A stretch of 64,000 nt of DNA. It comes from an uncultured Lachnospiraceae bacterium. GTDB taxonomy: Bacteria > Bacillota > Clostridia > Lachnospirales > Lachnospiraceae. Under the pieces are notes generated by a model. The model had not been told where the DNA came from. It ran no database searches and saw nothing but the letters and a program-made list of their open reading frames with translations. This document shows, one piece after another, positions 1 through 64,000 of the stretch; the stretch's first letter is position 1; the number at the start of each line of letters is the position of its first letter. The stretch covers positions 129 to 64,128 of the forward strand of contig CADBRV010000052.1 in NCBI GenBank assembly GCA_902797185.1, given 5' to 3'. Position numbers and translations under genes: made by a program.

Positions 1-895
1 TCACCAGTAAAACTGCAACCGCTTCTATAAAGGAACTGAGCAGCTTCTCAAATTTATCGATGATGCCGGAAACCCCTCCGGTGATCTTGTTAAACGCTTT
101 TTCGATAATATTCCCGTCTTCATCGGATGCCTGGCCGGCGCTTTCCTGCAGGCTGGAAGACTGGTTTTCCGCCTCTTCGATCGTGTCGGAAATCGACTGG
201 TGGTAGGAATATTCTACCGCTCTGCATACTCCTGCGCTTGCCGGCACGATGAGGTAGAACGCAAAGCCGAGCAGCAGCGTCTTAACCGCGATCCTCTTCA
301 GGATGCCTGCCTTTTCCGGCTGCTCGTAAGGTATGATGTCATACTTTTCATCTGATCCACCGCTGCTGCCTGGCCCTTCCTGGGCGAAATCATCAACGAC
401 GAACCGGCGGCCTGTTTCGTCCCTGCTGCCTGGCCCTTCCAGCCTGTTCTCATCCAGATCCACTGCTTCTATTACAGAACCTTCCAGACCTGGTCCTTCC
501 CCGCTTCCTTGTTTAAAGAAATAAAATGCCAGCAGGGCACAGGAAAACGGCACCAGGATTACCGGCAGGAAAAATGTCATAAATCCGAAAAGAAATTTTT
601 CAATATAGATCGCAGCCAGGATTGCGACAAAATAGCCGCTTAAATCCGCCAGCTTGTCCGCAATCGGCGTCCCCACATCTCCCGGAATCACGGTGATTGC
701 TACAGATGCGACTGTAGAAGCCGTTGTCAGCCCGATCACTTCATTTCTTGAGGTTTCCAGATTGCTTTCCACCGGCTTTTCTATTGTATTGCTGCTTAAT
801 ATCCTTGCCCCCAAAGTGAGAGATAATACCGCTATCAGGATACAAAGAAGCACTTTGGTCCACTTTGCCTTTGCCCAATAATGTTTGTTTTCCAT
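1..895 (-). CDS. Membrane protein of unknown function (start codon in window, 3' end runs off the left edge)
   Basis: Absent from the ORF track because no stop codon is seen. ATG at 895-893 with GGAGGA SD (about 899-904). Hand translation stays open down to about nt 320; the remainder to nt 1 was not checked codon by codon. Product begins MENKHYWAKAKWTKVLLCILIAVLSL..., with several hydrophobic segments and LEGPGS/QEGPGS repeats. Confidence 0.55.
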   Translation of the reverse strand, partial: MENKHYWAKAKWTKVLLCILIAVLSLTLGARILSSNTIEKPVESNLETSRNEVIGLTTASTVASVAITVIPGDVGTPIADKLADLSGYFVAILAAIYIEKFLFGFMTFFLPVILVPFSCALLAFYFFKQGSGEGPGLEGSVIEAVDLDENRLEGPGSRDETGRRFVVDDFAQEGPGSSGGSDEKYDIIPYEQPEKAGILKRIAVKTLLLGFAFYLIVPASAGVCRAVEYSYHQSISDTIEEAENQSSSLQESAGQASDEDGNIIEKAFNKITGGVSGIIDKFEKLLSSFIEAVAVLLV

Positions 896-1111
896 ATATC
901 CTCCGATCACTCTATGCAGTTTCCGAATCCATGGTCTGCCTGTTTCCTAGAGATGCCATTGGTAGAATTCTATCACAAAACGCCCGTTGGTCTATTACGA
1001 TTCATCCCTTTCCGGAAAAAACAGGCATAAATGGATGGCTTACTGCACGAAAAAAGCTGCCCCATCCGCCAGGATAGGACAGCTTTGACCTTTGTGTTTG
1101 TTGTATTTCCC

Positions 1112-2470
1112 TTACTTCGTAATGACTTTCCGGTATTTCCACTTCCCGGTCAGGTAATAGATACCCATCAGGATCGTGGTGGTAAAGCCGGCAAGGGAAT
1201 TGCCCAGCCAGTACCCGGTCAGCCCCATCTGGGAACCAAGCAGCACGGCAAGGCCGATCCTGGCTACTACGCCGTCCATAATCCCGACAAACAAATCGAA
1301 GGACGCAAAACCAACGCCCTTGACCACGCAGTAAGGCACGTTCATGGTGCAGGCTGCCAGCAGCCAGAAAACCTGGATCTTGCAGTACAGCGGTGCCATT
1401 GCCAGAACCGCCGAATCGCTGGTAAACAGCCTAAACAGCGGCTTCGGCAGGAACAGGTAAATGCTGGCAATGACAGCAAACCAGATCATCTGGATAAAGA
1501 AACTGGAATGCACAACCTTTTTCACCCGGTCGATCTTTCCGGCAGCAAAGCTCTGGGCCACCATGGTGGACGATGCGATCGCGATCGCGCCGCAGACGAT
1601 ATTGACCACGGAAGCCATTTTATTCCCTACGGAATCCACGGCAGAGGCTGTGACGTTATAAAGGTTGACCCTGGAATTGACAAAAGCCAGGGAAGCCGTG
1701 ATCATCAGCATCTGGAAAACGCTCGGGATGCCCAGCCGGCAGAGGGATTTTGCCTGGTCCGGGTCAATCCGGAAAGCCTTCCTGGAAAAATGGAAGTTGG
1801 CGGCATCCTGGTGCCGGTATAAATAAACCATGGCAAAAAGGCAGGCCGCGCCCTGGGCAATCACCGTTGCGGCAGCGGCACCGCCGGCCCCTTTGTGCAG
1901 CGGGCCTACAAAAATAATGTCCAGGATCACGTTGATCATAGATGCAATGCCGACAAATACCATGGGCAGCTTGCTTTCCCCCATGCCTCGGAAAATCGCG
2001 CAGAGGGCATTGTATTCAAAGATGAAGATCATGCCGATGCTGCAGATCACCGTATAGCTGGAAGCCTGGGCAAAGGAGGCATCCGGCGTATTTAAAAACC
2101 CCAGCAGGAACTTATGCCCGAATATTCCAACCATTCCCAGCACAATGGCCATCAAAAATTCGATGGTTAAAAGCGTGCCGATGGATTTATCGATGCGGTC
2201 GCTCTTTATGCCTACCTGCTGGGAAATCACAACCTGTGCGCCACTTGCAAAGCCCATGCCGAAAGTCAGGAAAATCATCTGGATCTGCCCGCCAATGCCG
2301 ACGGCGGAAAGCCCGACGGAACCGACGAACTGCCCTACGACGATCATGTCCACCAGGTTATAAACTGCCTGGAGCGCGTTGGCCAGCATAATGGGCCACG
2401 CGAAGGACAGCATCGTAGAAATGACGGGGCCTTCTGACATGTCCCGTACCAATGTTTTTTGCTTGTCCAT
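1112..2470 (-). CDS. MATE family efflux transporter
   Basis: 467-aa ORF with a multi-TM profile. The N-terminal PIMLANALQAVYNLVDMIVVGQFVG signature is typical of MatE/NorM. Start placed at MDKQK (ATG 2470). Confidence 0.85.
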   Translation of the reverse strand: MDKQKTLVRDMSEGPVISTMLSFAWPIMLANALQAVYNLVDMIVVGQFVGSVGLSAVGIGGQIQMIFLTFGMGFASGAQVVISQQVGIKSDRIDKSIGTLLTIEFLMAIVLGMVGIFGHKFLLGFLNTPDASFAQASSYTVICSIGMIFIFEYNALCAIFRGMGESKLPMVFVGIASMINVILDIIFVGPLHKGAGGAAAATVIAQGAACLFAMVYLYRHQDAANFHFSRKAFRIDPDQAKSLCRLGIPSVFQMLMITASLAFVNSRVNLYNVTASAVDSVGNKMASVVNIVCGAIAIASSTMVAQSFAAGKIDRVKKVVHSSFFIQMIWFAVIASIYLFLPKPLFRLFTSDSAVLAMAPLYCKIQVFWLLAACTMNVPYCVVKGVGFASFDLFVGIMDGVVARIGLAVLLGSQMGLTGYWLGNSLAGFTTTILMGIYYLTGKWKYRKVITK

Positions 2471-2808
2471 GGGAAACCTTTCTTCTCGATCTGGAGAGAT
2501 GGCTGGAACTGCCATCCAAACTGATTGCGTGCTATGTTCTTTCTTTCTAATTCTAGCAATGTGTCATAGAAAAAACAATCTTTTTCCAGATATGGACACG
2601 CAGTTATCCACCCGTTTTTCCCATGGATCGATGCATTGTCCGGATTGATGTACCAGGCCTTTCCGGTAATGATCCCGGGCGATCTCTGCCTGGTATCCCT
2701 GCTCCTGGTACTTCAGAACGCGCCCTATCCAGCACCCCAACGCAATACCGCCTGTTATTGGAGGCTTTCCAATAACAGGCGATCCTACTGCATTCGTTAT
2801 CATCGTTT

Positions 2809-3972
2809 TTAGTTGCTTCCCGTGCTTACACCCCCACCGGAACCGGCAGAACCGTTTTCTGCCGCGGATGAGGCATCCGAAGAAAGCACTCCTTCCACCG
2901 CTTCACCCGGGAAGCAGCGCATCAGCCCGCAGTAGAAATACTGGTAGCTTTCCGAATAGCGGTGGTAATGCCCCGGCCATTCCGCATACATCAGGTTTCC
3001 GTTGGAAAAGCCGCTGGAAGTATAGACAAACATATCGTCATATTTTTCCAGCTCTTCAATCTGCTGGCGCACATACAGGTTGGTGTAGTCTTTTGTGCCG
3101 CAGGCGGCGTAAATATCGAAATCATCCGAAGTATACCCTTCGCTTTCCAGCGTGTCATAAAGGGCTTTCGTAGTGCCCTCGATATCCCCGTCATTGCTGT
3201 AATCAATGATCATGCTGAAGGGCATATAGTAGCGGAAATACTGGGTCTCTTTCCAAAGCATGTTCCAGGTAATGCAGGCGCCCATGGAAAAGCCGCCAAA
3301 AGCGCGGTGGTCCCGGGAGGCCTCCAGCCCGGCTTTATCCGTAGAATCCGCGTAGGTGTGGTAAGTGGATTCCACTAATGGCATCAGCGTTGTCGTCACT
3401 TCGTCGCACAGGGAGTTGATCATCTGCCCGTCGTCCGAATACCCCGGGGTAATGGTGGGCGCCACGATAATGACCGGCTGGATCACCTTGTCTTCGATCA
3501 TGTGGTCCACCACGTTAGTAAAAGTGCTCCTGTCTCCATCATCCCCGTTGCCCAGGAAGGTATACTGGGTGCCGCCCATCCCATGCATCAGGTAAAGTAC
3601 GTCATACTGGTTGGAATCAGAATACCCATAAGGCAGGTAGACCATGGCCTGCTTGGACTCGGCGTCACCGCTGGCCGTGGTATAGGTATAGTCCAGCTTT
3701 GTGACCTGTCCCTGCTGGTCTGCCTCCTGCTCATAATCGTCCGGGAAATTGGCGGTCTCGATGATGCCCACGTCCCCTTCAGCGGTATCCTGGATATCAT
3801 CATTTTCTTTTTCTTCCTCTGTCTTCTCGTCCGGCGCCGTCAGGTTTTCCTCCTTGCCGGCATCCGTTTTACCACCCGCACTGCTTCCTGTGCTGCTCCC
3901 GCACCCGGATAATAATGCAATCGCCAAAAGGGCCGCTAAGAAAAGCGCCCATGCTTTCCTCCCTTTTTTCAT
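2809..3972 (-). CDS. Secreted lipoprotein, alpha/beta-hydrolase 'putative esterase' family
   Basis: Lipobox LLSGC after MKKGRKAWALFLAALLAIA. YLMHGMGG and GFSMG (GxSxG) motifs are present. Start moved to ATG 3972 behind a GGAGGGGG SD. Confidence 0.7.
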   Translation of the reverse strand: MKKGRKAWALFLAALLAIALLSGCGSSTGSSAGGKTDAGKEENLTAPDEKTEEEKENDDIQDTAEGDVGIIETANFPDDYEQEADQQGQVTKLDYTYTTASGDAESKQAMVYLPYGYSDSNQYDVLYLMHGMGGTQYTFLGNGDDGDRSTFTNVVDHMIEDKVIQPVIIVAPTITPGYSDDGQMINSLCDEVTTTLMPLVESTYHTYADSTDKAGLEASRDHRAFGGFSMGACITWNMLWKETQYFRYYMPFSMIIDYSNDGDIEGTTKALYDTLESEGYTSDDFDIYAACGTKDYTNLYVRQQIEELEKYDDMFVYTSSGFSNGNLMYAEWPGHYHRYSESYQYFYCGLMRCFPGEAVEGVLSSDASSAAENGSAGSGGGVSTGSN

Positions 3973-4135
3973 ATTTCCCCCTCCTGCTGCCTTCTTGCAG
4001 GCCATGCCACATTCCTTCCGCCAGCACGCCTGTAAGTGCCTGCCACTAGTTCATTTCGGTATCCTTTCCATCAACCGCCGTCCCTTTTCCCCGACAGCTT
4101 GCCTGCCTGGAACAGATTTCTTTTTCCCGTTCCGT

Positions 4136-4702
4136 TTACCTCTCCTGCTTCGCCCACAAATAGCAGTATCCCTGGGTCCTGGCAGCAAAAGGTTCTTTGC
4201 GCATCAGATCCCGGATCTCTTCTGCCGTATACCAGCCGGCATGGATTTCTTCCATGGCGGAATCGCTCTCGCGGAAACTGCCCCCTGCAGTCCCCACCAG
4301 GACGACGGAGCTTTCATTGCTGATGCCGACGGCGGAATAGCTGTATCCCAGCGTATCTTCCACCGAAAGCAGGGTAAGCCCGGTTTCCTCCCGGAGCTCC
4401 CTTTTCCCGGCCTGGGCCACGCTCTCCCCTTTTTCAATGAGCCCTGCCGGGAAATTGTAAACCCAGCGCCCCATGGCCATGCGGAACTCCCGGTTCAGCA
4501 GGATCTTTTTCCCGCTTTCATCATGCAGGATCAGCACCACCGCGTCCGGCTTTTCATTGTGCAGCTCCTCATAGGTTTTCAAGTCGTGGTTCCGGCTGAC
4601 CATCTCGTAAGTCTTCTGCTGCCCGTCCTCTGTCTCATAATAAAGGTCATAATAATCTAAAAAAGCCCCGCTGTGGACTTTTTCCATGCCCTTATATTCC
4701 AT
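4136..4702 (-). CDS. NUDIX hydrolase (ADP-ribose pyrophosphatase-like)
   Basis: Complete Nudix box GLIEKGESVAQAGKRELREETGL (Gx5Ex7REx2EExG). GGAGGAAG SD lies upstream of ATG 4702. Confidence 0.8.
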   Translation of the reverse strand: MEYKGMEKVHSGAFLDYYDLYYETEDGQQKTYEMVSRNHDLKTYEELHNEKPDAVVLILHDESGKKILLNREFRMAMGRWVYNFPAGLIEKGESVAQAGKRELREETGLTLLSVEDTLGYSYSAVGISNESSVVLVGTAGGSFRESDSAMEEIHAGWYTAEEIRDLMRKEPFAARTQGYCYLWAKQER

Positions 4703-4729
4703 TTTCTTCCTCCATCCGGAGGGTCATTC

Positions 4730-4819
4730 TCAATCTTTGTGGTTTGCATAAATGACCCATACTACCAGCGCGACACAGAGTGCGCATAAAATCCATACTA
4801 CAACGCTTTTCCCCACCAT
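4730..4819 (-). CDS. Candidate 29-aa single-TM micropeptide
   Basis: Hand-found ORF: AGGAGG, 6 nt, then ATG. Product MVGKSVVVWILCALCVALVVWVIYANHKD*. It is below the ORF-track length cut-off. Confidence 0.35.
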   Translation of the reverse strand: MVGKSVVVWILCALCVALVVWVIYANHKD

Positions 4820-4857
4820 AAGCAGCCTCCTGTTTCCAGCTTTAACATAAAAAATTT

Positions 4858-4905
4858 TCGAAAAAGAAAAAGCCTCCTGTGGCAGATTATACCACAGAAG
4901 GCTTC
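4858..4905 (-). terminator. Rho-independent terminator of the metNIQ operon
   Basis: Minus strand reads AAGCCTTCTGTGG-tataatctg-CCACAGGAGGCTT followed by TTTTCTTTTT. Confidence 0.75.
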
Positions 4906-4937
4906 CCTATCTCTTTTTTTCGGCCATTCCCTTCCAA

Positions 4938-5090
4938 GATTACTCTACGGTATAAGGAACGGCAGGACCTTTGGCCCGCGCTTTTCCTTCCGGATTACTC
5001 TCCAGTGTAAGGTACGGCAAACCCTCTGGCCCGTGTTTCCCCTATCGGATTACTCTCCGGTGTACGGTACTACAGAGCCCTTGAATGTCT
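4938..5090. repeat. Three tandem ~55-bp copies of the metQ 3' end (two degenerate copies downstream of the real stop)
   Basis: gattactct(a/c)c(g/a)gt(a/g)ta(a/c)gg.ac starts at 4938, 4993 and 5048, a period of 55. The third copy encodes the real C-terminus VVPYTGE* of metQ. Confidence 0.7.
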
Positions 5091-6027
5091 CATTCATCCA
5101 TTCCTGGGTTGCCGGTGCTTTCAGCACGGATACCAGGGCTTTGATCTCCGGCTTGTCTTCGTTGCCGCTCTTGACAGCGATGACATTGACATAGTCCTGT
5201 GCTGCTTCGGAATCCTGCTTTTCGTATGCAAGGGCGTCGTTCGCTGCGTCCAGCCCGGCTTCCTGTGCATAGTTGCCGTTCAGTACGACATAAGCCACTT
5301 CGTTCATGACACGGGAAACCTGTGCTGCTTCCAGCTCTTCCAGTTTCAGGTTGTACGGGTTGTCTTCGATGTCATTTACGGTAGCGGTGATGCCGACGCC
5401 GTCCTTAAGCTTGATCAGGCCGTTGTCCTGCAGAAGGAGCAGTGCACGGGCTTCGTTGGTAGTATCATTCGGAATGGCGATGGTGTCGCCGTCAGCGACA
5501 TCATCCAGGCTGTCCTTGGTTCCCGGATAGATGCCAAACGGTTCATAGTGGATCTTTCCGGCGATGGCCAGGTCCGTACCCTGCTCTTCGTTGAAGTCGT
5601 TCAGATATACGACATGCTGGAAGTAGTTGGCGTCAAATTCGCCCTGGTCTACTACGGTGTTCGGCTGTACGTAATCTTCAAATTCCTGGATATCCAGGGT
5701 GATGCCTTCTTCTTTCAGGATCGGGGCAACATGCTCGAGGATCTCAGCGTGCGGGGTCGGGGAAGCGGCGATCTTGATGGTGACAGGGTCGCCTGTGTAG
5801 ATGTAATCTCCCATGGTGTCAGCATCTGCGCTGGCAGAACCGGATGCTGTTACAGCGCTGCCGCTGGCGGAACCGGATGCGTCTGCGGATACAGGAGCTG
5901 CTCCGGATGCTGTGCCGGATGCGGATGCTGCTCCGGATGCGCTGGAAGATGCCGTGCTTCCGCAGCCCGCGATCATGCTGGCTGCCAGGGCACCTGTCAT
6001 AAGTGCCGCGATCAGTTTCTTTTTCAT
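5050..6027 (-). CDS. metQ: Methionine ABC transporter substrate-binding lipoprotein (MetQ/NlpA family)
   Basis: Lipobox MIAGC followed by a long S/A/G linker and an NlpA-type body (IKIAASPTPHAEILEHV...). Located directly downstream of metN and metI. Confidence 0.85.
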   Translation of the reverse strand: MKKKLIAALMTGALAASMIAGCGSTASSSASGAASASGTASGAAPVSADASGSASGSAVTASGSASADADTMGDYIYTGDPVTIKIAASPTPHAEILEHVAPILKEEGITLDIQEFEDYVQPNTVVDQGEFDANYFQHVVYLNDFNEEQGTDLAIAGKIHYEPFGIYPGTKDSLDDVADGDTIAIPNDTTNEARALLLLQDNGLIKLKDGVGITATVNDIEDNPYNLKLEELEAAQVSRVMNEVAYVVLNGNYAQEAGLDAANDALAYEKQDSEAAQDYVNVIAVKSGNEDKPEIKALVSVLKAPATQEWMNETFKGSVVPYTGE

Positions 6028-6349
6028 AACCTCTTTTTTCTCCTTTTCTCTTTTTTCCTTCCATCTTCTTCCTAACCTTATCCCTTGGAAGACGATGGGG
6101 CAGCCGTGCCTGCGCGCAAATCGCGCATCATCATGGCATGGCTTTTTTTGTTACTCCCGCCAAATACAGCGGACTTCCCACATAATGTGGTCTATCTCCA
6201 CATTCCGAAGAATGAAGACAGCTGGATTATGCCCACGGTCCAATCTCTGCGGTTCCCCTGGACGCGGAAAATCCTGCTTGGACAGAATAGGACATCACCT
6301 GTCATTTTCCTTTGACAGAAGAGGGATATCCCTGCCAAAAAACGGGCTT

Positions 6350-7012
6350 CTATTTCTTCCTCTTGTCCAGTTTCGAGGCAATGGCGTTGCCGATCAGCTG
6401 GAAGATCTGGACCAGGACAACCAGCAGGATGACCGTTACGATCATGATATCCGCCTGGTAACGGTAGTAGCCATAACGGATGGCGATATCGCCCAGCCCG
6501 CCGCCACCGGTGACACCGGCCATGGCCGTGTAGCCCAGGATGGTGCCCATGGAAATCGTAGCCCCGGAAATCAGGGATACGCGGGATTCCAAAAGCTTGA
6601 CATGGAAAATAATATCCATGGTCGTAGCCCCCATGGACTGGGCCGCTTCAATGACGCCTGTATCCACTTCCTTTAAGGAGCTTTCCACCATTCGCGCGAT
6701 CATCGGCGCCGCGGAAATCACCAGCGGCACGATGGTAGCCGTAGGACCATAGGATTTGCCTACTAACAGCCTGGTAAAAGGCTGGATGGCGATCAAAAGG
6801 ATCAGGAACGGGATGGAACGCAGGATGTTTGCCGATACGTCCAGTACCCGGTATACGGCACGGTTCGGGCGGATCCCATCCGCCGCGGTAATATCCAGTG
6901 CCACGCCCCAAGGAAGGCCCAGCACATAGCCGATCACCGTACCCACCAATGTCATGTAAAGGGTTTCACCGATCCCCTTTACAATCATCATAATGACTTC
7001 AGGCGTCCACAT
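6350..7012 (-). CDS. metI: Methionine ABC transporter permease
   Basis: 220 aa, about 5 TM helices, with a BPD-transporter EAA-like region (EAAQSMGATTMDIIFHV). Overlaps the metN stop codon. Confidence 0.85.
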   Translation of the reverse strand: MWTPEVIMMIVKGIGETLYMTLVGTVIGYVLGLPWGVALDITAADGIRPNRAVYRVLDVSANILRSIPFLILLIAIQPFTRLLVGKSYGPTATIVPLVISAAPMIARMVESSLKEVDTGVIEAAQSMGATTMDIIFHVKLLESRVSLISGATISMGTILGYTAMAGVTGGGGLGDIAIRYGYYRYQADIMIVTVILLVVLVQIFQLIGNAIASKLDKRKK

Positions 7013-8045
7013 TGCCCGCCACCTCCTCTACTTCCAGGCCGTGCCCTTTCAGGTAAGTAATAATCCTGGCCTGTGCTTCTTCGCCGGAGGGAAGCCCCAG
7101 GATCATCTGCCCCCGGGCAACCCCGCCCACATCCTTGGTATCCGCAAAAAGGATGTTCACCGGCGTCTTTGTGGCAAGGACCATATTGGCAATAACAGGC
7201 TCATAGGAGGAATTAGCGGAAAAGACGATGCGGAGCCGCCTGCTTTCATGCAGCTCGTGGACTTCCTGCTTCTCTGCCTCCGCTTCCCACTCGTCCGGGT
7301 CCCTGCCCTCGATGACCAGCATCTTGGCGGCCCTGGACTTGGGGTGTACGAAGATTTCCTCCACCAGCCCTTTTTCCGCTATCTGCCCGTTTTCCAGGAT
7401 CGCCACATGGTGGCAGATTTCCCGGACCACGGACATCTGGTGGGTGATAATGATGATGGTGATGCCCATCTCCTGGTTGATCTTCTTTAAAAGCTGCAGG
7501 ATGGAATTGGTCGTCTGCGGGTCCAGCGCGCTGGTCGCCTCGTCGCAGAGCAGGATCTTCGGCTGCAGGGCCAGTGCCCTCGCAATCGCCACCCTCTGCT
7601 GCTGCCCGCCGGACAGCTGCGCCGGGTAAGATGTCTCTTTACTGGACAGCCCTACCATTTCCAGCAGGGACTTTGCACATGCCACCGCGTCCTGCTTTTT
7701 CACCCCATGGATCACCATGGGGAAGCAGACGTTATCCAATACGTTTTTCTGCATCAAAAGGTTAAAGCCTTGGAAGATCATCCCGATCTGGGTACGCTCT
7801 TCCCTCAGCTCCTTTTCGGAAAGCTGGTCCAGCTGCTTCCCCCGGACCGTCACTTTCCCTTCTGTTGGCACTTCCAAAAAATTGAGACAGCGCACCAGGG
7901 TGCTCTTCCCTGCTCCGGACATGCCGATAATCCCATAGATATCCCCCTCTTCGATCTGGAGGTTGATATCCTTCAGTGCCTGGACTTCCCGGTCCGCTGT
8001 CTGAAATCTTTTCGAAAGGCCTTGTACTTCAATTACATTTGCCAT
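6999..8045 (-). CDS. metN: Methionine ABC transporter ATP-binding protein with C-terminal NIL domain
   Basis: Walker A GMSGAGKST, signature LSGGQQQRV and Walker B ILLCDEATSALD. The C-terminal part resembles the NIL domain. Start set at MANVIEV (ATG 8045) behind GGAAGGAAG. Confidence 0.9.
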   Translation of the reverse strand: MANVIEVQGLSKRFQTADREVQALKDINLQIEEGDIYGIIGMSGAGKSTLVRCLNFLEVPTEGKVTVRGKQLDQLSEKELREERTQIGMIFQGFNLLMQKNVLDNVCFPMVIHGVKKQDAVACAKSLLEMVGLSSKETSYPAQLSGGQQQRVAIARALALQPKILLCDEATSALDPQTTNSILQLLKKINQEMGITIIIITHQMSVVREICHHVAILENGQIAEKGLVEEIFVHPKSRAAKMLVIEGRDPDEWEAEAEKQEVHELHESRRLRIVFSANSSYEPVIANMVLATKTPVNILFADTKDVGGVARGQMILGLPSGEEAQARIITYLKGHGLEVEEVAGNVDA

Positions 8046-8075
8046 TCGAGCTTCCTTCCCCAACGATAAATTCTC

Positions 8076-8100
8076 TATTCATACTAGCCCAGTATGAATA
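8076..8100 (-). promoter_or_regulatory. Perfect 10-bp inverted repeat in the metN 5' leader (operator or RNA hairpin)
   Basis: TATTCATACT-agccc-AGTATGAATA, about 30 nt upstream of the metN start codon. Confidence 0.4.
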
Positions 8101-8280
8101 ATATGAAACGTTAGAATGTCATGCTATTATATAATATTTATAAAAAAATGTCAGCAGGATTTTCACAATTTGGACACAAATCCGCCCATTTCCTGCCGGG
8201 CAACTGGCTCATCCTTCCAAAAAGGGCTGCCATCAGCCGGATTTTTCGTAAAACACTCTGTGGCCGTCCGGTACGAGCCG

Positions 8281-8883
8281 TTAATCCGGCTCGTATTTTG
8301 CCTCCAGCTCGAAGATCACCCGGCGGGCGATTTCAGCTTTCGGCAGAGCTTCGTCCATTGCCTCCGCTTCCAGGTAATGGTGCGCCTCGTCTTCTGTCAT
8401 ATGCTGGTATTCAATCAAAAGGCACTTCGCGCGGGAAATGACCCCCGCGTCCTCCAGCTTCCTCCTGAGCTTCTCATTACTTTCCATGAGGCTGGTGACC
8501 TTCTTCTGCATCACAAGGATCATCTGGACAGCTTCCAGGAACTGCTCCTTGCGAAGGGGGCGGGACATGACGAAAATCCCGCTGCCCTGGGTCTTATAAC
8601 AGACCTGGGAGTAGCTTTCCTGTTTGACGATCAGGAGGATCCCCGTGTCCTGCTTATGGGCGGACAGGCTGATGGCCGTTTCCACCCCCGCCTCATCCGG
8701 CAGGGGGGTATTGATGGCAAGGACATCTACCCGGTTGGAAGAGAGAAGCTGGCGCGCTTTTGCCATGGTCGGGGCATGCAGCACCTCGGTGAACTGGGCG
8801 CCGACGATGCTCCTTAAGATTTTAAATGTATTCTCACTTTCCGCAGCGATTAACAGGCTGCTTTTCCTTCGGGATACGCCCAT
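8281..8883 (-). CDS. ANTAR-domain RNA-binding antiterminator with a degenerate (pseudo-)receiver domain
   Basis: C-terminal ANTAR-like helices RAKCLLIEYQHMTEDEAHHYLEAEAMDEALPKAEIARRVI. The N-terminal receiver fold lacks the DD pair (LLIAAESE), the phospho-Asp (VLAINTP, Asn58) and the conserved Lys (MSRP). Confidence 0.75.
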   Translation of the reverse strand: MGVSRRKSSLLIAAESENTFKILRSIVGAQFTEVLHAPTMAKARQLLSSNRVDVLAINTPLPDEAGVETAISLSAHKQDTGILLIVKQESYSQVCYKTQGSGIFVMSRPLRKEQFLEAVQMILVMQKKVTSLMESNEKLRRKLEDAGVISRAKCLLIEYQHMTEDEAHHYLEAEAMDEALPKAEIARRVIFELEAKYEPD

Positions 8884-8886
8884 GCA

Positions 8887-10113
8887 CTATCTTTCCTCGC
8901 CTAATCTCTTCTCGTCGCAATATACGTCAATCAGCCTCTGGGGCAGGTATTTCTTCAAAAATCCGCTCTTCCTGGCAATCTGCATGGCCTCTTCGATCCG
9001 TTCCGGGAGCCTCTGCAGGGAAGAAGTCTTCTCCTGGTCAGCCTGGTACAGGTTCAAATCCACCGGTTCGCCGGGATCCATCTCCTGCCGGATTCCTTCC
9101 ATGCCGGCATAAATAATCAGGGCATAAGCCAGGTAAGGGTTGGCCATGGGATCCGGGGAACGCAGTTCAAACCGTTTTCCCACGGAGCTTGCCGGGATGC
9201 GGACCAGGCTGGTCCTGTTCTGCTGGGACCAGGAAATATAGCCCGGCGCCTCCATCTCCCCGAACCGCTCATAAGAGCTGCGCACCGGGTTTAAGAAAAT
9301 GCACATATCCTTGATATAATGCAGCACCCCTGCCATAAACGGGCGCATCAGGTCTTTCCCATCCTCTGTCCCTACGGACACGTTGATATGCATGCCGTTG
9401 CCCGGCTCGTCCCGAAAGGGCTTCGGCGAAAAGTCCGCCTTGCTGCCGCTGCTTTCGGCAATGCTCTGCACGGCCCACTTGAACGTGGAGGTATTGTCTG
9501 CCGTGGTCAAAGCGTCCCCATAGCGGAAATCCACCTCATTCTGCCCCGGCCCGTGCTCATGGTGGGAGGACTCCGGCGTAATGCCCATGTCAATCAGCGT
9601 AAAACAGATCTCCCGGCGGATATTGTCGCCCTTGTCCAGGGGTTCCACATCCATATATCCCGCATGGTCCAGCGGCTCCTGGGTGGGGTTGCCGTTCTCG
9701 TCCTGCTTGAATACGTAAAATTCCATCTCCGGGCCGAAGTTGATTTTCAACCCCATCTTTGCCGCTTCCCGGGCAGCCTTTTTCAGGATCCGCCGCGTAT
9801 CCAGCTGGAACGGGGTCATATCCGGGTTTACCACGTCACAGAATACACGGACCACCCGCCCGTCGATGGGGCGCCATGGCACCGCGGTGATCGTGGAAAG
9901 GTCCGGCTTTAAAAACAGGTCGCTGCGGATGCCGGTATCAAAACCGGCGATCATGGAAGCGTCAAAAGAAATCCCTTGTTCCAAAGCCCTCTTTAATTCT
10001 GAAGGCATAATCGCAATATTTTTCTGCTGGCCGAACACATCAAAGAAAGAGCAGCGGATAAATTTCACATTCTCTTCCTCAAACATGTCCCTTACTTCTT
10101 CGTAACTCTGCAT
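8887..10113 (-). CDS. glnA: Glutamine synthetase, type I-like (408 aa)
   Basis: GS beta-grasp N-terminus (VKFIRCSFFDVFGQQK) and catalytic-domain motifs (GPEMEFYVF, HHEHGPGQNEVDF, GNGMHINVS). Confidence 0.85.
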   Translation of the reverse strand: MQSYEEVRDMFEEENVKFIRCSFFDVFGQQKNIAIMPSELKRALEQGISFDASMIAGFDTGIRSDLFLKPDLSTITAVPWRPIDGRVVRVFCDVVNPDMTPFQLDTRRILKKAAREAAKMGLKINFGPEMEFYVFKQDENGNPTQEPLDHAGYMDVEPLDKGDNIRREICFTLIDMGITPESSHHEHGPGQNEVDFRYGDALTTADNTSTFKWAVQSIAESSGSKADFSPKPFRDEPGNGMHINVSVGTEDGKDLMRPFMAGVLHYIKDMCIFLNPVRSSYERFGEMEAPGYISWSQQNRTSLVRIPASSVGKRFELRSPDPMANPYLAYALIIYAGMEGIRQEMDPGEPVDLNLYQADQEKTSSLQRLPERIEEAMQIARKSGFLKKYLPQRLIDVYCDEKRLGEER

Positions 10114-10126
10114 CTGCTTCTCCCTA

Positions 10127-10154
10127 CGGAAAAGGCTGCGGAAACCCGCAGCCT
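10127..10154 (-). terminator. Terminator-like hairpin inside the glnA leader (candidate attenuator)
   Basis: Minus strand reads AGGCTGCGG-gttt-CCGCAGCCT followed by TTTTCC, ending about 19 nt before the glnA ATG. Confidence 0.5.
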
Positions 10155-10184
10155 GATTTTCCGGTCATTCCTGTTTCGTACAGC

Positions 10185-10210
10185 GAAAAAGCCGGCCGCT
10201 CCCGGCCGGT
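10185..10210 (-). terminator. Rho-independent terminator after pyrG
   Basis: CCGGCCG-ggag-CGGCCGG followed by CTTTTT on the minus strand. The hairpin is symmetric and also has a T-run on the plus strand. Confidence 0.7.
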
Positions 10211-10218
10211 TTTTCCGA

Positions 10219-11832
10219 TTAGTCCTCTTTTTCTGCCTTATATTCTTTTGCTGCCTTTACCAGCCCGTGGAACAGCGGATGGGCATGGTTCGGGCGTGAT
10301 TTGAATTCCGGATGTGCCTGGGTCCCGAAATAATAGCGGTTCTTCGGATATTCGATCATCTCGACGATGCGTCCGTCCGGGGAAGTGCCGCAGAGGGACA
10401 TGCCCGCCTGCTCATAGCGCTCGCGGTAATCGTTGTTTACCTCGTAGCGGTGGCGGTGGCGTTCGGAAATTTCGGATGCGCCATAAAGCTCCCTGGCCTT
10501 GGAATCTTCCTTCAGGTGGCAGGGGTAAGCGCCCAGGCGCATGGTGCCGCCCAGGTCGGTGACATCCTTCTGCTCCGGCATCAGGTCGATCACCGGGTGC
10601 ATGGTATCGGATGAAAATTCAGCGGAGTTGGCATCGTGCATGCCCATGACGTCCCTGGCAAATTCCACCATGGCCATCTGCATGCCCAGGCAGATCCCCA
10701 GGAAGGGGATGTCATTTTCCCTGGCATATTTTGCCGCCAGGATCATGCCTTCCGTGCCGCGGTCGCCAAAACCGCCCGGGATGATCATGCCGTCGATACC
10801 GTTTAAAAGCTCTTCAGCGCCGATGCGTTCCACTTCTTCGGAATCCACCCAGCGGATCTTTACTTCCACGCGGTTGGAAATGCCGCCATGGTGCAGCGCT
10901 TCTACTACAGAAAGGTAGGCGTCATGCAGCTGGGTATATTTCCCTACCATGGCAATCTCTACGCTGCCCTGGGGATGCTTTAAGTTTTCTACCATTTCCT
11001 TCCATTCGGAAAGGTCCGGCTCCGGGCAGGGCAGGTCCAGGCACTCGCAGACTGCCTGTGCCAGGTGCTCGTCTTCCATCATCAGCGGTACTTCGTAAAT
11101 GGAGGAAGCGTTCAGGTTCTGCAGCACATGGCTGGAAGGCACGTTGCAGAACAGGGCGATCTTGTCCTTCATCTCCTCCGGCATCCTCATGTCGGAACGG
11201 CAGACGATGATGTCTGCCCGGATGCCCATCTGCTGCAGCTGGCGCACGCTCTGCTGGGTCGGCTTGGTCTTCAGCTCGTCGGAGCCATACAGGTAAGGCA
11301 CCAGTGTCACATGGATCATGCAGGCATTCTCCGGTCCCACTTCCTGCATGAACTGGCGGATGGCTTCCAGGAAAGCCTGGGATTCGATATCACCTACCGT
11401 GCCGCCCACTTCGATGATGGCAACCACGTCTTCATTGGGGTCTTCCGGACGGAAAAAGCGGTCCTTGATCTCGTTGGTCACGTGGGGGATCACCTGGACG
11501 GTGCCTCCGCCGTAATCGCCATGGCGCTCTTTATTGATCACGGTCCAGTATACCTTGCCGGAGGTGACGTTGCTGCGCTTGGTCAGGCTCTCGTCGATGA
11601 ACCTTTCATAATGGCCCAGGTCCAGGTCGGTCTCGCTGCCGTCATCGGTAACAAAGACTTCCCCGTGCTGGATCGGGTTCATGGTGCCCGGGTCCACATT
11701 CAGGTAAGGGTCAAATTTCTGCATCGTGACACGATAGCCCCGTGCCTTAAGGAGTCGTCCCAGCGATGCTGCCGTTATCCCTTTTCCAAGGCCGGATACC
11801 ACGCCCCCTGTCACAAATACATACTTTACCAT
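10219..11832 (-). CDS. pyrG: CTP synthase
   Basis: [19 protein letters not shown]-terminus and a C-terminal glutamine amidotransferase with GICLGMQ. ATG 11832 is preferred over the TTG at 11838. Confidence 0.95.
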
Positions 11833-11834
11833 GC

Positions 11835-13271
11835 TCAACTTTTCTCCTTCCTGATCTTTTCCTCAAACCGGCTCTTCGCGCCTTCCGGCGGCACTTCGGT
11901 GGGGTAATTCCCACTGAAGCAGGCCGTACAGTATCCTCTTCCCGGGCAGTTACGCTGTACTACTTCCAGCGCGTGCCCAAGGTCCATATATCCCAGGGAG
12001 TCCGCGCCGATGATCTTGGCCGTCTCTTCCACCGAATGCTGGCAGGCAATCAGGTGTTCCCTGGAATCAATGTCCGTCCCATAATAGCAGGGGTTCTGGA
12101 ATGGCGGGGCGGAAATCCTCATGTGGACTTCTTTGGCGCCTGCCTCCCTCACCAGCCGGACAATCCGCTTGGAGGTGGTGCCGCGGACGATGGAATCATC
12201 CACCAGCACGACCCGTTTGCCACGGACGGTTTCCGCTATGGGGTTTAATTTGATGCGGACCAGTTTTTCCCGCTCTTCCTGTCCCGGGGCAATAAAGGTC
12301 CGCCCGATGTACTTGTTTTTCAAAAGGCCGATGCCATAGGGGATGCCGGATTCCATGGAATAGCCCAATGCCGCATCCAGCCCGCTGTCCGGTACGCCGA
12401 CTACGACGTCCGCGTCTACCGGATGGTCCTTGGCCAGGTATTTGCCGAATTCGATCCGGGCATGGTGCACGGAAATGCCATCCAGCACCGAATCGGGCCT
12501 TGCGAAGTAAATATATTCAAAAATACAGTGAGAGGTTTCGGTCTTCCCGCAGTAACGCTCGTCGCTGCGGATGCCATTGCCATCGATGACGATCATTTCG
12601 CCCGGTTTTACATCACGGATGAAGGTGGCCCCTACCGCGTCCAAAGCGCAGCTTTCGGAAGCAACTACTACGGAACCGTCTTCCATGACGCCATAACACA
12701 GCGGGCGGAACCCGTGGGGGTCCCTCATGGCAATGAGCTTCGTGGGGGACATGACGACCAAAGAGTAAGCCCCTTCGATCTTGGCGGCCATGCCTGCCAC
12801 CGCTTCCTCGATGGACCCGCAGTGCAGCCGTTCCTTCGTGATCAGGTAGGCAATGACCTCGGTATCCGTGGTGGAATGGAAAATACATCCTTCGTTTTCC
12901 AGCGCGGTCCGAAGCTGGTAGGTATTGACCAGGTTGCCGTTGTGGCACAGGGCCATGTTGCCTTTGCTGTGGCGGACCACGATCGGCTGCGCATTATTCG
13001 GGATCGGCATGCCGGTGGTGGAATAACGGTTGTGGGCAACTACGATCTGCCCTTCTCCCAATTTTTCCAGCTCTTCCCGGTTAAAGACCCGGTCCACCAT
13101 CCCCAAGCCCTTATGGTAGCGGATGATGCCGTCATCGTTCAGTGCGATACCGGACGCTTCCTGGCCGCGGTGCTGCAGTGCCAGCAGCGCGTAATAGGCC
13201 ATAAAAGGAAGCGGCTTTCTCTCCGGGGACCAGATGCCGAAAACGCCGCATTCTTCTGAAATTTTTCTCAT
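11835..13271 (-). CDS. purF: Amidophosphoribosyltransferase
   Basis: Ntn nucleophile motif ECGVFGIW, a PRTase motif ([13 protein letters not shown]) and C-terminal Cys ligands (CYYG...[10 protein letters not shown]). Confidence 0.95.
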
Positions 13272-13421
13272 TGCCTTAAAACCTCTCTAACCCGGGCAGC
13301 ATACGAAGATACCGCCCGGGTTTAGTAATATTGATTCCATCTATGTGGAAACCATGCCCGCAGCGTCCCTCCGCAGGCATGCCACATTCACAGATTCGCC
13401 TCTGTGAAATCACACTATTTA

Positions 13422-13434
13422 ATTATAATACCAT
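13422..13434 (-). promoter_or_regulatory. Candidate extended -10 promoter for purF
   Basis: Minus strand reads TGgTATTATAAT about 150 nt upstream of the purF ATG. No convincing -35 element. Confidence 0.3.
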
Positions 13435-13505
13435 TTCTAGGTTACAGAATCTACCAGTTTGTCTTAGTAAAAAACGCCAGAGATTCCATGGGTCTTCAAA
13501 GGGTT

Positions 13506-13540
13506 CCCCGGCAGACAGCCCCGAAGGGCATCTGCCGGGG
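13506..13540 (-). other. GC-rich stem-loop downstream of amtB-glnK (terminator or processing site, no U-run)
   Basis: CCCCGGCAGA-15 nt-TCTGCCGGGG with an inner GCCC-ttcg-GGGC. Confidence 0.4.
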
Positions 13541-13575
13541 AAGGGCACACGCCGCTGCCGGCGCGCCTGTCCTTT

Positions 13576-15330
13576 TTACTCTACGTCCTTCAAAGCGTCC
13601 AGGTTCGTTTCACCGGTACGTACCTTTATGACGCGGGTTACGTTGTAAACGAAGATCTTGCCGTCTCCGATATGGCCGGTGTAAAGGGCTTTCTTGGCAG
13701 CTTCGATGACGGTGTCAACCGGGAGGGACCCGATGATGACTTCTACCTTTACCTTCGGAAGCAGGGTGTTATCTACGACAGCGCCCCTGTAACGTTCCGT
13801 GGAGCCTTTCTCAATGCCGGAACCCATAACCTGGGTAATGGTCATGCCGGTCACGCCGATGGCGTTCAGCGCCCTCTTTAATTCATCAAAACGGCTCAGG
13901 CGACAGATAATGGATACCTTGTGCATGCCGGTGTCGTAATTGACCGGGAGCTCCGGCTCCTTAACCACTTTAACTGCGGCATTCTTCTGTGCGTCAGATG
14001 CTTCTTCGTAGCTGTCTTCGCCAAGGTCGGTGTTTTCGTTTACATCTACGTTCAGGTCCGTAGCATCGGTAATGGCAAATCCGGAGTAAGCGCTTGCAAG
14101 GCCGTGCTCGTGGATATCCAGGCCGTCGATTTCCACCTGTTCCGGAACACGAAGGCCGATGGTCTTGTCAATGATCTTGAAGATCAGGAACATGACAATG
14201 CCGACATATACATCAATGGCAACTACGCCAAGGGCTTCTATGCCCAGCTGGTGCAGGCCGCCGCCATAGAAAAGGCCTTTGCCGACGCCGTCAGCGCCGG
14301 TGCTGAAGAGGCCGACTGCCAGGGTGCCCCAGATGCCGTTTACGCAGTGTACGGAAATAGCACCTACCGGGTCATCAATCTTTGCTTTGTTATCAAAGAA
14401 TTCAACAGAAAGTACGACCAGGATGCCGGCAATCAGGCCGATGAAGAATGCGCCGAACGGATTCACGCAGTCGCATCCTGCGGTGATGGCTACCAGGCCT
14501 GCCAGGGCGCCATTGAATGTCATGGAAACATCCGGCTTGCCATAGCGGAACCAGGTAAAGAGCATTGTGGTTACAGTGGCAACAGCTGCTGCCAGGTTGG
14601 TGTTCATGAATACAAGGGATGCGCTGGTTGCAGCAGCTTCATCCGCCATTGATACGGTAGAGCCACCGTTAAATCCGAACCAGCAGAACCAGAGGATGAA
14701 TACGCCCAGGGCAACCGCGGTCATATTGTGTCCCGGGATAGCCCGCGGTTTGCCGTTCTTGTCATACTTGCCGATACGGGGTCCAAGCATTGCGGCGCCG
14801 ATCATGGCTGTGAAGCCGCCTACGTTGTGGACCATTGCGGAACCTGCGAAATCATGGAAGCCCAGGGTGGAGAGCCAGCCGCCGCCCCATGCCCAGTGCC
14901 CGCAGATCGGGTAAACCAGAAGGGAGATCGCTGCGGAATATACGCAGTATGCCTTAAAATTGGTACGTTCTGCCATGGAGCCGGACACGATGGTGGCTGC
15001 GGTAGCGCAGAACACGGTCTGGAAAATCACATAGCACCAAAGCGGCATGGTCTGTGGCACAACGCTGCTGGCTGCGGTGTACTTGTCCAGGATAAAGAAA
15101 TCCGGCACGCCGATGACGCCGCCCAGCCCTTTATGGAACATCAGGCTGAAGCCGATGAACCAGAAACAAGGCGTGCCAATACAAAAGTCCATCATGTTTT
15201 TCATCAGGATGTTGCCGGTGTTCTTCGCCCTTGTAAGGCCTGCCTCGCACAAGGCAAATCCTGCCTGCATGAAGTATACGAGCGCAGACGCGATCAGCAC
15301 CCATGCGACTGTAGAAACATTAATACTCAT
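13576..15330 (-). CDS. amtB: Ammonium transporter fused to a C-terminal P-II (GlnK/GlnB) domain
   Basis: The N-terminal ~420 aa form an Amt/MEP channel (FMQAGFALCEAGLTRAKN...). The last ~115 aa form a P-II fold with T-loop GSGIEKGSTERYRGA and IGDGKIFV. Confidence 0.9.
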   Translation of the reverse strand: MSINVSTVAWVLIASALVYFMQAGFALCEAGLTRAKNTGNILMKNMMDFCIGTPCFWFIGFSLMFHKGLGGVIGVPDFFILDKYTAASSVVPQTMPLWCYVIFQTVFCATAATIVSGSMAERTNFKAYCVYSAAISLLVYPICGHWAWGGGWLSTLGFHDFAGSAMVHNVGGFTAMIGAAMLGPRIGKYDKNGKPRAIPGHNMTAVALGVFILWFCWFGFNGGSTVSMADEAAATSASLVFMNTNLAAAVATVTTMLFTWFRYGKPDVSMTFNGALAGLVAITAGCDCVNPFGAFFIGLIAGILVVLSVEFFDNKAKIDDPVGAISVHCVNGIWGTLAVGLFSTGADGVGKGLFYGGGLHQLGIEALGVVAIDVYVGIVMFLIFKIIDKTIGLRVPEQVEIDGLDIHEHGLASAYSGFAITDATDLNVDVNENTDLGEDSYEEASDAQKNAAVKVVKEPELPVNYDTGMHKVSIICRLSRFDELKRALNAIGVTGMTITQVMGSGIEKGSTERYRGAVVDNTLLPKVKVEVIIGSLPVDTVIEAAKKALYTGHIGDGKIFVYNVTRVIKVRTGETNLDALKDVE

Positions 15331-15394
15331 AACTCATCCTCTCCTTCCCTCGGATGATCCGGACCCTGCCGGAATAAAAAGTTCCCTCTATATT

Positions 15395-15480
15395 AGAAAA
15401 GGGCTATGAAAGGATTCCTGCCTTCCCGGGAAGAATGCCTTTCCGGCACCCCTTCCGGGAGATAAAACCTTTCACAGCCC
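15395..15480 (-). terminator. Long compound stem-loop plus U-run in the amtB-glnK leader (candidate attenuator)
   Basis: Minus strand: GGGCTGTGAAAGG...CCTTTCATAGCCC closes inner hairpins and is followed by TTTTCT, about 65 nt upstream of the ATG. Confidence 0.55.
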
Positions 15481-15621
15481 CATTGCTGTCCTATAACTAC
15501 CCTTCTTAAGGATAGCCCCTGCTTTGAATGTACTTAGCAAAAGCAATATGCCTGTCCGGGACCAGCCCTTCCAGGAATTGTGAACCTTATGCGTGCCAGG
15601 CTGCCGTTACGGGCGCTGGCA

Positions 15622-17127
15622 TCATACCCTCCTGAGGTTTGTATAACCCATCAGGTATTCATCTACATCATGCGCGCACTGCCTGCCTTCGGCAATGGCC
15701 CATACCACCAGGCTCTGCCCCCGGTGCATGTCGCCCGCGGCAAAGACTTTCGGGATATTGGTGGCAAAAGCGCCATCCCCCGTCTCCACCGTGCCCCGGC
15801 CTGTCAGCTGTACGCCAAAGGCCTCCGGCGTATATTTCTGTGCCCCGATAAAGCCTGCCGCGATCAAAAGCAGCTCGCATTTCAGCGTCTTCTCGCTGCC
15901 CGGCACTTCCACCATCTTGCCGTTTTCAAAATGGACCTTGACGGTGACCACCTCCCGGAGCGCACCTTTCTTTGTGGTGTGCAGCTCTTTGATGGTGGTT
16001 TCATAAACCCTGGGGTCCTTGCCGAATACGGCAATGGCTTCTTCATGGCCGTAGTCTGTCTTTTTGACGTTGGGCCATTCCGGCCAGGGGTTGGAAGCTG
16101 CCCTCTCTTCCGGAGGCGCCGGCATCATTTCCAGCGCGGTCACGGATTTGCATCCATGGCGGATCACGGTGCCGATGCAGTCATTGCCGGTATCGCCGCC
16201 GCCGACGATCACCACGTTTTTGCCCTTGGCACTGATGAAATCCTTCTGTGCCAGGAGGTCTTCCGCCCTGCGGTTTTTGTCGGTGTGGTCCAGGAGGCTC
16301 TTCGTAGTCTGGGACAGGAAGTCCACCGCGTAGTAAACGCCCGGTACCTGCTGGGGGTCAGCCCCGGCCAGGGGCCTAGGCTCCTTCGCGCCGCAGCACA
16401 AAACCACCGCGTCATATTCCTTCAAAAGCTCGTCTGCTGTAATGTCCACGCCCACGTTTACGCCGGTACGGAAGGTGACGCCTTCCTTTTCCATGAGCCT
16501 GCGGCGCCTCGCGATGACCTTTTTGTCCAGCTTCATGTTGGGGATGCCGTACATCAAAAGGCCTCCGATCCGGTCGTCCCGCTCAAACACGGTGACGTTA
16601 TGGCCCCTGTGGTTCAGCTCGTCTGCCACTGCCAGCCCGCTGGGCCCGCTGCCTACTACGGCAATCTTCTTGTCGCTGCGCACCTGCGGGATGTAAGGCT
16701 TGATATAGCCATTTTTGAAAGCGTTCTCAATCAGGAAATATTCATTCTCATGGATGGTGACAGGGTCTCCATATTCCCCGTTGATGCAGGCTTTCTCGCA
16801 GAGGGCCGGACATACACGCCCGGTAAACTCCGGGAAGTTGTTGGTCTTGTCCAGCCTGGAAAACGCGTGCCGGAAATTGCCATGGTAAATCTGGTCGTTC
16901 CATTCCGGGGCCAGGTTGTGCAGCGGGCACCCGGTCACCCTTCCCTTGAGCACCATGGCGGACTGGCAGAACGGCACGCCGCAGTCCATGCAGCGGGCCG
17001 CCTGCTGGCGCCTCTCCTTTTCCGGGATCTGGCGGTGGAATTCCAGGAAGTTCCTGATCCGGTCCTGCGGGGCAGTGATTTTATTGTCTTTTCTGGCATA
17101 CTCCAGAAATCCGGTTGGTTTGCCCAT
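15622..17127 (-). CDS. gltD: Glutamate synthase (NADPH) small subunit
   Basis: N-terminal Fe-S Cys cluster (CMDCGVPFC), a dinucleotide fold VAVVGSGPSGLA and a second fold VVIVGGGDTGNDC. Confidence 0.9.
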   Translation of the reverse strand: MGKPTGFLEYARKDNKITAPQDRIRNFLEFHRQIPEKERRQQAARCMDCGVPFCQSAMVLKGRVTGCPLHNLAPEWNDQIYHGNFRHAFSRLDKTNNFPEFTGRVCPALCEKACINGEYGDPVTIHENEYFLIENAFKNGYIKPYIPQVRSDKKIAVVGSGPSGLAVADELNHRGHNVTVFERDDRIGGLLMYGIPNMKLDKKVIARRRRLMEKEGVTFRTGVNVGVDITADELLKEYDAVVLCCGAKEPRPLAGADPQQVPGVYYAVDFLSQTTKSLLDHTDKNRRAEDLLAQKDFISAKGKNVVIVGGGDTGNDCIGTVIRHGCKSVTALEMMPAPPEERAASNPWPEWPNVKKTDYGHEEAIAVFGKDPRVYETTIKELHTTKKGALREVVTVKVHFENGKMVEVPGSEKTLKCELLLIAAGFIGAQKYTPEAFGVQLTGRGTVETGDGAFATNIPKVFAAGDMHRGQSLVVWAIAEGRQCAHDVDEYLMGYTNLRRV

Positions 17128-20100
17128 TATCCTGCTACCTCCTCAAACGCTTCGTAAACGGCATTTTCATGGGAAATGCCCTGCTCCTCGTACTTGCTGA
17201 TAGCAGTCAGCATCTTCTGGTAACCTTCCGGCACGATCTTCTTGAAGTCCGGAATGTAGTCATTAAAGTGTGCCAGGATTTCTTTTCCTCTCGTGGAATT
17301 CGTCTCTTTGACATAATCCTTCAGGATGTCCTTGAGCTCCGCGATATCGTATTTGTCGGTCAGGTCATGCAGGCAGTCCAGTTCGGTATTCATGTGGCGG
17401 TAAAGCACATGGTCCGTATCCAGCACATAAGCGATGCCGCCGCTCATGCCTGCCGCGAAGTTCTTGCCGGTCGGTCCTAAGATTACCGCACGTCCGCCGG
17501 TCATGTACTCCAGCCCATGGTCGCCGCATCCTTCCGCTACCGCCGTAGCCCCGGAGTTGCGGACCATGAAACGCTCGCCGGCAATGCCTGCCGCGTAAAT
17601 CTTGCCTTCCGTAGCGCCATATCCGGCTACGTTGCCGATAATGATGTTCTTGCTCGGGTCAAAAGGCGATCCCTCCGGCGCTGTCACAACCAGCTTGCCG
17701 CCGGAAAGGCCTTTGCCGAAGCCGTCATTGGCATCCCCCACCAGGCGGATCGTAAGCCCCTGCGGGATGAACGCCCCGAAGGACTGGCCGCCGCCGCCCT
17801 GGGCATGGATGACGAAGGTATCCTCATCCAGCGTGTTGCCAAAGTGCCTGGTGATTTCGGATCCCAGGATCGTGCCAAAAGCACGGTCGGTACTGCAGAC
17901 CTTGACGGAGGTTTCGTGGCTTGCCTCTTCTTTTCCATCGATGGCATCCTGAAATGCCGGAAGCAGCGTGGAAAGGTCCAGCGTCTTTTCCAGATGGAAG
18001 TCATGCACATGTGCCGGGTCGAAGCAGCTGTCCTTGGCTCCTGCATAGGTGGTATCCAGGATCGCGTCCAAAACCAGCTTCTTGGAGCGGTCCGTCATCT
18101 GTTTCTCGCGGACCTTCAGGCAGTCTGTCCTGCCCACCATCTCGCTGACGCTGCGGAATCCCAGCTGTGCCATGATTTCCCGCAGCTGCTGCGCGATATA
18201 ACGCATAAAGCGGATGACATATTCCGGCTTGCCGCGGAAACGGGAACGGAGCTCTTTATTCTGGGTGGCGATGCCCACCGGGCAGGTATCCTTGGAACAG
18301 ACACGCATCATCATGCAGCCCATGCATACCAAAGGTGCCGTGGCAAAGCCGAATTCTTCCGCCCCCAAAAGTGCCGCGATGGCAACGTCCCTGCCGCTCA
18401 TGAGCTTGCCATCGGTCTCAATGGCAACCCTGTTGCGCAGGCCGTTTTCCACCAGGCTGCGGTGTGCTTCCGAAACGCCCAGCTCCCAGGGAAGCCCTGC
18501 CGAATGGATGGAACTCCTGGGCGCGGCGCCGGTGCCGCCGTCAAATCCGGAAATCAGGATGACCTGCGCGCCGGCCTTGGCAACGCCGCTGGCGACTGTG
18601 CCAACCCCTGCCTCGGAAACCAGCTTGACAGAAATCCTCGCGTCCCGGTTTGCGTTCTTCAAATCATAGATTAACTGCGCCAGATCCTCGATGGAATAAA
18701 TATCGTGATGTGGCGGAGGGGAAATCAGGGATACGCCCGGCGTGGAGAACCGGGTATCCGCTACCCACGGGTAAACCTTCTTGCCAGGCAGATGGCCGCC
18801 TTCGCCGGGCTTTGCGCCCTGGGCCATCTTGATCTGGATCTCCACCGCGCTGTTCAGGTAAGCGCTGGTAACGCCGAAACGCCCGCTGGCCACCTGTTTG
18901 ATGGCGCTGTTATAAATCGTGCCATAACGGGACGCGCTCTCGCCGCCCTCGCCGGTATTGGATTTTCCTCCGATGCGGTTCATGGCCTCTGCCAGAGTCT
19001 CATGGGCTTCCATGGAAATAGAGCCATAGCTCATAGCGCCGGTCTTAAACCGTTTCACGATGGAATCGACGGATTCTACTTCCTCAATCGGCACAGGCTC
19101 TCCTGCCGGTACAAAGTCCATCAGCCCGCGGAGGGTATGGGGTTTGCCCGGGTCGTCCACCATGTTGGTATACTGGCGGAACAGTTTTTCGTCCCCGGTG
19201 CGTACCGCCTGCTGCAGGGTTACGATGACTTCCGGAGAATACAGGTGGTCTTCCTTGTCCCTGCCGCTGCGGAGGTAGTGGTAGCCGGTGGAATCCAAAG
19301 CGGTATCCACGCCAAGCCCTAACGGGTCGAAAGCATGGTCATGGCGCCATGTGACGCCGTCCGCGATTTCCTTAAGGCCGATGCCGCCAACCCTGCTGGG
19401 GATGCCGGTAAAGTATTCGTCCACCAGTTCCTTGCTAAGGCCCACCGCCTCGAAAATACGGGCGGACTGGTAAGACTGGATGGTGGAAATGCCCATCTTG
19501 GCGGCAACTTTTACGACGCCGCTGAGCAGGGCCGAGTTGTAATCATCGATTGCCGTATGGTAATCCTTGTCCAGGATGCCCCTGTCGATCATCTCCGCGA
19601 TGCTCTCATGGGCAAGGTACGGGTTGATGGCCCGGGCACCGAAACCAAGCAGGGTGGCTACCTGGTGCACGTCCCTGGGCTCGCCGCTTTCCAGGATCAG
19701 GGAAACGGCCGTCCTCTTCTTGGTCCTTACCAGGTGCTGCTCTACAGAGGAGACAGCCAGGAGGGAAGGGATCGGTACATGGTTTTCATCCACGTCACGG
19801 TCGGACAGGATGATGATATTTTTGCCATTAGCGTAAGCACGGTCCACCGCGATATTCAGCTGGTCCAGCGCACGCTTCAGGGAAGTATTCTTAAAATACA
19901 GGATGGACACGGTCTGGGGATGGAAGCCGTCCCGGTCCAGAGCCTTGATCTTCATCAAATCTACGCCGGTAAGGATCGGCTGGTTTACCTCCAGCACACG
20001 GCAGTTGCGGTTGGTTTCCTGCAGCAGGTTGCCATCGGAACCGATATAAACCGTGGTATCCGTTACAATTTTTTCCCTTAGGGAGTCAATCGGCGGGTTT

Positions 20101-21647
20101 GTAACCTGCGCGAAGAGCTGGTGGAAATACCTAAACAGCGGCTGGTGGTGCTCTGCCAGTACGGCCAGCGGGATGTCATGCCCCATGGAAGCCGTGGGCT
20201 CGGAACCATTTTCCGCCATCGGGAGGATCGTATCCTTTACATCTTCATAGGTATAGCCGAATACCTTGTAAAGGCGGTCCCTCATTTCCTGGCTGTTGAC
20301 CGGGATCTTGTGGTTCGGGATCGGCAGCTCCTTGAGCTGCAGGATGTTGCGGTTGAGCCACTCGCCATAAGGCTGCCTGGTGGCGTAGCGCATCTTGCAT
20401 TCTTCATCGGAGATAATCTTTTTCTGTTTGGTATCAACCAGGAGCATGCGGCCCGGCTCCAGCCTGGACTTTTTGATGACCTGGTCTGCCGGGATATCCA
20501 GCACGCCGACTTCGGAAGCCAGAATCAGCCGCCCGTCTTTGGTCAGGTAATACCTGGAAGGGCGCAGGCCGTTACGGTCAAGGGTGGCACCCAGGATATC
20601 TCCATCAGAGAAGATCAGGGCTGCCGGCCCGTCCCATGGCTCCATCATGGTGGCGTAATAATGGTAGAAATCTTTCTTTTCCCTGGACATGGCGTCATCA
20701 TGCTTCCACGGCTCCGGGATCACTGCCATCATGGCAAGGGGCAGTTCCATCCCGCTCATATAAAGGAATTCGATGGTATTGTCCAGCATGGCGGTATCAG
20801 AGCCTTTGGCGCTGATGACCGGATAGATCTTGTCTAAATCTTTCTCCAGGTAGGGGGAGTTCATGGTTTCTTCCCTGGCAAGCATACGGTCCACGTTGCC
20901 GCGGATGGTATTGATCTCGCCGTTATGTGCCAGCATCCTGTAGGGGTGCGCACGGTCCCAGGACGGGAACGTGTTGGTGGAAAACCTGGAGTGGACGACT
21001 GCGATGGCGGTCTTATAAGACCTGCTCTGCAGGTCCTCGTAGAACTTACGAAGCTGCCCTACCAGAAACATGCCCTTGTAGACAATGGTCCTGGAAGACA
21101 TGGAAACGATGTACGCGTCTTCCGCGCTCTGCTCGAACTCGCGGCGGACGACATACAAACGGCGGTCGAAATCAATGCCTTTTTCGCATTCTTCCGGACG
21201 CTCAAAGAAGCACTGCATGATGTGGGGCATACACTCCACTGCCTTTTCGCCCAGGATTTCCGGATGGACCGGCACTTCCCTCCAGCCGAGGAATTTCAGC
21301 CCTTCCTTTTCCGCGATGACCTTCAGCATACGCTTGAGCATCATGCATTTCATTTCATCCTGCGGCATAAAGCACATGCCAATGCCATAGTCTCCGGCTT
21401 CTTTAAGCTCTATGCCGGCTTCTTTTGCTGCCGGCTTGAAAAAATCGTGGCTGATCTGGAGCAGGATGCCGACGCCGTCACCAACTTTGCCGCTGGCGTC
21501 TTTGCCGGCACGGTGCTCCAGCTTTTCCACGATATGTAATGCATCATCCAGCACGTGGTAATCCTGGTGCCCGTCAATGTTGACGATGGCGCCGATCCCG
21601 CATGCGTCATGATCCATATGGCTGTATGGCCTTTCGTTTTGATTCAT
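17127..21647 (-). CDS. gltB: Glutamate synthase large subunit
   Basis: 1506 aa. Contains the Ntn amidotransferase start (DACGIGAIV), FMN/3Fe-4S central domains and a C-terminal GXGXG beta-helix domain. Confidence 0.95.
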   Translation of the reverse strand: MNQNERPYSHMDHDACGIGAIVNIDGHQDYHVLDDALHIVEKLEHRAGKDASGKVGDGVGILLQISHDFFKPAAKEAGIELKEAGDYGIGMCFMPQDEMKCMMLKRMLKVIAEKEGLKFLGWREVPVHPEILGEKAVECMPHIMQCFFERPEECEKGIDFDRRLYVVRREFEQSAEDAYIVSMSSRTIVYKGMFLVGQLRKFYEDLQSRSYKTAIAVVHSRFSTNTFPSWDRAHPYRMLAHNGEINTIRGNVDRMLAREETMNSPYLEKDLDKIYPVISAKGSDTAMLDNTIEFLYMSGMELPLAMMAVIPEPWKHDDAMSREKKDFYHYYATMMEPWDGPAALIFSDGDILGATLDRNGLRPSRYYLTKDGRLILASEVGVLDIPADQVIKKSRLEPGRMLLVDTKQKKIISDEECKMRYATRQPYGEWLNRNILQLKELPIPNHKIPVNSQEMRDRLYKVFGYTYEDVKDTILPMAENGSEPTASMGHDIPLAVLAEHHQPLFRYFHQLFAQVTNPPIDSLREKIVTDTTVYIGSDGNLLQETNRNCRVLEVNQPILTGVDLMKIKALDRDGFHPQTVSILYFKNTSLKRALDQLNIAVDRAYANGKNIIILSDRDVDENHVPIPSLLAVSSVEQHLVRTKKRTAVSLILESGEPRDVHQVATLLGFGARAINPYLAHESIAEMIDRGILDKDYHTAIDDYNSALLSGVVKVAAKMGISTIQSYQSARIFEAVGLSKELVDEYFTGIPSRVGGIGLKEIADGVTWRHDHAFDPLGLGVDTALDSTGYHYLRSGRDKEDHLYSPEVIVTLQQAVRTGDEKLFRQYTNMVDDPGKPHTLRGLMDFVPAGEPVPIEEVESVDSIVKRFKTGAMSYGSISMEAHETLAEAMNRIGGKSNTGEGGESASRYGTIYNSAIKQVASGRFGVTSAYLNSAVEIQIKMAQGAKPGEGGHLPGKKVYPWVADTRFSTPGVSLISPPPHHDIYSIEDLAQLIYDLKNANRDARISVKLVSEAGVGTVASGVAKAGAQVILISGFDGGTGAAPRSSIHSAGLPWELGVSEAHRSLVENGLRNRVAIETDGKLMSGRDVAIAALLGAEEFGFATAPLVCMGCMMMRVCSKDTCPVGIATQNKELRSRFRGKPEYVIRFMRYIAQQLREIMAQLGFRSVSEMVGRTDCLKVREKQMTDRSKKLVLDAILDTTYAGAKDSCFDPAHVHDFHLEKTLDLSTLLPAFQDAIDGKEEASHETSVKVCSTDRAFGTILGSEITRHFGNTLDEDTFVIHAQGGGGQSFGAFIPQGLTIRLVGDANDGFGKGLSGGKLVVTAPEGSPFDPSKNIIIGNVAGYGATEGKIYAAGIAGERFMVRNSGATAVAEGCGDHGLEYMTGGRAVILGPTGKNFAAGMSGGIAYVLDTDHVLYRHMNTELDCLHDLTDKYDIAELKDILKDYVKETNSTRGKEILAHFNDYIPDFKKIVPEGYQKMLTAISKYEEQGISHENAVYEAFEEVAG

Positions 21648-21668
21648 AGTACTTTCCTTTTCTTAAAA

Positions 21669-21803
21669 GCGATCCTTGCGATGCACTAGCCGCATCGTCC
21701 CATGTCATCACCCGAAGGGTGGTGACGCATGCCACGCCCTCACGCGAAGCGTGATCTTTCATGGCGTGGCTTTCCTTAAGGACGATTTGGAATGCGGCGT
21801 CTG
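21669..21803 (-). repeat. Modular hairpin-forming intergenic element, copy 1 (long form), in the gltB 5' leader
   Basis: Shares GCCGCATTCCAAATCGTCC...GGACGATGCGGCTAGTGCATCGCAAGG with copies at 38064-38220 and 26537-26614. Contains nested hairpins GCCACGCC/GGCGTGGC, TCACGC/GCGTGA and GTCACCACCC-ttcg-GGGTGATGAC. Confidence 0.6.
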
Positions 21804-21944
21804 CCCTTGTCCCTTGGGGTGCCTCGGGACCAGCTGCTTAGGCTTTTCAAGAGAGGGATACTAAGGGGACGTAATCAATAATATCTAGTACCTCTCTTCC
21901 GCAAAGCACAAATGGCCAAGGCCACCGGTCTTGACCGTTGGGCT

Positions 21945-24062
21945 TTAGCGAAGGGAATAAAGCATTTCTCCGTAAGTCGGATACGGGATGTATTCGTCCG
22001 GGATCAGCCCTTCTGCCACATCCACGTCCTTACGCAGCTCTTCCATATCTTCGAGGATGACGTCGTGGTAATACCTTGCGGTCTCCAGCTCACCTTCCCC
22101 GTCCTGTTCAATCTTGACGGTATCTTTGTGGAGCTTGTCGATCTTCTCCAGGATGCTTCCGCCAAGGCTGTCCAGCTTCTCCAGCATGGCCGTCTCATAC
22201 TTGCATGCAACGGAGAGTCCGAGTTCTTTCTTCTTGGAAGCGGTCTCTGCGATATCCTTGGAATAATTGACAAGGCCCTGGGTAAAGTCTTTGCGGACCA
22301 TTTCCTGCATCGCCAGGGATTCGATATGGATGGTCTTGGAGTAGTTCTCCAGGAAGATTTCATATCTGGAATCCAGCTCTTCTTTGGTAAATACGCCAAA
22401 CTTGGTGAACAGTTCCACGCTCTTGTCGGAAACCAGGCGCGGCATGGCATCCGGAAGGGACTTCAGGTTGTCCAGGCCTCTCTTTTCGGCTTCTTCAATC
22501 CATTCATCGGTATATCCGTTGCCGTTGAAGAGGATCCTCTTGTGCTCTTCCAGCATGTCTTTCAGCACATTATATACCTTCTCCTGGATTTCGTCTGCCG
22601 GAGTATCTTCAATCTTGCTGTAAATTTCGGAAAGCTCTTCTGCTACAGCCGTGTTCAGGATGATGTTGGGGTCTGCAACGGAAAGGGAAGAGCCCGGCAT
22701 ACGGAACTCGAACTTGTTTCCGGTAAACGCGAACGGCGATGTCCTGTTACGGTCTGTGGTATCTTTCGTGATGTGCGGCAGCACATCAGCGCCGATGCTC
22801 ATCTTGGTCTTGCCCTTGCCGACGAATTCGGTGCCTTCTGCCAGGGATTTGAGCACGCCTGCCAGCTCGTCGCCTACAAAGATGGAGATGACTGCTGGTG
22901 GTGCTTCGTTGGCGCCCAGGCGGTGGTCGTTACCGGCCGTAGCTACGGATACACGCATCAGGTCCTGGTATTTATCTACAGCAGCGATGGTTGCGACAAG
23001 GAATACCATGAACTGCATGTTCTCAAGCGGTGTCTTGCCCGGGTCAAGGAGGTTCTCGCCCTTGTCGGTAACCAAGGACCAGTTGTTGTGCTTGCCGGAG
23101 CCGTTGATGCCTTCGAATGGCTTCTCATGAAGCAGGCAGGCGTAATTGTGTTTGTCTGCCACTTTCTTCATGACTTCCATGGTCAGCTGGTTGTGGTCTA
23201 CGGCTACGTTGGCGGTTTCAAATACCGGCGCCAGCTCGTGCTGGGACGGTGCAACCTCGTTGTGCTTGGTCTTGGCCGGTACGCCTAATTTCCAAAGCTC
23301 GTGGTCCAGGTCATGCATATATTCGGAAACCTTCGGTTTCAGGACGCCGAAGTAATGGTCTTCCATTTCCTGTCCCTTGGGTGCCGGGGCGCCGAACAAG
23401 GTACGGCCGCACATCAGAAGGTCTTTCCTCTTCAGGTACATGTCCTTGTCAATCAGGAAATATTCCTGCTCGGAACCTACCGTGGTATCCACATGGGATA
23501 CTTCTTCGTTGCCGATCTTGTGCAGCACTTTGACTGCTTCCTGGGAAAGGGCTTCCATGGAACGAAGGAGCGGGGTCTTTTTGTCCAGCGCCTCACCGCC
23601 GTAAGAGCAGAAAGCCGTCGGGATGTAAAGGGTCCCGTCTTTTACAAATGCAGGGGAGCTCGGGTCCCATGCCGTATATCCTCTTGCCTCAAAGGTGGCA
23701 CGCAGCCCGCCGGAAGGGAAGGAAGATGCATCCGGCTCGCCTTTTACCAGCTCTTTGCCGGAAAATTCCATCAGCACGGTGCCGTCCGGGTTCGGGGAAA
23801 TGAAGCTGTCGTGCTTCTCTGCCGTAAGCCCGGTCATCGGCTGGAACCAGTGTGTGAAATGGGTGGCACCTTTTTCAATTGCCCACTCTTTCATAACGGC
23901 TGCTACTGTATTTGCCACATCCAGTTCAAGATGGGTGCCGTTCTTGATCGTTTTATGGACTGCCTTATAGATATCCTTCGGCAGACGGTCACGCATGACC
24001 GTGTCGTTGAATACCATGCTTCCGTATTCTTCCGGAATTGAGATTGTTTTTGTCTCTGCCAT
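21945..24062 (-). CDS. glnN: Glutamine synthetase type III (~700-aa class)
   Basis: 705 aa. The N-terminus [35 protein letters not shown]...[12 protein letters not shown] is characteristic of GS-III as known from Bacteroides/Butyrivibrio-type enzymes. Confidence 0.85.
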
Positions 24063-24093
24063 TGACGCATCTCCTCTTTGACCTACACTTTTC

Positions 24094-24141
24094 AGAAAAA
24101 GAAAAAAGGCACTTCAAGAGTTTTCACTCTTAAAGCGCCTT
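24094..24141 (-). terminator. Strong intrinsic terminator inside the glnN leader (candidate attenuator)
   Basis: Minus strand: AAGGCGCTTTAAGAGT-gaaaa-ACTCTTGAAGTGCCTT (16 bp including 2 G-U) followed by TTTTCTTTTTC, about 35 nt before the ATG. Confidence 0.65.
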
Positions 24142-24261
24142 TGCTTGGTGTTAACTTTACCACAATGTTTTTTGTGCCGCAACACCGAATTGGATTTTTT
24201 CTATACCCTTTTTACATAAGCAATATTCTTCCTGGTTATGTCTGCCGCAATTTTCATAACG

Positions 24262-26508
24262 TCAGAGAAAGGTCAGGCAATCCGGCTGCCAGGAAAGGAC
24301 CCGCCGTTTCATGCCTTCGATATCCAGCACGCCAAAGGCAAAGCCTTTGCGCACCAGCTCCTGCGGGACATATTCGTCATACTTGTCAAACAGGGGGACT
24401 TCCTTCGGATAAAGAAGCTCCATGGGGTCAAAATCCTTTACCGCCTCTTCCGCGGTAATCCGGTAAAAAGCATCCTCGTCCGCCTGCATCGTAAACATCA
24501 GGTAATACGGCCTGGTGGAGCTGAAGCCTTTGAGCCCCAGCCTGCTGCCGCAGCGGATTTTCAAAAACCGCTCCAGCGCGAGGAAGGCATAGCTGCCGAG
24601 CCAGGGAAAAAGCACCCACATCTTCCCGCCCAGTGGGATCAGCGGGCGCCCTTCCATCCCCGCTTTTTCAAAGGTGCCGCGGGCTTCCTGCAGCCTGGCG
24701 GCTGCGTGGGGCATCAGGTAAGGGTATGCCTTTTTTTCCGAAAGCACGCCATGCATCCGTTCCAGGATCCGGGTATGGATATCCCCGGCCTCGTCCCCGA
24801 AATAAGCGGGGACCTTGCCCTTCACCAGGGTGCAGTAGACTTCCTTCCTCTTGTGGTCCACTTCGTCCACTGCCCAGGCCCGCCCCGCGATGGCGATCTT
24901 TTCCCCGATGGGAGGCGGGTTCACGATGGTGCCCAGTTCTTCGGAGCCCGCATGGACTTTATATTCCACATTCTCCTTGAACACCGCGTAAAACTTGTAA
25001 TTGTTGACAACCCGCTCGCCCGTAAGCCCCAGGATGAGGCCGTCGTTTTCCGTCCGGTTGATATGGTCCGTCTCCAGAAGGTGCCGCAGCAGGATACGGA
25101 AATCATCCTGCGTGATCCTCCGGAAAGCCGGCAGCGGCAGAACCCGGGATGCCAGCTCCGCCGGCGTCATTTCCCCTTGGGATGCCAGCGTGCTCATCGT
25201 CTGGTGGTAAAGCAGGGAAAAAGGCAGTTTCCGGGTCCTGGGCGGCTCCACGAAACGCTCTTCCAGGTAAAGCTGCACCAGGGCGATCCCCTGGACCAGG
25301 TACCACGGGATCAGCTCCGGCAGCATCGCCCTGGCCTCGGGATGGTCCTCCCGCATCACAAACCACATCTCGGAAGGCTCGCCCCGGCGGCCGGTCCTCC
25401 CCATCCTCTGCAGGAAACCGGAAACCGTGAACGGGGCGTCGATCTGGAACGCCCGCTCCAGCTTCCCAATATCGATCCCCAGCTCCAAAGTGGCTGTAGC
25501 GCAGACGCTCATCAGGGAATCGTCGTCCTTCATTTCCTCTTCGGCGCTTTCCCGGTAAGAGGTGGAGAGGTTGCCATGGTGGATCAAGAAACGGTCCGGC
25601 TCATGGTTTGCCTCGCAGTACTGCCGCAAAGTCTGGCACACCGCCTCGCACTCTTCCCTGGAATTGGTGAAAACCAGGCATTTCTTTTCCCGGGTATGCT
25701 CAAAGATATAGCCGCAGCCCGGGTCTGCCGTCTTGGGTGCATGATCGGTAGGCTCTTCCGTCACCGGAGGCTGGATCAAAGCGTCTTTCCCTTCATCCGC
25801 CTGGGGATTGCTGTTAAAAAAGTGCTCCATGGACAGGCGCCAGACTTCTTTTTCCCCTTCGAATTTCGGGATAATGGTCCCCCGTCCGCTTCCGGCAGCC
25901 AGGAATTTCCCCGCCTCTTCCGGATGGCCGATGGTGGCGGTAAGGCCGATCCTCCTGGGGTGGCAGCCTGCCGTCTGGCTGAGCCTCTGGATCAGGCAGA
26001 AAACCTGCCCTCCCCGGTCCGCCCGGAGCAGGGAATGGACCTCGTCAATGACGATAAACCGAAGGTCCCCGAACAGGCTCGGGATCTCCATATGCTTGTT
26101 TATCATCAGGGCTTCTAAGGATTCCGGCGTGATCTGCAGGATCCCGGAGGGCTTTTTCAAAAGCTTTTTCTTCTGGGACTGGGACGCGTCGCCATGCCAT
26201 TTGGTAACCCGGATGTCCGTATCCTCGCAAAGCTCCATGAGCCTTCCATACTGGTCATTGATCAGGGCTTTCAGCGGCGCGATATAAAGGACCCCTACCG
26301 ATTTTGGCGGGTCTTCCTCCAGCAAAGTCAGGATCGGGAAGAAAGCCGCCTCCGTCTTGCCGGAAGCCGTGGATGCCGTAAGGAGCACATTTTCATCCGT
26401 ATTAAAAATGGCATCCCCTGCCGCGTTCTGGACCGCCCGAAGGTCCCTCCAGCCGGAGCGGAAAATATAATCCTGTATAAAAGGCGCGTACCGGTTAAAA
26501 ATATCCAT
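24262..26508 (-). CDS. DEAD/DEAH-box (Lhr-like) superfamily-2 helicase; SngC-like component of a Shango-type cassette
   Basis: Motif I ASTASGKTEA, motif II VIDEVHSL, motif III TATIG and motif VI QRMGRTGRR, plus a ~300-aa uncharacterised C-terminal region. Confidence 0.8.
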   Translation of the reverse strand: MDIFNRYAPFIQDYIFRSGWRDLRAVQNAAGDAIFNTDENVLLTASTASGKTEAAFFPILTLLEEDPPKSVGVLYIAPLKALINDQYGRLMELCEDTDIRVTKWHGDASQSQKKKLLKKPSGILQITPESLEALMINKHMEIPSLFGDLRFIVIDEVHSLLRADRGGQVFCLIQRLSQTAGCHPRRIGLTATIGHPEEAGKFLAAGSGRGTIIPKFEGEKEVWRLSMEHFFNSNPQADEGKDALIQPPVTEEPTDHAPKTADPGCGYIFEHTREKKCLVFTNSREECEAVCQTLRQYCEANHEPDRFLIHHGNLSTSYRESAEEEMKDDDSLMSVCATATLELGIDIGKLERAFQIDAPFTVSGFLQRMGRTGRRGEPSEMWFVMREDHPEARAMLPELIPWYLVQGIALVQLYLEERFVEPPRTRKLPFSLLYHQTMSTLASQGEMTPAELASRVLPLPAFRRITQDDFRILLRHLLETDHINRTENDGLILGLTGERVVNNYKFYAVFKENVEYKVHAGSEELGTIVNPPPIGEKIAIAGRAWAVDEVDHKRKEVYCTLVKGKVPAYFGDEAGDIHTRILERMHGVLSEKKAYPYLMPHAAARLQEARGTFEKAGMEGRPLIPLGGKMWVLFPWLGSYAFLALERFLKIRCGSRLGLKGFSSTRPYYLMFTMQADEDAFYRITAEEAVKDFDPMELLYPKEVPLFDKYDEYVPQELVRKGFAFGVLDIEGMKRRVLSWQPDCLTFL

Positions 26509-26536
26509 GAACTGATTTTCCTTCCTGCCCTTCTAA

Positions 26537-26614
26537 ACGCCGCATTCCAAATCGTTCTTCGTACGATGTGGCTAGTACATCGCAAAGAATCCTCCCGCCG
26601 GCGCGGGTCCCTCC
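26537..26614 (+). repeat. Modular intergenic element, copy 3 (short form, inverted orientation), between the ATPase and helicase genes
   Basis: Plus strand: GCCGCATTCCAAATCGT-tcttcgt-ACGATGTGGCTAGTACATCGCAAAGAATCCTCCCGCcggcGCGGG. It lacks the two internal hairpin modules found in copies 1 and 2. Confidence 0.6.
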
Positions 26615-26634
26615 TGGAGAGTCCATCCTCTCCG

Positions 26635-27966
26635 TCAGATCGTAAACTCGGCGTAGTTATCATCTGCTTTATCCGAAACAGCTTCCGACTTCGCGTAGGA
26701 AAACTGGTCCGACTCCAAAAGCTGCGCCGGGGTCATGGACGGGTTCTGGTACAGCAAGTCCAAAAGCTCGATAAAATCCCGGTTTACCTCTCGGGGCGTG
26801 ATGTTCTGGTCCGCCCCGATCCGTTCATATTCGATCCGGATAAAAGAAGCCAGGTCCCGGGTCGTGATTTTCTTTTCATAACCATATAAGCCCGCATGCA
26901 TATCCGCCAGCTTCTCGCACAGCACCAGCATCTCGTCCACTGTCAGCGGATCCAGCCGGATCACCGGCGCCAAAAGGTCCCTGGCCCCGGGCTTTGAGAA
27001 CTTCCCTTCCGCCAGGCGGGAGCGCAGCGCCTCATAGCTGTAAATGCCCCGCCTTTTGTCTTCCAGCGCCTGGGGCGTAGCGCCCATGATGATGCCCAGG
27101 TACTTTGCCTTGCCCTGGAGAGTATCGTTGTACATCATCAGCATCTTTTCGTAATTGTACTGCCGGGTGATGGCGTTGGGGATCTTGGAAATATTCACCA
27201 GCTCATCGAGCATGACCATCATGCCCGCATAGCCCGCCAGCCGGAAAAATACGGCAAACAGCTTAAGATAGTCATACCAGTCATCATCAGAAATAATGAT
27301 ATTGACCCCCAGCTCCGCTTTTGCCTCGCTTTTTAGGGTGTATTCCCCGCGGAACCATTTTGTTACTTTCGCCTTGGCCTCGTCGTCCCCTTCGATGTAA
27401 GCGTGGTAATACATGGAAAGGAGCTTCGCGAACTCAAACCCATGGACCAGCTCGCTGACCGCCGAAGTGACCGCGTAAATCTTCTGGTCCACCAAAGCGG
27501 TCAGTGCCGGATCCCCCGGCGCAAGCCCGCTTTCCGCAACGGCAGAGCCCTGCACGCTGCTGATCCAGCGGTCCAGCACCAAAGACAGCGCGCCGCCCTC
27601 CGGCTTTGTCTTCGTGGACAAATTGCCAATCAGCTCACGATAGGTGGCAAGCCCCTGCCCTTTGCTGCCCTGCAGCCGCCTTTCCGGGGAAAGGTCGGCA
27701 TCCACGACAATAAACCCCCGGTCCATGACGTAATTGCGGATCGTCTGCAGCAGGAAGCTTTTGCCTGCCCCATACCGTCCAACCACAAACCGGAAAGAAG
27801 CGCCGCCCTCTGAAATGATATCCACATCGTGCAAAAGGGCTTCCATTTCATTTTTCCTGCCTACGGTTATATAAGGCAGGCCGATCCGGGGGACGACACC
27901 GCCTTTTAAAGAATTGATGATTGTCTGGGCAATCCGCCTTGGTACCTTTTTCCTGGTTTCTCCCAT
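26635..27966 (-). CDS. DUF2791 / BrxC-BrxD-type P-loop ATPase; SngB-like
   Basis: Walker A GRYGAGKSF and Walker B MVMLDELV. Length and layout match my recollection of the DUF2791 family. Its start codon lies 4 nt downstream of the stop of the TerB gene. Confidence 0.65.
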   Translation of the reverse strand: MGETRKKVPRRIAQTIINSLKGGVVPRIGLPYITVGRKNEMEALLHDVDIISEGGASFRFVVGRYGAGKSFLLQTIRNYVMDRGFIVVDADLSPERRLQGSKGQGLATYRELIGNLSTKTKPEGGALSLVLDRWISSVQGSAVAESGLAPGDPALTALVDQKIYAVTSAVSELVHGFEFAKLLSMYYHAYIEGDDEAKAKVTKWFRGEYTLKSEAKAELGVNIIISDDDWYDYLKLFAVFFRLAGYAGMMVMLDELVNISKIPNAITRQYNYEKMLMMYNDTLQGKAKYLGIIMGATPQALEDKRRGIYSYEALRSRLAEGKFSKPGARDLLAPVIRLDPLTVDEMLVLCEKLADMHAGLYGYEKKITTRDLASFIRIEYERIGADQNITPREVNRDFIELLDLLYQNPSMTPAQLLESDQFSYAKSEAVSDKADDNYAEFTI

Positions 27967-27969
27967 CTG

Positions 27970-30159
27970 TTATCCTTCTCCCAGGATGCTTTCCACGTCA
28001 TCCTTATAATCTTCTATTAATAAGAGCGTGCCGTCCCGGCATTCCAGGACCGAGTCGCCGATTTCATCCCAAAGTGCCTCATTAATCTCGTCCGCGATGA
28101 CTTCCGGCATGCCATGCCAGGAGTCGATGAAGCCTTTTGCCGGCTTTCCCTGCAGTAATAGTGACAGGATCTCCCTCTGCTGAGAGGTCAGGAGGGTGTC
28201 CTCGGAAAAGGAATTGAATTCCGCATCCGGTGATGGAAGCCCCGTGCCGGGAGTTTCCATCCCTGCCCCACTATTTTTCTGTGCATTGTCTAAAGAATGC
28301 ATCTCCTGGAGTTCCAAACTGCTGCCAGGAACGGCTGTTTCTTTTGCATCCCCCTGGCTTGGTGCCTCCGCCGGTTCCGCCTTCATCTCTGTCGCTGCCT
28401 TCTCCGGCGCCGCCTCTTCCGGCTCTGTCGTCCCCGGCACCGCCTTCTCTATCCTCTCATCCTGCAGTTCTTCCTCTGTCAGGAGGCTTTCCTGGGTAAC
28501 CAGGGCATCCTCCCGAATCTGCGCCAGGCTCTCAAAATGGAAGGTAACCTTCGGTCTTGCCGCCTCGATCTTTGCCTTGCGGTCCTCCTCCAGCACTTCC
28601 GTGATAAAAGGCACGGCCCAGGCATCCTCCTCCCGCTCTTTGAGCGGATACCCGGTCTTCAGGTAAAGGCGCATCTGCCGGTCCGCCTCATGGAGGAAGC
28701 CTTCCAGCTTTTTTCTGTCCAGATAAAGCCTGGAATATTCCTCCCGCCACCAGGCGCCATACATACACAAGACCCTGCAGCAGGGACCGATCTCATATTC
28801 AGCATCTTCCCGGGAATCGTCCCTGCTATCATAAACCGCATTTGCCAGTGGATACCACCTGTGCTGGTATTCTTTTCCAAAAAGCGCGGCAAACAGGTCC
28901 CTGCCGTCTTCCTCCTGATATTTTTGAAGAGCGGCGCGCCACATGGCAGCCAAAAGGCGGGTGCCCTCCTCTTTTTCTTTTTTAAAGACAATGGACGACG
29001 CGATCTTGCCGTTCCCGGCGGAAATGAGGGCGCCATAGACTTCCTGGTCATCGTAAGATCCCGGGTCTTTTAATACCATCATCGGGCGGCTTTTTTCCGA
29101 CTCCTCAGAAGGCACATATTTTTGTACTTCTTCGGCTGGCAGCCTTTTTACAATGGCAAGCTCCATTTTCCAGCGGTGCAGGTTTTCCCGCATCCTTTCA
29201 TCGCCATAGCCACGGTCCAGAAACCCAGTCTCAAACTCATCCATCTTTTCCAGGCTCTCATGGACAGAGCTTGTCCCGATCCCGTTCAAAAGTTCATAGA
29301 GATAGATATACGCATAAGACGAGGAAATATTTTCAAAGCTGCCCTTGCGCGCCCTTCTCCTCCAGGTAAAATAACCCCTGAGCTGGGCAGGTTTCAGGTC
29401 ATGGTAGGTGATAAAATAACGGTCCGGCACCTTGTCCCAGGGAAAATCATCCTCATAATTTTCCATAAACCTGCCCTGTTTGACAAAGTTCCTGCATTTC
29501 GATTCAAAGGAGCCGTCCCCATAGCGGTAAAGCTGCTGCATTTTCAGGATCTGCTCCGGGACATCCTCACCCTCCTGAGATGCCGTGGTATCCCTCCTAA
29601 ACGGGATCCTGGTCGAACGGTACTCCTGCTGGCCAGGCATCCCACCGTGCTGGTCTGGAGAGACGGTTTCTCGATGGATTGTAGTATCTTCCAATGAAGG
29701 CGATGCCGCTCCCCGGCCTGCCGCCGCTTTCTCCCGGTGGATCGGTGTGTTTTCATAAAAGGTCTCGGTCTTATCCCGCCGCCCCGGCGTATCCTCCAGG
29801 ACGATGGTATACCCTCTCGCCTCTTCTTCCTCCACGGCTTTGTCAAACATCCGGAAAACAACGGACGGCTCCGTATCCTCCGTAAAACGGACACCGGTCC
29901 ATTTCTCATTGCGCAGCCGGAAAGGTCCTGAAAGGTAAGGCTTCCCGGCTTCAGCCGCCAGCACTTCCTGCCCGCATTTGATATCACAGATCTCGACTTC
30001 CTGCCCGGATGCTTTATCCGTTGCTTTCATCAAAAGTGCCAGGCATTTTCCGCTCTTTGGAGCCGCCAGGACGGACACATTGGGATAATTTTCCCACAAA
30101 TGCAGTTCCTTGATATGGAATTTTTCCTCCGCATATGCAGCAAGTTCCCGCATCTTCAT
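27970..30159 (-). CDS. TerB-N / TerB-C domain protein with an extra N-terminal domain; SngA-like
   Basis: Central FITYHDLKPAQLRGYFTWRRRARKG is TerB-N-like. C-terminal LTSQQREILSLLLQGK...VIADEINEALWDEIGDSVLE is TerB-C-like. An E/P-rich linker joins them. The N-terminal ~120 aa resemble the MmcQ/YjbR fold (weak call). Confidence 0.6.
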   Translation of the reverse strand: MKMRELAAYAEEKFHIKELHLWENYPNVSVLAAPKSGKCLALLMKATDKASGQEVEICDIKCGQEVLAAEAGKPYLSGPFRLRNEKWTGVRFTEDTEPSVVFRMFDKAVEEEEARGYTIVLEDTPGRRDKTETFYENTPIHREKAAAGRGAASPSLEDTTIHRETVSPDQHGGMPGQQEYRSTRIPFRRDTTASQEGEDVPEQILKMQQLYRYGDGSFESKCRNFVKQGRFMENYEDDFPWDKVPDRYFITYHDLKPAQLRGYFTWRRRARKGSFENISSSYAYIYLYELLNGIGTSSVHESLEKMDEFETGFLDRGYGDERMRENLHRWKMELAIVKRLPAEEVQKYVPSEESEKSRPMMVLKDPGSYDDQEVYGALISAGNGKIASSIVFKKEKEEGTRLLAAMWRAALQKYQEEDGRDLFAALFGKEYQHRWYPLANAVYDSRDDSREDAEYEIGPCCRVLCMYGAWWREEYSRLYLDRKKLEGFLHEADRQMRLYLKTGYPLKEREEDAWAVPFITEVLEEDRKAKIEAARPKVTFHFESLAQIREDALVTQESLLTEEELQDERIEKAVPGTTEPEEAAPEKAATEMKAEPAEAPSQGDAKETAVPGSSLELQEMHSLDNAQKNSGAGMETPGTGLPSPDAEFNSFSEDTLLTSQQREILSLLLQGKPAKGFIDSWHGMPEVIADEINEALWDEIGDSVLECRDGTLLLIEDYKDDVESILGEG

Positions 30160-30542
30160 CTGGCCCGGTCCTCCGCCCGTTTAACGTCATTTGGCTGTAT
30201 TCTCCACCTGTTGCTTTTTTCATGGATGCTTTTCCCACACATTCCACTTTTTATCCCCGCCCCATAGCCTCTTTTCCTACGATTCCTTGGCTCTGCTGGC
30301 CTGGCATAAATCAATATTAACCACTGCCCGGCTTTTAAACAAGTTTCTTTCCCGTACTGCCTGTTTTGTATTAGAATAAAGCAGTTAGAAAAATTTTGAG
30401 GATAACATCATATGCCGGTTTGGCATCCGGCCTCATACCGATAAAAGGGATTTTGACAGAAAGAATCCTCATGGACCCTGGCAGAAAGTATACGAAAGGG
30501 GCCCTGGCAGAAAAAATACTGTCCGAAAGGAAAGGAGCCGTT

Positions 30543-31502
30543 TTGCAAAACCTCATTTACAGCTTAAACGTCACCATGCCGATTTTTATCCTGATGGTGC
30601 TGGGATATTTTCTCCACTCCATCGGATGGATCCGTGACGGGTTTGCATCCAAACTCAATACCTTTGTGTTCCGGCTCCCCCTGCCCCTTCTGGTATTCCA
30701 GGACCTGGCATCGGTGGACATCCGCAAAACCTGGGACGGCACGTATGTCCTGTTCTGCTTCCTGGTCACGCTGTTTTCGATCCTTTTAATGGCACTTTTA
30801 TCCAAATTTGCTGTAAAAGACAAACCACGGCGCGGGGAATTCGTCCAGGCCGCTTACCGAAGCAGCGCCGCCCTGCTGGGCATGGCCTATATTTCCAACA
30901 TGTACCAGGATACTTCCATGGGACCGCTGATGATCGTGGGCGCTGTGCCTTTGTATAATGTAGCGGCTGTGGTCCTTTTGTCTGTAACAGCGGAGGATGC
31001 CCAGGCAAAATCAGGCGAAGACCGCAGCGCGTTGGCGAAACGCACCATCCGGAATATTTTCACCAACCCGATCCTGATCGGCATCTTCTTCGGGATCCTC
31101 TGGTCCCTGCTCCGCCTGCCATTATCCGGCATTTTCGCCACCACGATTTCCAATGTGGCTCGGACCGCCACCCCGCTGGGGCTTATCGCCATGGGTGCCA
31201 GCATCCGTCTCAAAGACGTGGGCGGGCAGCTGAAGCCCTCCCTTCTGGCTGCTTTCTTTAAGATTGTAGGGCTTTCCGCCATCTTCCTGCCTCTGGCAGT
31301 CATGATGGGATTCCGGACCCAGAAACTGGTTTCGATCCTGGTTATGCTGGGATCCCCCACTACCGTTTCCTGCTTCGTCATGGCGAAAAACATGGGGCAC
31401 GATGGTGCTTTGACCGCCAACAGCGTTGTCTTTACTACCGTGCTCAGTTCCTTTACCTTGACCCTCTGGATCTGGATTTTAAAGAATGCGGGATTAATCT
31501 GA
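30543..31502 (+). CDS. AEC (auxin efflux carrier) family transporter
   Basis: About 10 TM helices. Start set at TTG 30543 (AAAGGAG SD 5 nt upstream), giving the usual ~319 aa. The track ORF begins at 30396. Confidence 0.75.
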   Translation: MQNLIYSLNVTMPIFILMVLGYFLHSIGWIRDGFASKLNTFVFRLPLPLLVFQDLASVDIRKTWDGTYVLFCFLVTLFSILLMALLSKFAVKDKPRRGEFVQAAYRSSAALLGMAYISNMYQDTSMGPLMIVGAVPLYNVAAVVLLSVTAEDAQAKSGEDRSALAKRTIRNIFTNPILIGIFFGILWSLLRLPLSGIFATTISNVARTATPLGLIAMGASIRLKDVGGQLKPSLLAAFFKIVGLSAIFLPLAVMMGFRTQKLVSILVMLGSPTTVSCFVMAKNMGHDGALTANSVVFTTVLSSFTLTLWIWILKNAGLI

Positions 31503-31582
31503 AAAGGCAGTGAAACAGATACTGTTTACTGGAAAAAGCCTGCCACACGGAAGGCTGTTCCTCACGGCAGGCTGCTGTGCAG

Positions 31583-31610
31583 ATAAAAGGCGGGGCAAAA
31601 CTGCCCCGCC
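31583..31610 (-). terminator. Terminator after the sigma-like giant gene (hairpin shared with the convergent AEC gene)
   Basis: GGCGGGGCA-gttt-TGCCCCGCC followed by TTTTAT on the minus strand. Confidence 0.65.
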
Positions 31611-31665
31611 CATGTAATATGGCTATCCTAAAAACCATATCGTAAAACTTCTTATTGATGCCTTC

Positions 31666-34600
31666 TTACTGCACCGTGACGGTGATCTTCGCCTTCGCAT
31701 TTTCCCATTTGTCTGTACCGGTCTTTACCTTGGATGCTGGGATCTTGATGTAAACCACTTCGCCTTCTCCGGAATCCACCTGCTCGGAATTGAATGTGCC
31801 CTTGGCGGTAAAGATCTTCCCATTGTCACCCGTCATGGACAGCCGGAAATCGGAATACCTTACTGTAGAGGACGTGCCGTTTGCCAGCCAGATGCCGGCC
31901 ATGACGCTTCCGTCATCCTGCTGCCATGCAAAGACAGGCTTGGCGCTGGCCGTACCACTGTAATAATCCTCCGAATTATTGTAGTAATAGACATCATCGC
32001 TTAAAAGCGCCGCATTCCTTCCGTCTTCCTTTGCCTGTAAATAATCCTCGGAATAGAAGGAGCTGTCTGTGCTGGTGTAATTGTCCACTTCTTCCTGCTT
32101 CGACGGGTCGATCTTCCACTCGCCGCCTTCTTCCACCAGCGGGAGCAGGAATGCCGAATCGGATACGGTCTTTCCGGGTGCCGGGCCGGATACGCTGTAG
32201 TAATCCAGGTTCAGGCCATAAACACCGTTTCCTTCATAAACGATCTTGGCGTTGTCATTCGCATACTGGGAAAGGTCCGCAGCCGCAAAAGCGTCCGCAT
32301 ATTTCTGGACCGTCGCATCATCCGTCCCCGATACAAACAGGGAAGAATAATCTGCCGCATCCGAAGATGCCAGCCCTGCGATTTCTTCTGCCACGTCATT
32401 TGCTGCCTCCTGGGCAGTCTTGGTAGAGGTACTGCCAGCCGGAATCAGGCTGCGCCCTAAAGTCAAAAACAGGATCAATGCAGCTGCCACCGCCGTGCAA
32501 AGCACGATCCAGAAGGACGCCCTCCGATGAAGAGGCTTTTCTTCCTCCTCGTCTTCCAGCATATCCACTTCCTGTTTTTCCTGGTTCTGATCCGCAAAGA
32601 AGCTGTTCTCTTCTTCCTCGTCCGGAGTCTCCGTAAAAGCAGGCAGGTCGTAATCATCCACCAGCTCTCTTGCAGGCTGTGTGGGTTCTTCCGTCTCAGG
32701 CTGGACGCCTTCTTCGGATTCCTGCGGAATGCTTTCCTCCGTTTCCTGCGGAGTGCCTTCCTCGGATTCCTGTGAAACGTCCTTCTCGGTTTCAGGAAGA
32801 ACATCCTCCGACGCAGGTGCTTCCTGATCGGATTCAGGAGCTTCCTCTGTGGTTTCTTCTGCCCCAGGTTCAGAAACTTCTTCTGTAGTTTCTTCTACCG
32901 GAACCTCTTCTGTTTCCGGTTCGGAAACTTCTTCTACAGATTCTTGTTCCTGAGCCTCTTCCGTTTCCTGTTCAGAGGATTCTACTACTGGCTCCTCGGT
33001 CGGTTCTTCCACCGGCTCTGGCTCAGTTGTTTCTTCCATCTGTTCCTCAGCAGCCGATTCTTCTTCATTCTCAGTTTCAGGAGCTTCCTCTTCTGCTGGC
33101 TCTTCAACTTCTGGTTCGGAGGATTCTTCTACCGTCTCTTCGACCGATTCTTCCGCTGGCTCTGGCTCAGAGGTTTCTTCTACCGATGCTTCCTCCGGTT
33201 TCTCTTCTTCACTTTCAGTTTCAGGAACTTCGTCACTTGTTTCCTCAACCTCAGGTTCAGGCTCTTCTGCAGTCTCTTCCGGTTCGGATGGCTCCTCGAT
33301 CGGTTCTTCCACCGGCGTCGATCCAGATGTTTCTTCTACCTCTTCCGGTTCGGCGTTTTCCTCTACCGGTTCCTCTTTACCTTCGCTTTCAGAAGCTTCC
33401 TCTTCCGTTGCCTCTTCAACCTCAGGCTCAGAATCCTCTTCTACAGATTCTTCTTCCGGAGTCTCTTCTGTTTCCGATTCAGAGGATTTTTCTACCGGCT
33501 CCTCTGCTGGCTTTTCTTCTTCCTTCTCGGTCTCAGGAGCTTCCGCTTTCTCTTCAGGGGCATCCGCCTCTTCCTTTTCAGAAGTTTTTTCTTCCGTGAC
33601 AGAAGCCTTCGCTTCCTTCTCCAGGAATCGAACTTCTCCCGCAAGGGCATCCTTATCAAAATCTGCTTCAGAGGCAGGTACTGCCCACGGGGTCTTCCCG
33701 CCAAGCTCTACACCCGAGCCAACTTCCAGTATTGTCACCTGTTCGGCGGCACCTTCATAAGAAGGCACATCTGCTGCCTGGATAATATCCGGAAGCTCCT
33801 CCTGGCCTTCCGCAGCCTGTTCCTGGAAACCATCTTCTTCTGCTCCTGGTTCCACAGCCCCTGGTTCCGGTTCGTCAGCCTCAGATTCCGATCCGGCTGA
33901 TTCCGCAGGAGTTCCGGCATCATTTCCGAATTCTGATCCGCTTCCAGGTTCACCGCTGTCTTCTCCCGGTACGTGTTCCCCTGTTTCAGATGCAGTTTCA
34001 TCCGTATCCGGGAACAGGTCGATCATCTCCAGGCCATCGTCTGCATTTTCTTCCGTTGATCCGGAAGCACTGCCAGACGCTGCCGCATCCTCTGATGCCT
34101 CTGTCTCACTGCCAGGCTCTGACGCATCCTCCAGTGCCCCTGGCTCGCTGCCGGACGCTGCCGCATTTTCTGAATCTTCCAGCGCTTTCCCGGCATCTCC
34201 CGATGCCTGGGCTTCTCCCGCACCTTCCGCGCTTTCCTCCACGTCTCCGGAGCCGGAAGCGCCGGCTTTTGCAGCCTCTTCTTCTTGGAAAATACGCTCC
34301 AGGACCGCCGTATTTTCTTCTGTCGCGGCCAAAAAGGCCTTGTCCAGCTTCTTCTTCCGCTCTTCCGGTGGGGTCGTCCTGGCCTTGTAATGCTTATAGC
34401 TTTCTTCCGCGTCGGCAGGCGCACTCTTCCGCTCCATCTCTGCCGCTTTTTTCAATAACGCGTAAAACCAGGTAATGGTAGGAAGCCCATACAAATCTGC
34501 CCCATGCTTTTCCAGTTCCAGCACAGCCGCTTTCACATGCTTCTTGGCATAGGTAACCTGCATATGTGCTTCATCCTGGGAAATGCCGAACATGTCCCCG

Positions 34601-35091
34601 ATTTTCGAAAAGGAATAGCCCTCTTGGCGCAGGCGGATGCAGGACGCCTGGATACCGGGAATGTCATAAAAAATATAAGCAAGTACCTGGAACAGGTCCT
34701 TTTTCTTTAAATCAATACGGGAAAGGATGGCCTTTTCATTCGAAACGACCCTCCTGCTGGCTTCGTCTTTCGAAGTCACTTCCGGAAGGGCGGGGTCATC
34801 CATCACCCTGCCTGCTTCCTTCCACTGGTTGAGCTTTAGGCAGGTGGTCTCGGCTTTCTGCCTGGCCCAGTCATCAAACTGGTAGGTATCAGGAATCGCG
34901 CTGGTATCGGAGAAGATCTGGTCAAAGATTTCCTGTTCCAGGAAGGAAGCCTTGCTTTCATCGTACCCGCAGTGGCACAGTGCCGCTTCATGGACCATCG
35001 GATACAGTTTCTCATAGAGAATCTGTTCCGACCCTTCCTTGCCTTGTTTCAGATCGTCTATATATGAGCTCCAGTCAAAAGTTGTCCTCAT
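31666..35091 (-). CDS. 1141-aa membrane protein: sigma-70-like N-terminal domain, ~600-aa acidic low-complexity linker, one TM helix, extracytoplasmic C-terminal domain
   Basis: Region-4-like HTH LRQEGYSFSKIGDMFGISQDEAHMQVTYAKKHV. E/P/S/T-rich repeats (EEPxEE, SEPE) span roughly aa 240-845. The TM helix is ASFWIVLCTAVAAALILFLTLG. The C-terminal ~270 aa are paralogous to the next gene. Confidence 0.6.
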   Translation of the reverse strand: MRTTFDWSSYIDDLKQGKEGSEQILYEKLYPMVHEAALCHCGYDESKASFLEQEIFDQIFSDTSAIPDTYQFDDWARQKAETTCLKLNQWKEAGRVMDDPALPEVTSKDEASRRVVSNEKAILSRIDLKKKDLFQVLAYIFYDIPGIQASCIRLRQEGYSFSKIGDMFGISQDEAHMQVTYAKKHVKAAVLELEKHGADLYGLPTITWFYALLKKAAEMERKSAPADAEESYKHYKARTTPPEERKKKLDKAFLAATEENTAVLERIFQEEEAAKAGASGSGDVEESAEGAGEAQASGDAGKALEDSENAAASGSEPGALEDASEPGSETEASEDAAASGSASGSTEENADDGLEMIDLFPDTDETASETGEHVPGEDSGEPGSGSEFGNDAGTPAESAGSESEADEPEPGAVEPGAEEDGFQEQAAEGQEELPDIIQAADVPSYEGAAEQVTILEVGSGVELGGKTPWAVPASEADFDKDALAGEVRFLEKEAKASVTEEKTSEKEEADAPEEKAEAPETEKEEEKPAEEPVEKSSESETEETPEEESVEEDSEPEVEEATEEEASESEGKEEPVEENAEPEEVEETSGSTPVEEPIEEPSEPEETAEEPEPEVEETSDEVPETESEEEKPEEASVEETSEPEPAEESVEETVEESSEPEVEEPAEEEAPETENEEESAAEEQMEETTEPEPVEEPTEEPVVESSEQETEEAQEQESVEEVSEPETEEVPVEETTEEVSEPGAEETTEEAPESDQEAPASEDVLPETEKDVSQESEEGTPQETEESIPQESEEGVQPETEEPTQPARELVDDYDLPAFTETPDEEEENSFFADQNQEKQEVDMLEDEEEEKPLHRRASFWIVLCTAVAAALILFLTLGRSLIPAGSTSTKTAQEAANDVAEEIAGLASSDAADYSSLFVSGTDDATVQKYADAFAAADLSQYANDNAKIVYEGNGVYGLNLDYYSVSGPAPGKTVSDSAFLLPLVEEGGEWKIDPSKQEEVDNYTSTDSSFYSEDYLQAKEDGRNAALLSDDVYYYNNSEDYYSGTASAKPVFAWQQDDGSVMAGIWLANGTSSTVRYSDFRLSMTGDNGKIFTAKGTFNSEQVDSGEGEVVYIKIPASKVKTGTDKWENAKAKITVTVQ

Positions 35092-35350
35092 CCTATATTT
35101 CCTTTGTCATTTAACGCTCAAAACGACGGCGCATGCATCCGGCTCCCGTACTTTCATACTTTGGAACCATGCCGCGCAAAAAATCCTTTACAAAAACATA
35201 CAAAATACAAATAAAAACCAGTACAAACCGGTTATCAACATCTGTTATCAGGCATCCATAATCTGGGCATCAGCAGCCTGGCATACCCCATCCGGCGTAC
35301 GCCTCCGCGTCCACCGCCGGCATCTGGCATCGGAAATCAGCCTTTGTCCT

Positions 35351-36811
35351 TTAAGAAACCGTAACCGTCCCTGTCAGCGAGCTCCAGGTGGCTGTACCCG
35401 TATAAACGGACGCTGCCGGCACCCTGACAAATACCATCTTCCCGGTCCCGGCCGGCACGGTGACGCTCATTGCGCAGGAGCCGGACAGCACCTGGTTCTC
35501 ATCGGTCAAAGACAGGGAGATGCTGCTGTAAGAAACATCAGAAGAGGTGCCGTTGGCAAGCCAAACGCCTACCACCACGTCGCCATTTTCTTCCTGCCAT
35601 GCCATAATGGCTTTCGATGCCGTCGTGCCGCTGTATACGCTGGTCGTGCCCGAATATAGGTAATTGCCATCCGCCATGGTCGCCACATTCCTTCCGGCAT
35701 TCCTTGCCGCGTAGTAGCCATTGGTATGGGTATTGACGCCGGAATATTCCACGGAGGAAATATCCTTCTGGGCACTGGAATTGAGCTGCAGCTTCCACTG
35801 GCCGTTTTCCTGTACCATTTTCAGTACAAAGGACCTTGCGGTGGAAGCATTGCCTTCCTGGTAATAAACAAAATTCACAATATAGCCGCTGCCATCATAC
35901 AGCTCCGAAAGGATCCTGGTGGACTTGCTGAGCTGGGAAAGCCCGGCCTGCTGCACCTGGCCGAACAGGCTGCTGACCAGATCCGACGAAGAATCGGAGG
36001 AAAACAGCGACTGGAAATTGGCAAGGCTGTCCGTCTGGGAGGCAAAAAGCCCTGCCAGGCTGCTGGTGGCGTCTACCGCCTCGCTGCCATGGGAGCTGTC
36101 GGTCTCAGAGGAGTAGGTAATATCCGCCATGGAGTACGCTGTCGGTCCGGAAGGCGTGCTTGGGTTCGTCCCGCTGCCAGAACCGTTATTCCCATCCCTT
36201 CCGGAATTCGAACCATTATTCGAGCCGGAACCATTGTTTCCCTGGCTGCCGGAGCCATTGCTGGAGCCTGAGCCATTATTGGAACTGGATCCATTGTTCC
36301 CAGTGCTGCCACTCTGGCCTGTAGGGCCTTGGCTGCCGGAAGACCGTCTTCCTGCGCTCTGGCTTCCAGTACTGCTGCCTGCCAGGCTTCCCTTCGACGT
36401 ATTGGAAGAAGAGGCAGCGGCAGATCCGGACCTGCTGCTGCCGGAAGCAGGTTTTACCACGCTGCCAGCGGCTGCATTTCCGACGGTTTTCCCTGTATTG
36501 GAAGTCCCGGCTGTCACGGAAGAAGCGGCTGCCTGGAAAGAGGCAGCCTCCGATGCTTCTTCGCTCCCTTCTGTATCTGTTTCAGACGCTGTCTTTTCTG
36601 AAGACTTCGATTCCCCCGCGTCCGCGGAAGCAACCGCATTGCCGGAACTCATGGCATTGCCGGATTCTTCCACCGCAAAAACCTTCGAAGTCAGCGAAGA
36701 AGCGGTGGCAGATTCCTGCCCGCCTGTATGCCCGCAGCCTGCCAGAAGCCCTGCCGACATCCCCAGCATGGCTAATAAGAAAGCCGCCTGATATCCTGAA
36801 GCTCTTCTCAT
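35351..36811 (-). CDS. Lipoprotein with S/G/N-rich linker and a C-terminal domain shared with the upstream giant protein
   Basis: Lipobox LLAGC. AWQEENGDVVVGVWLANGTSSDV here aligns with AWQQDDGSVMAGIWLANGTSSTV in the 31666..35091 product. Start set at MRRASGY. Confidence 0.6.
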   Translation of the reverse strand: MRRASGYQAAFLLAMLGMSAGLLAGCGHTGGQESATASSLTSKVFAVEESGNAMSSGNAVASADAGESKSSEKTASETDTEGSEEASEAASFQAAASSVTAGTSNTGKTVGNAAAGSVVKPASGSSRSGSAAASSSNTSKGSLAGSSTGSQSAGRRSSGSQGPTGQSGSTGNNGSSSNNGSGSSNGSGSQGNNGSGSNNGSNSGRDGNNGSGSGTNPSTPSGPTAYSMADITYSSETDSSHGSEAVDATSSLAGLFASQTDSLANFQSLFSSDSSSDLVSSLFGQVQQAGLSQLSKSTRILSELYDGSGYIVNFVYYQEGNASTARSFVLKMVQENGQWKLQLNSSAQKDISSVEYSGVNTHTNGYYAARNAGRNVATMADGNYLYSGTTSVYSGTTASKAIMAWQEENGDVVVGVWLANGTSSDVSYSSISLSLTDENQVLSGSCAMSVTVPAGTGKMVFVRVPAASVYTGTATWSSLTGTVTVS

Positions 36812-36847
36812 CCACATTCCCTCTTGGGCCATCTGGCCGGCGCAGCC

Positions 36848-37966
36848 TTAAAGCTCCTGCCTTGCTGCCGACAGCGCGGCAGCCACCACCTGGTCCATGT
36901 CATAATACTTATATTCCCCAAGCCTGCCGCCAAAACGGACTTTGCCCGCCGTCTGTTCCGCAAGCTCCTGGTATTTCTGAAACAAGGTGCCGTTCTTCTC
37001 ATCGTTGACCGGATAGTACGGCTCCTGGCCCGGTTTCCACTCGGAAGAATATTCCCTGGAAATCACGGTCTTCGGAAGGTCATTGCCCTCCTCGTCTTTC
37101 CCGAACTCAAACCATTTGTGCTCGATGATCCTGGTCCAGGGCGTCTCCCGGTCCGTGTAATTGACGGCGGCATTGCCCTGGAAATTGGGCGTGTCCAGCA
37201 CCTGGGTGTCAAACCGCACGGAGCGATATTCCAGGTGCCCCAGGCAGCACCCGAAGAACGAGTCGATAGGGCCTGTATAAATGACCCTCTCCGCCAGCCT
37301 GTCAAAGCCTTCCCGGTCTTCCAGGTAATCCTCGCCCAGCTTTACTTCGATACCATCCATAAGGCGCTCCACCAGTTTGGTATAACCTCCGATGGGGATC
37401 CCCTGATACAGCGCGTTAAAATAATTATTGTCAAAAGTAAAGCGCACCGGAAGCCTCTTGATAATAAAGGCAGGCAGGTCCTTGCAGTCCCTTCCCCATT
37501 GCTTTTCCGTATAGCCCTTTACCAGCTTTTCATAGATATCGGTCCCCACAAGGGAAATCGCCTGCTCCTCCAGATTTTTCGGATTGGTAATGCCGGCGGC
37601 TTTCCTCTGCTCTTCAATCTTTTCCTTTGCCTGCTGCGGCGTCACCACGCCCCACATCCGGTTGAAGGTGTACATGTTAAATGGCAGGGAATAAAGCTCC
37701 CCTTTGTAATTTGCCACCGGGCTGTTGGTAAAACGGTTGAAGCGGACAAACTGGTTTAAATAGTTCCAAACTTCTTCGTTATTGGTATGGAAAATATGGG
37801 CCCCATATTTGTGGACATGGATGCCTTCGATATCCTCCGTATAGACATTGCCGGCAATATGCGGGCGCCGTTCGATGACCAGCACCTTTTTCCCAGCCTT
37901 TTTTGCTTCCTGGGCGAACACTGCCCCGTAAAGACCGCTGCCAACAATCAGATAGTCGTATTTCAT
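36848..37966 (-). CDS. glf: UDP-galactopyranose mutase
   Basis: MKYDYLIVGSGLYGAVFA FAD-binding fold and full-length resemblance to Glf (372 aa). Confidence 0.9.
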   Translation of the reverse strand: MKYDYLIVGSGLYGAVFAQEAKKAGKKVLVIERRPHIAGNVYTEDIEGIHVHKYGAHIFHTNNEEVWNYLNQFVRFNRFTNSPVANYKGELYSLPFNMYTFNRMWGVVTPQQAKEKIEEQRKAAGITNPKNLEEQAISLVGTDIYEKLVKGYTEKQWGRDCKDLPAFIIKRLPVRFTFDNNYFNALYQGIPIGGYTKLVERLMDGIEVKLGEDYLEDREGFDRLAERVIYTGPIDSFFGCCLGHLEYRSVRFDTQVLDTPNFQGNAAVNYTDRETPWTRIIEHKWFEFGKDEEGNDLPKTVISREYSSEWKPGQEPYYPVNDEKNGTLFQKYQELAEQTAGKVRFGGRLGEYKYYDMDQVVAAALSAARQEL

Positions 37967-38045
37967 CTTTTTCTCCTCTTGCCCTTAGGGCGCACTTGCC
38001 CACATAGCACAGGTTACCATAATTATACGCCGTACTCCATAAAAT

Positions 38046-38054
38046 TGCTATAAT
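38046..38054 (+). promoter_or_regulatory. Candidate extended -10 promoter (TGCTATAAT) reading toward DUF2207-lemA
   Basis: TGnTATAAT match about 300 nt upstream of ATG 38354. No -35 element recognised. Confidence 0.35.
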
Positions 38055-38063
38055 TTATCGTAA

Positions 38064-38220
38064 GGAGGAGCCCGCTTCAGCGGGAGGATTCCTTGCGATG
38101 CACTAGCTGCATCGTCCGCCGTCTCGCCTGGCAAGGCGATGACATAGGACGCGCCTTCACGCGAAGCGTGATCTTTCATGGCACGGCTCTCCTTATGGAC
38201 GATTTGGAATGCGGCGTCTG
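38064..38220 (-). repeat. Modular hairpin-forming intergenic element, copy 2 (long form plus terminal CCCGC hairpin)
   Basis: Its ends are near-identical to copy 1. The internal hairpin is replaced by a different but still self-complementary sequence (TCGCCT-tgcc-AGGCGA). The tail GAATCCTCCCGC-tgaa-GCGGG is shared with copy 3. Confidence 0.6.
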
Positions 38221-38353
38221 TCCATCTTGATACGCAAACTACGGGAGTAAAGAAAACTTTACTTTACCTCGCCACACGTCTCCCTTACAATAAAATCAGA
38301 AAACCATATGCGATATCATGGTTTAATGCCTCGGCAGAAAGGAGCAGGATCCT

Positions 38354-40384
38354 ATGAAGAATGGCTTTCGAATCCAAAGTGCTTCCCCTTCCAGAGAAAA
38401 GCGCCGTTTTTCCGCGCTTTTCCTGCTTTTTGCCCTCGTCCTGCTGCTTGCGGGCGCGGTTCTGTTCCCACGGAAGGCCTATGCCGGCTTCGACAGCGCC
38501 TACACCACCACTTCCTACGATGTGGACATCACGGTGGGCAAAGACCATGTCTGTACGTATACCGAAACCATTTCGGTGGATTTTTCCACACCCCGCCATG
38601 GCATTTACCGGTATATCCCTCTTAGCAGCGACTACCAGGTCAAAGATATTTCTGTGGAAGATGACGATTACAGCCTTTCCACTTCGGAAGGGAACAAAGT
38701 CATCCGCATCGGTTCTTCCGATGAGACCGTGACCGGTCCCAAGACTTATGTCATCCACTATACCCTGCAGTATTATAAAGATTCGGATCCGGATACGGAC
38801 GAGCTGTATCTGGATATTTTCCCCACCAGCTGGTCCACTGACGTGGAACAGGCATCGGTAAGGGTTTCCTTCCCGGAGGATTTTGACATGGACGGGATCG
38901 AGACCTACAGCGGGAGCTACTACAGCACCAGCAATGATTACGGCAGCTGGGATATTTCACCGGAAAACCATACCCTTGCCTTTACCGCGTCGAACCTCCC
39001 ATACAATGTCGGCGCGACGATCCGCGAAAAAATAAACGGCACTTACTGGGAAGGAATAAAGGCATCTTTCCGCATTTACCTCATCCTGCCCATCCTTTTC
39101 TCCTTGGGTGGATTTGTGCTGATGGTGCTTCTGTTTTCGTTTGCCAGGAAGGGCCGGGCAGACACTGTAGAAACCGTGGAATTTTACCCGCCGGACAACC
39201 TTTCCCCGCCGGAAATCGGCTATGCCTGGGATGACTCCTGCGATGAAAAGGACATTACGGCGCTGCTTTTCGACCTGGCAGCCAAAGGCTATATCCAGAT
39301 TGAAGAATGCGGAGATAGCAAAGGAAAAGGATCGAAACATAAGAAAAAAGGCGACACCGACTACGCTTTTATGAAAAAGCAGGACCCGCCGGAGTCGGAA
39401 AACCGCTACGTCAAGCAGTATTTTGAATTTCTGTTCGGGGATGACGCAAAAGACAAACCCGAGGGGACCCGGGTGCTCCTTGGCCAGTGCAAGGACTCCT
39501 TCTATGACCAGTACAAGACCATGAAGGACATGGTCACCAGTGAATTCAAGGCAAAGAAAACGCACAGCCAGCGGCTTTACAACAGGCATTCCCAGGTGGC
39601 AGCCCGTGTTATGCTGGGCATGCAGCTGGGCATCCTGATCGCTATCGTGGCATGCGCCCTCTGCCGGCCCGCCAGCCAGTTTTCTGTTTTTATCGTAGTG
39701 CCCATCCTTTTCGTGTGTGCCACCGGGTTCTATGCCCTTTTCCTGTACTTGTTCAGCAACGCCATCGAAAAATCCCGCTTTGCGAAAACCGCCAAATGGA
39801 AAGCCGGGGAGGTCATACTGGGCATCCTGTATTATTTCCTGACAGTGGTGCTCCTTGTGCTCTTCTGGCTCATGATGTACTTCCCGCAAGGCGGCTTCCT
39901 GCTGGCATACCTGCCCACCATAAGTTTTGCATTATTTGCACTGACGGCGCCATTATTCAGCGGGAACTGCCTCCAGAGGTCGCCGTACGGCGCCCGGCTT
40001 CTGGGCAAAATCCGGGGCTTCCGCACTTTTATCGAGGCAGCGGAAGCAGACCGGTTAAACGAGCTGCTGCGCCAGGACCCGGACTATTATTACCGGATCC
40101 TGCCTTATGCTTATGTCTTCGGACTGGTGAAAAATTGGGGACAGAACTTTAAGAACATCGCGGTACCGCCGCCATCCTGGTACGTCCCGCTTGATCCCTA
40201 TGCCCCGATGGACATCATCTTCCTCTCCGGGCAGTTCAACAGCATTTCCAGCCAGATCGCTTTGCAGATTGCGGCCGACAAAGTTTCCGTTGCAGAATCG
40301 CAGGGCGGTGGCTTCTCCGGCGGCATCTCCGGAGGCGGCTTCACCGGCGGCGGGGGCGGCGGCGGGGGCGGCGGCTCCTGGTGA
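38354..40384 (+). CDS. DUF2207 domain-containing membrane protein
   Basis: Signal/TM start, a ~200-aa extracytoplasmic N-domain, multiple TM helices and the family-typical poly-Gly C-terminus GGFSGGISGGGFTGGGGGGGGGGSW. Adjacent to lemA. Confidence 0.75.
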   Translation: MKNGFRIQSASPSREKRRFSALFLLFALVLLLAGAVLFPRKAYAGFDSAYTTTSYDVDITVGKDHVCTYTETISVDFSTPRHGIYRYIPLSSDYQVKDISVEDDDYSLSTSEGNKVIRIGSSDETVTGPKTYVIHYTLQYYKDSDPDTDELYLDIFPTSWSTDVEQASVRVSFPEDFDMDGIETYSGSYYSTSNDYGSWDISPENHTLAFTASNLPYNVGATIREKINGTYWEGIKASFRIYLILPILFSLGGFVLMVLLFSFARKGRADTVETVEFYPPDNLSPPEIGYAWDDSCDEKDITALLFDLAAKGYIQIEECGDSKGKGSKHKKKGDTDYAFMKKQDPPESENRYVKQYFEFLFGDDAKDKPEGTRVLLGQCKDSFYDQYKTMKDMVTSEFKAKKTHSQRLYNRHSQVAARVMLGMQLGILIAIVACALCRPASQFSVFIVVPILFVCATGFYALFLYLFSNAIEKSRFAKTAKWKAGEVILGILYYFLTVVLLVLFWLMMYFPQGGFLLAYLPTISFALFALTAPLFSGNCLQRSPYGARLLGKIRGFRTFIEAAEADRLNELLRQDPDYYYRILPYAYVFGLVKNWGQNFKNIAVPPPSWYVPLDPYAPMDIIFLSGQFNSISSQIALQIAADKVSVAESQGGGFSGGISGGGFTGGGGGGGGGGSW

Positions 40385-40397
40385 TGGCTTATTACAA

Positions 40398-40512
40398 ACG
40401 GCAGGCAGAAAGTATCACCCCACGGCAGGCAGAAAACATCGCCTGACGACCGGCAGAAGACATCGCCTGACGACCGGCAAAAAACATCGCCTGACGACCG
40501 GCAGAAAACATC
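40398..40512. repeat. About 4.7 tandem copies of a 24-bp unit (ACCGGCAGAAAACATCGCCTGACG) between DUF2207 and lemA
   Basis: Units start at 40398 (degenerate), 40422 (27 nt), 40449, 40473 and 40497. The array is followed by TTTTTCC. Confidence 0.8.
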
Positions 40513-40635
40513 TTTTTCCTATTTTGCCTGAGCGCAAAAGGATATCAAATATTGAAAATAAAAGAAAGCGGAAAAATTTCGTTAAAGATCGTGAGGAGAA
40601 AATAATCTTTTCAGAACAATAAGGAGGGACTTTTT

Positions 40636-41199
40636 ATGAGGATCGGAATCTTCGTCGGCGTCCTGGCAGCCATCATCATCGCCATAATTTTGATCTGGTT
40701 CGCCAGCTGCTACAACAGCTTCGTAAAGCTTACAAATACCTGCAAAGAAGCATATGCCACCATGGATGTGTATTTAAAGAAACGGTTTGACCTGATTCCC
40801 AACCTGGTGGAAACGATTAAAGGCGCTTCAAACTATGAGCAGTCCACTTTGCAGAAAGTCATCGATGCCCGTTCCAGGATCGAGTCGGCAGGCTCCACTT
40901 CCGAGAAACTGGAAGGGGAAAACCAGCTGACTTCTTCCCTTCGCTCTATCTTTGCCCTGTCCGAATCTTACCCGGACCTGAAGGCAAACCAGAATTACAA
41001 CGACCTGATGGAGCAGCTGCGGCGCATCGAGGAAGACATCGCCAATTCCAGGAAATATTACAACGCCGTGGTCAAACGGCTGAACAACAAAGTGGAAATG
41101 TTCCCCTCCAACATCGTGGCTGCTATATTCCACTATGAAACCCAGCCGATGTTTGAAATTACCAGCGAAGAAAGAGAGAATGTAAAAGTTCAATTTTAG
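40636..41199 (+). CDS. lemA: LemA family protein
   Basis: N-terminal TM helix then CYNSFVKL...MDVYLKKRFDLIPNLVETIKG...YYNAVVKRLNNKVEMFPSNIVA, a typical LemA sequence. Confidence 0.85.
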   Translation: MRIGIFVGVLAAIIIAIILIWFASCYNSFVKLTNTCKEAYATMDVYLKKRFDLIPNLVETIKGASNYEQSTLQKVIDARSRIESAGSTSEKLEGENQLTSSLRSIFALSESYPDLKANQNYNDLMEQLRRIEEDIANSRKYYNAVVKRLNNKVEMFPSNIVAAIFHYETQPMFEITSEERENVKVQF

Positions 41200-42071
41200 C
41201 CCTGCTCCGGACTAGGTTTCCTCGTCTCAGATTCATCCTGGATCCGTGGTTCTCCGCTGTTTCCAGAATTTTCTTCTTTGCCCGGTTCGAAGTTACTCTT
41301 TTCTTCAATCTCCGGTACTTCTTCCGGCTTATCCAGGATATGGGGGTCTGTGTAGAACTTTTCAAATAAATACTCCGACTTGGGGACCGCATCCAGAAGC
41401 TGTGGGTCCGTATCCTCAAATTCAAAATTCCCGGGACCGGCGCCCAGCCAGAAATGGTATTTGACAATGCCCTGGTCCACGCCGCTGAGGATCCCTTCGC
41501 CATAGGTGACCTTCACTTTATTTCCGCGGCGCAGGATGACATAATTCTGACGGTTCATGGCAGTAGGCGCCAGAAGGGAAGCTTTGACCCCTTCCTGGAA
41601 CCAGCCCGGCGAATCCAGGTATTCCGGTGAGACCTGCTCCGGGCGCTTGGACCGATGGGGTACGCCCTGGGTCATCCCATGCCCTACAACAAGGATTCCG
41701 AAAAGTTTTTCCGCTCCCACCTGCTTCTGGACTTTCCTACGGCTGTAAGTGCCGCCAACCCACCAGCTGTTGAGGCCTATGGTCTGGGCATACAGCATCA
41801 AATCCGCGCTGGCCATGCCGACCCGCTCTCCCAGCCGGTCGGAAGGTTCGCCTGCCAAAATTATGTAATTGCAGACGCCTTTTGCCGGAAATAATTTCCA
41901 GATGCCGCCAATAACCCCTTCCTCGCCGCAGACCAGCTTCATGGACAAGCCAAACGCGTCATTATCCAGCCGGATCCTTTCGTTTAACTGGCCCGCTTCG
42001 CTTTTCCTCAGCGGCTCATCCTCATACTTGCGGACAGTGTGCCGAAGTGCCATGGCTTCTTTTAATGTCAT
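41196..42071 (-). CDS. Nitroreductase family protein with ~90-aa acidic C-terminal extension
   Basis: N-terminal LKEAMALRHTVRKYEDEPL and a typical nitroreductase core of about 200 aa, followed by a low-complexity tail. Confidence 0.7.
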   Translation of the reverse strand: MTLKEAMALRHTVRKYEDEPLRKSEAGQLNERIRLDNDAFGLSMKLVCGEEGVIGGIWKLFPAKGVCNYIILAGEPSDRLGERVGMASADLMLYAQTIGLNSWWVGGTYSRRKVQKQVGAEKLFGILVVGHGMTQGVPHRSKRPEQVSPEYLDSPGWFQEGVKASLLAPTAMNRQNYVILRRGNKVKVTYGEGILSGVDQGIVKYHFWLGAGPGNFEFEDTDPQLLDAVPKSEYLFEKFYTDPHILDKPEEVPEIEEKSNFEPGKEENSGNSGEPRIQDESETRKPSPEQG

Positions 42072-42319
42072 CTCTCACCGCTCCCCATCCGGCAAATCAT
42101 CCGTTAGGTTTGCCTATCTCTTCTCATCTGTTTCCATTATAGCGGCCTGGAAACCAGAAAAAAAGACAGGATAAAGATGAATTGCATGAATTCCAATCCT
42201 GTTTTATAAGCCTATGATTCAGGAAAAAAAGAGAACTATGCCCGCGCACTTAATACGCATTTTGCAGCATGGCTCACCGGATATGTTCCGTTCTCTCGTG
42301 GCTGATTGGACCCTCTAAC

Positions 42320-42360
42320 CACAAATTCCGGCGGGACGTATAAAGCCATCCCGCCGGAAC
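42320..42360 (-). terminator. Rho-independent terminator after the NTF2-like gene triad
   Basis: TTCCGGCGGGA-12 nt-TCCCGCCGGAA followed by TTTGTGG on the minus strand. Confidence 0.65.
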
Positions 42361-42387
42361 CTGCAAAATCCCTGGCTTAGTTTTCCT

Positions 42388-43245
42388 TTATTCATCCCCT
42401 TCCCGGATCTTGCCGAAGGGGTTGTCTGCCATCTGGGCGTCAAAGTTTGCCACAGCTTTTTCCTTTACCTCTACCAATACATGGTCCGTAGGGTCCCAGC
42501 GTCCCGGCGAATAGGACTTGTCATCCGGCACGTCCTTTAACGTGGTATAGGGATCCGGCGCCGGCACCGTATCCTGCACGGTCTGCACGATCGTATAATC
42601 CCGGTGGAACAGCCCCGGCTCTGTCAGCTGGGCAGGCCGTCCTCCCAGTTCCCCTACCGTGCAGTCATTTTCAATAAAATCAAGGTAGCGGTTGTGGGCC
42701 CAGTTGCCGGTATCGTAGTCACCCGCCAGATCCGGGCATACCTGCTCATGGAACCACTGCCATTTTCCGTCCACATAAGCGAATTCCGAGCCATAACGCT
42801 CCCAGAGCCAGACGCCGCTGCGGTGCACGTTGTCGAAACCTACCGGCCCTGTCAGCGTGCCGGGCGTAAGGTAAGATGCCCTGGCGCTTTTCCCGTCTTC
42901 CGCCACCTCGATCACGTCGCTGGCCAGCACATGCAGGCCGCTGCTGCCTGAAGAACGGATGTCATGCCCCATGTACTGGGGGAAGTGGCGGATGGTCTCC
43001 CCATAAGCATGGCAGCACATATTGTCCATATGCCCCACGCTGTTCAGGTAAACCTCGTCGTAGCCTACCATCCGCCCGAACTGGTGGGCCCAGGTGGTAT
43101 TTTTGCTCTTCAGCCACATATAGTCCCATTCTTCCCGGGAATAGCCTACGCCGTGCAGATAGGCATGGCGCGCTTTGTATTCCTCCACGGTCTGGCTGCC
43201 GATGGCGTTGTGGAGGCGCTGTTTAAAACTTAATTTTTTCTTCAT
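42388..43245 (-). CDS. NTF2-like (SnoaL_4-type) domain protein, paralogue 3 of 3
   Basis: AEDGKSARASYLTPG...GVWLWERYGSEFAYVDGKWQWFHEQV parallels the two upstream paralogues. Confidence 0.5.
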   Translation of the reverse strand: MKKKLSFKQRLHNAIGSQTVEEYKARHAYLHGVGYSREEWDYMWLKSKNTTWAHQFGRMVGYDEVYLNSVGHMDNMCCHAYGETIRHFPQYMGHDIRSSGSSGLHVLASDVIEVAEDGKSARASYLTPGTLTGPVGFDNVHRSGVWLWERYGSEFAYVDGKWQWFHEQVCPDLAGDYDTGNWAHNRYLDFIENDCTVGELGGRPAQLTEPGLFHRDYTIVQTVQDTVPAPDPYTTLKDVPDDKSYSPGRWDPTDHVLVEVKEKAVANFDAQMADNPFGKIREGDE

Positions 43246-43256
43246 CTTCCCACCTC

Positions 43257-44015
43257 CTAACGGGGATCCCTGATATAGTAAGGCTTGCCCAAATTGCCCT
43301 CCGGCCCGTAGCTGCGCTCGTCCGTCATGGTTTCATAGGGGCGCGGCATATCCTGGAACATGTATTCCCATCCAAAGAAAGGATCGTACACGGTACGCTT
43401 GTCCGTGGGCTCGCCAAAATCTGCCGATAGCGGGTCCGGCCAGGACGGGTCCGCCTCTTTTGCCGCATAGTTCTCGCCAACGGGAAAGGTATGGTCCCGC
43501 TCCAGCTCCAGATGCCAGATCTTCCAACCGTCTTTTTCGCGAATCAAATCGCAGTGGATCAGGCCCAGCTCCATAAAGCTGTCTGCCGTCCCATCCGGTT
43601 TCCCCATGCTCTGGAACCCAGCCTGGTATCCCTGGAACTGGGCAGTCTTCCCGTCTTCCGCGATATAAACCAGAGGCGTCGTGGCGGTGTGCATTGCCGC
43701 GCAGCCAAGCCCGAGGTGTTCGTCATCCAGCGGAGTCCCTTTGGCCTCATGGTATTTTTCCAGCACTTCCATGCGCTGCTTCCGTCGGTAGTCCACATAG
43801 AATTTCCGGATTTCCTCCATCCCGACATAATAACCGGTGTTCACGCCAAAAGCTGCTGTCTTCTGGTTTTCCGGCTCTTTTACCCAGAGGGCATCCAGCT
43901 CTTCTTCCCGCTGCTCATTGGAAAAATAGTAGCTGTGGCGGTTTAAAACCTTCCGCACTTCTTCCACGTCCCAAAGGCGCAGCACTTTTTCTTCATCGGT
44001 AAACTCTTTTTTCAT
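43257..44015 (-). CDS. NTF2-like (SnoaL_4-type) domain protein, paralogue 2 of 3
   Basis: Start set at MKKEFTDEEKVLRLW (ATG 44015, GAGGGGAGG SD). Motifs AEDGKTAQFQGY...DGWKIWHLELE. Confidence 0.5.
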   Translation of the reverse strand: MKKEFTDEEKVLRLWDVEEVRKVLNRHSYYFSNEQREEELDALWVKEPENQKTAAFGVNTGYYVGMEEIRKFYVDYRRKQRMEVLEKYHEAKGTPLDDEHLGLGCAAMHTATTPLVYIAEDGKTAQFQGYQAGFQSMGKPDGTADSFMELGLIHCDLIREKDGWKIWHLELERDHTFPVGENYAAKEADPSWPDPLSADFGEPTDKRTVYDPFFGWEYMFQDMPRPYETMTDERSYGPEGNLGKPYYIRDPR

Positions 44016-44028
44016 CGCGCGCCTCCCC

Positions 44029-44757
44029 TCAAATGCCATAGCTGAACGTATCCGCGAACGTCCCATACGGTTCCGGTACCCTGGGGCTTGGCGCAAACGG
44101 CCGCTCCGCGGAATAAGTTTCCCTCAAAGTACAGGGCTGATTGGGCTGCACTTCCTGATAATCCTTCATGGCGGCGAATTCCGGGCGTTCTTCATAGGTA
44201 TGCCACGGCCCGGTCCACTGGTTTCCGCAGGGGCGGTCAATCTCCCGCAGGTACTGCATGTGCCAGATCCTCCATTTCTCATCCTCCCGGATGAAGTCCA
44301 CGGCAAACCAGCCCCATTCCCAGATGCCCTGGGGGCCGCCCGGCGTCAGGATGGAATAGGAGCCGCGGATGCACCAGAGCCCCTTCGCTGTTTTCCCATC
44401 TTCTGCCAGCTCGATCACCGGCGTATCCACCGGTCGGTATGTCATCATGCCGACGCCATACAATTCTTCTTCCGTTTTTCCCTCAAAATTCTTCGGAAAA
44501 GCTTTCGCGATCACGCTGCTTTCCAGACGGATCCGCTCTGCCTGGCCCGCATAGTATTCCTTTACATGCTCTGGCCCGGTAAACCAGCCCGTATTAATCC
44601 CCAAGCACACGTCATCCCGGCTGCTCCAATATTTGGAGAACATGCCGCCCTCTTTTTTCAGGGTATAATCCTGGGACATGCGGCCCATCAGGTTTTTAAT
44701 CTCCCTCTGGTCTTCCCAACGTCCCAGCAGCTCTTCCGCATCAAACGTCCTGCCCAA
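44029..44757 (-). CDS. NTF2-like (SnoaL_4-type) domain protein, paralogue 1 of 3
   Basis: Start moved to the in-frame TTG at 44757 (AAAGGAGAGG SD 5 nt upstream), which aligns with the paralogue 2 N-terminus. Motifs AEDGKTAKGLW...DEKWRIWHMQYL. Confidence 0.5.
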   Translation of the reverse strand: MGRTFDAEELLGRWEDQREIKNLMGRMSQDYTLKKEGGMFSKYWSSRDDVCLGINTGWFTGPEHVKEYYAGQAERIRLESSVIAKAFPKNFEGKTEEELYGVGMMTYRPVDTPVIELAEDGKTAKGLWCIRGSYSILTPGGPQGIWEWGWFAVDFIREDEKWRIWHMQYLREIDRPCGNQWTGPWHTYEERPEFAAMKDYQEVQPNQPCTLRETYSAERPFAPSPRVPEPYGTFADTFSYGI

Positions 44758-44850
44758 ATGAACCTCTCCTTTCCATTTTCCAAACAAGTAATTTGCCTGC
44801 TATGTAATTGCTTAATTTCATTATATTCGTATGAAAGCCGCCCTTTTACA

Positions 44851-44897
44851 GAAAAAAAAGCTCCTATTTACAATCCTGTGATTGTAAATAGGAGCTT
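44851..44897 (-). terminator. Very strong intrinsic terminator (18-bp perfect stem) with no annotated gene immediately upstream
   Basis: Minus strand: AAGCTCCTATTTACAATC-acag-GATTGTAAATAGGAGCTT followed by TTTTTTTT. Confidence 0.8.
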
Positions 44898-45346
44898 CTT
44901 ATAAATGATTCAGAATATTATAGAGGCAGTTTCCTGCCCAATCGAAATCCCCAGGAGAGGCTGCCTCCGGCCTTTTCCAAGGAAAACTTCTGTAATAAAG
45001 TGCAAGGCCTTCTGCAGGAGTCCAGGGAACTTCTTCAAAAATCCGGGAAACTTCTGCAATAATCCCAGAAGCATCTGGGGAAAAACGGAAGTTTCCTGCC
45101 GGTGCCAAGGGATTCCTGCTGGACCTGCCATCTATTCCTTGTCCTGTCTTGCATTACCAAGACATTCGGATTTGCTTATTACCTTCCCTTTCCCATTCCA
45201 ATTTAGAATAGGCTTATGCTGCCGCTTCGCGTCTATACAGGCATGCCATGCAGCATGCCGGCACACCATACAGATACCGCCATGCAGCATTTGTGCCGGC
45301 ATGGCATGTTTCTGCATCACAACACATTTATCCTGCTATGCCGCAA

Positions 45347-46414
45347 TTATACCGTCACGCCTCTCTGGGCGTTTTCAAACTCCCTGAGTTTGCGTTTTGC
45401 TTCTTCATTCAGGTGGCGCGGCACTTCGATCTCCACGGTCACATAGAGGTCGCCTTTTTCTGTCGGATGCTTCATGGAAGGCATCCCTTTTCCACGCAGC
45501 CGGATCTTGGAACCGGACTGGGTACCCTCACGGATCTTGCAGCGGACATTCCCGTCCAAAGTCTGGACGGTGGCTTCCCCGCCAAGGGCAGCCGTGGAAA
45601 ACGGCACCTTCACAGCGGAATAAACATCCATTCCCTTCCTGGTAAATCCGGGCTGGTCTGCCACCGTTACTTCCAGGTACAAGTCGCCGGCGGCGCCGCC
45701 CCGGATGCCCGGACCGCCCTGGCCGCTGAGACGGATCTTCTTGCCGCTCTCGATGCCGGCAGGGATATGCACCTTATAGGACTGCATATGGCCGCTGGCA
45801 TTTTTGAGCCGTACGACCCGCTCCCCGCCACGGTAAGCGTCCATAAAAGGCACCGTGATTTTGGCGGTCACGTCCTGCCCTTTCACTGGGCCTGTCTGGC
45901 CGGCATTTCCTCCAAACCCGCTGTAGGTATGGAATCCGCTGCGTCCGCCGCGGTTGTAACTCCTGCCGCTGCCGGAGCTGTTAAAATTCGAAAAGCCATC
46001 GGTCCCTCCGGAGGTAAACCCTCCTGAGAAGCCTCCGCCGAACATGTTCTTCAGGATATCGTCAAACCCGGCCGCGTCCCCATTTGTAAAATGGAATTCA
46101 CGATACTGGGTATTGCCATTCCCGCCGGCATTGCCAAAACCGCCAAACCCGCTGAAGGGGCCCTGCCCGTTCCAGTCTGCGCCCTGGCCGTCTCCGGCAA
46201 AACCGAACTGGTCGTACTGTTTTCTTTTCTCTTTATCGCTCAAAACCTCGTAAGCTTCGGTTACTTCCTTAAATTTATCAGCAGCATCCGGGCTTTTGTT
46301 CGTATCCGGATGGTATTTCTTTGCCAGTTTGTGATAGGCTTTCCGGATCGCCGCTTCATCCGCGTCACGGCTTACGCCAAGCACTTCATAATAATCTCTC
46401 TTTCCAGACATCAC
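45347..46414 (-). CDS. J-domain co-chaperone lacking the zinc-finger (CbpA/class II DnaJ-like)
   Basis: J domain [31 protein letters not shown], a G/F-rich region and DnaJ C-terminal domains. No CxxCxGxG repeats. Confidence 0.85.
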
Positions 46415-46520
46415 ACCCGAGCCTCCTTTCCCGATGTATAAAAAGCCATGTCAAAGGATGCATGCGCTGCATGCTGGCACAGCCATCCATCACCCTGCAG
46501 TGATGAAAGAAAACAGACGG

Positions 46521-46556
46521 CTAAAAAACGGCGGACGGCTATGCGCTGCCCGCCGT
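46521..46556 (-). terminator. Intrinsic terminator between a consensus promoter and the J-protein gene
   Basis: ACGGCGG-15 nt-CCGCCGT followed by TTTTTT on the minus strand. Confidence 0.65.
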
Positions 46557-46629
46557 CCCCGGCCTGATGAAATGCCGCTGCCGTTCCTTATACAGGATAT
46601 AGCGCTTCATTTCTTTCTGTTCTATTTGT

Positions 46630-46658
46630 ACTATAACACAAGCTTTTTAAAAGGTCAA
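46630..46658 (-). promoter_or_regulatory. Near-consensus sigma-A promoter (TTGACC-17 nt-TATAGT)
   Basis: Read directly on the minus strand, about 25 nt downstream of the phoR stop codon. Confidence 0.6.
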
Positions 46659-46683
46659 CAGGTTCTGGGAATTTCTTTCTTAT

Positions 46684-48246
46684 TTATTTCTTCTTCCCTT
46701 TTTTCTTCTTGTCTTTGCCCTTCTTGTCCTCTTTCTCCTTGCCTTTGCCGTCCTTGTCCTGGGCTTTCCCGCCTTTGCCGTCAGAGCCCTTCCCGTCCGT
46801 ATCTTCCTGGATGGTTTCATCCAGCTCTTCCTGTTCCTGCGCGGCGGCGGCTTCTTCCCGCTTCTGCTGTGCTTCTTCTTCTTTCTGGCGCTTTTCTTCT
46901 TCCTTCTGTTCTTCCAGGAGGGCTTCCTCCTCCGTCGGGAACTGGAGCGCCATCTGGGTGCCGATGCCTACCTTGCTCTTCACGGTGACTTTGGCATGGT
47001 GCAGCTCTGCCCCGTGTTTTACGATGGAAAGCCCAAGGCCTGTACCGCCGGTTTCCTTGGAATGGCTCTTGTCCACCCGGTAGAAACGTTCGAAAATCCG
47101 CTGGGTCTCATCCTGGGGGATGCCAATGCCCGTATCCTGTACCAGGACCTTCGGACCCTGGGGCGTATTGCCCACCCAGACATTGACCGAGCCGCCCGGT
47201 TTGTTATATTTGACCGCATTCTGGCAGATATTGTAAATCATTTCATCCAGCACATGCCGGATGCCGAAAACGGTGACATTTTCCCCGCTGACGCTGATCT
47301 TGATATTCTGCTGCTGCGCCAGCTGCTCCAGCCTGGTACTGATATCCAGCACCATCGTGTACAAATCCACTTCTTCCTTCTGGGCGCCCACCGCGCCTTC
47401 ATCCAGCTTGGACAGGCGCATGATATCCTCAATCAAAGCCATAAGCCGCCGGGCTTCCTTATAAATATAGTTCGCCGTAGCCGGAACGTCTTTCTCCGGT
47501 ACCAGCCCTTCCTTGAGGATTTCGGCGTACCCGGAGATGGAAGTCAGCGGCGTCTTTAATTCGTGGGACACATTGGCGGAAAATTCCTGCCGCATGTTCT
47601 GGGCTTCTTCCTTCTGCCGGTTTTCCTCGTCGATCCTCTGCAGCAGGAGCCCCAGCTCTTCGTAGGTATCATTTTCCAACGGGTTTTCCAGGTCGATATG
47701 GTTGATAGGGTCCACCAGCTTCTTGGAAACCCGCCTGGATAGCAGCACGGCGATGAGGAAAAGGAGCGCAAACGTAATGCCCATAGGAGGCAGGGCATAA
47801 AGTGCCTGGACCAAAGCCGTGTTTGCGGTCCTGGCAAGACGCAGCACCCTTCCGTCCGGCATCTCCAGGGCGTAGTAAATCATTTCCTCATTGAGGCTGT
47901 TGGAACGGCGGATGTCGGTCCCGGAACCGTCCTTTTCTGCCTGGATAATCTCCGGCCGGTTGCTGTGGTTTTCCATTTTCGCGGAATCACTGTTGGTATC
48001 AAACAAAACGGTCCCGTCTTCCGCCACCAGCGTGATCCGGGTTTTCCCATCCCCTTTGCTAAGGCCGTCTAAATACCTTTCGCCTTCGTTTTCAATGGCC
48101 TCGGAGATATATTCCGCTTCCTGCTTCAGCTCATTTTTGATTAATGCTGTAGACTGGCTGTACTGAAAAAGAATAAGGACCGCATAGGACGCCAGAAGCG
48201 CCAATACGATCCCTAAAATAATTGCTCTTTGTATCCGTTTTCTCAT
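46684..48246 (-). CDS. phoR: Phosphate-regulon sensor histidine kinase with E/K-rich C-terminal tail
   Basis: Two TM helices, H-box SHELKTPLTSISGY, N/G boxes (KYNKPGG, DTGIGI, GGTGLGLSIV) and pst/phoU/phoB neighbours. The final ~85 aa form a highly charged tail. Confidence 0.8.
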   Translation of the reverse strand: MRKRIQRAIILGIVLALLASYAVLILFQYSQSTALIKNELKQEAEYISEAIENEGERYLDGLSKGDGKTRITLVAEDGTVLFDTNSDSAKMENHSNRPEIIQAEKDGSGTDIRRSNSLNEEMIYYALEMPDGRVLRLARTANTALVQALYALPPMGITFALLFLIAVLLSRRVSKKLVDPINHIDLENPLENDTYEELGLLLQRIDEENRQKEEAQNMRQEFSANVSHELKTPLTSISGYAEILKEGLVPEKDVPATANYIYKEARRLMALIEDIMRLSKLDEGAVGAQKEEVDLYTMVLDISTRLEQLAQQQNIKISVSGENVTVFGIRHVLDEMIYNICQNAVKYNKPGGSVNVWVGNTPQGPKVLVQDTGIGIPQDETQRIFERFYRVDKSHSKETGGTGLGLSIVKHGAELHHAKVTVKSKVGIGTQMALQFPTEEEALLEEQKEEEKRQKEEEAQQKREEAAAAQEQEELDETIQEDTDGKGSDGKGGKAQDKDGKGKEKEDKKGKDKKKKGKKK

Positions 48247-48929
48247 ACTGCTTCCCGCAGACGATAGCCGACACCGCGCACGGTCTCAATCCGGCTGCCT
48301 TCCTTGCCAAGCTTCTGGCGGAGGGTGCCGATGTGGACATCCAGCGTCCTGGACTCGCCGTCATAATCAAAACCCCAGACTGCGTTCAGCAGCTGGTCCC
48401 TGCTAAATACGATTTCCGGATGCTGCATCATGATCTTTAAAAGTTCATATTCCTTGTAAGTCAGGTTGACATCCTTGCCGCCTACGCTGACTTCCCGCTT
48501 CGCATCCTTCAGCACGATCTTCCCGCAATGGTATTCGCCCTCGTCCGTCTCCGTCTTTTCATAACGGCGCAGCACAGCGCGGATCCTGGAAAGAAGCTCC
48601 ATCATGCCAAAGGGTTTCGTGACATAATCGTCCGCGCCCATATCCAGGGCGGTGACTTTGTCATACTCTGTCCCTTTTGCTGTCAGCATGATGACCGGGA
48701 GATTTTTATAGTGGATATCGGAACGCAGCTTCTTTAAAATCTTGTTCCCGTCCATTCCCGGGAGCATGATGTCCAAAAGCAGGAGGTCCGGAATATTTCC
48801 CTCCTCCAAGGCATGGAAGAAAGCCGCGCCATCGTGAAACCCCTGCGCCTCAAATCCAGATTTTTCCAATGTATAGCAGACCAGGTCACGGATGCTGCCG
48901 TCGTCCTCGACACAGAAGATCAGGCTCAT
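48243..48929 (-). CDS. phoB: OmpR-family response regulator (PhoB/PhoP)
   Basis: Receiver with DLLLLDIMLPGMDG and a winged-helix C-terminus (LTYKEYELL...RTLDVHIGTLRQKL). Confidence 0.85.
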   Translation of the reverse strand: MSLIFCVEDDGSIRDLVCYTLEKSGFEAQGFHDGAAFFHALEEGNIPDLLLLDIMLPGMDGNKILKKLRSDIHYKNLPVIMLTAKGTEYDKVTALDMGADDYVTKPFGMMELLSRIRAVLRRYEKTETDEGEYHCGKIVLKDAKREVSVGGKDVNLTYKEYELLKIMMQHPEIVFSRDQLLNAVWGFDYDGESRTLDVHIGTLRQKLGKEGSRIETVRGVGYRLREAV

Positions 48930-48953
48930 TTTTTCGATTCCCCTTTCTCTCTC

Positions 48954-49595
48954 TCATCCATTATGGACGCCGGTGATCGAAAATTCAACCCATTCTCCTA
49001 CATTCACGGCATGGTCCGCGATACGCTCCAGGTATTTCACAATCATGATCAGGTCCACAGCCTTGGTCGGGCTGATCTCAGTACCAGTCTTTGCTGCCTC
49101 CAGAAGGGCGTTGCGGTTCTGATTAAAGAGGTCGTCCACTTCGTCGTCCCTCTTCTGCACGGTCCTGGCAAGGATCAAGTCCCTGTCGGAAAATGCCTTG
49201 ACGCTGTCACGAACCATCTCCATGCAGATCTTGGACATCCTGGTGATTCCCGGGAATTCCGTAGGCGGCATATGGGTGGAAGTGATGATTTCCGCGATAT
49301 CGGAAGCCTCGTCGCCGATCCTCTCCAGGTCGGTAATCATCTTCAAAGCAGCGGAAATCTGGCGCAGGTCCTTAGCCACCGGCTGCTGCTCCAGCAGGAG
49401 CTTCAGGCACAAGTTCTCGATATTGCTTTCTGCTTCATTGATATCAGTATCGGAATCAATAATAGTCTGCGCAGTTGCCAGGTCTCCTGTCTCCAAAGCT
49501 TTTGCCGCCTGGCGGATGGAATTGGTGCACAGTTCCCCCATGTCATTCAAAAGCCTGTTCAAATCAGACAGTTCATTTTGGAATTCTTTTCTCAT
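48954..49595 (-). CDS. phoU: Phosphate signalling complex protein PhoU
   Basis: Two PhoU repeats (DLERIGDEA, YLERIADHA), 213 aa. Confidence 0.9.
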   Translation of the reverse strand: MRKEFQNELSDLNRLLNDMGELCTNSIRQAAKALETGDLATAQTIIDSDTDINEAESNIENLCLKLLLEQQPVAKDLRQISAALKMITDLERIGDEASDIAEIITSTHMPPTEFPGITRMSKICMEMVRDSVKAFSDRDLILARTVQKRDDEVDDLFNQNRNALLEAAKTGTEISPTKAVDLIMIVKYLERIADHAVNVGEWVEFSITGVHNG

Positions 49596-49765
49596 TATTT
49601 TCTCCTATCCTCATTGCTTACAGGCATACAGGAAATTTCCTGTCAGCCATTTTACATACAGCATAGTGTCTTTCTGGCGAAGCACATACGAAGCAAATAT
49701 TCCGGGAAAAACCTCCGGATATCCTCCTGTTCCGAAATGCTTTCCAAACAGGCACACAGGTTCCA

Positions 49766-50545
49766 TCAGCCGAAACGTCCGGTGATATAATCTTCGGTAC
49801 GCTTGTCTGCCGGGATGCTGAACAGTTTCTCGGTCTCGTTATACTCGACCACTTCCCCAAGGAGGAAGAATGCCGTGTAATCGGAGATACGCACTGCCTG
49901 CTGCATGTTATGGGTAACAATGACGATGGTGTAGTTTTTCTTCAGGTCCATTGCCAGATCTTCGATCTTGGAAGTGGAAATCGGGTCCAGGGCGCTGGTG
50001 GGTTCGTCCATCAGCAGCACTTCCGGCTCTACCGCCAGGGCCCTGGCGATGCAGAGCCTCTGCTGCTGCCCGCCGGACATGGACAATGCGCTCTTTTTCA
50101 GGTTATCTTTACACTCATCCCAGATGGCCGCCTCACGAAGGGTCTTCTCCACGATGTCATCCAGCTTTGCCTTTGCCTTGATGCCATGGGTCCTGGGGCC
50201 GTAAGCGATGTTGTCATAGATGCTCATCGGGAACGGGTTCGGCCTCTGGAATACCATGCCCACCCTTTTCCGGAGCAGGTTGACATCGTAGCCGCTGGCA
50301 TAAATGTCTTCGCCGTCCAGCGCGATGGTGCCGGTGATCCTGCAGCCATCGACCAGGTCGTTCATCCTGTTTAAGGATTTGAGCACGGTGGATTTACCGC
50401 AGCCGCTGGGCCCGATAAAAGCCGTAATCTTATTCGGAAGGATTTCCAGGCTTGCATCTTTAATCGCATGAAAGTCTCCGTAATAGAGATCCATATTTTT
50501 AATGCTGATTTTTGATTCCATAATCGACTTATACCTCTCACTCAA
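49766..50545 (-). CDS. pstB: Phosphate ABC transporter ATP-binding protein
   Basis: [34 protein letters not shown] and the typical PstB N-terminus. Confidence 0.95.
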
Positions 50546-51414
50546 ACTTTCTGCAGACGCTTTGCGATGGCGTTGGAAATTTCATTAATTACAATAACAA
50601 GGGCAAGGAGGATGACCGCGGTGGCGTAAGCCTGGTCCATGTAAAGGCCTTCGGAAGAAAGCACATACATATGGAGGGCAAGGGTACGTCCGGATCCCAT
50701 GACGCTGGACGGTACGCCGGCCACGGTACCTGCGGTATACATCAGGGCTGCTGTCTCACCTACGATACGCCCGATGGACAACACAATGCCGGCCAGGATG
50801 CCCGGGACGGCGGTAGGAAGCACGACACGGAAAATCGTACGCAGCTTCCCTGCCCCAAGACCAAAAGATGCCTCCCTGTAGCTGTCCGGTACAGCACGGA
50901 GGGCTTCCTCGGTGGTACGCATGATCAAAGGAAGGATCATCAGCGCCATGGTAAACGCGCCGGCCAGCAGGGAGAACCCGAAGTTTAAGAAACCTACGAA
51001 GAACAGCATGCCAAACAAGCCGAAGATGATGGACGGGATGCCGGAAAGGGTTTCTGTGGTAAGACGGATCAGCTTGATGAACTTGTTTTCTTTTGCCGTA
51101 TATTCCACCAGGAAGATAGCGGAGAAAATACCGATCGGTACCGCGATTACCAGGGACAAGCCGACCATGATGATCGTGTTGATCAACGCGGGAACGACAG
51201 AGGCATTCTCCGAAGTATAGTGCAGTGCAAACAGGGACGGTTTAATATGCGGGATGCCCTTTACCAGGATATACGCAATCAGGAAGATTAGGACGGCAAA
51301 GGTTACAATACATGCGATCCAGACCAGGGCGCGCATGACTGCAGAGCCGATGTGCCTTTCCTTCTTCTGTTTCCTTACAGGGCTTTTTACGTTGTTATTC
51401 TCGACTGCTATCAT
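50542..51414 (-). CDS. pstA: Phosphate ABC transporter permease PstA
   Basis: 290 aa, 6 TM helices, EAA loop [21 protein letters not shown]. Confidence 0.9.
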
Positions 51415-52293
51415 TTATGCCACCTTCTTTCCTCTCTCCTTCAGAATGGTAAGGACAATGTTGATGATCAGGACGAAGATGAACAGGACTACTCCGGTAG
51501 CAATCAAAGCCTGGCGGTGGAGCCCGGTAGCATAGCCCATCTCAATGACGATGTTCGTCGTCAATGTACGGATGCCCTTGAAAATATTTGATGTAAGCCT
51601 GGTCTGGTTGCCGGCGATCATAACGACTGCCATGGTCTCGCCGACTGCACGGCCGATGCCCAGGACGATGCCGGCCCATACGCCGGAGGAAGCTGCCGGA
51701 AAGACGGTGCGGAAAATAGCCCTCTCATGGGTAGCGCCCAGAGCGACAGAGCCTTCATAATACTGGGTCGGTACTGCACGCAGGGAGCTTTCGGTTACGC
51801 CGATGATGGAAGGCAGGATCATCATGCCCAGGATCAGGGACGCGGTCAGGATACAGCTGCCGTTTCCGGCGGAAATATCAGTAACCTTGGCAAGGGATTT
51901 GCCCCATCCGCGGACAATCGGCACCAGCACAACCATGCCGAAGAAACCATATACAACGGACGGGATGCCTGCCAGAAGGTCGGTGGCTGCTTTCAGCGGC
52001 CTGTAAATCGGCTTCGGGCAGTAGAATACCAAAAATGCCGCTGTCAAAACGCCAACCGGTACGCCGAAGAGTACTGCCAGCCCGGTGATGTAAAGGCTGC
52101 CCTCGATCATCGGCAGGATGCCGTAAAAATCGTTATTTGGTTTCCACATGGTGCCTGTCAGGAATTTAACAACCCCGATCTTCTGGAATGCGGGGAACCC
52201 GCCGGCGAAAAGGAAGACGCAAATCAAGGCAACTGCTGCGATGGAAACACAGGCTGCTGCCAGGAAGACTCCCTTCATGACCTTTTCCTTCAT
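51415..52293 (-). CDS. pstC: Phosphate ABC transporter permease PstC
   Basis: EAA loop YEGSVALGATHERAIFRTVFP. Start set at MKEKVMKG (ATG 52293), because the longer track ORF would run into the pstS-distal hairpin. Confidence 0.9.
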   Translation of the reverse strand: MKEKVMKGVFLAAACVSIAAVALICVFLFAGGFPAFQKIGVVKFLTGTMWKPNNDFYGILPMIEGSLYITGLAVLFGVPVGVLTAAFLVFYCPKPIYRPLKAATDLLAGIPSVVYGFFGMVVLVPIVRGWGKSLAKVTDISAGNGSCILTASLILGMMILPSIIGVTESSLRAVPTQYYEGSVALGATHERAIFRTVFPAASSGVWAGIVLGIGRAVGETMAVVMIAGNQTRLTSNIFKGIRTLTTNIVIEMGYATGLHRQALIATGVVLFIFVLIINIVLTILKERGKKVA

Positions 52294-52337
52294 AGTCTTT
52301 TCCTTTCTCTTTCTTATTCTTAATCCGCTCATTCCCA

Positions 52338-52366
52338 AGTCCCTTAAGCAGCCTGCCTAAGGGACT
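52338..52366 (-). other. Intercistronic stem-loop between pstS and pstC
   Basis: AGTCCCTTA-11 nt-TAAGGGACT, a 9-bp perfect stem. Confidence 0.45.
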
Positions 52367-52577
52367 TGTTCCTAAGCTTTTTTATAGGTAGCTTGTTTGT
52401 AAACAGCTTGTTCTTAAATATCTTTAAGGGAAATGTTTTTTATCAAAAATGCTTGCAGCTCATCCGGGTACAAAAGGAAATCCTATGAAAACCCTGCCCA
52501 GGCAATTTACATGGGCAAAGAATCGCTGCCCCATATCGGAAGCAGCGATTCTTAATCCATTCTTACTGCGGTTCAGA

Positions 52578-53564
52578 TTACTGGTCTACTTCATCCCAAG
52601 TTGTGATGTCGCCAGTGTAGATCTGCTTCAGCTGGTCTTTGGAGATGTTGGTAAGAGGATTGTTCTTGTTAACGATGACTGCGATACCATCGGTAGCGAT
52701 TACCTGCGGGGTAAGGCCCTCAGCCTTTTCATCATCGGTCAGTTCGCGGGAAGCCATGCCGATGTCATAGGTGCCGTCTGCGCAGGAGCTCATGCCTGTG
52801 GTAGAGTCTGTGGTCTGCAGTTCGATGTCTGCGTTCGGGTTCACGTCTTTGTAAGCTTCGATCAGTTTCTCCATCAGCGGGGATACGGAAGAAGAACCAC
52901 CTACAACGCACTTGCCGGACGGCTGGGTGCTGGTGTAATCTTTGGTATCAACTGCGATGTAACCGTTATCTTCTACGATCTTCTGTCCATCTTCGCTGAA
53001 GATGTAGTTGATGAAGTCGGTAGCTACTTCGTTGTCAGCGCCTTCCATGGTAGCGATGTTGAACGGCCTTGCCAGTGTGTAATCGCCGGACTTGATCGCG
53101 TCTGCGGTCGGTTCTGCACCATCCACGTTCAGTGCTTTTACGGTATCATCCAGGGAGCCCAGGGAAATGTAGCCAATTGCATAATCATCGTTTGCAACAT
53201 CGGTCAGGACGATGGCGGTCTCGTTGGCGATCTGTGCGTCTTCTGTAGTCATGTCGACCTTTTCTCCGTCTTTTTCTTCCTGTACGCCAGTCAGCTCGAC
53301 AAAAGCGCCCCTGGTACCGGAACCATCCTCACGGGAAATAACCGAGATGTCGCTGGAAGAATCGAAATCAGCGCTTCCGGTAGACTTGGATGCTGCTGCG
53401 TCAGATGAGCTTCCGTCTGCGCCAGACTCAGTGGCTGCCGCAGAAGTATCTGCAGAAGAACCAGACGCACTGTTATCCGTGGATGCAGAAGATCCGCAGG
53501 ATGCCAGGACCATCATGGAAGCAGCACAGAGGCTTGCTGCCACAAGCATTTTTGATTTTTTCAT
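52578..53564 (-). CDS. pstS: Phosphate-binding lipoprotein PstS
   Basis: Lipobox LASCGSS, an S/A/D-rich linker and a PBP-like body (GSGTRGAF...GGSSSVSPLMEKL). Confidence 0.9.
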   Translation of the reverse strand: MKKSKMLVAASLCAASMMVLASCGSSASTDNSASGSSADTSAAATESGADGSSSDAAASKSTGSADFDSSSDISVISREDGSGTRGAFVELTGVQEEKDGEKVDMTTEDAQIANETAIVLTDVANDDYAIGYISLGSLDDTVKALNVDGAEPTADAIKSGDYTLARPFNIATMEGADNEVATDFINYIFSEDGQKIVEDNGYIAVDTKDYTSTQPSGKCVVGGSSSVSPLMEKLIEAYKDVNPNADIELQTTDSTTGMSSCADGTYDIGMASRELTDDEKAEGLTPQVIATDGIAVIVNKNNPLTNISKDQLKQIYTGDITTWDEVDQ

Positions 53565-53624
53565 TTCATAATCTCCTTTTCCTCTTGTGTTTCAAAGGTC
53601 TCTGAACTTCACGTTCGATTGGGA

Positions 53625-53667
53625 TTGTAGCAAGGGCATGTAAACTTACAATTCCGGGTTTTGTAAA
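53625..53667 (-). promoter_or_regulatory. Candidate pst promoter with Pho-box-like TTTACA direct repeats
   Basis: Minus strand: TTTACA-n10-TTGTAA-g-TTTACA-tgccc-TTGCTACAAT. This gives a -10 TACAAT and hexamers at 11-bp spacing next to it, resembling the PhoP TT(A/T/C)ACA repeat rule. Confidence 0.4.
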
Positions 53668-53723
53668 GTTTATGAAAAAAGTCCGGATCTGGCAGGGAAA
53701 CTTGATTCCCGTCAAATTCGGAC

Positions 53724-53791
53724 TTTTTTGCGACTTTTATTAAATTTCGATAGGTTTTTGGTGCTTTTTTAATGTTTTTTGTGCGTTTTTT
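53724..53791. other. Seven phased T-tracts (helical periodicity), predicted intrinsically bent DNA upstream of the pst promoter
   Basis: T3-T6 runs start at 53724, 53735, 53745, 53755, 53765, 53775 and 53786, with intervals of 11, 10, 10, 10, 10 and 11 bp. Confidence 0.7.
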
Positions 53792-54157
53792 CTGGCATGG
53801 TTTCCAACAGATTTATAAGGCTTGTTTTTATTATATCGTAACAGTTATATGTTTCTTTCAGTTTCTTCGCGTTATTCCGCGTATTTACTGGCTATTTTCT
53901 TTATTTTACATTTAATCAATTATTCCATTTTGCCTTTTTTCCGGTTCTGACGCTCCCAATTCTTATTTTCTTATTGCGGCATTCTTTATCTTTTTTCTGC
54001 TTTTTCGGATTTCAAAGGATTTCTCCTGCTTCTTCCGGATTTCAGGGAATTTTTTATTATCATGCCCCTGTTTCTACGTCAGTTGCCTTTCCGTATCTGT
54101 GGCACCAGGGCGCCTTGGCTTGACAGCCGGAAAGACCGCCATTCTCCAAGCTGGACG

Positions 54158-54652
54158 CTATGAAAGAGGTAATGGTTCCCCATCCAGTACCGCTTTCATT
54201 AAGTTATCCTCCGCATCGTAAACCAGTTTCAAGGAGAAAAACGGGACGTCTTGGGCCAGAAACCGCAGGAAAATCCGATCCCCTTCCCAAAGTTCCAGAT
54301 CCTTGATTTTGTCTTTCGGGACCCAAGCCAGGTCGCCCTCGTCACAAGGGACCATCTCTCCGGTAAACCCATCCGCCGTGTAAAGGAACATGTACTCCGT
54401 CACGCCTTTTCCGGAAACAAAGGTCACGATCCCCCGCAGCTGGTAGGAATCCAGGTGCAGGCCGGTTTCTTCCTTCACTTCCCGGAGCAGGCATTCATCC
54501 GGGCTTTCATCCTTTTCAAAGTGGCCGCCCACGCCGATCCACTTGCCTTTATTCACATCGTGTTTCTTTTTGACCCGGTGGAGCATCAGAAATTCCTCAC
54601 CCCGCCGGATATAACATAAGGTAGTCAGGCTGCCCAAAAATTTCTCTGCCAT
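54158..54652 (-). CDS. NUDIX hydrolase (MutT/8-oxo-dGTPase-like)
   Basis: Nudix box GGHFEKDESPDECLLREVKEETGL, 164 aa. Confidence 0.8.
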   Translation of the reverse strand: MAEKFLGSLTTLCYIRRGEEFLMLHRVKKKHDVNKGKWIGVGGHFEKDESPDECLLREVKEETGLHLDSYQLRGIVTFVSGKGVTEYMFLYTADGFTGEMVPCDEGDLAWVPKDKIKDLELWEGDRIFLRFLAQDVPFFSLKLVYDAEDNLMKAVLDGEPLPLS

Positions 54653-54661
54653 CCGATTTGC

Positions 54662-55300
54662 CTACTTTCCCATCTGGATCCCCAGTATGTCCCTCTCCAG
54701 CTCCGAATGCGGGCGCGCCGGGTCTTTCTGGAAAACGGAGATGCGGTCCCTGTCCTCGCTGCGGTCCTTAAAGGAAGGGAAAAGGAACCCGCATACCGGC
54801 TCGTCCGGCTCATACTCGCCCCGCATGGGGCAGAATGCCGCCACCAGATAGTCATAGACTTCCTCCGACTCCTCCTGGGAAGCATGGTCCGAGCCCTTGC
54901 GGGGGATGTCGTAAACGCCATGGAACATCATGACTTCATAAGGCTTTCCAAAGTTCTGGAAATGGGCTGCTGCCTCATCATAAAAGGTAAACATCATGGC
55001 GTCATTTTTCAAACTGCACTGGCGCAGCTGCAAAAGCAGCCTCTGCATCTGGACGCTCCTGGTGCTGCTGCCGGGAAAACGGTAATCCTTCAGCTGCACG
55101 TTGGTTTCGCCAAACAAAACAGACCGCGCGATTTTGAGGTTTTTAGCCTTGTCACTGCCGGAAAGCTTCAGGAAATTTACATTGAAGGTGCCTTCGCTGT
55201 ACCCTTCCTCATCCATGTAGCTGCCGGCAATCCGGTCCATGGAGGCCCGTGAAACATTCATCCGGCGGGTCAGTTCCATCATGTCTTCTCGTTTCAGCAT
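54662..55300 (-). CDS. Conserved hypothetical protein (resembles DUF4317)
   Basis: 212 aa. FCPMRGEYEPDEPVCGFLFPSFKDRSEDRDRISVF resembles my recollection of clostridial DUF4317 proteins. The family assignment is unverified. Confidence 0.4.
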   Translation of the reverse strand: MLKREDMMELTRRMNVSRASMDRIAGSYMDEEGYSEGTFNVNFLKLSGSDKAKNLKIARSVLFGETNVQLKDYRFPGSSTRSVQMQRLLLQLRQCSLKNDAMMFTFYDEAAAHFQNFGKPYEVMMFHGVYDIPRKGSDHASQEESEEVYDYLVAAFCPMRGEYEPDEPVCGFLFPSFKDRSEDRDRISVFQKDPARPHSELERDILGIQMGK

Positions 55301-55698
55301 TCTTTGTTCCTCCTGCGTTTCTTGTCCTTATTATACCCGGCCAAAGGGAGTTCACAAGGAAAAAGAGCAAGCTCGCGCCGGCGTCCTGCAAGGGACCGGC
55401 TCCTATGCCTTTTCTATTGCCTACATTATTGAGTTTTCAAGGATCAACACACTTTTCGGTGCGGGAAGTTTTAGTTAGTAATTTTAAATGAGGAAGCTGG
55501 GCAAGGCATGATTCCATGCATTTCATTCCAAGAGATGCTATAAATGAAAAAAACCGGTATCTCTCCAATTCCGAAACCCTGCAACCTTTTCACGAAACAA
55601 GTATAATTCCCCTTCCTTGACATAAAGCCTTATATAAGGTGATAATGAATCTGCACAAATTGGAAATGAGCCTGCATCCTTTTTTTGGAGGATTTTAC

Positions 55699-56610
55699 AT
55701 GGAACCGAAAGAACTCATCTTTAACAAGGTCAACGGGTCCTTCGTAGACGGCTACGGGATCCGTACCACAATTTTCCTGAAAGGCTGCCCGCTGCACTGC
55801 AAATGGTGCTGCAATCCGGAAGGGCAGTCCTTTCAGCAGCAGCTCCGCTACCTGGCAGATGACTGTAACGGGTGCGGCGCCTGTGTCCCGGCCTGTCCAA
55901 AGGGCGCGTTGGAAATAGAAGACGGCAAGGCAGTCTTGGACCGCGGAAAATGCAACCTGTGCGGCAAATGCATCGAAGCCTGCTGGCCCGGCGCCCTGCG
56001 GTATGCCGCCCAGCTCCAAAGCGTGGACGAAGTCTTTTCTTCTATTATAAGGGAGAAGCCGTTTTTCGACCATTCCGGCGGAGGGCTCACCATCGGAGGC
56101 GGGGAAGCCAGCAGCTTTCCGGATTTCTGCCTCGCCCTCATCGCCAAATGCCATGGAAACGGCATCCGCGTCGCCATCGACACCTGCGGGTACACGCTTT
56201 CCGAGGAAAGCCTCAAAGCATTGGACGCAGCGGACCTCCTGCTTTACGACATCAAAGGCATTGACGAAAAGCAGCACATCGAAAATACCGGCGTTTCCAA
56301 CAAACGGATTTTAGACAATTTCCATCACTTTACGGAAATCGGAAAGCCCATGATCGTACGGCTTCCAGTGATCCCCGGCTGCAACGACCAGCCCGAGGAC
56401 CAGGAAAAAGTGATACAGCTCCTGAAAAACGCGCCCAACGTGGAACGGGTGGACATCATCCCCTTCCATACGTTCGGCTCCGTCAAATACGGGGAGCTGG
56501 GCATGCCCTATCCCATGCCGGAAGACGCCAAACCGCTGACAGAAAAAGACGTAGCAGATTACGCCCAGCGCCTGCGGGACGCCGGGCTGAACGTACAGAT
56601 TGGGGGATGA
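55699..56610 (+). CDS. Glycyl-radical enzyme activating protein (radical SAM, with ferredoxin-like insert)
   Basis: CPLHCKWCCNPEG (CX3CX2C), two extra 4Fe-4S motifs (CNGCGACVPACP, CNLCGKCIEAC) and the GGGLTIGGGEA SAM site. ATG 55699 sits behind a GGAGG SD. Confidence 0.85.
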   Translation: MEPKELIFNKVNGSFVDGYGIRTTIFLKGCPLHCKWCCNPEGQSFQQQLRYLADDCNGCGACVPACPKGALEIEDGKAVLDRGKCNLCGKCIEACWPGALRYAAQLQSVDEVFSSIIREKPFFDHSGGGLTIGGGEASSFPDFCLALIAKCHGNGIRVAIDTCGYTLSEESLKALDAADLLLYDIKGIDEKQHIENTGVSNKRILDNFHHFTEIGKPMIVRLPVIPGCNDQPEDQEKVIQLLKNAPNVERVDIIPFHTFGSVKYGELGMPYPMPEDAKPLTEKDVADYAQRLRDAGLNVQIGG

Positions 56611-56880
56611 CGGCTGGAGCTTTTACGGCTTTCGGCCGGCCAGGCGCCTGACGAACGGTCCTTTCAGCCTGCTGCCCGCGCCCGTCTGGCAGCATCGGTC
56701 GGCCAGGTGCCAGGCGAATCGTCCTTTCCTGACTGGCAGCATCGACCTGCCCGGCTCCTGCCATTTTTCTGTACAACCGCAACGGGGTAACAAACCTGGC
56801 CGCATCAACCGCCGGGCCGGGCAGCATCCATCGCCGGGCCGGACCGGGTCTGTAAAACAAGATATCGATTGGGGGATAAT

Positions 56881-59382
56881 ATGGAATTTCATTTTGACAA
56901 TACCCGCATCCATGAGATGCGGAAAAAAATGCTGGTGCGTCCGTCCATCTGCGTGGAACGCGCCAAGCTGATGACCGAATCTTATAAAAACACCGAAGGC
57001 GAACCCGCCGTCATGCGCCGGGCGAAAGCTTTTGCTTATATCCTGGACCATAAATCCGTGTACATTTATCCCGGCGAGACCATCGTCGGGCGTCCTACTT
57101 CGAAAATCCGTGGCGGCTCTATCTCGCCGGAACTGCAGTGCGACTGGATTTTAAACGAGCTGGACCTGCTTTCCACCAGGGAGACAGACCCCTTCGTACC
57201 GCTGACGGAAGAAGAGCGGAAAGTCTTGAAAGAAGTAGTGCCTTATTGGGAAAAGCGCAGCCTGCGTTACCACTGGAATGAAGTGACCAGCGAGAGGGCA
57301 AAGTCCATCGACGACCTGATCCTGGGCGGCGGCGCCTACTGCGGCAACAACCAGTACCCTGGCCATTCTTCGCCGGATTACAGCCTGCTGTTAAAATACG
57401 GCACGGAAAGGATGGTGAAAAAGATCCGGGAGCGGCTGGCGGAAGATGATGCTCTAAAGGAGCACCCGGATGCAGCCTCAGGCCAGCGCCAGGACTCCAC
57501 ACCGGACGACCAGCACTCTGCACAGAACCAGCGCCAAGGCTCCACTCCAGAAGGACAGCACTCTGCACAGGGCAAGCGCCAGCCCCTCTCTCCAAAGCAG
57601 CGCTTGGAACTGGAAGCCATGTGCATTTGCCTGGACGCACTGGGAAGGCAGGGAGCCCGCTACGCACAGGAAGCCCTAAGGCTGGCAGGCGAAGAAAAGG
57701 ACCCGGCCCGCAAAGCCGAGCTGGAAGAAATCGCCCACGTCTGCAATAAAGTGCCCCGCCTCCCGGCAGAAAGCTTCCGGGAAGCCGTCCAGTCCCTGTG
57801 GTTTGGCTATTACTGCATCATGATCGAAAACTGGGGCACCGGGAACACTTTCCACCGCATCGACCAGTACCTGCTGCCTTATTATGAAAAGAGCCGTGCC
57901 GACGGCATGACCCAGGAAGAAGCTTACCAGTACCTGGCCATGCTGCTTTTAAACTGCAACAGCGACTGCGTCGTTTACAGTGAAAAACGCAGCCACGGAT
58001 TTGCCGGCAACAACTCCGGATGCGCCTTTACCATCGGAGGCGTAAAAGAGGACGGCAGCTGCGCCGTAAACGAGCTTTCCTATTTGATCCTGGAAGCGGA
58101 ACGGAATGTCAACATGGCATCTGACGACGTAGTAGTGCGGATCTCGGACAACACCCCGAAGGAATTTCTGCTTTTTGCCTGCGGCGTTGCCAGGGACGAT
58201 GGCGGGAAGCTGAAATTCCTCGGAGACAAAACCACCATTTCCAACCTGGAGCTGGACGGCCTGCCCGAAAAGGACGCCAGGAATTATTCCATCGCCGGCT
58301 GTACTTCCCCGGTCGTCGCCGGGCTCTCCTATGACATCCCCGGCGGCATCCTGTCCCTGCCCGGCATCCTGGAGCTGGCGTTAAATAACGGCGTGCAGAA
58401 GATGACCGGCCAGAAACTGGGCGTTTCCACCGGCAACGCGGCAGATTTTTCTTCCTTTGAAGAACTCTGGGACGCTTACTGCAGACAGGTGGACTATATC
58501 ATCCCCCTGTGCCATGAAATCAAAAATAACGACAAGCGGATGTTTTCCGAATACGCGCCCAGCCCGTTCCAGTCCGCCTTTTTCCCGAGCTGCATAGAGC
58601 GCGGGGAAGACGTCATCGACGGCGGCACCAAGCCTTATTACACTTTCGCCCTGTCCATGGCTGGGGCGCCCAATACCGGTGACGGGCTCATCGCTATCAA
58701 GAAAGCCGTTTTTGAAGAAAAGAAAATCACGATGCAGCAGCTTCTGGATGCCCTGGCAGCCAATTTCAAGGGGTACGAAAATATCCAGAGCCTGCTTCTG
58801 CGCTATCCGAAATTCGGGAACAACGAACCCGAAGTGGACGGCATGGTAAACCAGGTGCTGTCCTATGTGTCCGACCGCATTTCGGAAGGCCCGGGATTTA
58901 AAGGTGCGCATTCCACCGCGGCAGCGGCAGCCGTTACTGCCAATGTAGGGCTGGGCATGGTGCTGGGGGCAACCCCGGACGGAAGAAGTGCCGGGCAGCC
59001 CATTTCCGAAGGCGGCATTTCGCCTTCCCAGGGCAGAAACACTTCCGGCGCCACCGCCACGATGCTTTCCATCGCCGGCCTGGACCACACGAAGCTGCGC
59101 CACGGCGAGGTCCTGAACATGCGGATCCACCCGGATGCCATCCGGACGCCGGACAAGTTGGAGAAATTCGCCTATCTGATCCGTGCCTATATGGACCTGG
59201 GCGGCTTCCTGGTGCAGTTCAACATTGTTTCCACCGAAACCTTGCGGGATGCCCAAATCCATCCGCAGGCACACCGCGACCTGGTTGTCCGGGTAGCCAC
59301 CTACGCCGCTTATTTCATCGAGCTGGGCAAGGAGCTGCAGGATGACATCATCCACAGGTATGAATTTGAGGATCTGGGATAA
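56881..59382 (+). CDS. Pyruvate formate-lyase-like glycyl radical enzyme homologue with Gly-to-Thr substitution at the radical site
   Basis: Full-length PFL2/glycerol-dehydratase-type fold with Cys loop IAGCTSPVVAG. The C-terminal fingerprint reads VVRVATYAAYF instead of RVAGY (ACC at 59299-59301). A 2.3 x 15-aa Q-rich insert lies at 57484-57586. Confidence 0.8.
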   Translation: MEFHFDNTRIHEMRKKMLVRPSICVERAKLMTESYKNTEGEPAVMRRAKAFAYILDHKSVYIYPGETIVGRPTSKIRGGSISPELQCDWILNELDLLSTRETDPFVPLTEEERKVLKEVVPYWEKRSLRYHWNEVTSERAKSIDDLILGGGAYCGNNQYPGHSSPDYSLLLKYGTERMVKKIRERLAEDDALKEHPDAASGQRQDSTPDDQHSAQNQRQGSTPEGQHSAQGKRQPLSPKQRLELEAMCICLDALGRQGARYAQEALRLAGEEKDPARKAELEEIAHVCNKVPRLPAESFREAVQSLWFGYYCIMIENWGTGNTFHRIDQYLLPYYEKSRADGMTQEEAYQYLAMLLLNCNSDCVVYSEKRSHGFAGNNSGCAFTIGGVKEDGSCAVNELSYLILEAERNVNMASDDVVVRISDNTPKEFLLFACGVARDDGGKLKFLGDKTTISNLELDGLPEKDARNYSIAGCTSPVVAGLSYDIPGGILSLPGILELALNNGVQKMTGQKLGVSTGNAADFSSFEELWDAYCRQVDYIIPLCHEIKNNDKRMFSEYAPSPFQSAFFPSCIERGEDVIDGGTKPYYTFALSMAGAPNTGDGLIAIKKAVFEEKKITMQQLLDALAANFKGYENIQSLLLRYPKFGNNEPEVDGMVNQVLSYVSDRISEGPGFKGAHSTAAAAAVTANVGLGMVLGATPDGRSAGQPISEGGISPSQGRNTSGATATMLSIAGLDHTKLRHGEVLNMRIHPDAIRTPDKLEKFAYLIRAYMDLGGFLVQFNIVSTETLRDAQIHPQAHRDLVVRVATYAAYFIELGKELQDDIIHRYEFEDLG

Positions 59383-59574
59383 AGAGAGTGGCGAGGGTGT
59401 AAATTCTTTTCATTCCGCAACTGCCCGGACATGGTTTCTCCCATCATCCGATATTTAGCGGGAAAACTTCTCCGTGGCTGCCCGGGCTGCCAATGGCCAG
59501 TGGGAATCTTCATTTCCGCTAAACATTAGCTGGCCGGAAGTTTTTTCCGACACCTAACGAAACAGAAAATAGAG

Positions 59575-59625
59575 GAAGCAGGATCTCGCCAGACTGTAAG
59601 TTCGGCAGGATCCTGCTTCTTTACC
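59575..59625 (+). terminator. Rho-independent terminator after the GRE gene
   Basis: GAAGCAGGATC-23 nt-GATCCTGCTTC followed by TTTACC. Confidence 0.65.
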
Positions 59626-59730
59626 TTAAAAAATCTCATGTGCTTTCTTATATACCAACTTTCTAATTTTAGCACCTTCGTTTGTTCCTAAATGATATCT
59701 CTTCTATATGGATAGCACAAACCTATAAAA

Positions 59731-59808
59731 ATCACAGTTTATGCTTTCAAATGCACAAACTTTTCTAAAATCACAGTTTGTGCTTTCAAATGCACAAACT
59801 TTTTCGCA
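59731..59808. repeat. Two tandem 39-bp units, each containing a 9-bp inverted repeat (candidate double operator)
   Basis: Unit ATCACAGTTT(A/G)TGCTTTCAAATGCACAAACTTTT. Arms AGTTTGTGC-n8-GCACAAACT are perfect in unit 2, with one mismatch in unit 1. Confidence 0.7.
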
Positions 59809-60194
59809 GTCTCATTCTATATTCTTTGTCCTTGAACTATTTCTGATCTTTACGAACCTGGCATCTTGCCCTCATCCACTGAATATGACAATCTACACCA
59901 TAAAAATTCAATATCAGAACAGGCCTCTCCTCCTGTGCTTTCCATACCTGTTTCTGCTATTATAGATGGGAACCTGCGCCCTAATATACATCTTGCGTAT
60001 GGACATATCACCCAGCGCTCGAGGGCGGACGTTTGAGACTGGCGTAATATTTTTTCACGCAACAGCCTCCAATGCCTAAGGGCTTAAATGTGGAAAACGG
60101 TATGAAGCATTGTACGCAGGAGCACCACCTCCAAACACAGGCTGCTTTTTCGTAGCGGCATGGGCAGGGCGAATAAGAAAGGAAGAATGATCTT

Positions 60195-62135
60195 ATGAGA
60201 TACAATGACGGACATGGACATGGCTATGGACGCCCAAAGGAAAGGCGTCCCATCAGCAGGAAGCACGGATCCAAGGAGGAACTTCGGGACCTGCTCCATT
60301 CCATTGACCATAGAAGCTACCCTGCGTATAAAGACCTGACCGGGAGCTTTGACTTTGGAGACTACGAATTAAGCATCGACCATGTGCAGGGCGACCCCTT
60401 TGCGGCGCCCTCTTCTGTCAGTGTCCACATCGCAGGGAAAACCGCGGGATTTCCGGAAGAATATTATCAAGAAGGGCCAGCGGAAAAGCGGATTGCCCTG
60501 CAGGACCACCTGATTCGAAAGTTCCATAAAGCAATCGATAAATACAACCACAAAGCCGGCGGCTCCGGCAAAAGCGGGCTGGTCTCCTGCTCCAACCCGG
60601 GACAGGAAATCCTGGACCGCAGCGCCTGCCAGGTCGACCCGAAAACGGGAGGCCTGGTATTCCGCCTGTCGGTGGGATTCCCCGCGGCAGGACGCACCGT
60701 GCTGGCCGGGGAACTGGAGAAAATCCTGTTCCATTACCTGCCGGAATGTGTAAGAAGCTCCCTGCTTTATAAAAACCTGGACAAAGACCAGGTGAAGGAC
60801 GTCATCGACCTGGCAGAAGACCAGGCAGCGCTGCGACAGAAAATGAAAGAGATGGGGCTCATCGCCTTTCTGGCAAACGGCTCGATCCTGCCCCGGGAAA
60901 GCGGGATTTCCCAGCGCCCTATGAAAGGCGCCATCCGCTTTGCTTCCCCGAAAGAAGATGAAGTGGAAATCGAACTTCCCCACGCAGGCACCATCGCCGG
61001 GATGGGGATTCCAAAAGGGATCACTTTGATTATCGGCGGCGGCTACCACGGCAAATCCACCCTGCTCCAGGCTTTGGAGCGCGGCGTATATGACCACATC
61101 GATAGCGACGGCCGGGAATTTGTCATGACCGACCGGACTGCTGTGAAAATCCGGGCAGAGGACGGCAGGTGCGTCATGAAGGACGACATCTCCATGTTTA
61201 TCCGCAACCTGCCCAACGGGAAAGACACCCGCTGTTTTTCCACCATCGATGCCAGCGGCAGCACTTCCCAGGCAGCTTCCGTGGCAGAAGCTTTGGAAAG
61301 CGGCTCGAAAGTCCTTCTGATGGACGAGGATACCTGCGCCACCAACTTCATGGTGAGGGATGACCTGATGCAGAGGATCGTCTCTCCGGAAGAAGAGCCC
61401 ATCATCCCTTATAGCCAGACCATGCGACCCCTGCTGGAAGAAAAAGGCGTTTCCACGATCCTGGTAGCCGGCAGTTCCGGAGCCTTTTTCCAGGTATCCG
61501 ACCGCATCATCCAGATGGACCAGTATGTCCCGAAGGACGTGACGGAACGGGTAAGGAAAATCCTGGAAGAGGAGCAGGACGGACAGACAAGAAGTTCAAA
61601 CATATGCGAAATGCAGACAGGTCAGGAAGGGCAACAAACTCAAATCGGGCAGGCAGAACAAGCAGGCTCAAATCACCCGAAAGACATGGACGGCCACGAC
61701 CTGCAAAAAGGTCTCGACAATCCCAGCCATTCAAATGGGCCTTCCGGGAAAAAACGAAACGACAGCTATACCGCCAGCTATCCGAAACGCTGCCCTGCTG
61801 CCGGCTCGGAATTTGCCGGAAGGAATGGCAAAGTCAAGATGAAGAACCTGGGCAGGGACGGGTTTATGATCGGCCACGGCACGGTAGATATGCGATGCGT
61901 CGAGCAGCTTACGGACGGCGAACAGACCGAATGCCTGGCATCCCTCCTGGTACTGGCATCTGGAGATATGGACGGGAAAACTCCTGTGCAGAAGCTGGTC
62001 GAAAAACGCTGGAAAGAAATCTCGGAAAAAGGCATCGCCGGATGCGTAAGCGGGCGAGTGCCCGGCAACCTGGCAATGCCCCGGAAGCAGGAATTTTACG
62101 CTGCCATCAACCGCTGCCGGATGCTGAAAATGTGA
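60195..62135 (+). CDS. ABC-class ATPase domain protein (COG3044-type 'predicted ATPase of the ABC class')
   Basis: SYPAYKDLTGSF...SIDHVQGDPFAAPS N-domain and P-loop GGGYHGKSTLLQALERGVY. A Q/G-rich insert lies near aa 470-530. Confidence 0.7.
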   Translation: MRYNDGHGHGYGRPKERRPISRKHGSKEELRDLLHSIDHRSYPAYKDLTGSFDFGDYELSIDHVQGDPFAAPSSVSVHIAGKTAGFPEEYYQEGPAEKRIALQDHLIRKFHKAIDKYNHKAGGSGKSGLVSCSNPGQEILDRSACQVDPKTGGLVFRLSVGFPAAGRTVLAGELEKILFHYLPECVRSSLLYKNLDKDQVKDVIDLAEDQAALRQKMKEMGLIAFLANGSILPRESGISQRPMKGAIRFASPKEDEVEIELPHAGTIAGMGIPKGITLIIGGGYHGKSTLLQALERGVYDHIDSDGREFVMTDRTAVKIRAEDGRCVMKDDISMFIRNLPNGKDTRCFSTIDASGSTSQAASVAEALESGSKVLLMDEDTCATNFMVRDDLMQRIVSPEEEPIIPYSQTMRPLLEEKGVSTILVAGSSGAFFQVSDRIIQMDQYVPKDVTERVRKILEEEQDGQTRSSNICEMQTGQEGQQTQIGQAEQAGSNHPKDMDGHDLQKGLDNPSHSNGPSGKKRNDSYTASYPKRCPAAGSEFAGRNGKVKMKNLGRDGFMIGHGTVDMRCVEQLTDGEQTECLASLLVLASGDMDGKTPVQKLVEKRWKEISEKGIAGCVSGRVPGNLAMPRKQEFYAAINRCRMLKM

Positions 62136-62190
62136 GCAAATCAAGGAATCTCCTATAGAAGATGAAAAATGGCAATACGCCTTTTTAAGG

Positions 62191-62229
62191 AAACCGCACC
62201 TTGCCTGAATGGCAAGGTGCGGTTTTTGA
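62191..62229. terminator. Bidirectional terminator between the ABC-class ATPase gene and a convergent small gene
   Basis: AAACCGCACCTTGCC-tgaat-GGCAAGGTGCGGTTT followed by TTTGA on the plus strand. The minus strand reads TTTCCTT after the same stem. Confidence 0.8.
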
Positions 62230-62262
62230 TTCTAATCTCGAAACGCTCGATTCTATAAAATA

Positions 62263-62466
62263 TTATTTATTCCATGATGTCGGCGTTTCCGGTCCGCTCG
62301 CTACATCAAGTACCATGATGGTATCCTCGAGCTGGCGCTCTGTTATATTATGATCCGAATTCAGGTACATATCAATCAGGCTCACAGCGTCCTCGTCATC
62401 AGCATAGTTCTTCCTAAGCTCCCGGACTCCGATCAGATGCTTCTTATTCTGATTTGTATCCGGCAT
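62263..62466 (-). CDS. Small hypothetical protein (67 aa)
   Basis: AAGGAGG SD 9 nt upstream of ATG 62466. The ORF ends just before the bidirectional terminator. No family recognised. Confidence 0.5.
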   Translation of the reverse strand: MPDTNQNKKHLIGVRELRKNYADDEDAVSLIDMYLNSDHNITERQLEDTIMVLDVASGPETPTSWNK

Positions 62467-62637
62467 ATTTCACAATCCTCCTTTTAAAAATATTTTATGA
62501 AAGCAATAGGGAACACCTCTCGCGTGTACGAGGACCACTTTATAGCATATCAGCTCATCTTAAGGATTTCTCCTATATGTAGAAAACATAGACTTTTACA
62601 CTCTAAATATCTCGTCATAGGCTCACGGTTATCTAAT

Positions 62638-63324
62638 TTACTGCAGCCCCAGCTGGTCAGCTGCATAGGTTGCCTGGTCTACCGTGAATTTATCGCCATA
62701 GTCAGAAGTCAGCTGGTCGATGAGTCCCTGCCTGGAAAAACTGCTCAGATCCAGATAGCTCTGGCCTGCTTCTACCGCTTCCTGGTTCCAGTCGGCCCCG
62801 CAGTTATCTGCCGCATAAGTTGCCTGATCTACGGTGAACTTGTCGCCTGCATCAGAGGAAAGCTGGTCAATCAGCCCCTGATAGGAAAAGCCTTTCAGGT
62901 CCAGATAAGACTGGGCGGCACGAAGCGCCTGCTCATTCCAGTCAGCCCCGCAGTGGTCAGCCGCATACGTAGCGTCTTCCTCGGAGAACTGGTTGCCATA
63001 TTCGGAAGAAAGCTGGTCGATGAGCCCCTGATAGGAAAAGCCCTTCAGCTTCAAATAGTTCTGTGCCGCTTCCAGCGCTTCCTTTTGGCTGGTTGTGGCA
63101 TCTGAAGTATCCACTGTGCTTGAGGTATCCGTCCCCTCATCTGCTGCAGGAGCTGCCTCCGCGGAAGCTTCCGGCTGCGCGGAGGCCTCGGAAGATTCTG
63201 CTTCCGCGGATACTGCCGGTGCATTGTCGGATGAAGTGCTTGACGAAGAAGTGGTGGTGCCGCAGGCAGCGAGGGACGCGATGACCATGCCGGTAAGAAG
63301 CGCGATTACAACTTTTCTTTTCAT
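62638..63324 (-). CDS. Ltp-family surface lipoprotein (three Ltp-type repeats)
   Basis: Lipobox SLAACG. Three 50-aa repeats (A.AAQ.YL.LKGFSYQGLIDQLSS..GD.F...ATYAAD.CGADWN) are encoded by 150-bp DNA repeats starting near 62711, 62861 and 63011. Confidence 0.7.
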   Translation of the reverse strand: MKRKVVIALLTGMVIASLAACGTTTSSSSTSSDNAPAVSAEAESSEASAQPEASAEAAPAADEGTDTSSTVDTSDATTSQKEALEAAQNYLKLKGFSYQGLIDQLSSEYGNQFSEEDATYAADHCGADWNEQALRAAQSYLDLKGFSYQGLIDQLSSDAGDKFTVDQATYAADNCGADWNQEAVEAGQSYLDLSSFSRQGLIDQLTSDYGDKFTVDQATYAADQLGLQ

Positions 63325-63662
63325 ATGAATTTCCTCCCTAAAATAAAAGCGATGACCTCTGATACTTCTTTATCCTCTATAAAGCCTTTTCCCACTTCTG
63401 TCGGAAAATTCCTGTAAATCGATGAACATTTTCCACATAAGGTTTCAACATTTGTTTTCCTCAGCAAAAAGGAACTTTCCTAAATGTGGCTGCCATTATA
63501 GATGAAAAAGCCAGTACCTGTTTCTTATCTGCCTATAGGCTACTACCTGTACTGTCCTATAAAACGGACTTCGTGGGGAAAAAGACTCCTTAAACTGATC
63601 TAGGAGAGAATCGGCTGCTTAAACCGATCCAGAAAAAAAACGGTTGCTTCATGCTTCCCAAT

Positions 63663-63692
63663 AGAAAAAGGCACCCGCCGAAGCGAGTGCCT
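63663..63692 (-). terminator. Rho-independent terminator after the ZIP transporter gene
   Basis: AGGCACTCGC-ttcg-GCGGGTGCCT followed by TTTTTCT on the minus strand. Confidence 0.7.
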
Positions 63693-63701
63693 GAAGTTTC
63701 C

Positions 63702-64000
63702 TTATCCCAGCGCCACATCCAGCGCCATCATCAAAGTAAATCCTGCCGCAAACATGATAACACCGATGTTGGAATGCTCGCCGGTGGACATTTCTGGGAT
63801 CAGTTCCTCCACAACGACATAAAGCATGGCGCCTGCCGCAAAACTGAGCAGATATGGCATCGCCGGCATAAACAGCTCGGAAAACGCGATCATCAGCGCG
63901 GCACCCATCGGTTCCACCGCCCCGGAGACCACGCCGCTCCAGAAGGATTTGCCTTTTCCCATCCCTTCCGCGTGCAATGGCATGGAAATGATCGCGCCTT
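63702..64000 (-). CDS. ZIP-family (ZupT-like) metal transporter, C-terminal part only (gene continues beyond the window)
   Basis: C-terminal FAAGAMLYVVVEELIPE...FTLMMALDVALG is typical of ZIP/ZupT. Only ~95 codons are visible. My hand count and the ORF track disagree by 1 nt near 63960, so the frame at the window edge is uncertain. Confidence 0.6.
   Translation of the reverse strand, partial: GAIISMPLHAEGMGKGKSFWSGVVSGAVEPMGAALMIAFSELFMPAMPYLLSFAAGAMLYVVVEELIPEMSTGEHSNIGVIMFAAGFTLMMALDVALG

What the first reader, a model, noticed from the sequence alone, without database searches (positions are those of the whole stretch)
21669..21803. Conserved modular structured element in the gltB leader (family of three copies in this window)
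The mRNA strand reads GCCGCATTCCAAATCGTCC - hairpin A (GCCACGCC...TCACGC-ttc-GCGTGA...GGCGTGGC) - hairpin B (GTCACCACCC-ttcg-GGGTGATGAC) - GGACGATGCGGC-TAGTGCATCGCAAGG. The two ends can pair (GCCGC/GCGGC and ATCGTCC/GGACGAT) to close a multi-helix junction. Alternatively the 3' end folds on itself (CGATGC-ggctagt-GCATCG). That mutually exclusive architecture is riboswitch-like. Near-identical ends recur at 38064-38220 and 26537-26614. I cannot match the element to any RNA family from memory.
Basis: seen in the sequence. Interest (0 to 1): 0.7.

Follow-up and report, generated by a model that had tools for sequence, protein, structure and literature searches.

The report
Dispersed mosaic hairpin repeat, not riboswitch
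The "gltB leader element" is one copy of a short, hairpin-rich DNA repeat scattered through the non-coding gaps of an uncultured rumen Lachnospiraceae genome, in both orientations and next to unrelated genes. It is an ordinary small interspersed repeat of a new sequence family, not a gltB riboswitch.

Summary
All three copies are at the stated coordinates, with shared end blocks, against 0.14 matches expected by chance. The riboswitch reading does not hold.

I extended the locus on a 174-kb ENA contig. That gave 8 copies or fragments in about 85 kb, all intergenic and in both orientations. Their neighbours are unrelated: gltB, glf, a defence-like ATPase/helicase pair, metQ, a Cna_B gene, a Ser/Thr kinase, an MFS transporter and a LysR regulator.

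The copies are mosaics of five modules:
- L, the 5' block
- hairpin A
- hairpin B
- R, the 3' block with a small hairpin
- T, a GC hairpin ending TTACGATA

The combinations seen are L-A-B-R, L-A-B-R-T, L-R-T (twice), L-A-B', R-T, T alone and A alone.

Further points against a riboswitch:
- The two closest relatives with sequence (GltB 78-79% identical) lack the element between glnN and gltB.
- Rfam has no match.
- Both strands fold equally well, and wobble mismatches show no strand bias (6 versus 6).
- Between strains the element varies at least as much as its flanks.
- Two short-read contigs break inside copies.

It is best filed as a new family of composite small interspersed repeats, like BOX, BIME or ERIC. 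It has no terminal inverted repeats, so it is not a canonical MITE. How it spreads is unknown.

The parts
21673..21807 (-). Copy c1, module order L-A-B-R with no T module. It lies in the glnN-gltB spacer and ends 25 nt upstream of the gltB ATG (21647).
   Evidence: Sequence; word matches; fold; nhmmer E = 1e-41.
21780..21807 (-). c1 L module (5' block AGGGCAGACGCCGCATTCCAAATCGTCC). It holds the 5' arms of the end-closing helices P1 (GCCGC) and P2 (ATCGTCC), separated by a 7-nt bulge.
21731..21770 (-). c1 hairpin A: outer stem GCCACGCC/GGCGTGGC, asymmetric internal loop ATGAAAGA/G, inner stem TCACGC-TTC-GCGTGA.
   Evidence: Across 6 copies 92.9% of cells are paired, and 4 pairs change on both sides.
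21704..21726 (-). c1 hairpin B: GTCACCACCC-TTC-GGGTGATGAC. In c2 the inner stem has a different sequence (TCGCC/GGCGA) but still pairs.
21673..21700 (-). c1 R module: GGACGATGCGGC (3' arms of P2 and P1), overlapping the local hairpin CGATGC-GGCTAGT-GCATCG, then CAAGGA.
   Evidence: Copy c3 carries the compensatory change C:G to T:A in this hairpin.
38054..38225 (-). Copy c2, the full form L-A-B-R-T. It lies in the divergent spacer between glf (36848..37966 '-') and a DUF2207 gene (38354..40384 '+'). A TATAAT-like box lies between the element and glf.
   Evidence: nhmmer E = 9e-45.
38054..38089 (-). c2 T module: ATCCTCCCGC-TGAA-GCGGGCTCCTCC-TTACGATAAA. The same module occurs in c3, c5, c6 and c7.
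   Evidence: (I1).
26535..26615 (+). Copy c3, short form L-R-T, with hairpins A and B replaced by a TTC loop. It is antisense to both flanking '-' genes, a BrxC/D-like ATPase (26635..27966) and a DEAD helicase (24262..26508).
6081..6147 (-). Fragment c8: a lone A module (GCCATGCC-ATGATGA-TGCGCG-ATTTG-CGCGCA-G-GGCACGGC) in the metI-metQ spacer. The inner stem sequence is fully replaced but still pairs. This is the weakest call in the window.
   Evidence: nhmmer E = 4.8e-4; sequence; pair counts.

Best explanation
The element is one copy of a previously undescribed family of composite (mosaic) small interspersed repeats in an uncultured rumen Lachnospiraceae. It is built from five short modules, most of them hairpins: L, A, B, R and T.

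Copies were spread through intergenic DNA by a non-autonomous process that works at the DNA level. They have since decayed, been truncated, or lost and gained modules at the apex of the L:R palindrome.

The copy upstream of gltB is there by accident of insertion into the glnN-gltB spacer. It is most likely co-transcribed as a stable, passive stem-loop cluster. At most it alters mRNA stability, processing or read-through, as BOX, ERIC and BIME elements do. It is not a ligand- or signal-sensing switch.

Shown: multiplicity, mosaic structure, intergenic restriction, mixed orientation, absence from relatives, lack of strand bias.

Inferred: mobility, the way it spreads, co-transcription, and any effect on gltB.
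For: 1. Multiplicity and dispersal. There are 3 copies in the window plus a lone A module at 6081-6147. Extending along ENA contig ERZ1029112:k87_48076996 found four more:
- c4, L054:13468-13566, L-A-B', truncated at its 3' end
- c5, L057:5330-5393, R-T
- c6, L057:7870-7963, a degenerate L-R-T
- c7, L057:9806-9843, T only

That makes 8 in about 85 kb. All are intergenic, although only about 15% of the window is intergenic.

2. No consistent gene class or orientation. Neighbours are gltB, glf/DUF2207, a BrxC/D-like ATPase with a DEAD helicase, metQ, Cna_B, a Ser/Thr kinase, an MFS transporter and LysR. c3 and c5 are antisense to both neighbours. c4 lies between convergent genes.

3. Mosaic and truncated forms are what composite repeats look like (definitions in PMC3049150).

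4. The glnN-gltB spacers of the two nearest relatives with sequence (GltB 78-79% identical) are 108 and 485 nt long and hold no trace of the element (nhmmer).

5. No Rfam match at gathering or E-value thresholds.

6. The structure is not strand-specific. The antisense strand folds at -61.2 kcal/mol (z = -3.8) against -58.5 (z = -3.4) for the sense strand. Across all helices and copies there are 6 G:T mismatches and 6 A:C mismatches.

7. No sign of extra constraint. Between near-identical strains c2 has 6 differences in 161 nt and its flanks 4 in 240 nt. c1 carries a 4-nt insertion inside hairpin A in another sample.

8. Two independent short-read contigs end inside copies: L049 in hairpin B of c1, and L058 at CCTTACGATA of c6. 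That is the usual signature of a multi-copy repeat in an assembly.
Against: - No genome-wide count was possible. Only about 85 kb of this organism could be read.
- No empty site was found, so mobility is inferred and not shown.
- No target-site duplication and no terminal inverted repeats are evident. No transposase or RAYT-like gene was seen in the DNA held.
- Hairpins keep pairing through real double substitutions: A:T to G:C in hairpin A, C:G to T:A in the R hairpin, and wholesale stem replacement in hairpin B and in c8. Something therefore selects for the hairpins. That could be an RNA-level function and need not be a DNA-level requirement for spread.
- c1 and c2 both happen to be sense and upstream of a gene.
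Confidence: 0.8

Rival explanations
1. One reading: a riboswitch-like cis-regulatory RNA in the gltB leader. It would toggle between the closed junction (L:R pairing) and the local R hairpin to control gltB, with paralogous copies controlling other genes.
For: The two mutually exclusive pairings exist in c1. c1 and c2 are sense and upstream of genes. The R hairpin carries a compensatory change in c3. gltB lies in a nitrogen-assimilation cluster where leader regulation is expected.
Against: - Copies sit next to unrelated genes in both orientations, and one lies between convergent genes.
- Truncated and single-module copies exist.
- The element is absent from the same junction in the nearest relatives.
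- There is no terminator after the R hairpin and the Shine-Dalgarno sequence is not sequestered.
- In c2 the P1 helix carries a C:A mismatch.
- The antisense strand folds equally well and there is no wobble strand bias.
- The element is no better conserved between strains than its flanks.
- In c2 and c6 a TATAAT-like box lies between the element and the gene, so the element is probably upstream of the promoter there.
Confidence: 0.03
2. A canonical MITE: a deletion derivative of an insertion sequence, moved by cut-and-paste by that element's transposase, with terminal inverted repeats and target-site duplications.
For: It is short (80-170 nt), multi-copy, intergenic and highly base-paired, with variable internal content between conserved ends. 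These features are shared with MITEs as listed in PMC3049150.
Against: - The inverted segments (GCCGCAT..CGTCC and GGACGATGCGGC) are internal, not terminal. Conserved sequence extends beyond them on both sides: ATGGACAG/AGGGCAG at the 5' end, and the rest of R plus T (TAGTGCATCGCAAGGA...TTACGATA) at the 3' end. Those outer ends are not inverted repeats of each other.
- No direct repeat flanks the 4-5 informative ends.
- The element is not AT-rich: 53-58% GC against 53.5% for the window.
- No transposase gene appears in the gene lists of the extension loci or the ten window ORFs scanned.
Confidence: 0.1
3. A family of functional structured RNA modules, either domesticated repeats or a modular RNA-protein recognition element. 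They would be transcribed with neighbouring genes and selected for hairpin A, B and R structure, for example as RNase processing or stabiliser sites. c1 would then uncouple glnN from gltBD expression.
For: Pairing is kept through double substitutions and whole-stem swaps. Hairpin A keeps a conserved asymmetric internal loop, ATGA(A/T)GA, even in the divergent c8. Precedent: BOX, ERIC, BIME and Correia elements affect the expression of co-transcribed genes (PMC3049150).
Against: - Mixed orientation relative to transcription.
- Equal numbers of G:T and A:C mismatches, so no RNA-strand signature.
- Decayed and truncated copies.
- Variation between strains, including a 4-nt insertion in hairpin A.
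- No expression data.
Confidence: 0.06
4. A small protein gene or an sRNA gene family. One reading is the open frame MKDHASREG...DDAASASQG, preceded by AAGGAG. The other is a set of independently transcribed sibling sRNAs.
For: One frame is open through both c1 and c2 and has a Shine-Dalgarno-like AAGGA(G/A)A 9-10 nt upstream of an ATG. The T module carries C-rich CCUCC motifs.
Against: - Strain variants destroy the frame: a 4-nt insertion in c1, and ATG changed to AGG in c2.
- The short forms lack the ORF altogether.
- A six-frame protein query found nothing among 5.8 billion proteins.
- No shared promoter lies upstream of the copies and no U-tract terminator follows them.
Confidence: 0.01

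Closest known systems
BOX elements of Streptococcus pneumoniae (boxA-boxB(n)-boxC composite repeats)
   Same: - Firmicute host.
- Composite and modular: conserved end modules pair with each other, and internal hairpin modules can be absent or present without disturbing the end pairing.
- About 70 to over 200 nt, intergenic, in either orientation.
- Lone modules occur.
- Restricted to one species cluster and absent from relatives.
(Comparison based on PMC3049150.)
   Different: - No sequence relationship is claimed or was tested.
- BOX elements are reported to have terminal inverted repeats and target-site duplications. Here I found no terminal inverted repeats and no duplication.
- Internal modules here are two distinct hairpins (A and B), not a tandem array of one unit.
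- An extra 3' R/T extension lies outside the palindrome.
BIME/REP (bacterial interspersed mosaic elements) and NIME of Proteobacteria
   Same: Mosaics of short GC-rich palindromic units and linkers in variable combinations. They are strictly extragenic and can act on co-transcribed mRNA (and general knowledge).
   Different: - Different phylum and no sequence similarity.
- REPs are 20-40-nt units, often in tandem inverted pairs, linked to RAYT transposases. No RAYT was seen here, though only about 85 kb was examined.
- The present element has a fixed module order (L-A-B-R-T), not alternating unit types.
ERIC/IRU (enterobacterial repetitive intergenic consensus, 127 bp)
   Same: A long imperfect palindrome found in transcribed intergenic regions. 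It exists as short forms and as long forms that differ by internal insertions or deletions at defined sites (my own knowledge). The L-R-T versus L-A-B-R-T forms here differ exactly at the apex of the L:R palindrome.
   Different: Different host and sequence. ERIC is a 'simple' repeat. Here modules also occur alone (T only, A only, R-T).
MITEs (e.g. RUP, Correia elements)
   Same: Size, copy multiplicity, intergenic location, strong secondary structure.
   Different: No terminal inverted repeats, no detectable target-site duplication, not AT-rich, and no cognate insertion sequence identified (see the membership test).
Riboswitches and leader attenuators
   Same: A multi-helix junction and a pair of mutually exclusive helices upstream of a metabolic gene.
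   Different: - No conserved placement or orientation, and no regulon.
- No expression platform.
- Not conserved in relatives.
- No strand-specific structure signal.
- No Rfam family.

Membership tests
Small interspersed repeat, composite type (as defined in PMC3049150) | [quoted passage not shown] | tested here: met
   8 copies or fragments of 38-172 nt across about 85 kb.
Small interspersed repeat, composite type (as defined in PMC3049150) | [quoted passage not shown] | tested here: met
   Modules L, A, B, R and T keep a fixed order but occur in variable combinations: L-A-B-R, L-A-B-R-T, L-R-T (twice), L-A-B', R-T, T and A.
Small interspersed repeat, composite type (as defined in PMC3049150) | High copy number genome-wide | not testable with these tools
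   Only about 85 kb of the organism was reachable. The local density of about 1 per 10 kb, and two contigs breaking inside copies, suggest many copies. That is extrapolation.
MITE | Terminal inverted repeats | tested here: not met
   The inverted segments are internal. The outermost conserved ends (ATGGACAG.../AGGGCAG... and ...TTACGATA) are not complementary.
MITE | Target-site duplication flanking the insertion | tested here: inconclusive
   No common direct repeat appears in the flanks of c1-c7. Too few complete ends were available and no empty site was found.
MITE | AT-rich relative to the host genome | tested here: not met
   The element is 53-58% GC against 53.5% for the window.
MITE | Highly base-paired secondary structure | tested here: met
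   z = -3.4 (sense RNA), -3.8 (antisense RNA) and -3.1 (DNA parameters).
MITE | Ends shared with an insertion sequence or transposase in the same genome | not testable with these tools
   No transposase appears in the gene lists of the extension loci or the ten window ORFs scanned. The whole genome was not available.
Riboswitch / cis-regulatory leader RNA | Consistent sense placement in 5' UTRs of functionally related genes | tested here: not met
   Unrelated neighbours, 2 copies antisense to both flanking genes, and 1 between convergent genes.
Riboswitch / cis-regulatory leader RNA | Conservation at the orthologous position in related species | tested here: not met
   Absent from the glnN-gltB spacer in L050 and L051, whose GltB is 78-79% identical. 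No closer species exists in the databases.
Riboswitch / cis-regulatory leader RNA | Expression platform: a terminator, or ribosome-binding-site sequestration coupled to the alternative fold | tested here: not met
   No U-tract follows the R hairpin. The Shine-Dalgarno sequence (AAAGGAAAG) is unpaired in both folds.
Riboswitch / cis-regulatory leader RNA | Strand-specific covariation (G:U tolerated, A:C not) | tested here: not met
   6 G:T and 6 A:C mismatches across all helices and copies. The antisense strand folds equally well.
Riboswitch / cis-regulatory leader RNA | Match to a curated RNA family | tested here: not met
   No Rfam 15 hit at gathering thresholds in the whole window. Only noise at E-values of 10 or below at the three sites.
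ANTAR antiterminator target (considered because an ANTAR regulator is in the same gene cluster) | Two small hairpins with hexaloops (A at position 1, G at position 4), the second overlapping a terminator (recalled from memory) | tested here: not met
   The loops in c1 are TTC, TTC and GGCTAGT, and there is no terminator. A motif of the expected kind is present instead in the amtB leader.
BOX element (S. pneumoniae) | Sequence homology to boxA, boxB or boxC | not tested
   No BOX reference sequences or models were at hand. The resemblance is architectural only.
REP/BIME | A 20-40-nt palindromic unit linked to a RAYT (Y1 transposase) gene | not testable with these tools
   No RAYT appears in the gene lists of the extension loci or the ten window ORFs scanned. 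The whole genome was not available.

The most novel reading that the evidence does not exclude
The hairpin modules may be under selection for structure because they do something. Pairing survives whole-stem sequence replacement in hairpin B and in the lone A module. Two functions are conceivable:
- ssDNA hairpin signals for a Firmicute transposition system that does not use terminal inverted repeats (RAYT/Y1-like or IS110-like) and has not been linked to such repeats in Lachnospiraceae.
- A domesticated, portable RNA module whose competing L:R and R pairings modulate processing or translation of the downstream cistron. In that case the gltB copy would tune glnN versus gltBD expression.
Probability: 0.1. 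Interest if true: 0.5.

Novelty: new member of a known kind. Interest (0 to 1): 0.22.

Why it matters
The main value is as a corrected annotation. A striking multi-helix "leader" upstream of a central nitrogen-assimilation gene would invite a riboswitch claim. It is a dispersed repeat.

The family itself is undescribed. It has no match in Rfam, GTDB species representatives, JGI metagenomes, IMG/VR, plasmids or phages. It comes from an uncultured rumen Lachnospiraceae, a group in which I know of little work on small interspersed repeats.

It has three practical consequences:
- It breaks short-read metagenome assemblies.
- It can seed false ncRNA or small-ORF predictions.
- It may perturb the expression of genes it is co-transcribed with, such as gltB.

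Its lack of terminal inverted repeats leaves the mobilising machinery an open, modest question.

Tried and rejected
1. Exact-word scan of 185,579 GTDB species genomes with CGCCGCATTCCAAATCGT gave 40 hits. All were chance or coding matches and none carried the 3' block.

2. JGI metagenome scan with ACGCCGCATTCCAAATCGTYC gave 2 chance hits.

3. IMG/VR scans with the 5' and 3' blocks gave 5 chance hits and 0 hits.

4. blastn of c2 against PLSDB plasmids and INPHARED phages gave no match.

5. I queried the 5.8-billion-protein collection with a concatenated six-frame translation of the three copies, hoping that spurious ORF calls over other copies would lead to their contigs. Nothing scored at E-values of 10 or below. 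This cost one protein search for no gain.

6. Small-ORF reading (MKDHASREG...): rejected because a strain has a frameshift and another has lost the start codon.

7. Looking up window-edge proteins using the longest-ORF start codons failed. Alternative starts checked through the listing of cluster members worked and allowed me to walk about 17 kb left and 3.5 kb right along a 174-kb contig.

8. Search for an empty site in other strains: every available strain is at least 98% identical in its proteins and carries the copies.

9. Hammerhead and K-turn resemblances in hairpins A and B were checked by eye and dropped. The motifs are absent in c2 and Rfam gives no hit.

10. A 13-nt match at 13241-13253 lies inside the purF-like coding sequence and is chance.

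11. A weak nhmmer hit inside a 105-aa ORF (L059:18457-18500) was left unresolved.

Full report
**Observation**

- a 5' block, AGGGCAGAC-GCCGCATTCCAAATCGTCC
- hairpin A: GCCACGCC / ATGAAAGA / TCACGC-TTC-GCGTGA / G / GGCGTGGC
- hairpin B: GTCACCACCC-TTC-GGGTGATGAC
- a 3' block, GGACGATGCGGC-TAGT-GCATCG-CAAGGA

The element ends 25 nt before the ATG of a 1506-aa ORF (17127..21647 '-'). That ORF is a glutamate synthase large subunit: it carries the four GltB Pfam domains and has thousands of homologues.

The 18-mer of the 5' block occurs three times in the window against 0.14 expected by chance, and the 3' block recurs at the same three places. The predicted fold is the closed multi-helix junction (-58.5 kcal/mol, z = -3.4). 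The competing local hairpin CGATGC-GGCTAGT-GCATCG is also there.

**What the three window copies already show**

I aligned the copies by hand, because MAFFT mis-registers the short copy. The family is modular:
- c1 (21673-21807 '-') is L-A-B-R.
- c2 (38054-38225 '-') is L-A-B-R plus a further module T, ATCCTCCCGC-TGAA-GCGGGCTCCTCC-TTACGATAAA.
- c3 (26535-26615 '+') is L-R-T, with a TTC loop in place of hairpins A and B.

c3 is on the opposite strand. It is antisense to both neighbours, a BrxC/D-like ATPase and a DEAD-box helicase that follow a TerB_N/TerB_C gene. c2 sits in the divergent spacer between glf (UDP-galactopyranose mutase) and a DUF2207 gene, and a TATAAT box lies between it and glf. 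Three copies beside three unrelated gene sets, one of them antisense, already argues against a dedicated leader RNA.

**Identity of the organism and distribution of the family**

The nearest GltB homologues other than the organism itself are only 79% identical. They are labelled Lachnospiraceae, Eubacterium or Butyrivibrio, and the samples include the Stewart rumen MAG set. Exact-word scans found only chance or coding matches in:
- 185,579 GTDB species genomes
- JGI metagenomes
- IMG/VR

blastn against plasmids and phages found nothing at all. Rfam 15 gives no hit at gathering thresholds anywhere in the window, and only noise at E-values of 10 or below at the three sites. The family is therefore undescribed and, as far as these scans reach, confined to this lineage.

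**Relatives lack it at the gltB junction**

In this organism the gene order is glnN (type III glutamine synthetase) - c1 - gltB - gltD - amtB/glnK - purF-like - pyrG - glnA - ANTAR response regulator. In the two nearest relatives for which DNA was fetched, glnN is also directly upstream of gltB. Their spacers are 108 nt and 485 nt long and contain nothing related to the element (nhmmer).

**More copies outside the window**

Exact-protein look-ups placed the window on a 174,048-bp ENA contig, ERZ1029112:k87_48076996. Walking about 17 kb to the left and 3.5 kb to the right gave four more members:
- c4, L054:13468-13566: L, hairpin A and the first half of hairpin B, then a break. It lies between convergent genes, just before their shared terminator.
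- c5, L057:5330-5393: R-T only, antisense to both flanking genes (a Ser/Thr kinase and an old-yellow-enzyme-type oxidoreductase).
- c6, L057:7870-7963: a degenerate short L-R-T form in a divergent spacer.
- c7, L057:9806-9843: T only, upstream of a LysR gene.

A module-level nhmmer search also found a lone A module in the window at 6081-6147 '-', in the metI-metQ spacer (E = 4.8e-4). Its outer stem and internal loop are recognisably the same. Its inner stem has a completely different sequence that still pairs.

In total there are 8 copies or fragments in about 85 kb, and all are intergenic. About 15% of the window is intergenic, and 4 of its 28 gaps hold a copy. In same-direction gene pairs, three copies are sense (c1, c7, c8) and two antisense (c3, c5).

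Two independently assembled short-read contigs end inside copies. L049 starts in the loop of c1 hairpin B. L058 starts at CCTTACGATA of c6. That is what multi-copy repeats do to de Bruijn assemblies.

**Structure: real, but not strand-specific**

Hairpin A pairs in 92.9% of cells across six sequences, and four pairs change on both sides. The R hairpin carries a C:G to T:A double change in c3. Hairpin B in c2 has three of its five inner pairs replaced. Hairpins are therefore maintained.

The signature expected of an RNA is missing, however. Over all helices and copies there are 6 G:T mismatches (tolerated if the element strand is RNA) and 6 A:C mismatches (tolerated only on the other strand). 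The antisense strand of c1 folds slightly better than the sense strand (-61.2 kcal/mol, z = -3.8). DNA parameters also give a significant fold.

The "mutually exclusive" pairing follows from simple sequence repetition. The 3' arm of the R hairpin (GCATCG) repeats the GCAT..CG of the L block, so both compete for the same CGATGC segment. No terminator follows either fold and neither sequesters the ribosome-binding site.

**Variation between strains**

Other samples carry the same insertions in nearly identical strains (proteins at least 98% identical). In L052, c1 has a 4-nt insertion inside the inner stem of hairpin A plus a C-to-T change. In L053, c2 has 6 differences in 161 nt against 4 in 240 nt of flanking spacer. 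The element is therefore not more constrained than its surroundings.

These variants also dispose of an open reading frame that runs through c1 and c2 (MKDHASREG...). The insertion shifts the frame, and the putative ATG is AGG in L053.

**Interpretation**

The element is a composite, or mosaic, small interspersed repeat in the sense used for BOX, BIME and NIME elements (PMC3049150). It is a fixed-order set of short modules. An outer imperfect palindrome (L:R) can carry extra hairpins (A, B) at its apex, much like the long and short forms of ERIC. An R/T tail lies outside the palindrome.

It is not a canonical MITE:
- The inverted segments are internal, and the true ends (ATGGACAG or AGGGCAG on one side, TTACGATA on the other) are not complementary.
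- No flanking duplication is visible.
- It is not AT-rich.
- No transposase appears in the gene lists of the extension loci or the ten window ORFs scanned.

My working model is that copies were spread by a process acting in trans that recognises DNA hairpins and does not rely on terminal inverted repeats, and that they then decayed or were truncated. This is inference. No empty site or mobilising gene was found.

For gltB, the most likely situation is that c1 is carried passively in the glnN-gltB intercistronic or leader RNA. The regulated step of the operon more plausibly lies at the glnN leader, which has a strong leader terminator (24105-24142 '-'). The amtB leader has an ANTAR-style hairpin and terminator arrangement.

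**Limits**

Only about 85 kb of the organism could be examined. The local density of about one copy per 10 kb cannot safely be extrapolated to the genome. Mobility, co-transcription and any effect on expression are untested. The lone A module (c8) and a possible fragment inside an ORF (L059:18457-18500) are the weakest calls.

**Verdict**

The modular and family parts of the interpretation are right, and the riboswitch part is not supported. This is a new sequence family of a well-known kind of element, and its interest is low to moderate.

Noticed in passing
window 15395-15560 '-' (amtB/glnK leader); ANTAR regulator gene at window 8281-8883 '-': A small hairpin ACAGC-AAUGGG-GCUGU has a hexaloop with A at position 1 and G at position 4. 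Its 3' arm overlaps the 5' arm of a long terminator, GGGCUGUGAAAGG...CCUUUCAUAGCCC-UUUUCU, and a second small hairpin precedes it. This looks like an ANTAR-type antitermination leader. It fits the ANTAR response regulator encoded next to glnA in the same nitrogen-assimilation cluster.
   Followed up: partly
window 24105-24142 '-' (glnN leader): A strong 17-bp terminator-like hairpin with a U-tract lies inside the leader of the type III glutamine synthetase gene. This suggests attenuation control of a glnN-gltBD unit.
   Followed up: partly
window 24262-30159 '-': Three genes in a row: a TerB_N/TerB_C protein, a BrxC/D-like AAA ATPase and a DEAD/DEAH helicase. This is a defence-like cluster, and repeat copy c3 is inserted antisense between the ATPase and the helicase.
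   Followed up: partly
window 4938-5047: A tandem duplication of a 55-nt unit (75% identical) lies immediately downstream of the metQ-like lipoprotein gene (family D14).
   Followed up: no
window 59728-59803: Two adjacent 37-nt direct repeats, 97% identical, each contain an inverted repeat (CACAGTTTGTGC / GCACAAAC). They lie between the glycyl-radical enzyme gene and an ABC_ATPase gene and look like an operator (family D17).
   Followed up: no
window 40398-40517: About five tandem copies of a 24-nt unit (ACGGCAGGCAGAAAGTATCACCCC-like) start just after the end of the DUF2207 gene (family D6).
   Followed up: no
window 32800-33600 '-' (inside the 1141-aa ORF 31666..35091, which has no Pfam hit): Extensive in-frame 144-nt and 51-nt repeats (families D1, D3, D8) suggest a repetitive surface or low-complexity protein.
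   Followed up: no
L057:9717-9790: A long, near-perfect palindrome (GCATATGCGTAAAAGGGCTTTGGAAAAGC ... GCTTTTCCAAAGCCCTTTTACGCATATGC) lies directly upstream of repeat fragment c7.
   Followed up: no
L059:18457-18500 '-': There is a possible fragment of hairpin A/B (nhmmer E = 7.5e-5) inside the 3' end of a 105-aa ORF. That ORF's C-terminus looks unlike the carboxymuconolactone-decarboxylase-type proteins its N-terminal part resembles (my own reading from memory; no domain search was run). It could be a repeat-derived C-terminus or chance.
   Followed up: partly
window 13272-13575 '-' (purF-like leader): A terminator after amtB is followed by a TATAAT-type promoter and a roughly 130-nt leader with several hairpins before the amidophosphoribosyltransferase-like gene. 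No Rfam hit.
   Followed up: no

What the first reader, a model, noticed from the sequence alone, without database searches (positions are those of the whole stretch)
56881..59382. Glycyl-radical enzyme homologue lacking the radical glycine (RVATY instead of RVAGY), beside an intact activase
The C-terminus aligns residue for residue with the canonical GRE fingerprint …HRDL(I/V)VRVAG(Y/F)SAYF…Q.(D/E)II.R…. The sequence reads HRDLVVRVATYAAYFIELGKELQDDIIHRY. The Gly that stores the radical is Thr (ACC at 59299-59301, two nucleotide changes away from GGC), and the following Ser is Ala. The thiyl-loop Cys is present but in a PFL-like context (IAGCTSPVVAG), without the Glu of GCxE dehydratase/lyase-type GREs. 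The neighbouring activase keeps all three Fe-S motifs and the SAM site. Three explanations are possible. It may be a pseudo-enzyme with a scaffold or regulatory role. It may use non-glycyl radical chemistry. It may be a very recent inactivation.
Basis: partly seen in the sequence, partly recalled or inferred. Interest (0 to 1): 0.8.

Follow-up and report, generated by a model that had tools for sequence, protein, structure and literature searches.

The report
Threonyl radical enzyme with its activase
This gene encodes a relative of the oxygen-sensitive glycyl radical enzymes that carries a conserved threonine where the radical-bearing glycine normally sits; it belongs to the "threonyl radical enzyme" class first described in 2024, so it is real and probably functional but not a new kind of thing.

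Summary
The ORF at 56881..59382 (+) is an 833-aa PFL-like/Gly_radical protein. Its fingerprint reads RVATY, and codon 59299-59301 is ACC (Thr807). A radical-SAM activase with all its motifs lies directly upstream.

The Thr is neither a sequencing error nor a recent lesion.
- All 118 full-length homologues down to 47% identity have Thr at this column.
- All four Thr codons are used at this site across 76 such genes.
- The Thr-bearing sequences form one clade, and the window protein is nested inside it.

This clade is already published. Fu et al., JACS 2024 (PMC11528403) named these proteins threonyl radical enzymes (TREs), part of the aminoacyl radical enzymes. They showed by EPR that two Flavonifractor plautii TREs, given their activase, form a stable Cα threonyl radical that can pass to the conserved Cys. 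MAG isolates named in that paper's TRE table are the sources of the loci that encode the window protein's closest genome relatives (63-67% identity). No AARE has a known reaction as of a June 2026 review.

The pseudo-enzyme reading is unlikely, and recent inactivation is refuted.

Local peculiarities:
- Ser replaces the eliminase Glu two residues after the Cys.
- There is one TRE, with the activase upstream.
- A 45-bp in-frame repeat adds a disordered loop whose length varies between strains.

Verdict: a new member of a known kind, of modest interest.

The parts
55699..56610 (+). Activating enzyme of the threonyl radical enzyme (TRE-AE): a radical-SAM activase of 303 aa. The mechanical ORF starts at GTG 55639, but the likely start is ATG 55699.
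   Evidence: NCBIfam TIGR02494 scores 300.4 bits against a cutoff of 174, and Pfam finds Radical_SAM plus Fer4 domains. A GGAGG ribosome-binding site lies 8 nt before ATG 55699. A promoter-like TTGACA-18-GATAAT at 55617-55646 overlaps the GTG. The protein is 43-53% identical to activases in Thr loci and 32-41% identical to activases in Gly loci.
55786..55809 (+). CX3CX2C motif (CPLHCKWC, aa 30-37) that binds the SAM-cleaving [4Fe-4S] cluster
55864..55983 (+). Two ferredoxin-like CX2CX2CX3C motifs for auxiliary clusters: CNGCGACVPAC (aa 56-66) and CNLCGKCIEAC (aa 85-95)
   Evidence: Pfam Fer4 hits
56095..56106 (+). GGGE motif of the activase (SAM-binding site)
56611..56880 (+). GC-rich spacer of 270 bp between the activase and the TRE, containing degenerate 22-27 nt direct repeats. 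It ends with the TRE ribosome-binding site GGGGGA.
   Evidence: It shows no significant RNA fold (z = 0.03) and no Rfam match.
56881..59382 (+). Threonyl radical enzyme (TRE), 833 aa, with the GRE fold
   Evidence: Pfam finds PFL-like plus Gly_radical. The AlphaFold2 model has mean pLDDT 94.7 and pTM 0.93. The best PDB match is 1r8w, with TM-scores of 0.91 and 0.96. The protein is nested in the monophyletic Thr clade.
57483..57581 (+). In-frame 45-bp tandem repeat of 2.2 copies. It accounts for the 41-aa insertion (aa 193-233; 57457-57579) that only this protein and P0001 have.
   Evidence: TRF and the alignment gap analysis. P0001/L079 has one more 15-aa unit. pLDDT is below 50 for aa 208-226.
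58291..58323 (+). Cys loop IAGCTSPVVAG. Cys474 (58300-58302, TGT) is the presumed thiyl radical site. Ser476 occupies the position of the eliminase Glu.
   Evidence: The alignment to 1r8w pairs this loop with the dehydratase's 'gcvep' Cys loop. G473, C474 and P477 are invariant in 119 sequences, and position 476 is S (110), T (7), N (1) or C (1), never E. In the model this is a beta-hairpin (strands 470-472 and 476-478) with Cys at the tip.
59290..59304 (+). Radical fingerprint RVATY. Thr807 (59299-59301, ACC) is the presumed Cα radical storage site.
   Evidence: In the model this is a beta-hairpin (strands 802-805 and 808-811) with Ala-Thr at the tip. Thr is invariant in 119 of 119 sequences.

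Best explanation
The two genes encode a threonyl radical enzyme (TRE, one of the aminoacyl radical enzymes) and its dedicated radical-SAM activase.

The proposed mechanism has three steps:
1. The activase reductively cleaves SAM at its CX3CX2C [4Fe-4S] cluster. The resulting 5'-deoxyadenosyl radical removes the Cα hydrogen of Thr807 at the tip of the C-terminal finger loop. This leaves a stable, oxygen-sensitive Cα-centred threonyl radical.
2. During turnover, that radical abstracts hydrogen from Cys474 on the opposing finger loop.
3. The thiyl radical then attacks a small-molecule substrate that is still unknown.

Shown here: the anatomy, the conservation, the clade membership and the predicted fold. 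Shown elsewhere, on homologues about 40% identical (FpTRE1 and FpTRE2): threonyl radical formation and Cys-dependent hydrogen exchange. Inferred: that this particular protein does the same.

Because Ser/Thr replaces the Glu general base of the GCxE eliminases throughout this sub-clade, I infer that the reaction is probably not a canonical Glu-assisted 1,2-elimination.
For: **Position of the Thr and Cys.** Thr807 aligns with the radical Gly of glycerol dehydratase, and Cys474 aligns with its thiyl Cys.

**Conservation.**
- Thr is invariant in 119 of 119 sequences from 98% to 47% identity. G473, C474 and P477 are also invariant.
- Among the 50%-identity representatives of 1.84 billion proteins, the best-scoring 12 all have Thr. 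The first Gly appears at 38% identity.
- In an NJ tree, 48 Thr sequences are monophyletic, with the window protein nested inside and a Ser-type sequence as neighbour.
- The site uses codons ACA 13, ACC 37, ACG 7 and ACT 19 across 76 genes.

**Activase linkage.** An activase lies in the fetched flank of most Thr loci, usually directly adjacent. The window activase is closer to these (43-53% identity) than to activases of Gly loci (32-41%). The activase motifs are intact.

**Fold.** The model has pLDDT 94.7. Thr and Cys sit at the tips of two beta-hairpins, as in GREs. The target-normalised TM-score to 1r8w is 0.96.

**Strain comparison.** A strain variant differs at 7 synonymous and 5 nonsynonymous codons. 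Three of the five nonsynonymous changes are in the disordered insert.

**Literature.** Fu et al. 2024 (PMC11528403) reported:
- EPR of FpTRE1 and FpTRE2 with TRE-AE gives a carbon-centred radical, assigned to Thr Cα, on 28% and 20% of monomers respectively.
- The T770G variant gives a glycyl doublet, and Cys437-dependent H/D exchange was observed.
- Table S3 lists as TRE sources the isolates RGIG4999, RUI358, RUI539 and ABMPRH_156_1. These are the sources of my loci L007, L008, L038 and L011, which are 63-67% identical to the window protein.
Against: - No experiment exists on this protein or on its GC[TN][ST]P sub-clade.
- Identity to the two characterised TREs is only about 38-41%. That figure was measured against machine-read (OCR) nucleotide sequences containing frameshifts, so it is approximate.
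- The substrate and reaction are unknown for every AARE (PMC13450708).
- The usual arrangement of two TREs per activase is not found here. There is one TRE and no second copy in the window.
- The gene order is reversed relative to the closest orthologues, and their LysR regulator is absent.
- The tree is a distance tree without bootstrap support.
Confidence: 0.85

Rival explanations
1. Pseudo-enzyme: a GRE-derived scaffold or regulatory protein that no longer stores a radical. The activase would be retained for another client or would be decaying.
For: There is no canonical Gly, and NCBIfam scores fall below every curated GRE cutoff. No metabolic partner genes are conserved around the locus apart from a LysR regulator. 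A low-complexity repeat is inserted in the protein.
Against: The thiyl Cys, the GC..P loop and about 90 other columns are invariant across the clade. An activase lies in the fetched flank of most Thr loci, and the window activase is closer to those than to activases of Gly loci. Homologous TREs have been shown experimentally to carry a radical and to exchange hydrogen through the Cys (PMC11528403). The insert is a disordered surface loop outside the barrel.
Confidence: 0.06
2. The activase modifies Thr807 differently, for example by Cα epimerisation or by side-chain oxidation to a keto or other cofactor. The Thr would then be a precursor of a non-radical or different cofactor rather than a radical reservoir.
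For: Radical-SAM enzymes that abstract Cα-H from peptide residues to epimerise them are known (PMC13012085, seen only as a title and abstract). Nothing in the sequence alone distinguishes radical storage from another modification.
Against: For FpTRE1 and FpTRE2, EPR shows a persistent carbon-centred radical. Side-chain β, γ and O-centred assignments were excluded, and the T→G variant gives an ordinary glycyl radical. The activase is of the GRE-AE family (TIGR02494), not an epimerase family.
Confidence: 0.05
3. Sequencing or assembly error, or a very recent strain-specific lesion of an ordinary glycyl radical enzyme.
For: None was found. The only support is that GGC to ACC would need just two substitutions.
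Against: An independent metagenome contig (L079, ENA ERZ931678) has the same RVATY. Thr is found in 119 of 119 homologues and in about 60 genome loci from many phyla. All four Thr codons are used at the site.
Confidence: 0.005
4. A different glycine in the C-terminal domain is the true radical site, so the enzyme is an ordinary GRE with a shifted motif.
For: G816 in the ELG motif is fairly well conserved, in 101 of 119 sequences.
Against: G816 is Ser or Pro in 18 homologues. The phmmer and structural alignments place Thr807 exactly at the hairpin tip that the Gly occupies in the 1r8w alignment. In FpTRE1 the T770A, T770V, T770I, T770S and T770C variants gave no radical.
Confidence: 0.01

Closest known systems
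Threonyl radical enzymes FpTRE1/FpTRE2 and FpTRE-AE of Flavonifractor plautii (aminoacyl radical enzymes; Fu et al., J Am Chem Soc 2024, PMC11528403)
   Same: - An RV[AS]T[YF] fingerprint with Thr in the radical-Gly column.
- A conserved Cys-loop Cys.
- An adjacent radical-SAM activase with CX3CX2C plus auxiliary clusters.
- The same monophyletic clade, through relatives from isolates listed in that paper's Table S3.
- The Firmicutes/Oscillospiraceae setting.
- As far as the OCR'd sequence shows, FpTRE1 also has a GCNSP Cys loop, with Ser at C+2.
   Different: - Only about 38-41% identical to either characterised enzyme (approximate).
- One TRE per activase, rather than the usual two or more.
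- The activase is upstream rather than downstream.
- A 41-aa repeat-derived disordered insertion.
- No experimental data exist for this sub-clade.
B12-independent glycerol dehydratase (PDB 1R8W) and other GRE 1,2-eliminases (propanediol dehydratase, CutC, HypD)
   Same: These are the best matches by sequence and structure among solved proteins: 438.8 bits and a target-normalised TM-score of 0.96 with rmsd 1.8 Å. They share the ten-stranded barrel with two finger loops and the same family of activase.
   Different: - The radical Gly is Thr.
- The catalytic Glu two residues after the Cys (the 'gcvep' loop of 1r8w) is Ser476.
- In the pairwise alignment, the segment aligned to the dehydratase's 'nghsisp' reads 'wgtgntf' in the TRE, so that stretch is not conserved. 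From memory, this stretch contributes to diol binding.
- The NCBIfam PFL2-3 subfamily score of 561.9 bits is below its cutoff of 678.2.
Pyruvate formate-lyase (E. coli PflB)
   Same: It shares the superfamily fold.
   Different: - There is no Cys-Cys pair: the residue before Cys474 is the invariant Gly473.
- TIGR01255 scores only 136.7 bits against a cutoff of 994.
- PFL chains rank far below the eliminases in the sequence search against solved structures.
- Thr replaces Gly.
Alanyl and serinyl radical enzymes (AREs and SREs; same 2024 paper)
   Same: They show the same phenomenon, a non-Gly residue at the radical position with a dedicated activase. Representatives turned up in my search: P0133, P0138, P0172 and P0222 with RVAAY, and P0212 with RVASF.
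   Different: They carry a different residue and fall in different clades. The Ser type is the neighbour of the Thr clade, while the Ala types sit among the Gly enzymes.

Membership tests
Threonyl radical enzymes (TRE; AARE class) | Homology to the PFL-like and Gly_radical domains, with the GRE barrel fold | tested here: met
   Pfam PF02901 scores 572.6 bits and PF01228 scores 87.6 bits. The model has pLDDT 94.7, and its TM-scores to 1r8w are 0.91 and 0.96.
Threonyl radical enzymes (TRE; AARE class) | Thr in the column of the radical Gly of the RVxG[FWY] fingerprint | tested here: met
   RVATY aligns to RVAGY of 1r8w. The codon ACC is at 59299-59301. Thr is invariant in 119 of 119 clade members.
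Threonyl radical enzymes (TRE; AARE class) | A conserved catalytic Cys on the Cys loop | tested here: met
   Cys474 aligns with the Cys of the 'gcvep' loop of 1r8w. It is invariant in 119 sequences and in the 91-sequence alignment that includes Gly enzymes.
Threonyl radical enzymes (TRE; AARE class) | A neighbouring radical-SAM activase with CX3CX2C (and usually auxiliary clusters) | tested here: met
   The activase at 55699..56610 scores 300.4 bits on TIGR02494 against a cutoff of 174. Its motifs are located.
Threonyl radical enzymes (TRE; AARE class) | Placement inside the monophyletic TRE clade that contains published members | tested here: met
   In the NJ tree, 48 Thr sequences form one clade with no non-Thr member, and the window protein is nested inside. 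The closest genome loci come from isolates listed as TRE sources in Table S3 of PMC11528403. Caveats: this is a distance tree without bootstrap support, and the match was made by isolate name, not by accession.
Threonyl radical enzymes (TRE; AARE class) | Formation of a stable Cα threonyl radical on activation (EPR) | not testable with these tools
   This has been shown only for FpTRE1 and FpTRE2. Here it is inferred from homology.
Threonyl radical enzymes (TRE; AARE class) | Two or more TRE genes beside one activase (typical of the family, not defining) | tested here: not met
   tblastn of the TRE against the whole window finds only itself. The closest orthologues (L001-L011) are also mostly single TRE-plus-activase pairs, whereas L009 has four TREs.
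Canonical glycyl radical enzymes | Gly in the RVxG[FWY] fingerprint as the radical site | tested here: not met
   Thr807 occupies that column.
GRE 1,2-eliminases (glycerol/propanediol dehydratase, CutC, HypD, IslA) | A Glu general base two residues after the thiyl Cys (GCxE) | tested here: not met
   Ser476 aligns with the Glu of the 'gcvep' loop. In 119 homologues this position is S, T, N or C, never E. Some other TRE sub-clades do have Glu here (P0126, P0127, P0130).
Pyruvate formate-lyase (formate C-acetyltransferase) | An adjacent Cys-Cys pair on the Cys loop, and a score above the TIGR01255 equivalog cutoff | tested here: not met
   The loop has Gly473-Cys474. TIGR01255 scores 136.7 bits against a cutoff of 994.2.

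The most novel reading that the evidence does not exclude
The sub-clade to which this protein belongs has a Cys loop of G-C-[T/N]-[S/T]-P, with Ser/Thr where eliminases have their catalytic Glu. In other species it is usually a LysR-regulated TRE-activase pair. This sub-clade may catalyse a reaction type not yet described for the GRE superfamily, rather than the Glu-assisted 1,2-elimination that Fu et al. hypothesised for AAREs. If so, the bulkier threonyl radical may be tied to that different chemistry.
Probability: 0.3. Interest if true: 0.65.

Novelty: new member of a known kind. Interest (0 to 1): 0.3.

Why it matters
That class was published in October 2024, so this finding adds no new principle.

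What this locus does add:
- It is a further, fairly divergent TRE, about 40% identical to the two characterised enzymes. It probably comes from a rumen or gut Clostridia genome that has no close match (best 67% identity) among the GTDB species-representative genomes scanned.
- The survey suggests the TRE clade is larger than the 71 sequences in the paper.
- The survey also shows that the residue two positions after the catalytic Cys varies among TRE sub-clades (E, Q, S, T, N, I, L, K, A, C). This argues for several different chemistries and gives a handle for choosing targets.

The reaction catalysed by any AARE is still an open question. A minimal two-gene locus such as this one is a convenient expression target, but by itself it does not make that question testable.

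Tried and rejected
- **Second TRE or GrcA-like spare-part protein in the window.** tblastn found only the self hits.
- **Riboswitch or other known RNA near the locus.** An Rfam gathering-threshold scan of the whole window gave 0 hits. Folding the 270-nt activase-TRE spacer gave z = 0.03.
- **Function from conserved neighbours.** I clustered ORFs around 10 orthologous loci. Only the TRE, the activase, a LysR regulator (6 loci) and an unannotated cluster in 5 loci (an ATPase-like sequence in L004) recur. Single-locus neighbours, namely a CoA-transferase-like protein in L010 and a fumarate-reductase-like flavoprotein in L011, are not shared. The window has no LysR homologue. I therefore rejected any substrate prediction from context.
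- **Finding the source genome.** The GTDB species-representative scan returned no locus above 67% identity. Only one 5.9-kb ENA metagenome contig, L079, is near-identical.
- **Exact identity to FpTRE1 and FpTRE2.** The only sequences available were machine-read codon-optimised DNA from the paper's SI, which is full of indels. tblastn gives about 38-41% over fragmented alignments, which is approximate only.
- **A 'PFL-type enzyme' reading based on the C-x-S-P motif.** I rejected this on the NCBIfam and PDB rankings and on the absence of the Cys-Cys pair.
Full report
**1. The observation.** The window carries an ORF at 56869/56881..59382 on the + strand. The biologically likely start is ATG 56881. 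GGGGGA lies 7 nt upstream, and a 98%-identical protein from another metagenome starts there. The product is then 833 aa.

Codon 59299-59301 is ACC, which is Thr807. The C-terminus reads HRDLVVRVATYAAYFIELGKELQDDIIHRY, and the mid-protein loop reads IAGCTSPVVAG, with Cys474 encoded at 58300-58302. Pfam finds PFL-like (572.6 bits) and Gly_radical (87.6 bits).

A phmmer alignment to B12-independent glycerol dehydratase (PDB 1r8w) pairs 'vrvatyaayf' with 'vrvagysaqf', and 'iagctsp' with 'iigcvep'. Thr807 is therefore in the radical-glycine column. Cys474 is in the thiyl-cysteine column. Ser476 is where the eliminases have their catalytic Glu.

The gene directly upstream is a glycyl-radical-enzyme-type activase, scoring 300.4 bits on TIGR02494 against a cutoff of 174. 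It has CPLHCKWC, two CX2CX2CX3C motifs and GGGE. Its real start is probably ATG 55699, which has a GGAGG ribosome-binding site. A promoter-like TTGACA-18-GATAAT at 55617-55646 overlaps the mechanical GTG start.

**2. Not an error and not recent.** A search of 5.8 billion proteins returned 120 best hits from 98% down to 47% identity. Every one of the 118 full-length hits has RV[A/S]T[Y/F]. In an alignment of 119 sequences, T807, G473, C474 and P477 are invariant.

An exhaustive HMMER search of 1.84 billion 50%-identity representatives shows the boundary. The top 12 representatives (45-38% identity) all have Thr. Ala- and Ser-bearing sequences then appear, and Gly appears from 38% identity downward. 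In a neighbour-joining tree of 91 sequences, the 48 Thr-bearing ones form a single clade with no other member. The window protein is nested deep inside it, and a Ser-type sequence is the neighbour.

Among the 78 best loci, about 60 carry Thr. They come from Oscillospiraceae, Lachnospiraceae, Moorellaceae, Sporomusa, Chloroflexota, Acidobacteriota, Desulfobacterota and others. Across 76 such genes the site uses ACA (13), ACC (37), ACG (7) and ACT (19). This is the signature of an old residue kept by selection.

A second strain, ENA contig L079, has the same two genes in the same order. Its TRE differs at 7 synonymous and 5 nonsynonymous codons, and three of the five nonsynonymous changes lie in a disordered insert.

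**3. What it is.** A full-text search found that this exact phenomenon is published. Fu et al., J Am Chem Soc 2024 (PMC11528403), described 'aminoacyl radical enzymes' (AAREs): GRE homologues with Ala, Ser or Thr in place of the catalytic Gly.

For two threonyl radical enzymes (TREs) of Flavonifractor plautii, activation by the neighbouring TRE-AE with SAM and dithionite gave a persistent carbon-centred radical. It was assigned to Thr Cα and was present on 28% and 20% of monomers. The T770G variant gave an ordinary glycyl doublet, while T770A, V, I, S and C gave nothing. H/D exchange in T770G required Cys437, which indicates a working thiyl relay.

Their Table S3 lists as TRE sources the isolates RGIG4999, RUI358, RUI539 and ABMPRH_156_1. 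These are the sources of my loci L007, L008, L038 and L011, the closest genome relatives of the window protein at 63-67% identity. The table also lists Lawsonibacter hominis NSJ-51 (L020) and Moorella sp. SLA38 (L016).

Identity to FpTRE1 and FpTRE2 themselves is about 38-41%. I measured it against the paper's machine-read codon-optimised DNA, which has many indels, so the figure is approximate. It fits the paper's statement that most AAREs share only 40-50% identity with one another. A June 2026 review still states that no AARE function has been elucidated (PMC13450708).

**4. Structure.** An AlphaFold2 model built on a 91-sequence alignment has mean pLDDT 94.7 and pTM 0.93.
- Thr807 lies between strands 802-805 and 808-811.
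- Cys474 lies between strands 470-472 and 476-478.

This matches the two finger loops of GREs.

Foldseek against the PDB puts glycerol dehydratase 1r8w first (TM-scores 0.91 and 0.96, rmsd 1.8 Å). Propanediol dehydratase, CutC, hydroxyproline dehydratases and PflD/YbiW follow, with benzylsuccinate synthase and the decarboxylases lower. No AARE structure appeared among the matches. The tool does not return coordinates, so I could not measure the Thr-Cys distance.

**5. How it most likely works.** The activase cleaves SAM reductively. The 5'-deoxyadenosyl radical removes the Cα hydrogen of Thr807. The resulting threonyl radical is stored until a substrate binds. It then oxidises Cys474 to a thiyl radical, which starts substrate chemistry.

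The anatomy and clade membership are shown here. The radical chemistry is shown only for homologues, and its transfer to this protein is inference. I put confidence at 0.85.

The substrate is unknown. One constraint can be added. Throughout this sub-clade the residue two positions after the Cys is Ser or Thr, and never Glu. Nearly all neighbouring Gly enzymes, and a few other TRE sub-clades, have Glu there. In the pairwise alignment, the dehydratase segment 'nghsisp' is paired with 'wgtgntf' in the TRE, so that stretch is not conserved either. A Glu-assisted 1,2-elimination of the known type is therefore less likely for this sub-clade. This is an inference.

**6. Context.** The window is ordinary chromosome, 53.5% G+C.
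- Far upstream are nitrogen-assimilation genes: glutamate synthase, type III glutamine synthetase and an Amt-PII fusion.
- There are also CTP synthase, a TerB-domain protein, a DEAD-box helicase and a sensor histidine kinase.
- From the translations, which were not profile-tested, ORFs that look like a pst phosphate-transport operon also lie upstream.
- Immediately around the pair are a NUDIX hydrolase and a DUF4317 protein on the other strand, upstream. An ABC_ATPase/MRB1590-like protein lies downstream.

Nothing metabolic is linked to the pair.

The closest orthologous loci have the order TRE then activase, with overlapping genes. In 6 of 10 of them a LysR-family regulator lies upstream. In the window and in L079 the order is activase, a 270-bp spacer, then TRE. 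No LysR homologue is anywhere in the 64 kb. The paper's typical arrangement of two TREs per activase is not present here. It is seen in L020, L024-L026 and L049, and in L009, which has four TREs and one activase.

**7. Rivals.**
- A pseudo-enzyme reading (0.06) conflicts with the invariant Cys loop, the linked activase and the published EPR data.
- A different Thr modification by the activase (0.05) is not excluded by sequence, but it is contradicted by the published spectroscopy on homologues.
- Error or recent lesion (below 0.01) and an alternative Gly as the radical site (0.01) are refuted by the survey and the alignments.

**8. Verdict.** The feature is a new member of a known kind, the TRE/AARE class of 2024. 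It is no longer surprising to a specialist, and this locus alone does not open the outstanding question of what AAREs do. Interest is 0.3.

The most novel reading still open is that this Glu-less sub-clade performs a reaction type new to the superfamily (probability about 0.3).

Noticed in passing
window 57483-57581 (aa 193-233 of the TRE); L079 1321-3867: An in-frame 45-bp tandem repeat (2.2 copies; 15-aa units QRQDSTPDDQHSAQN / QRQGSTPEGQHSAQG) creates a 41-aa insertion. Only this protein and the 98%-identical P0001 have it. P0001 has one more unit, so copy number varies between strains. The model gives pLDDT below 50 for aa 208-226, which indicates a disordered loop.
   Followed up: yes
window 55699-59382 compared with L001-L011, L022, L038: Gene order is activase then TRE, separated by a 270-bp spacer, in the window and in L079. 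The 56-67% identical orthologues have TRE then activase with overlapping genes, and usually a LysR regulator upstream. The window has no LysR homologue at all.
   Followed up: yes
window 56681-56838: The GC-rich spacer between activase and TRE contains degenerate direct repeats of 22-27 nt (CTGGCAGCATCG... motif, 3 plus 2 copies). It has no Rfam match and no fold more stable than shuffled sequence. Its origin is unknown.
   Followed up: partly
window 59728-59803 (within the 813-bp gap 59383-60194 that has no long ORF): There are two tandem 39-bp copies (97% identical), each containing the near-palindrome AGTTTGTGCATTTGAAAGCACAAACT. This looks like a paired operator or terminator-like element, upstream of the ABC_ATPase gene at 60195.
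   Followed up: no
L009 2104-13495 (MAG Oscillospiraceae SBF912SR1HQ0028): Four TRE paralogues lie in tandem (Cys loops GCHNP, GCTSP, GCHNP, GCNTP), followed by a single activase and preceded by two LysR-like genes. This is a larger array than the 'two TREs per activase' described in the paper.
   Followed up: partly
(representatives P0121-P0131): The residue two positions after the catalytic Cys differs between TRE sub-clades (E, Q, S, T, N, I, L, K, A, C). This suggests several distinct chemistries within the TRE clade. Ala-type (RVAAY) and Ser-type (RVASF) relatives also surfaced.
   Followed up: partly
window 31666-35091 (-): A 1,140-aa ORF has no Pfam family at E ≤ 1e-5.
   Followed up: no
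window 13576-15330 (-), 17127-21647 (-), 21945-24062 (-): This is a nitrogen-assimilation cluster: an ammonium transporter fused to a P-II domain, a large glutamate synthase and a type III glutamine synthetase.
   Followed up: no
window 24262-26508 (-) and 27970-30159 (-): A DEAD/ResIII helicase lies near a TerB_N/TerB_C-domain protein, with a 443-aa ORF between them. This may be a stress- or defence-related module.
   Followed up: no
window 62638-63324 (-): A lipoprotein carries three Lipoprotein_Ltp repeats (PF07553, 'host cell surface-exposed lipoprotein'). From memory, this domain is often phage-associated.
   Followed up: no
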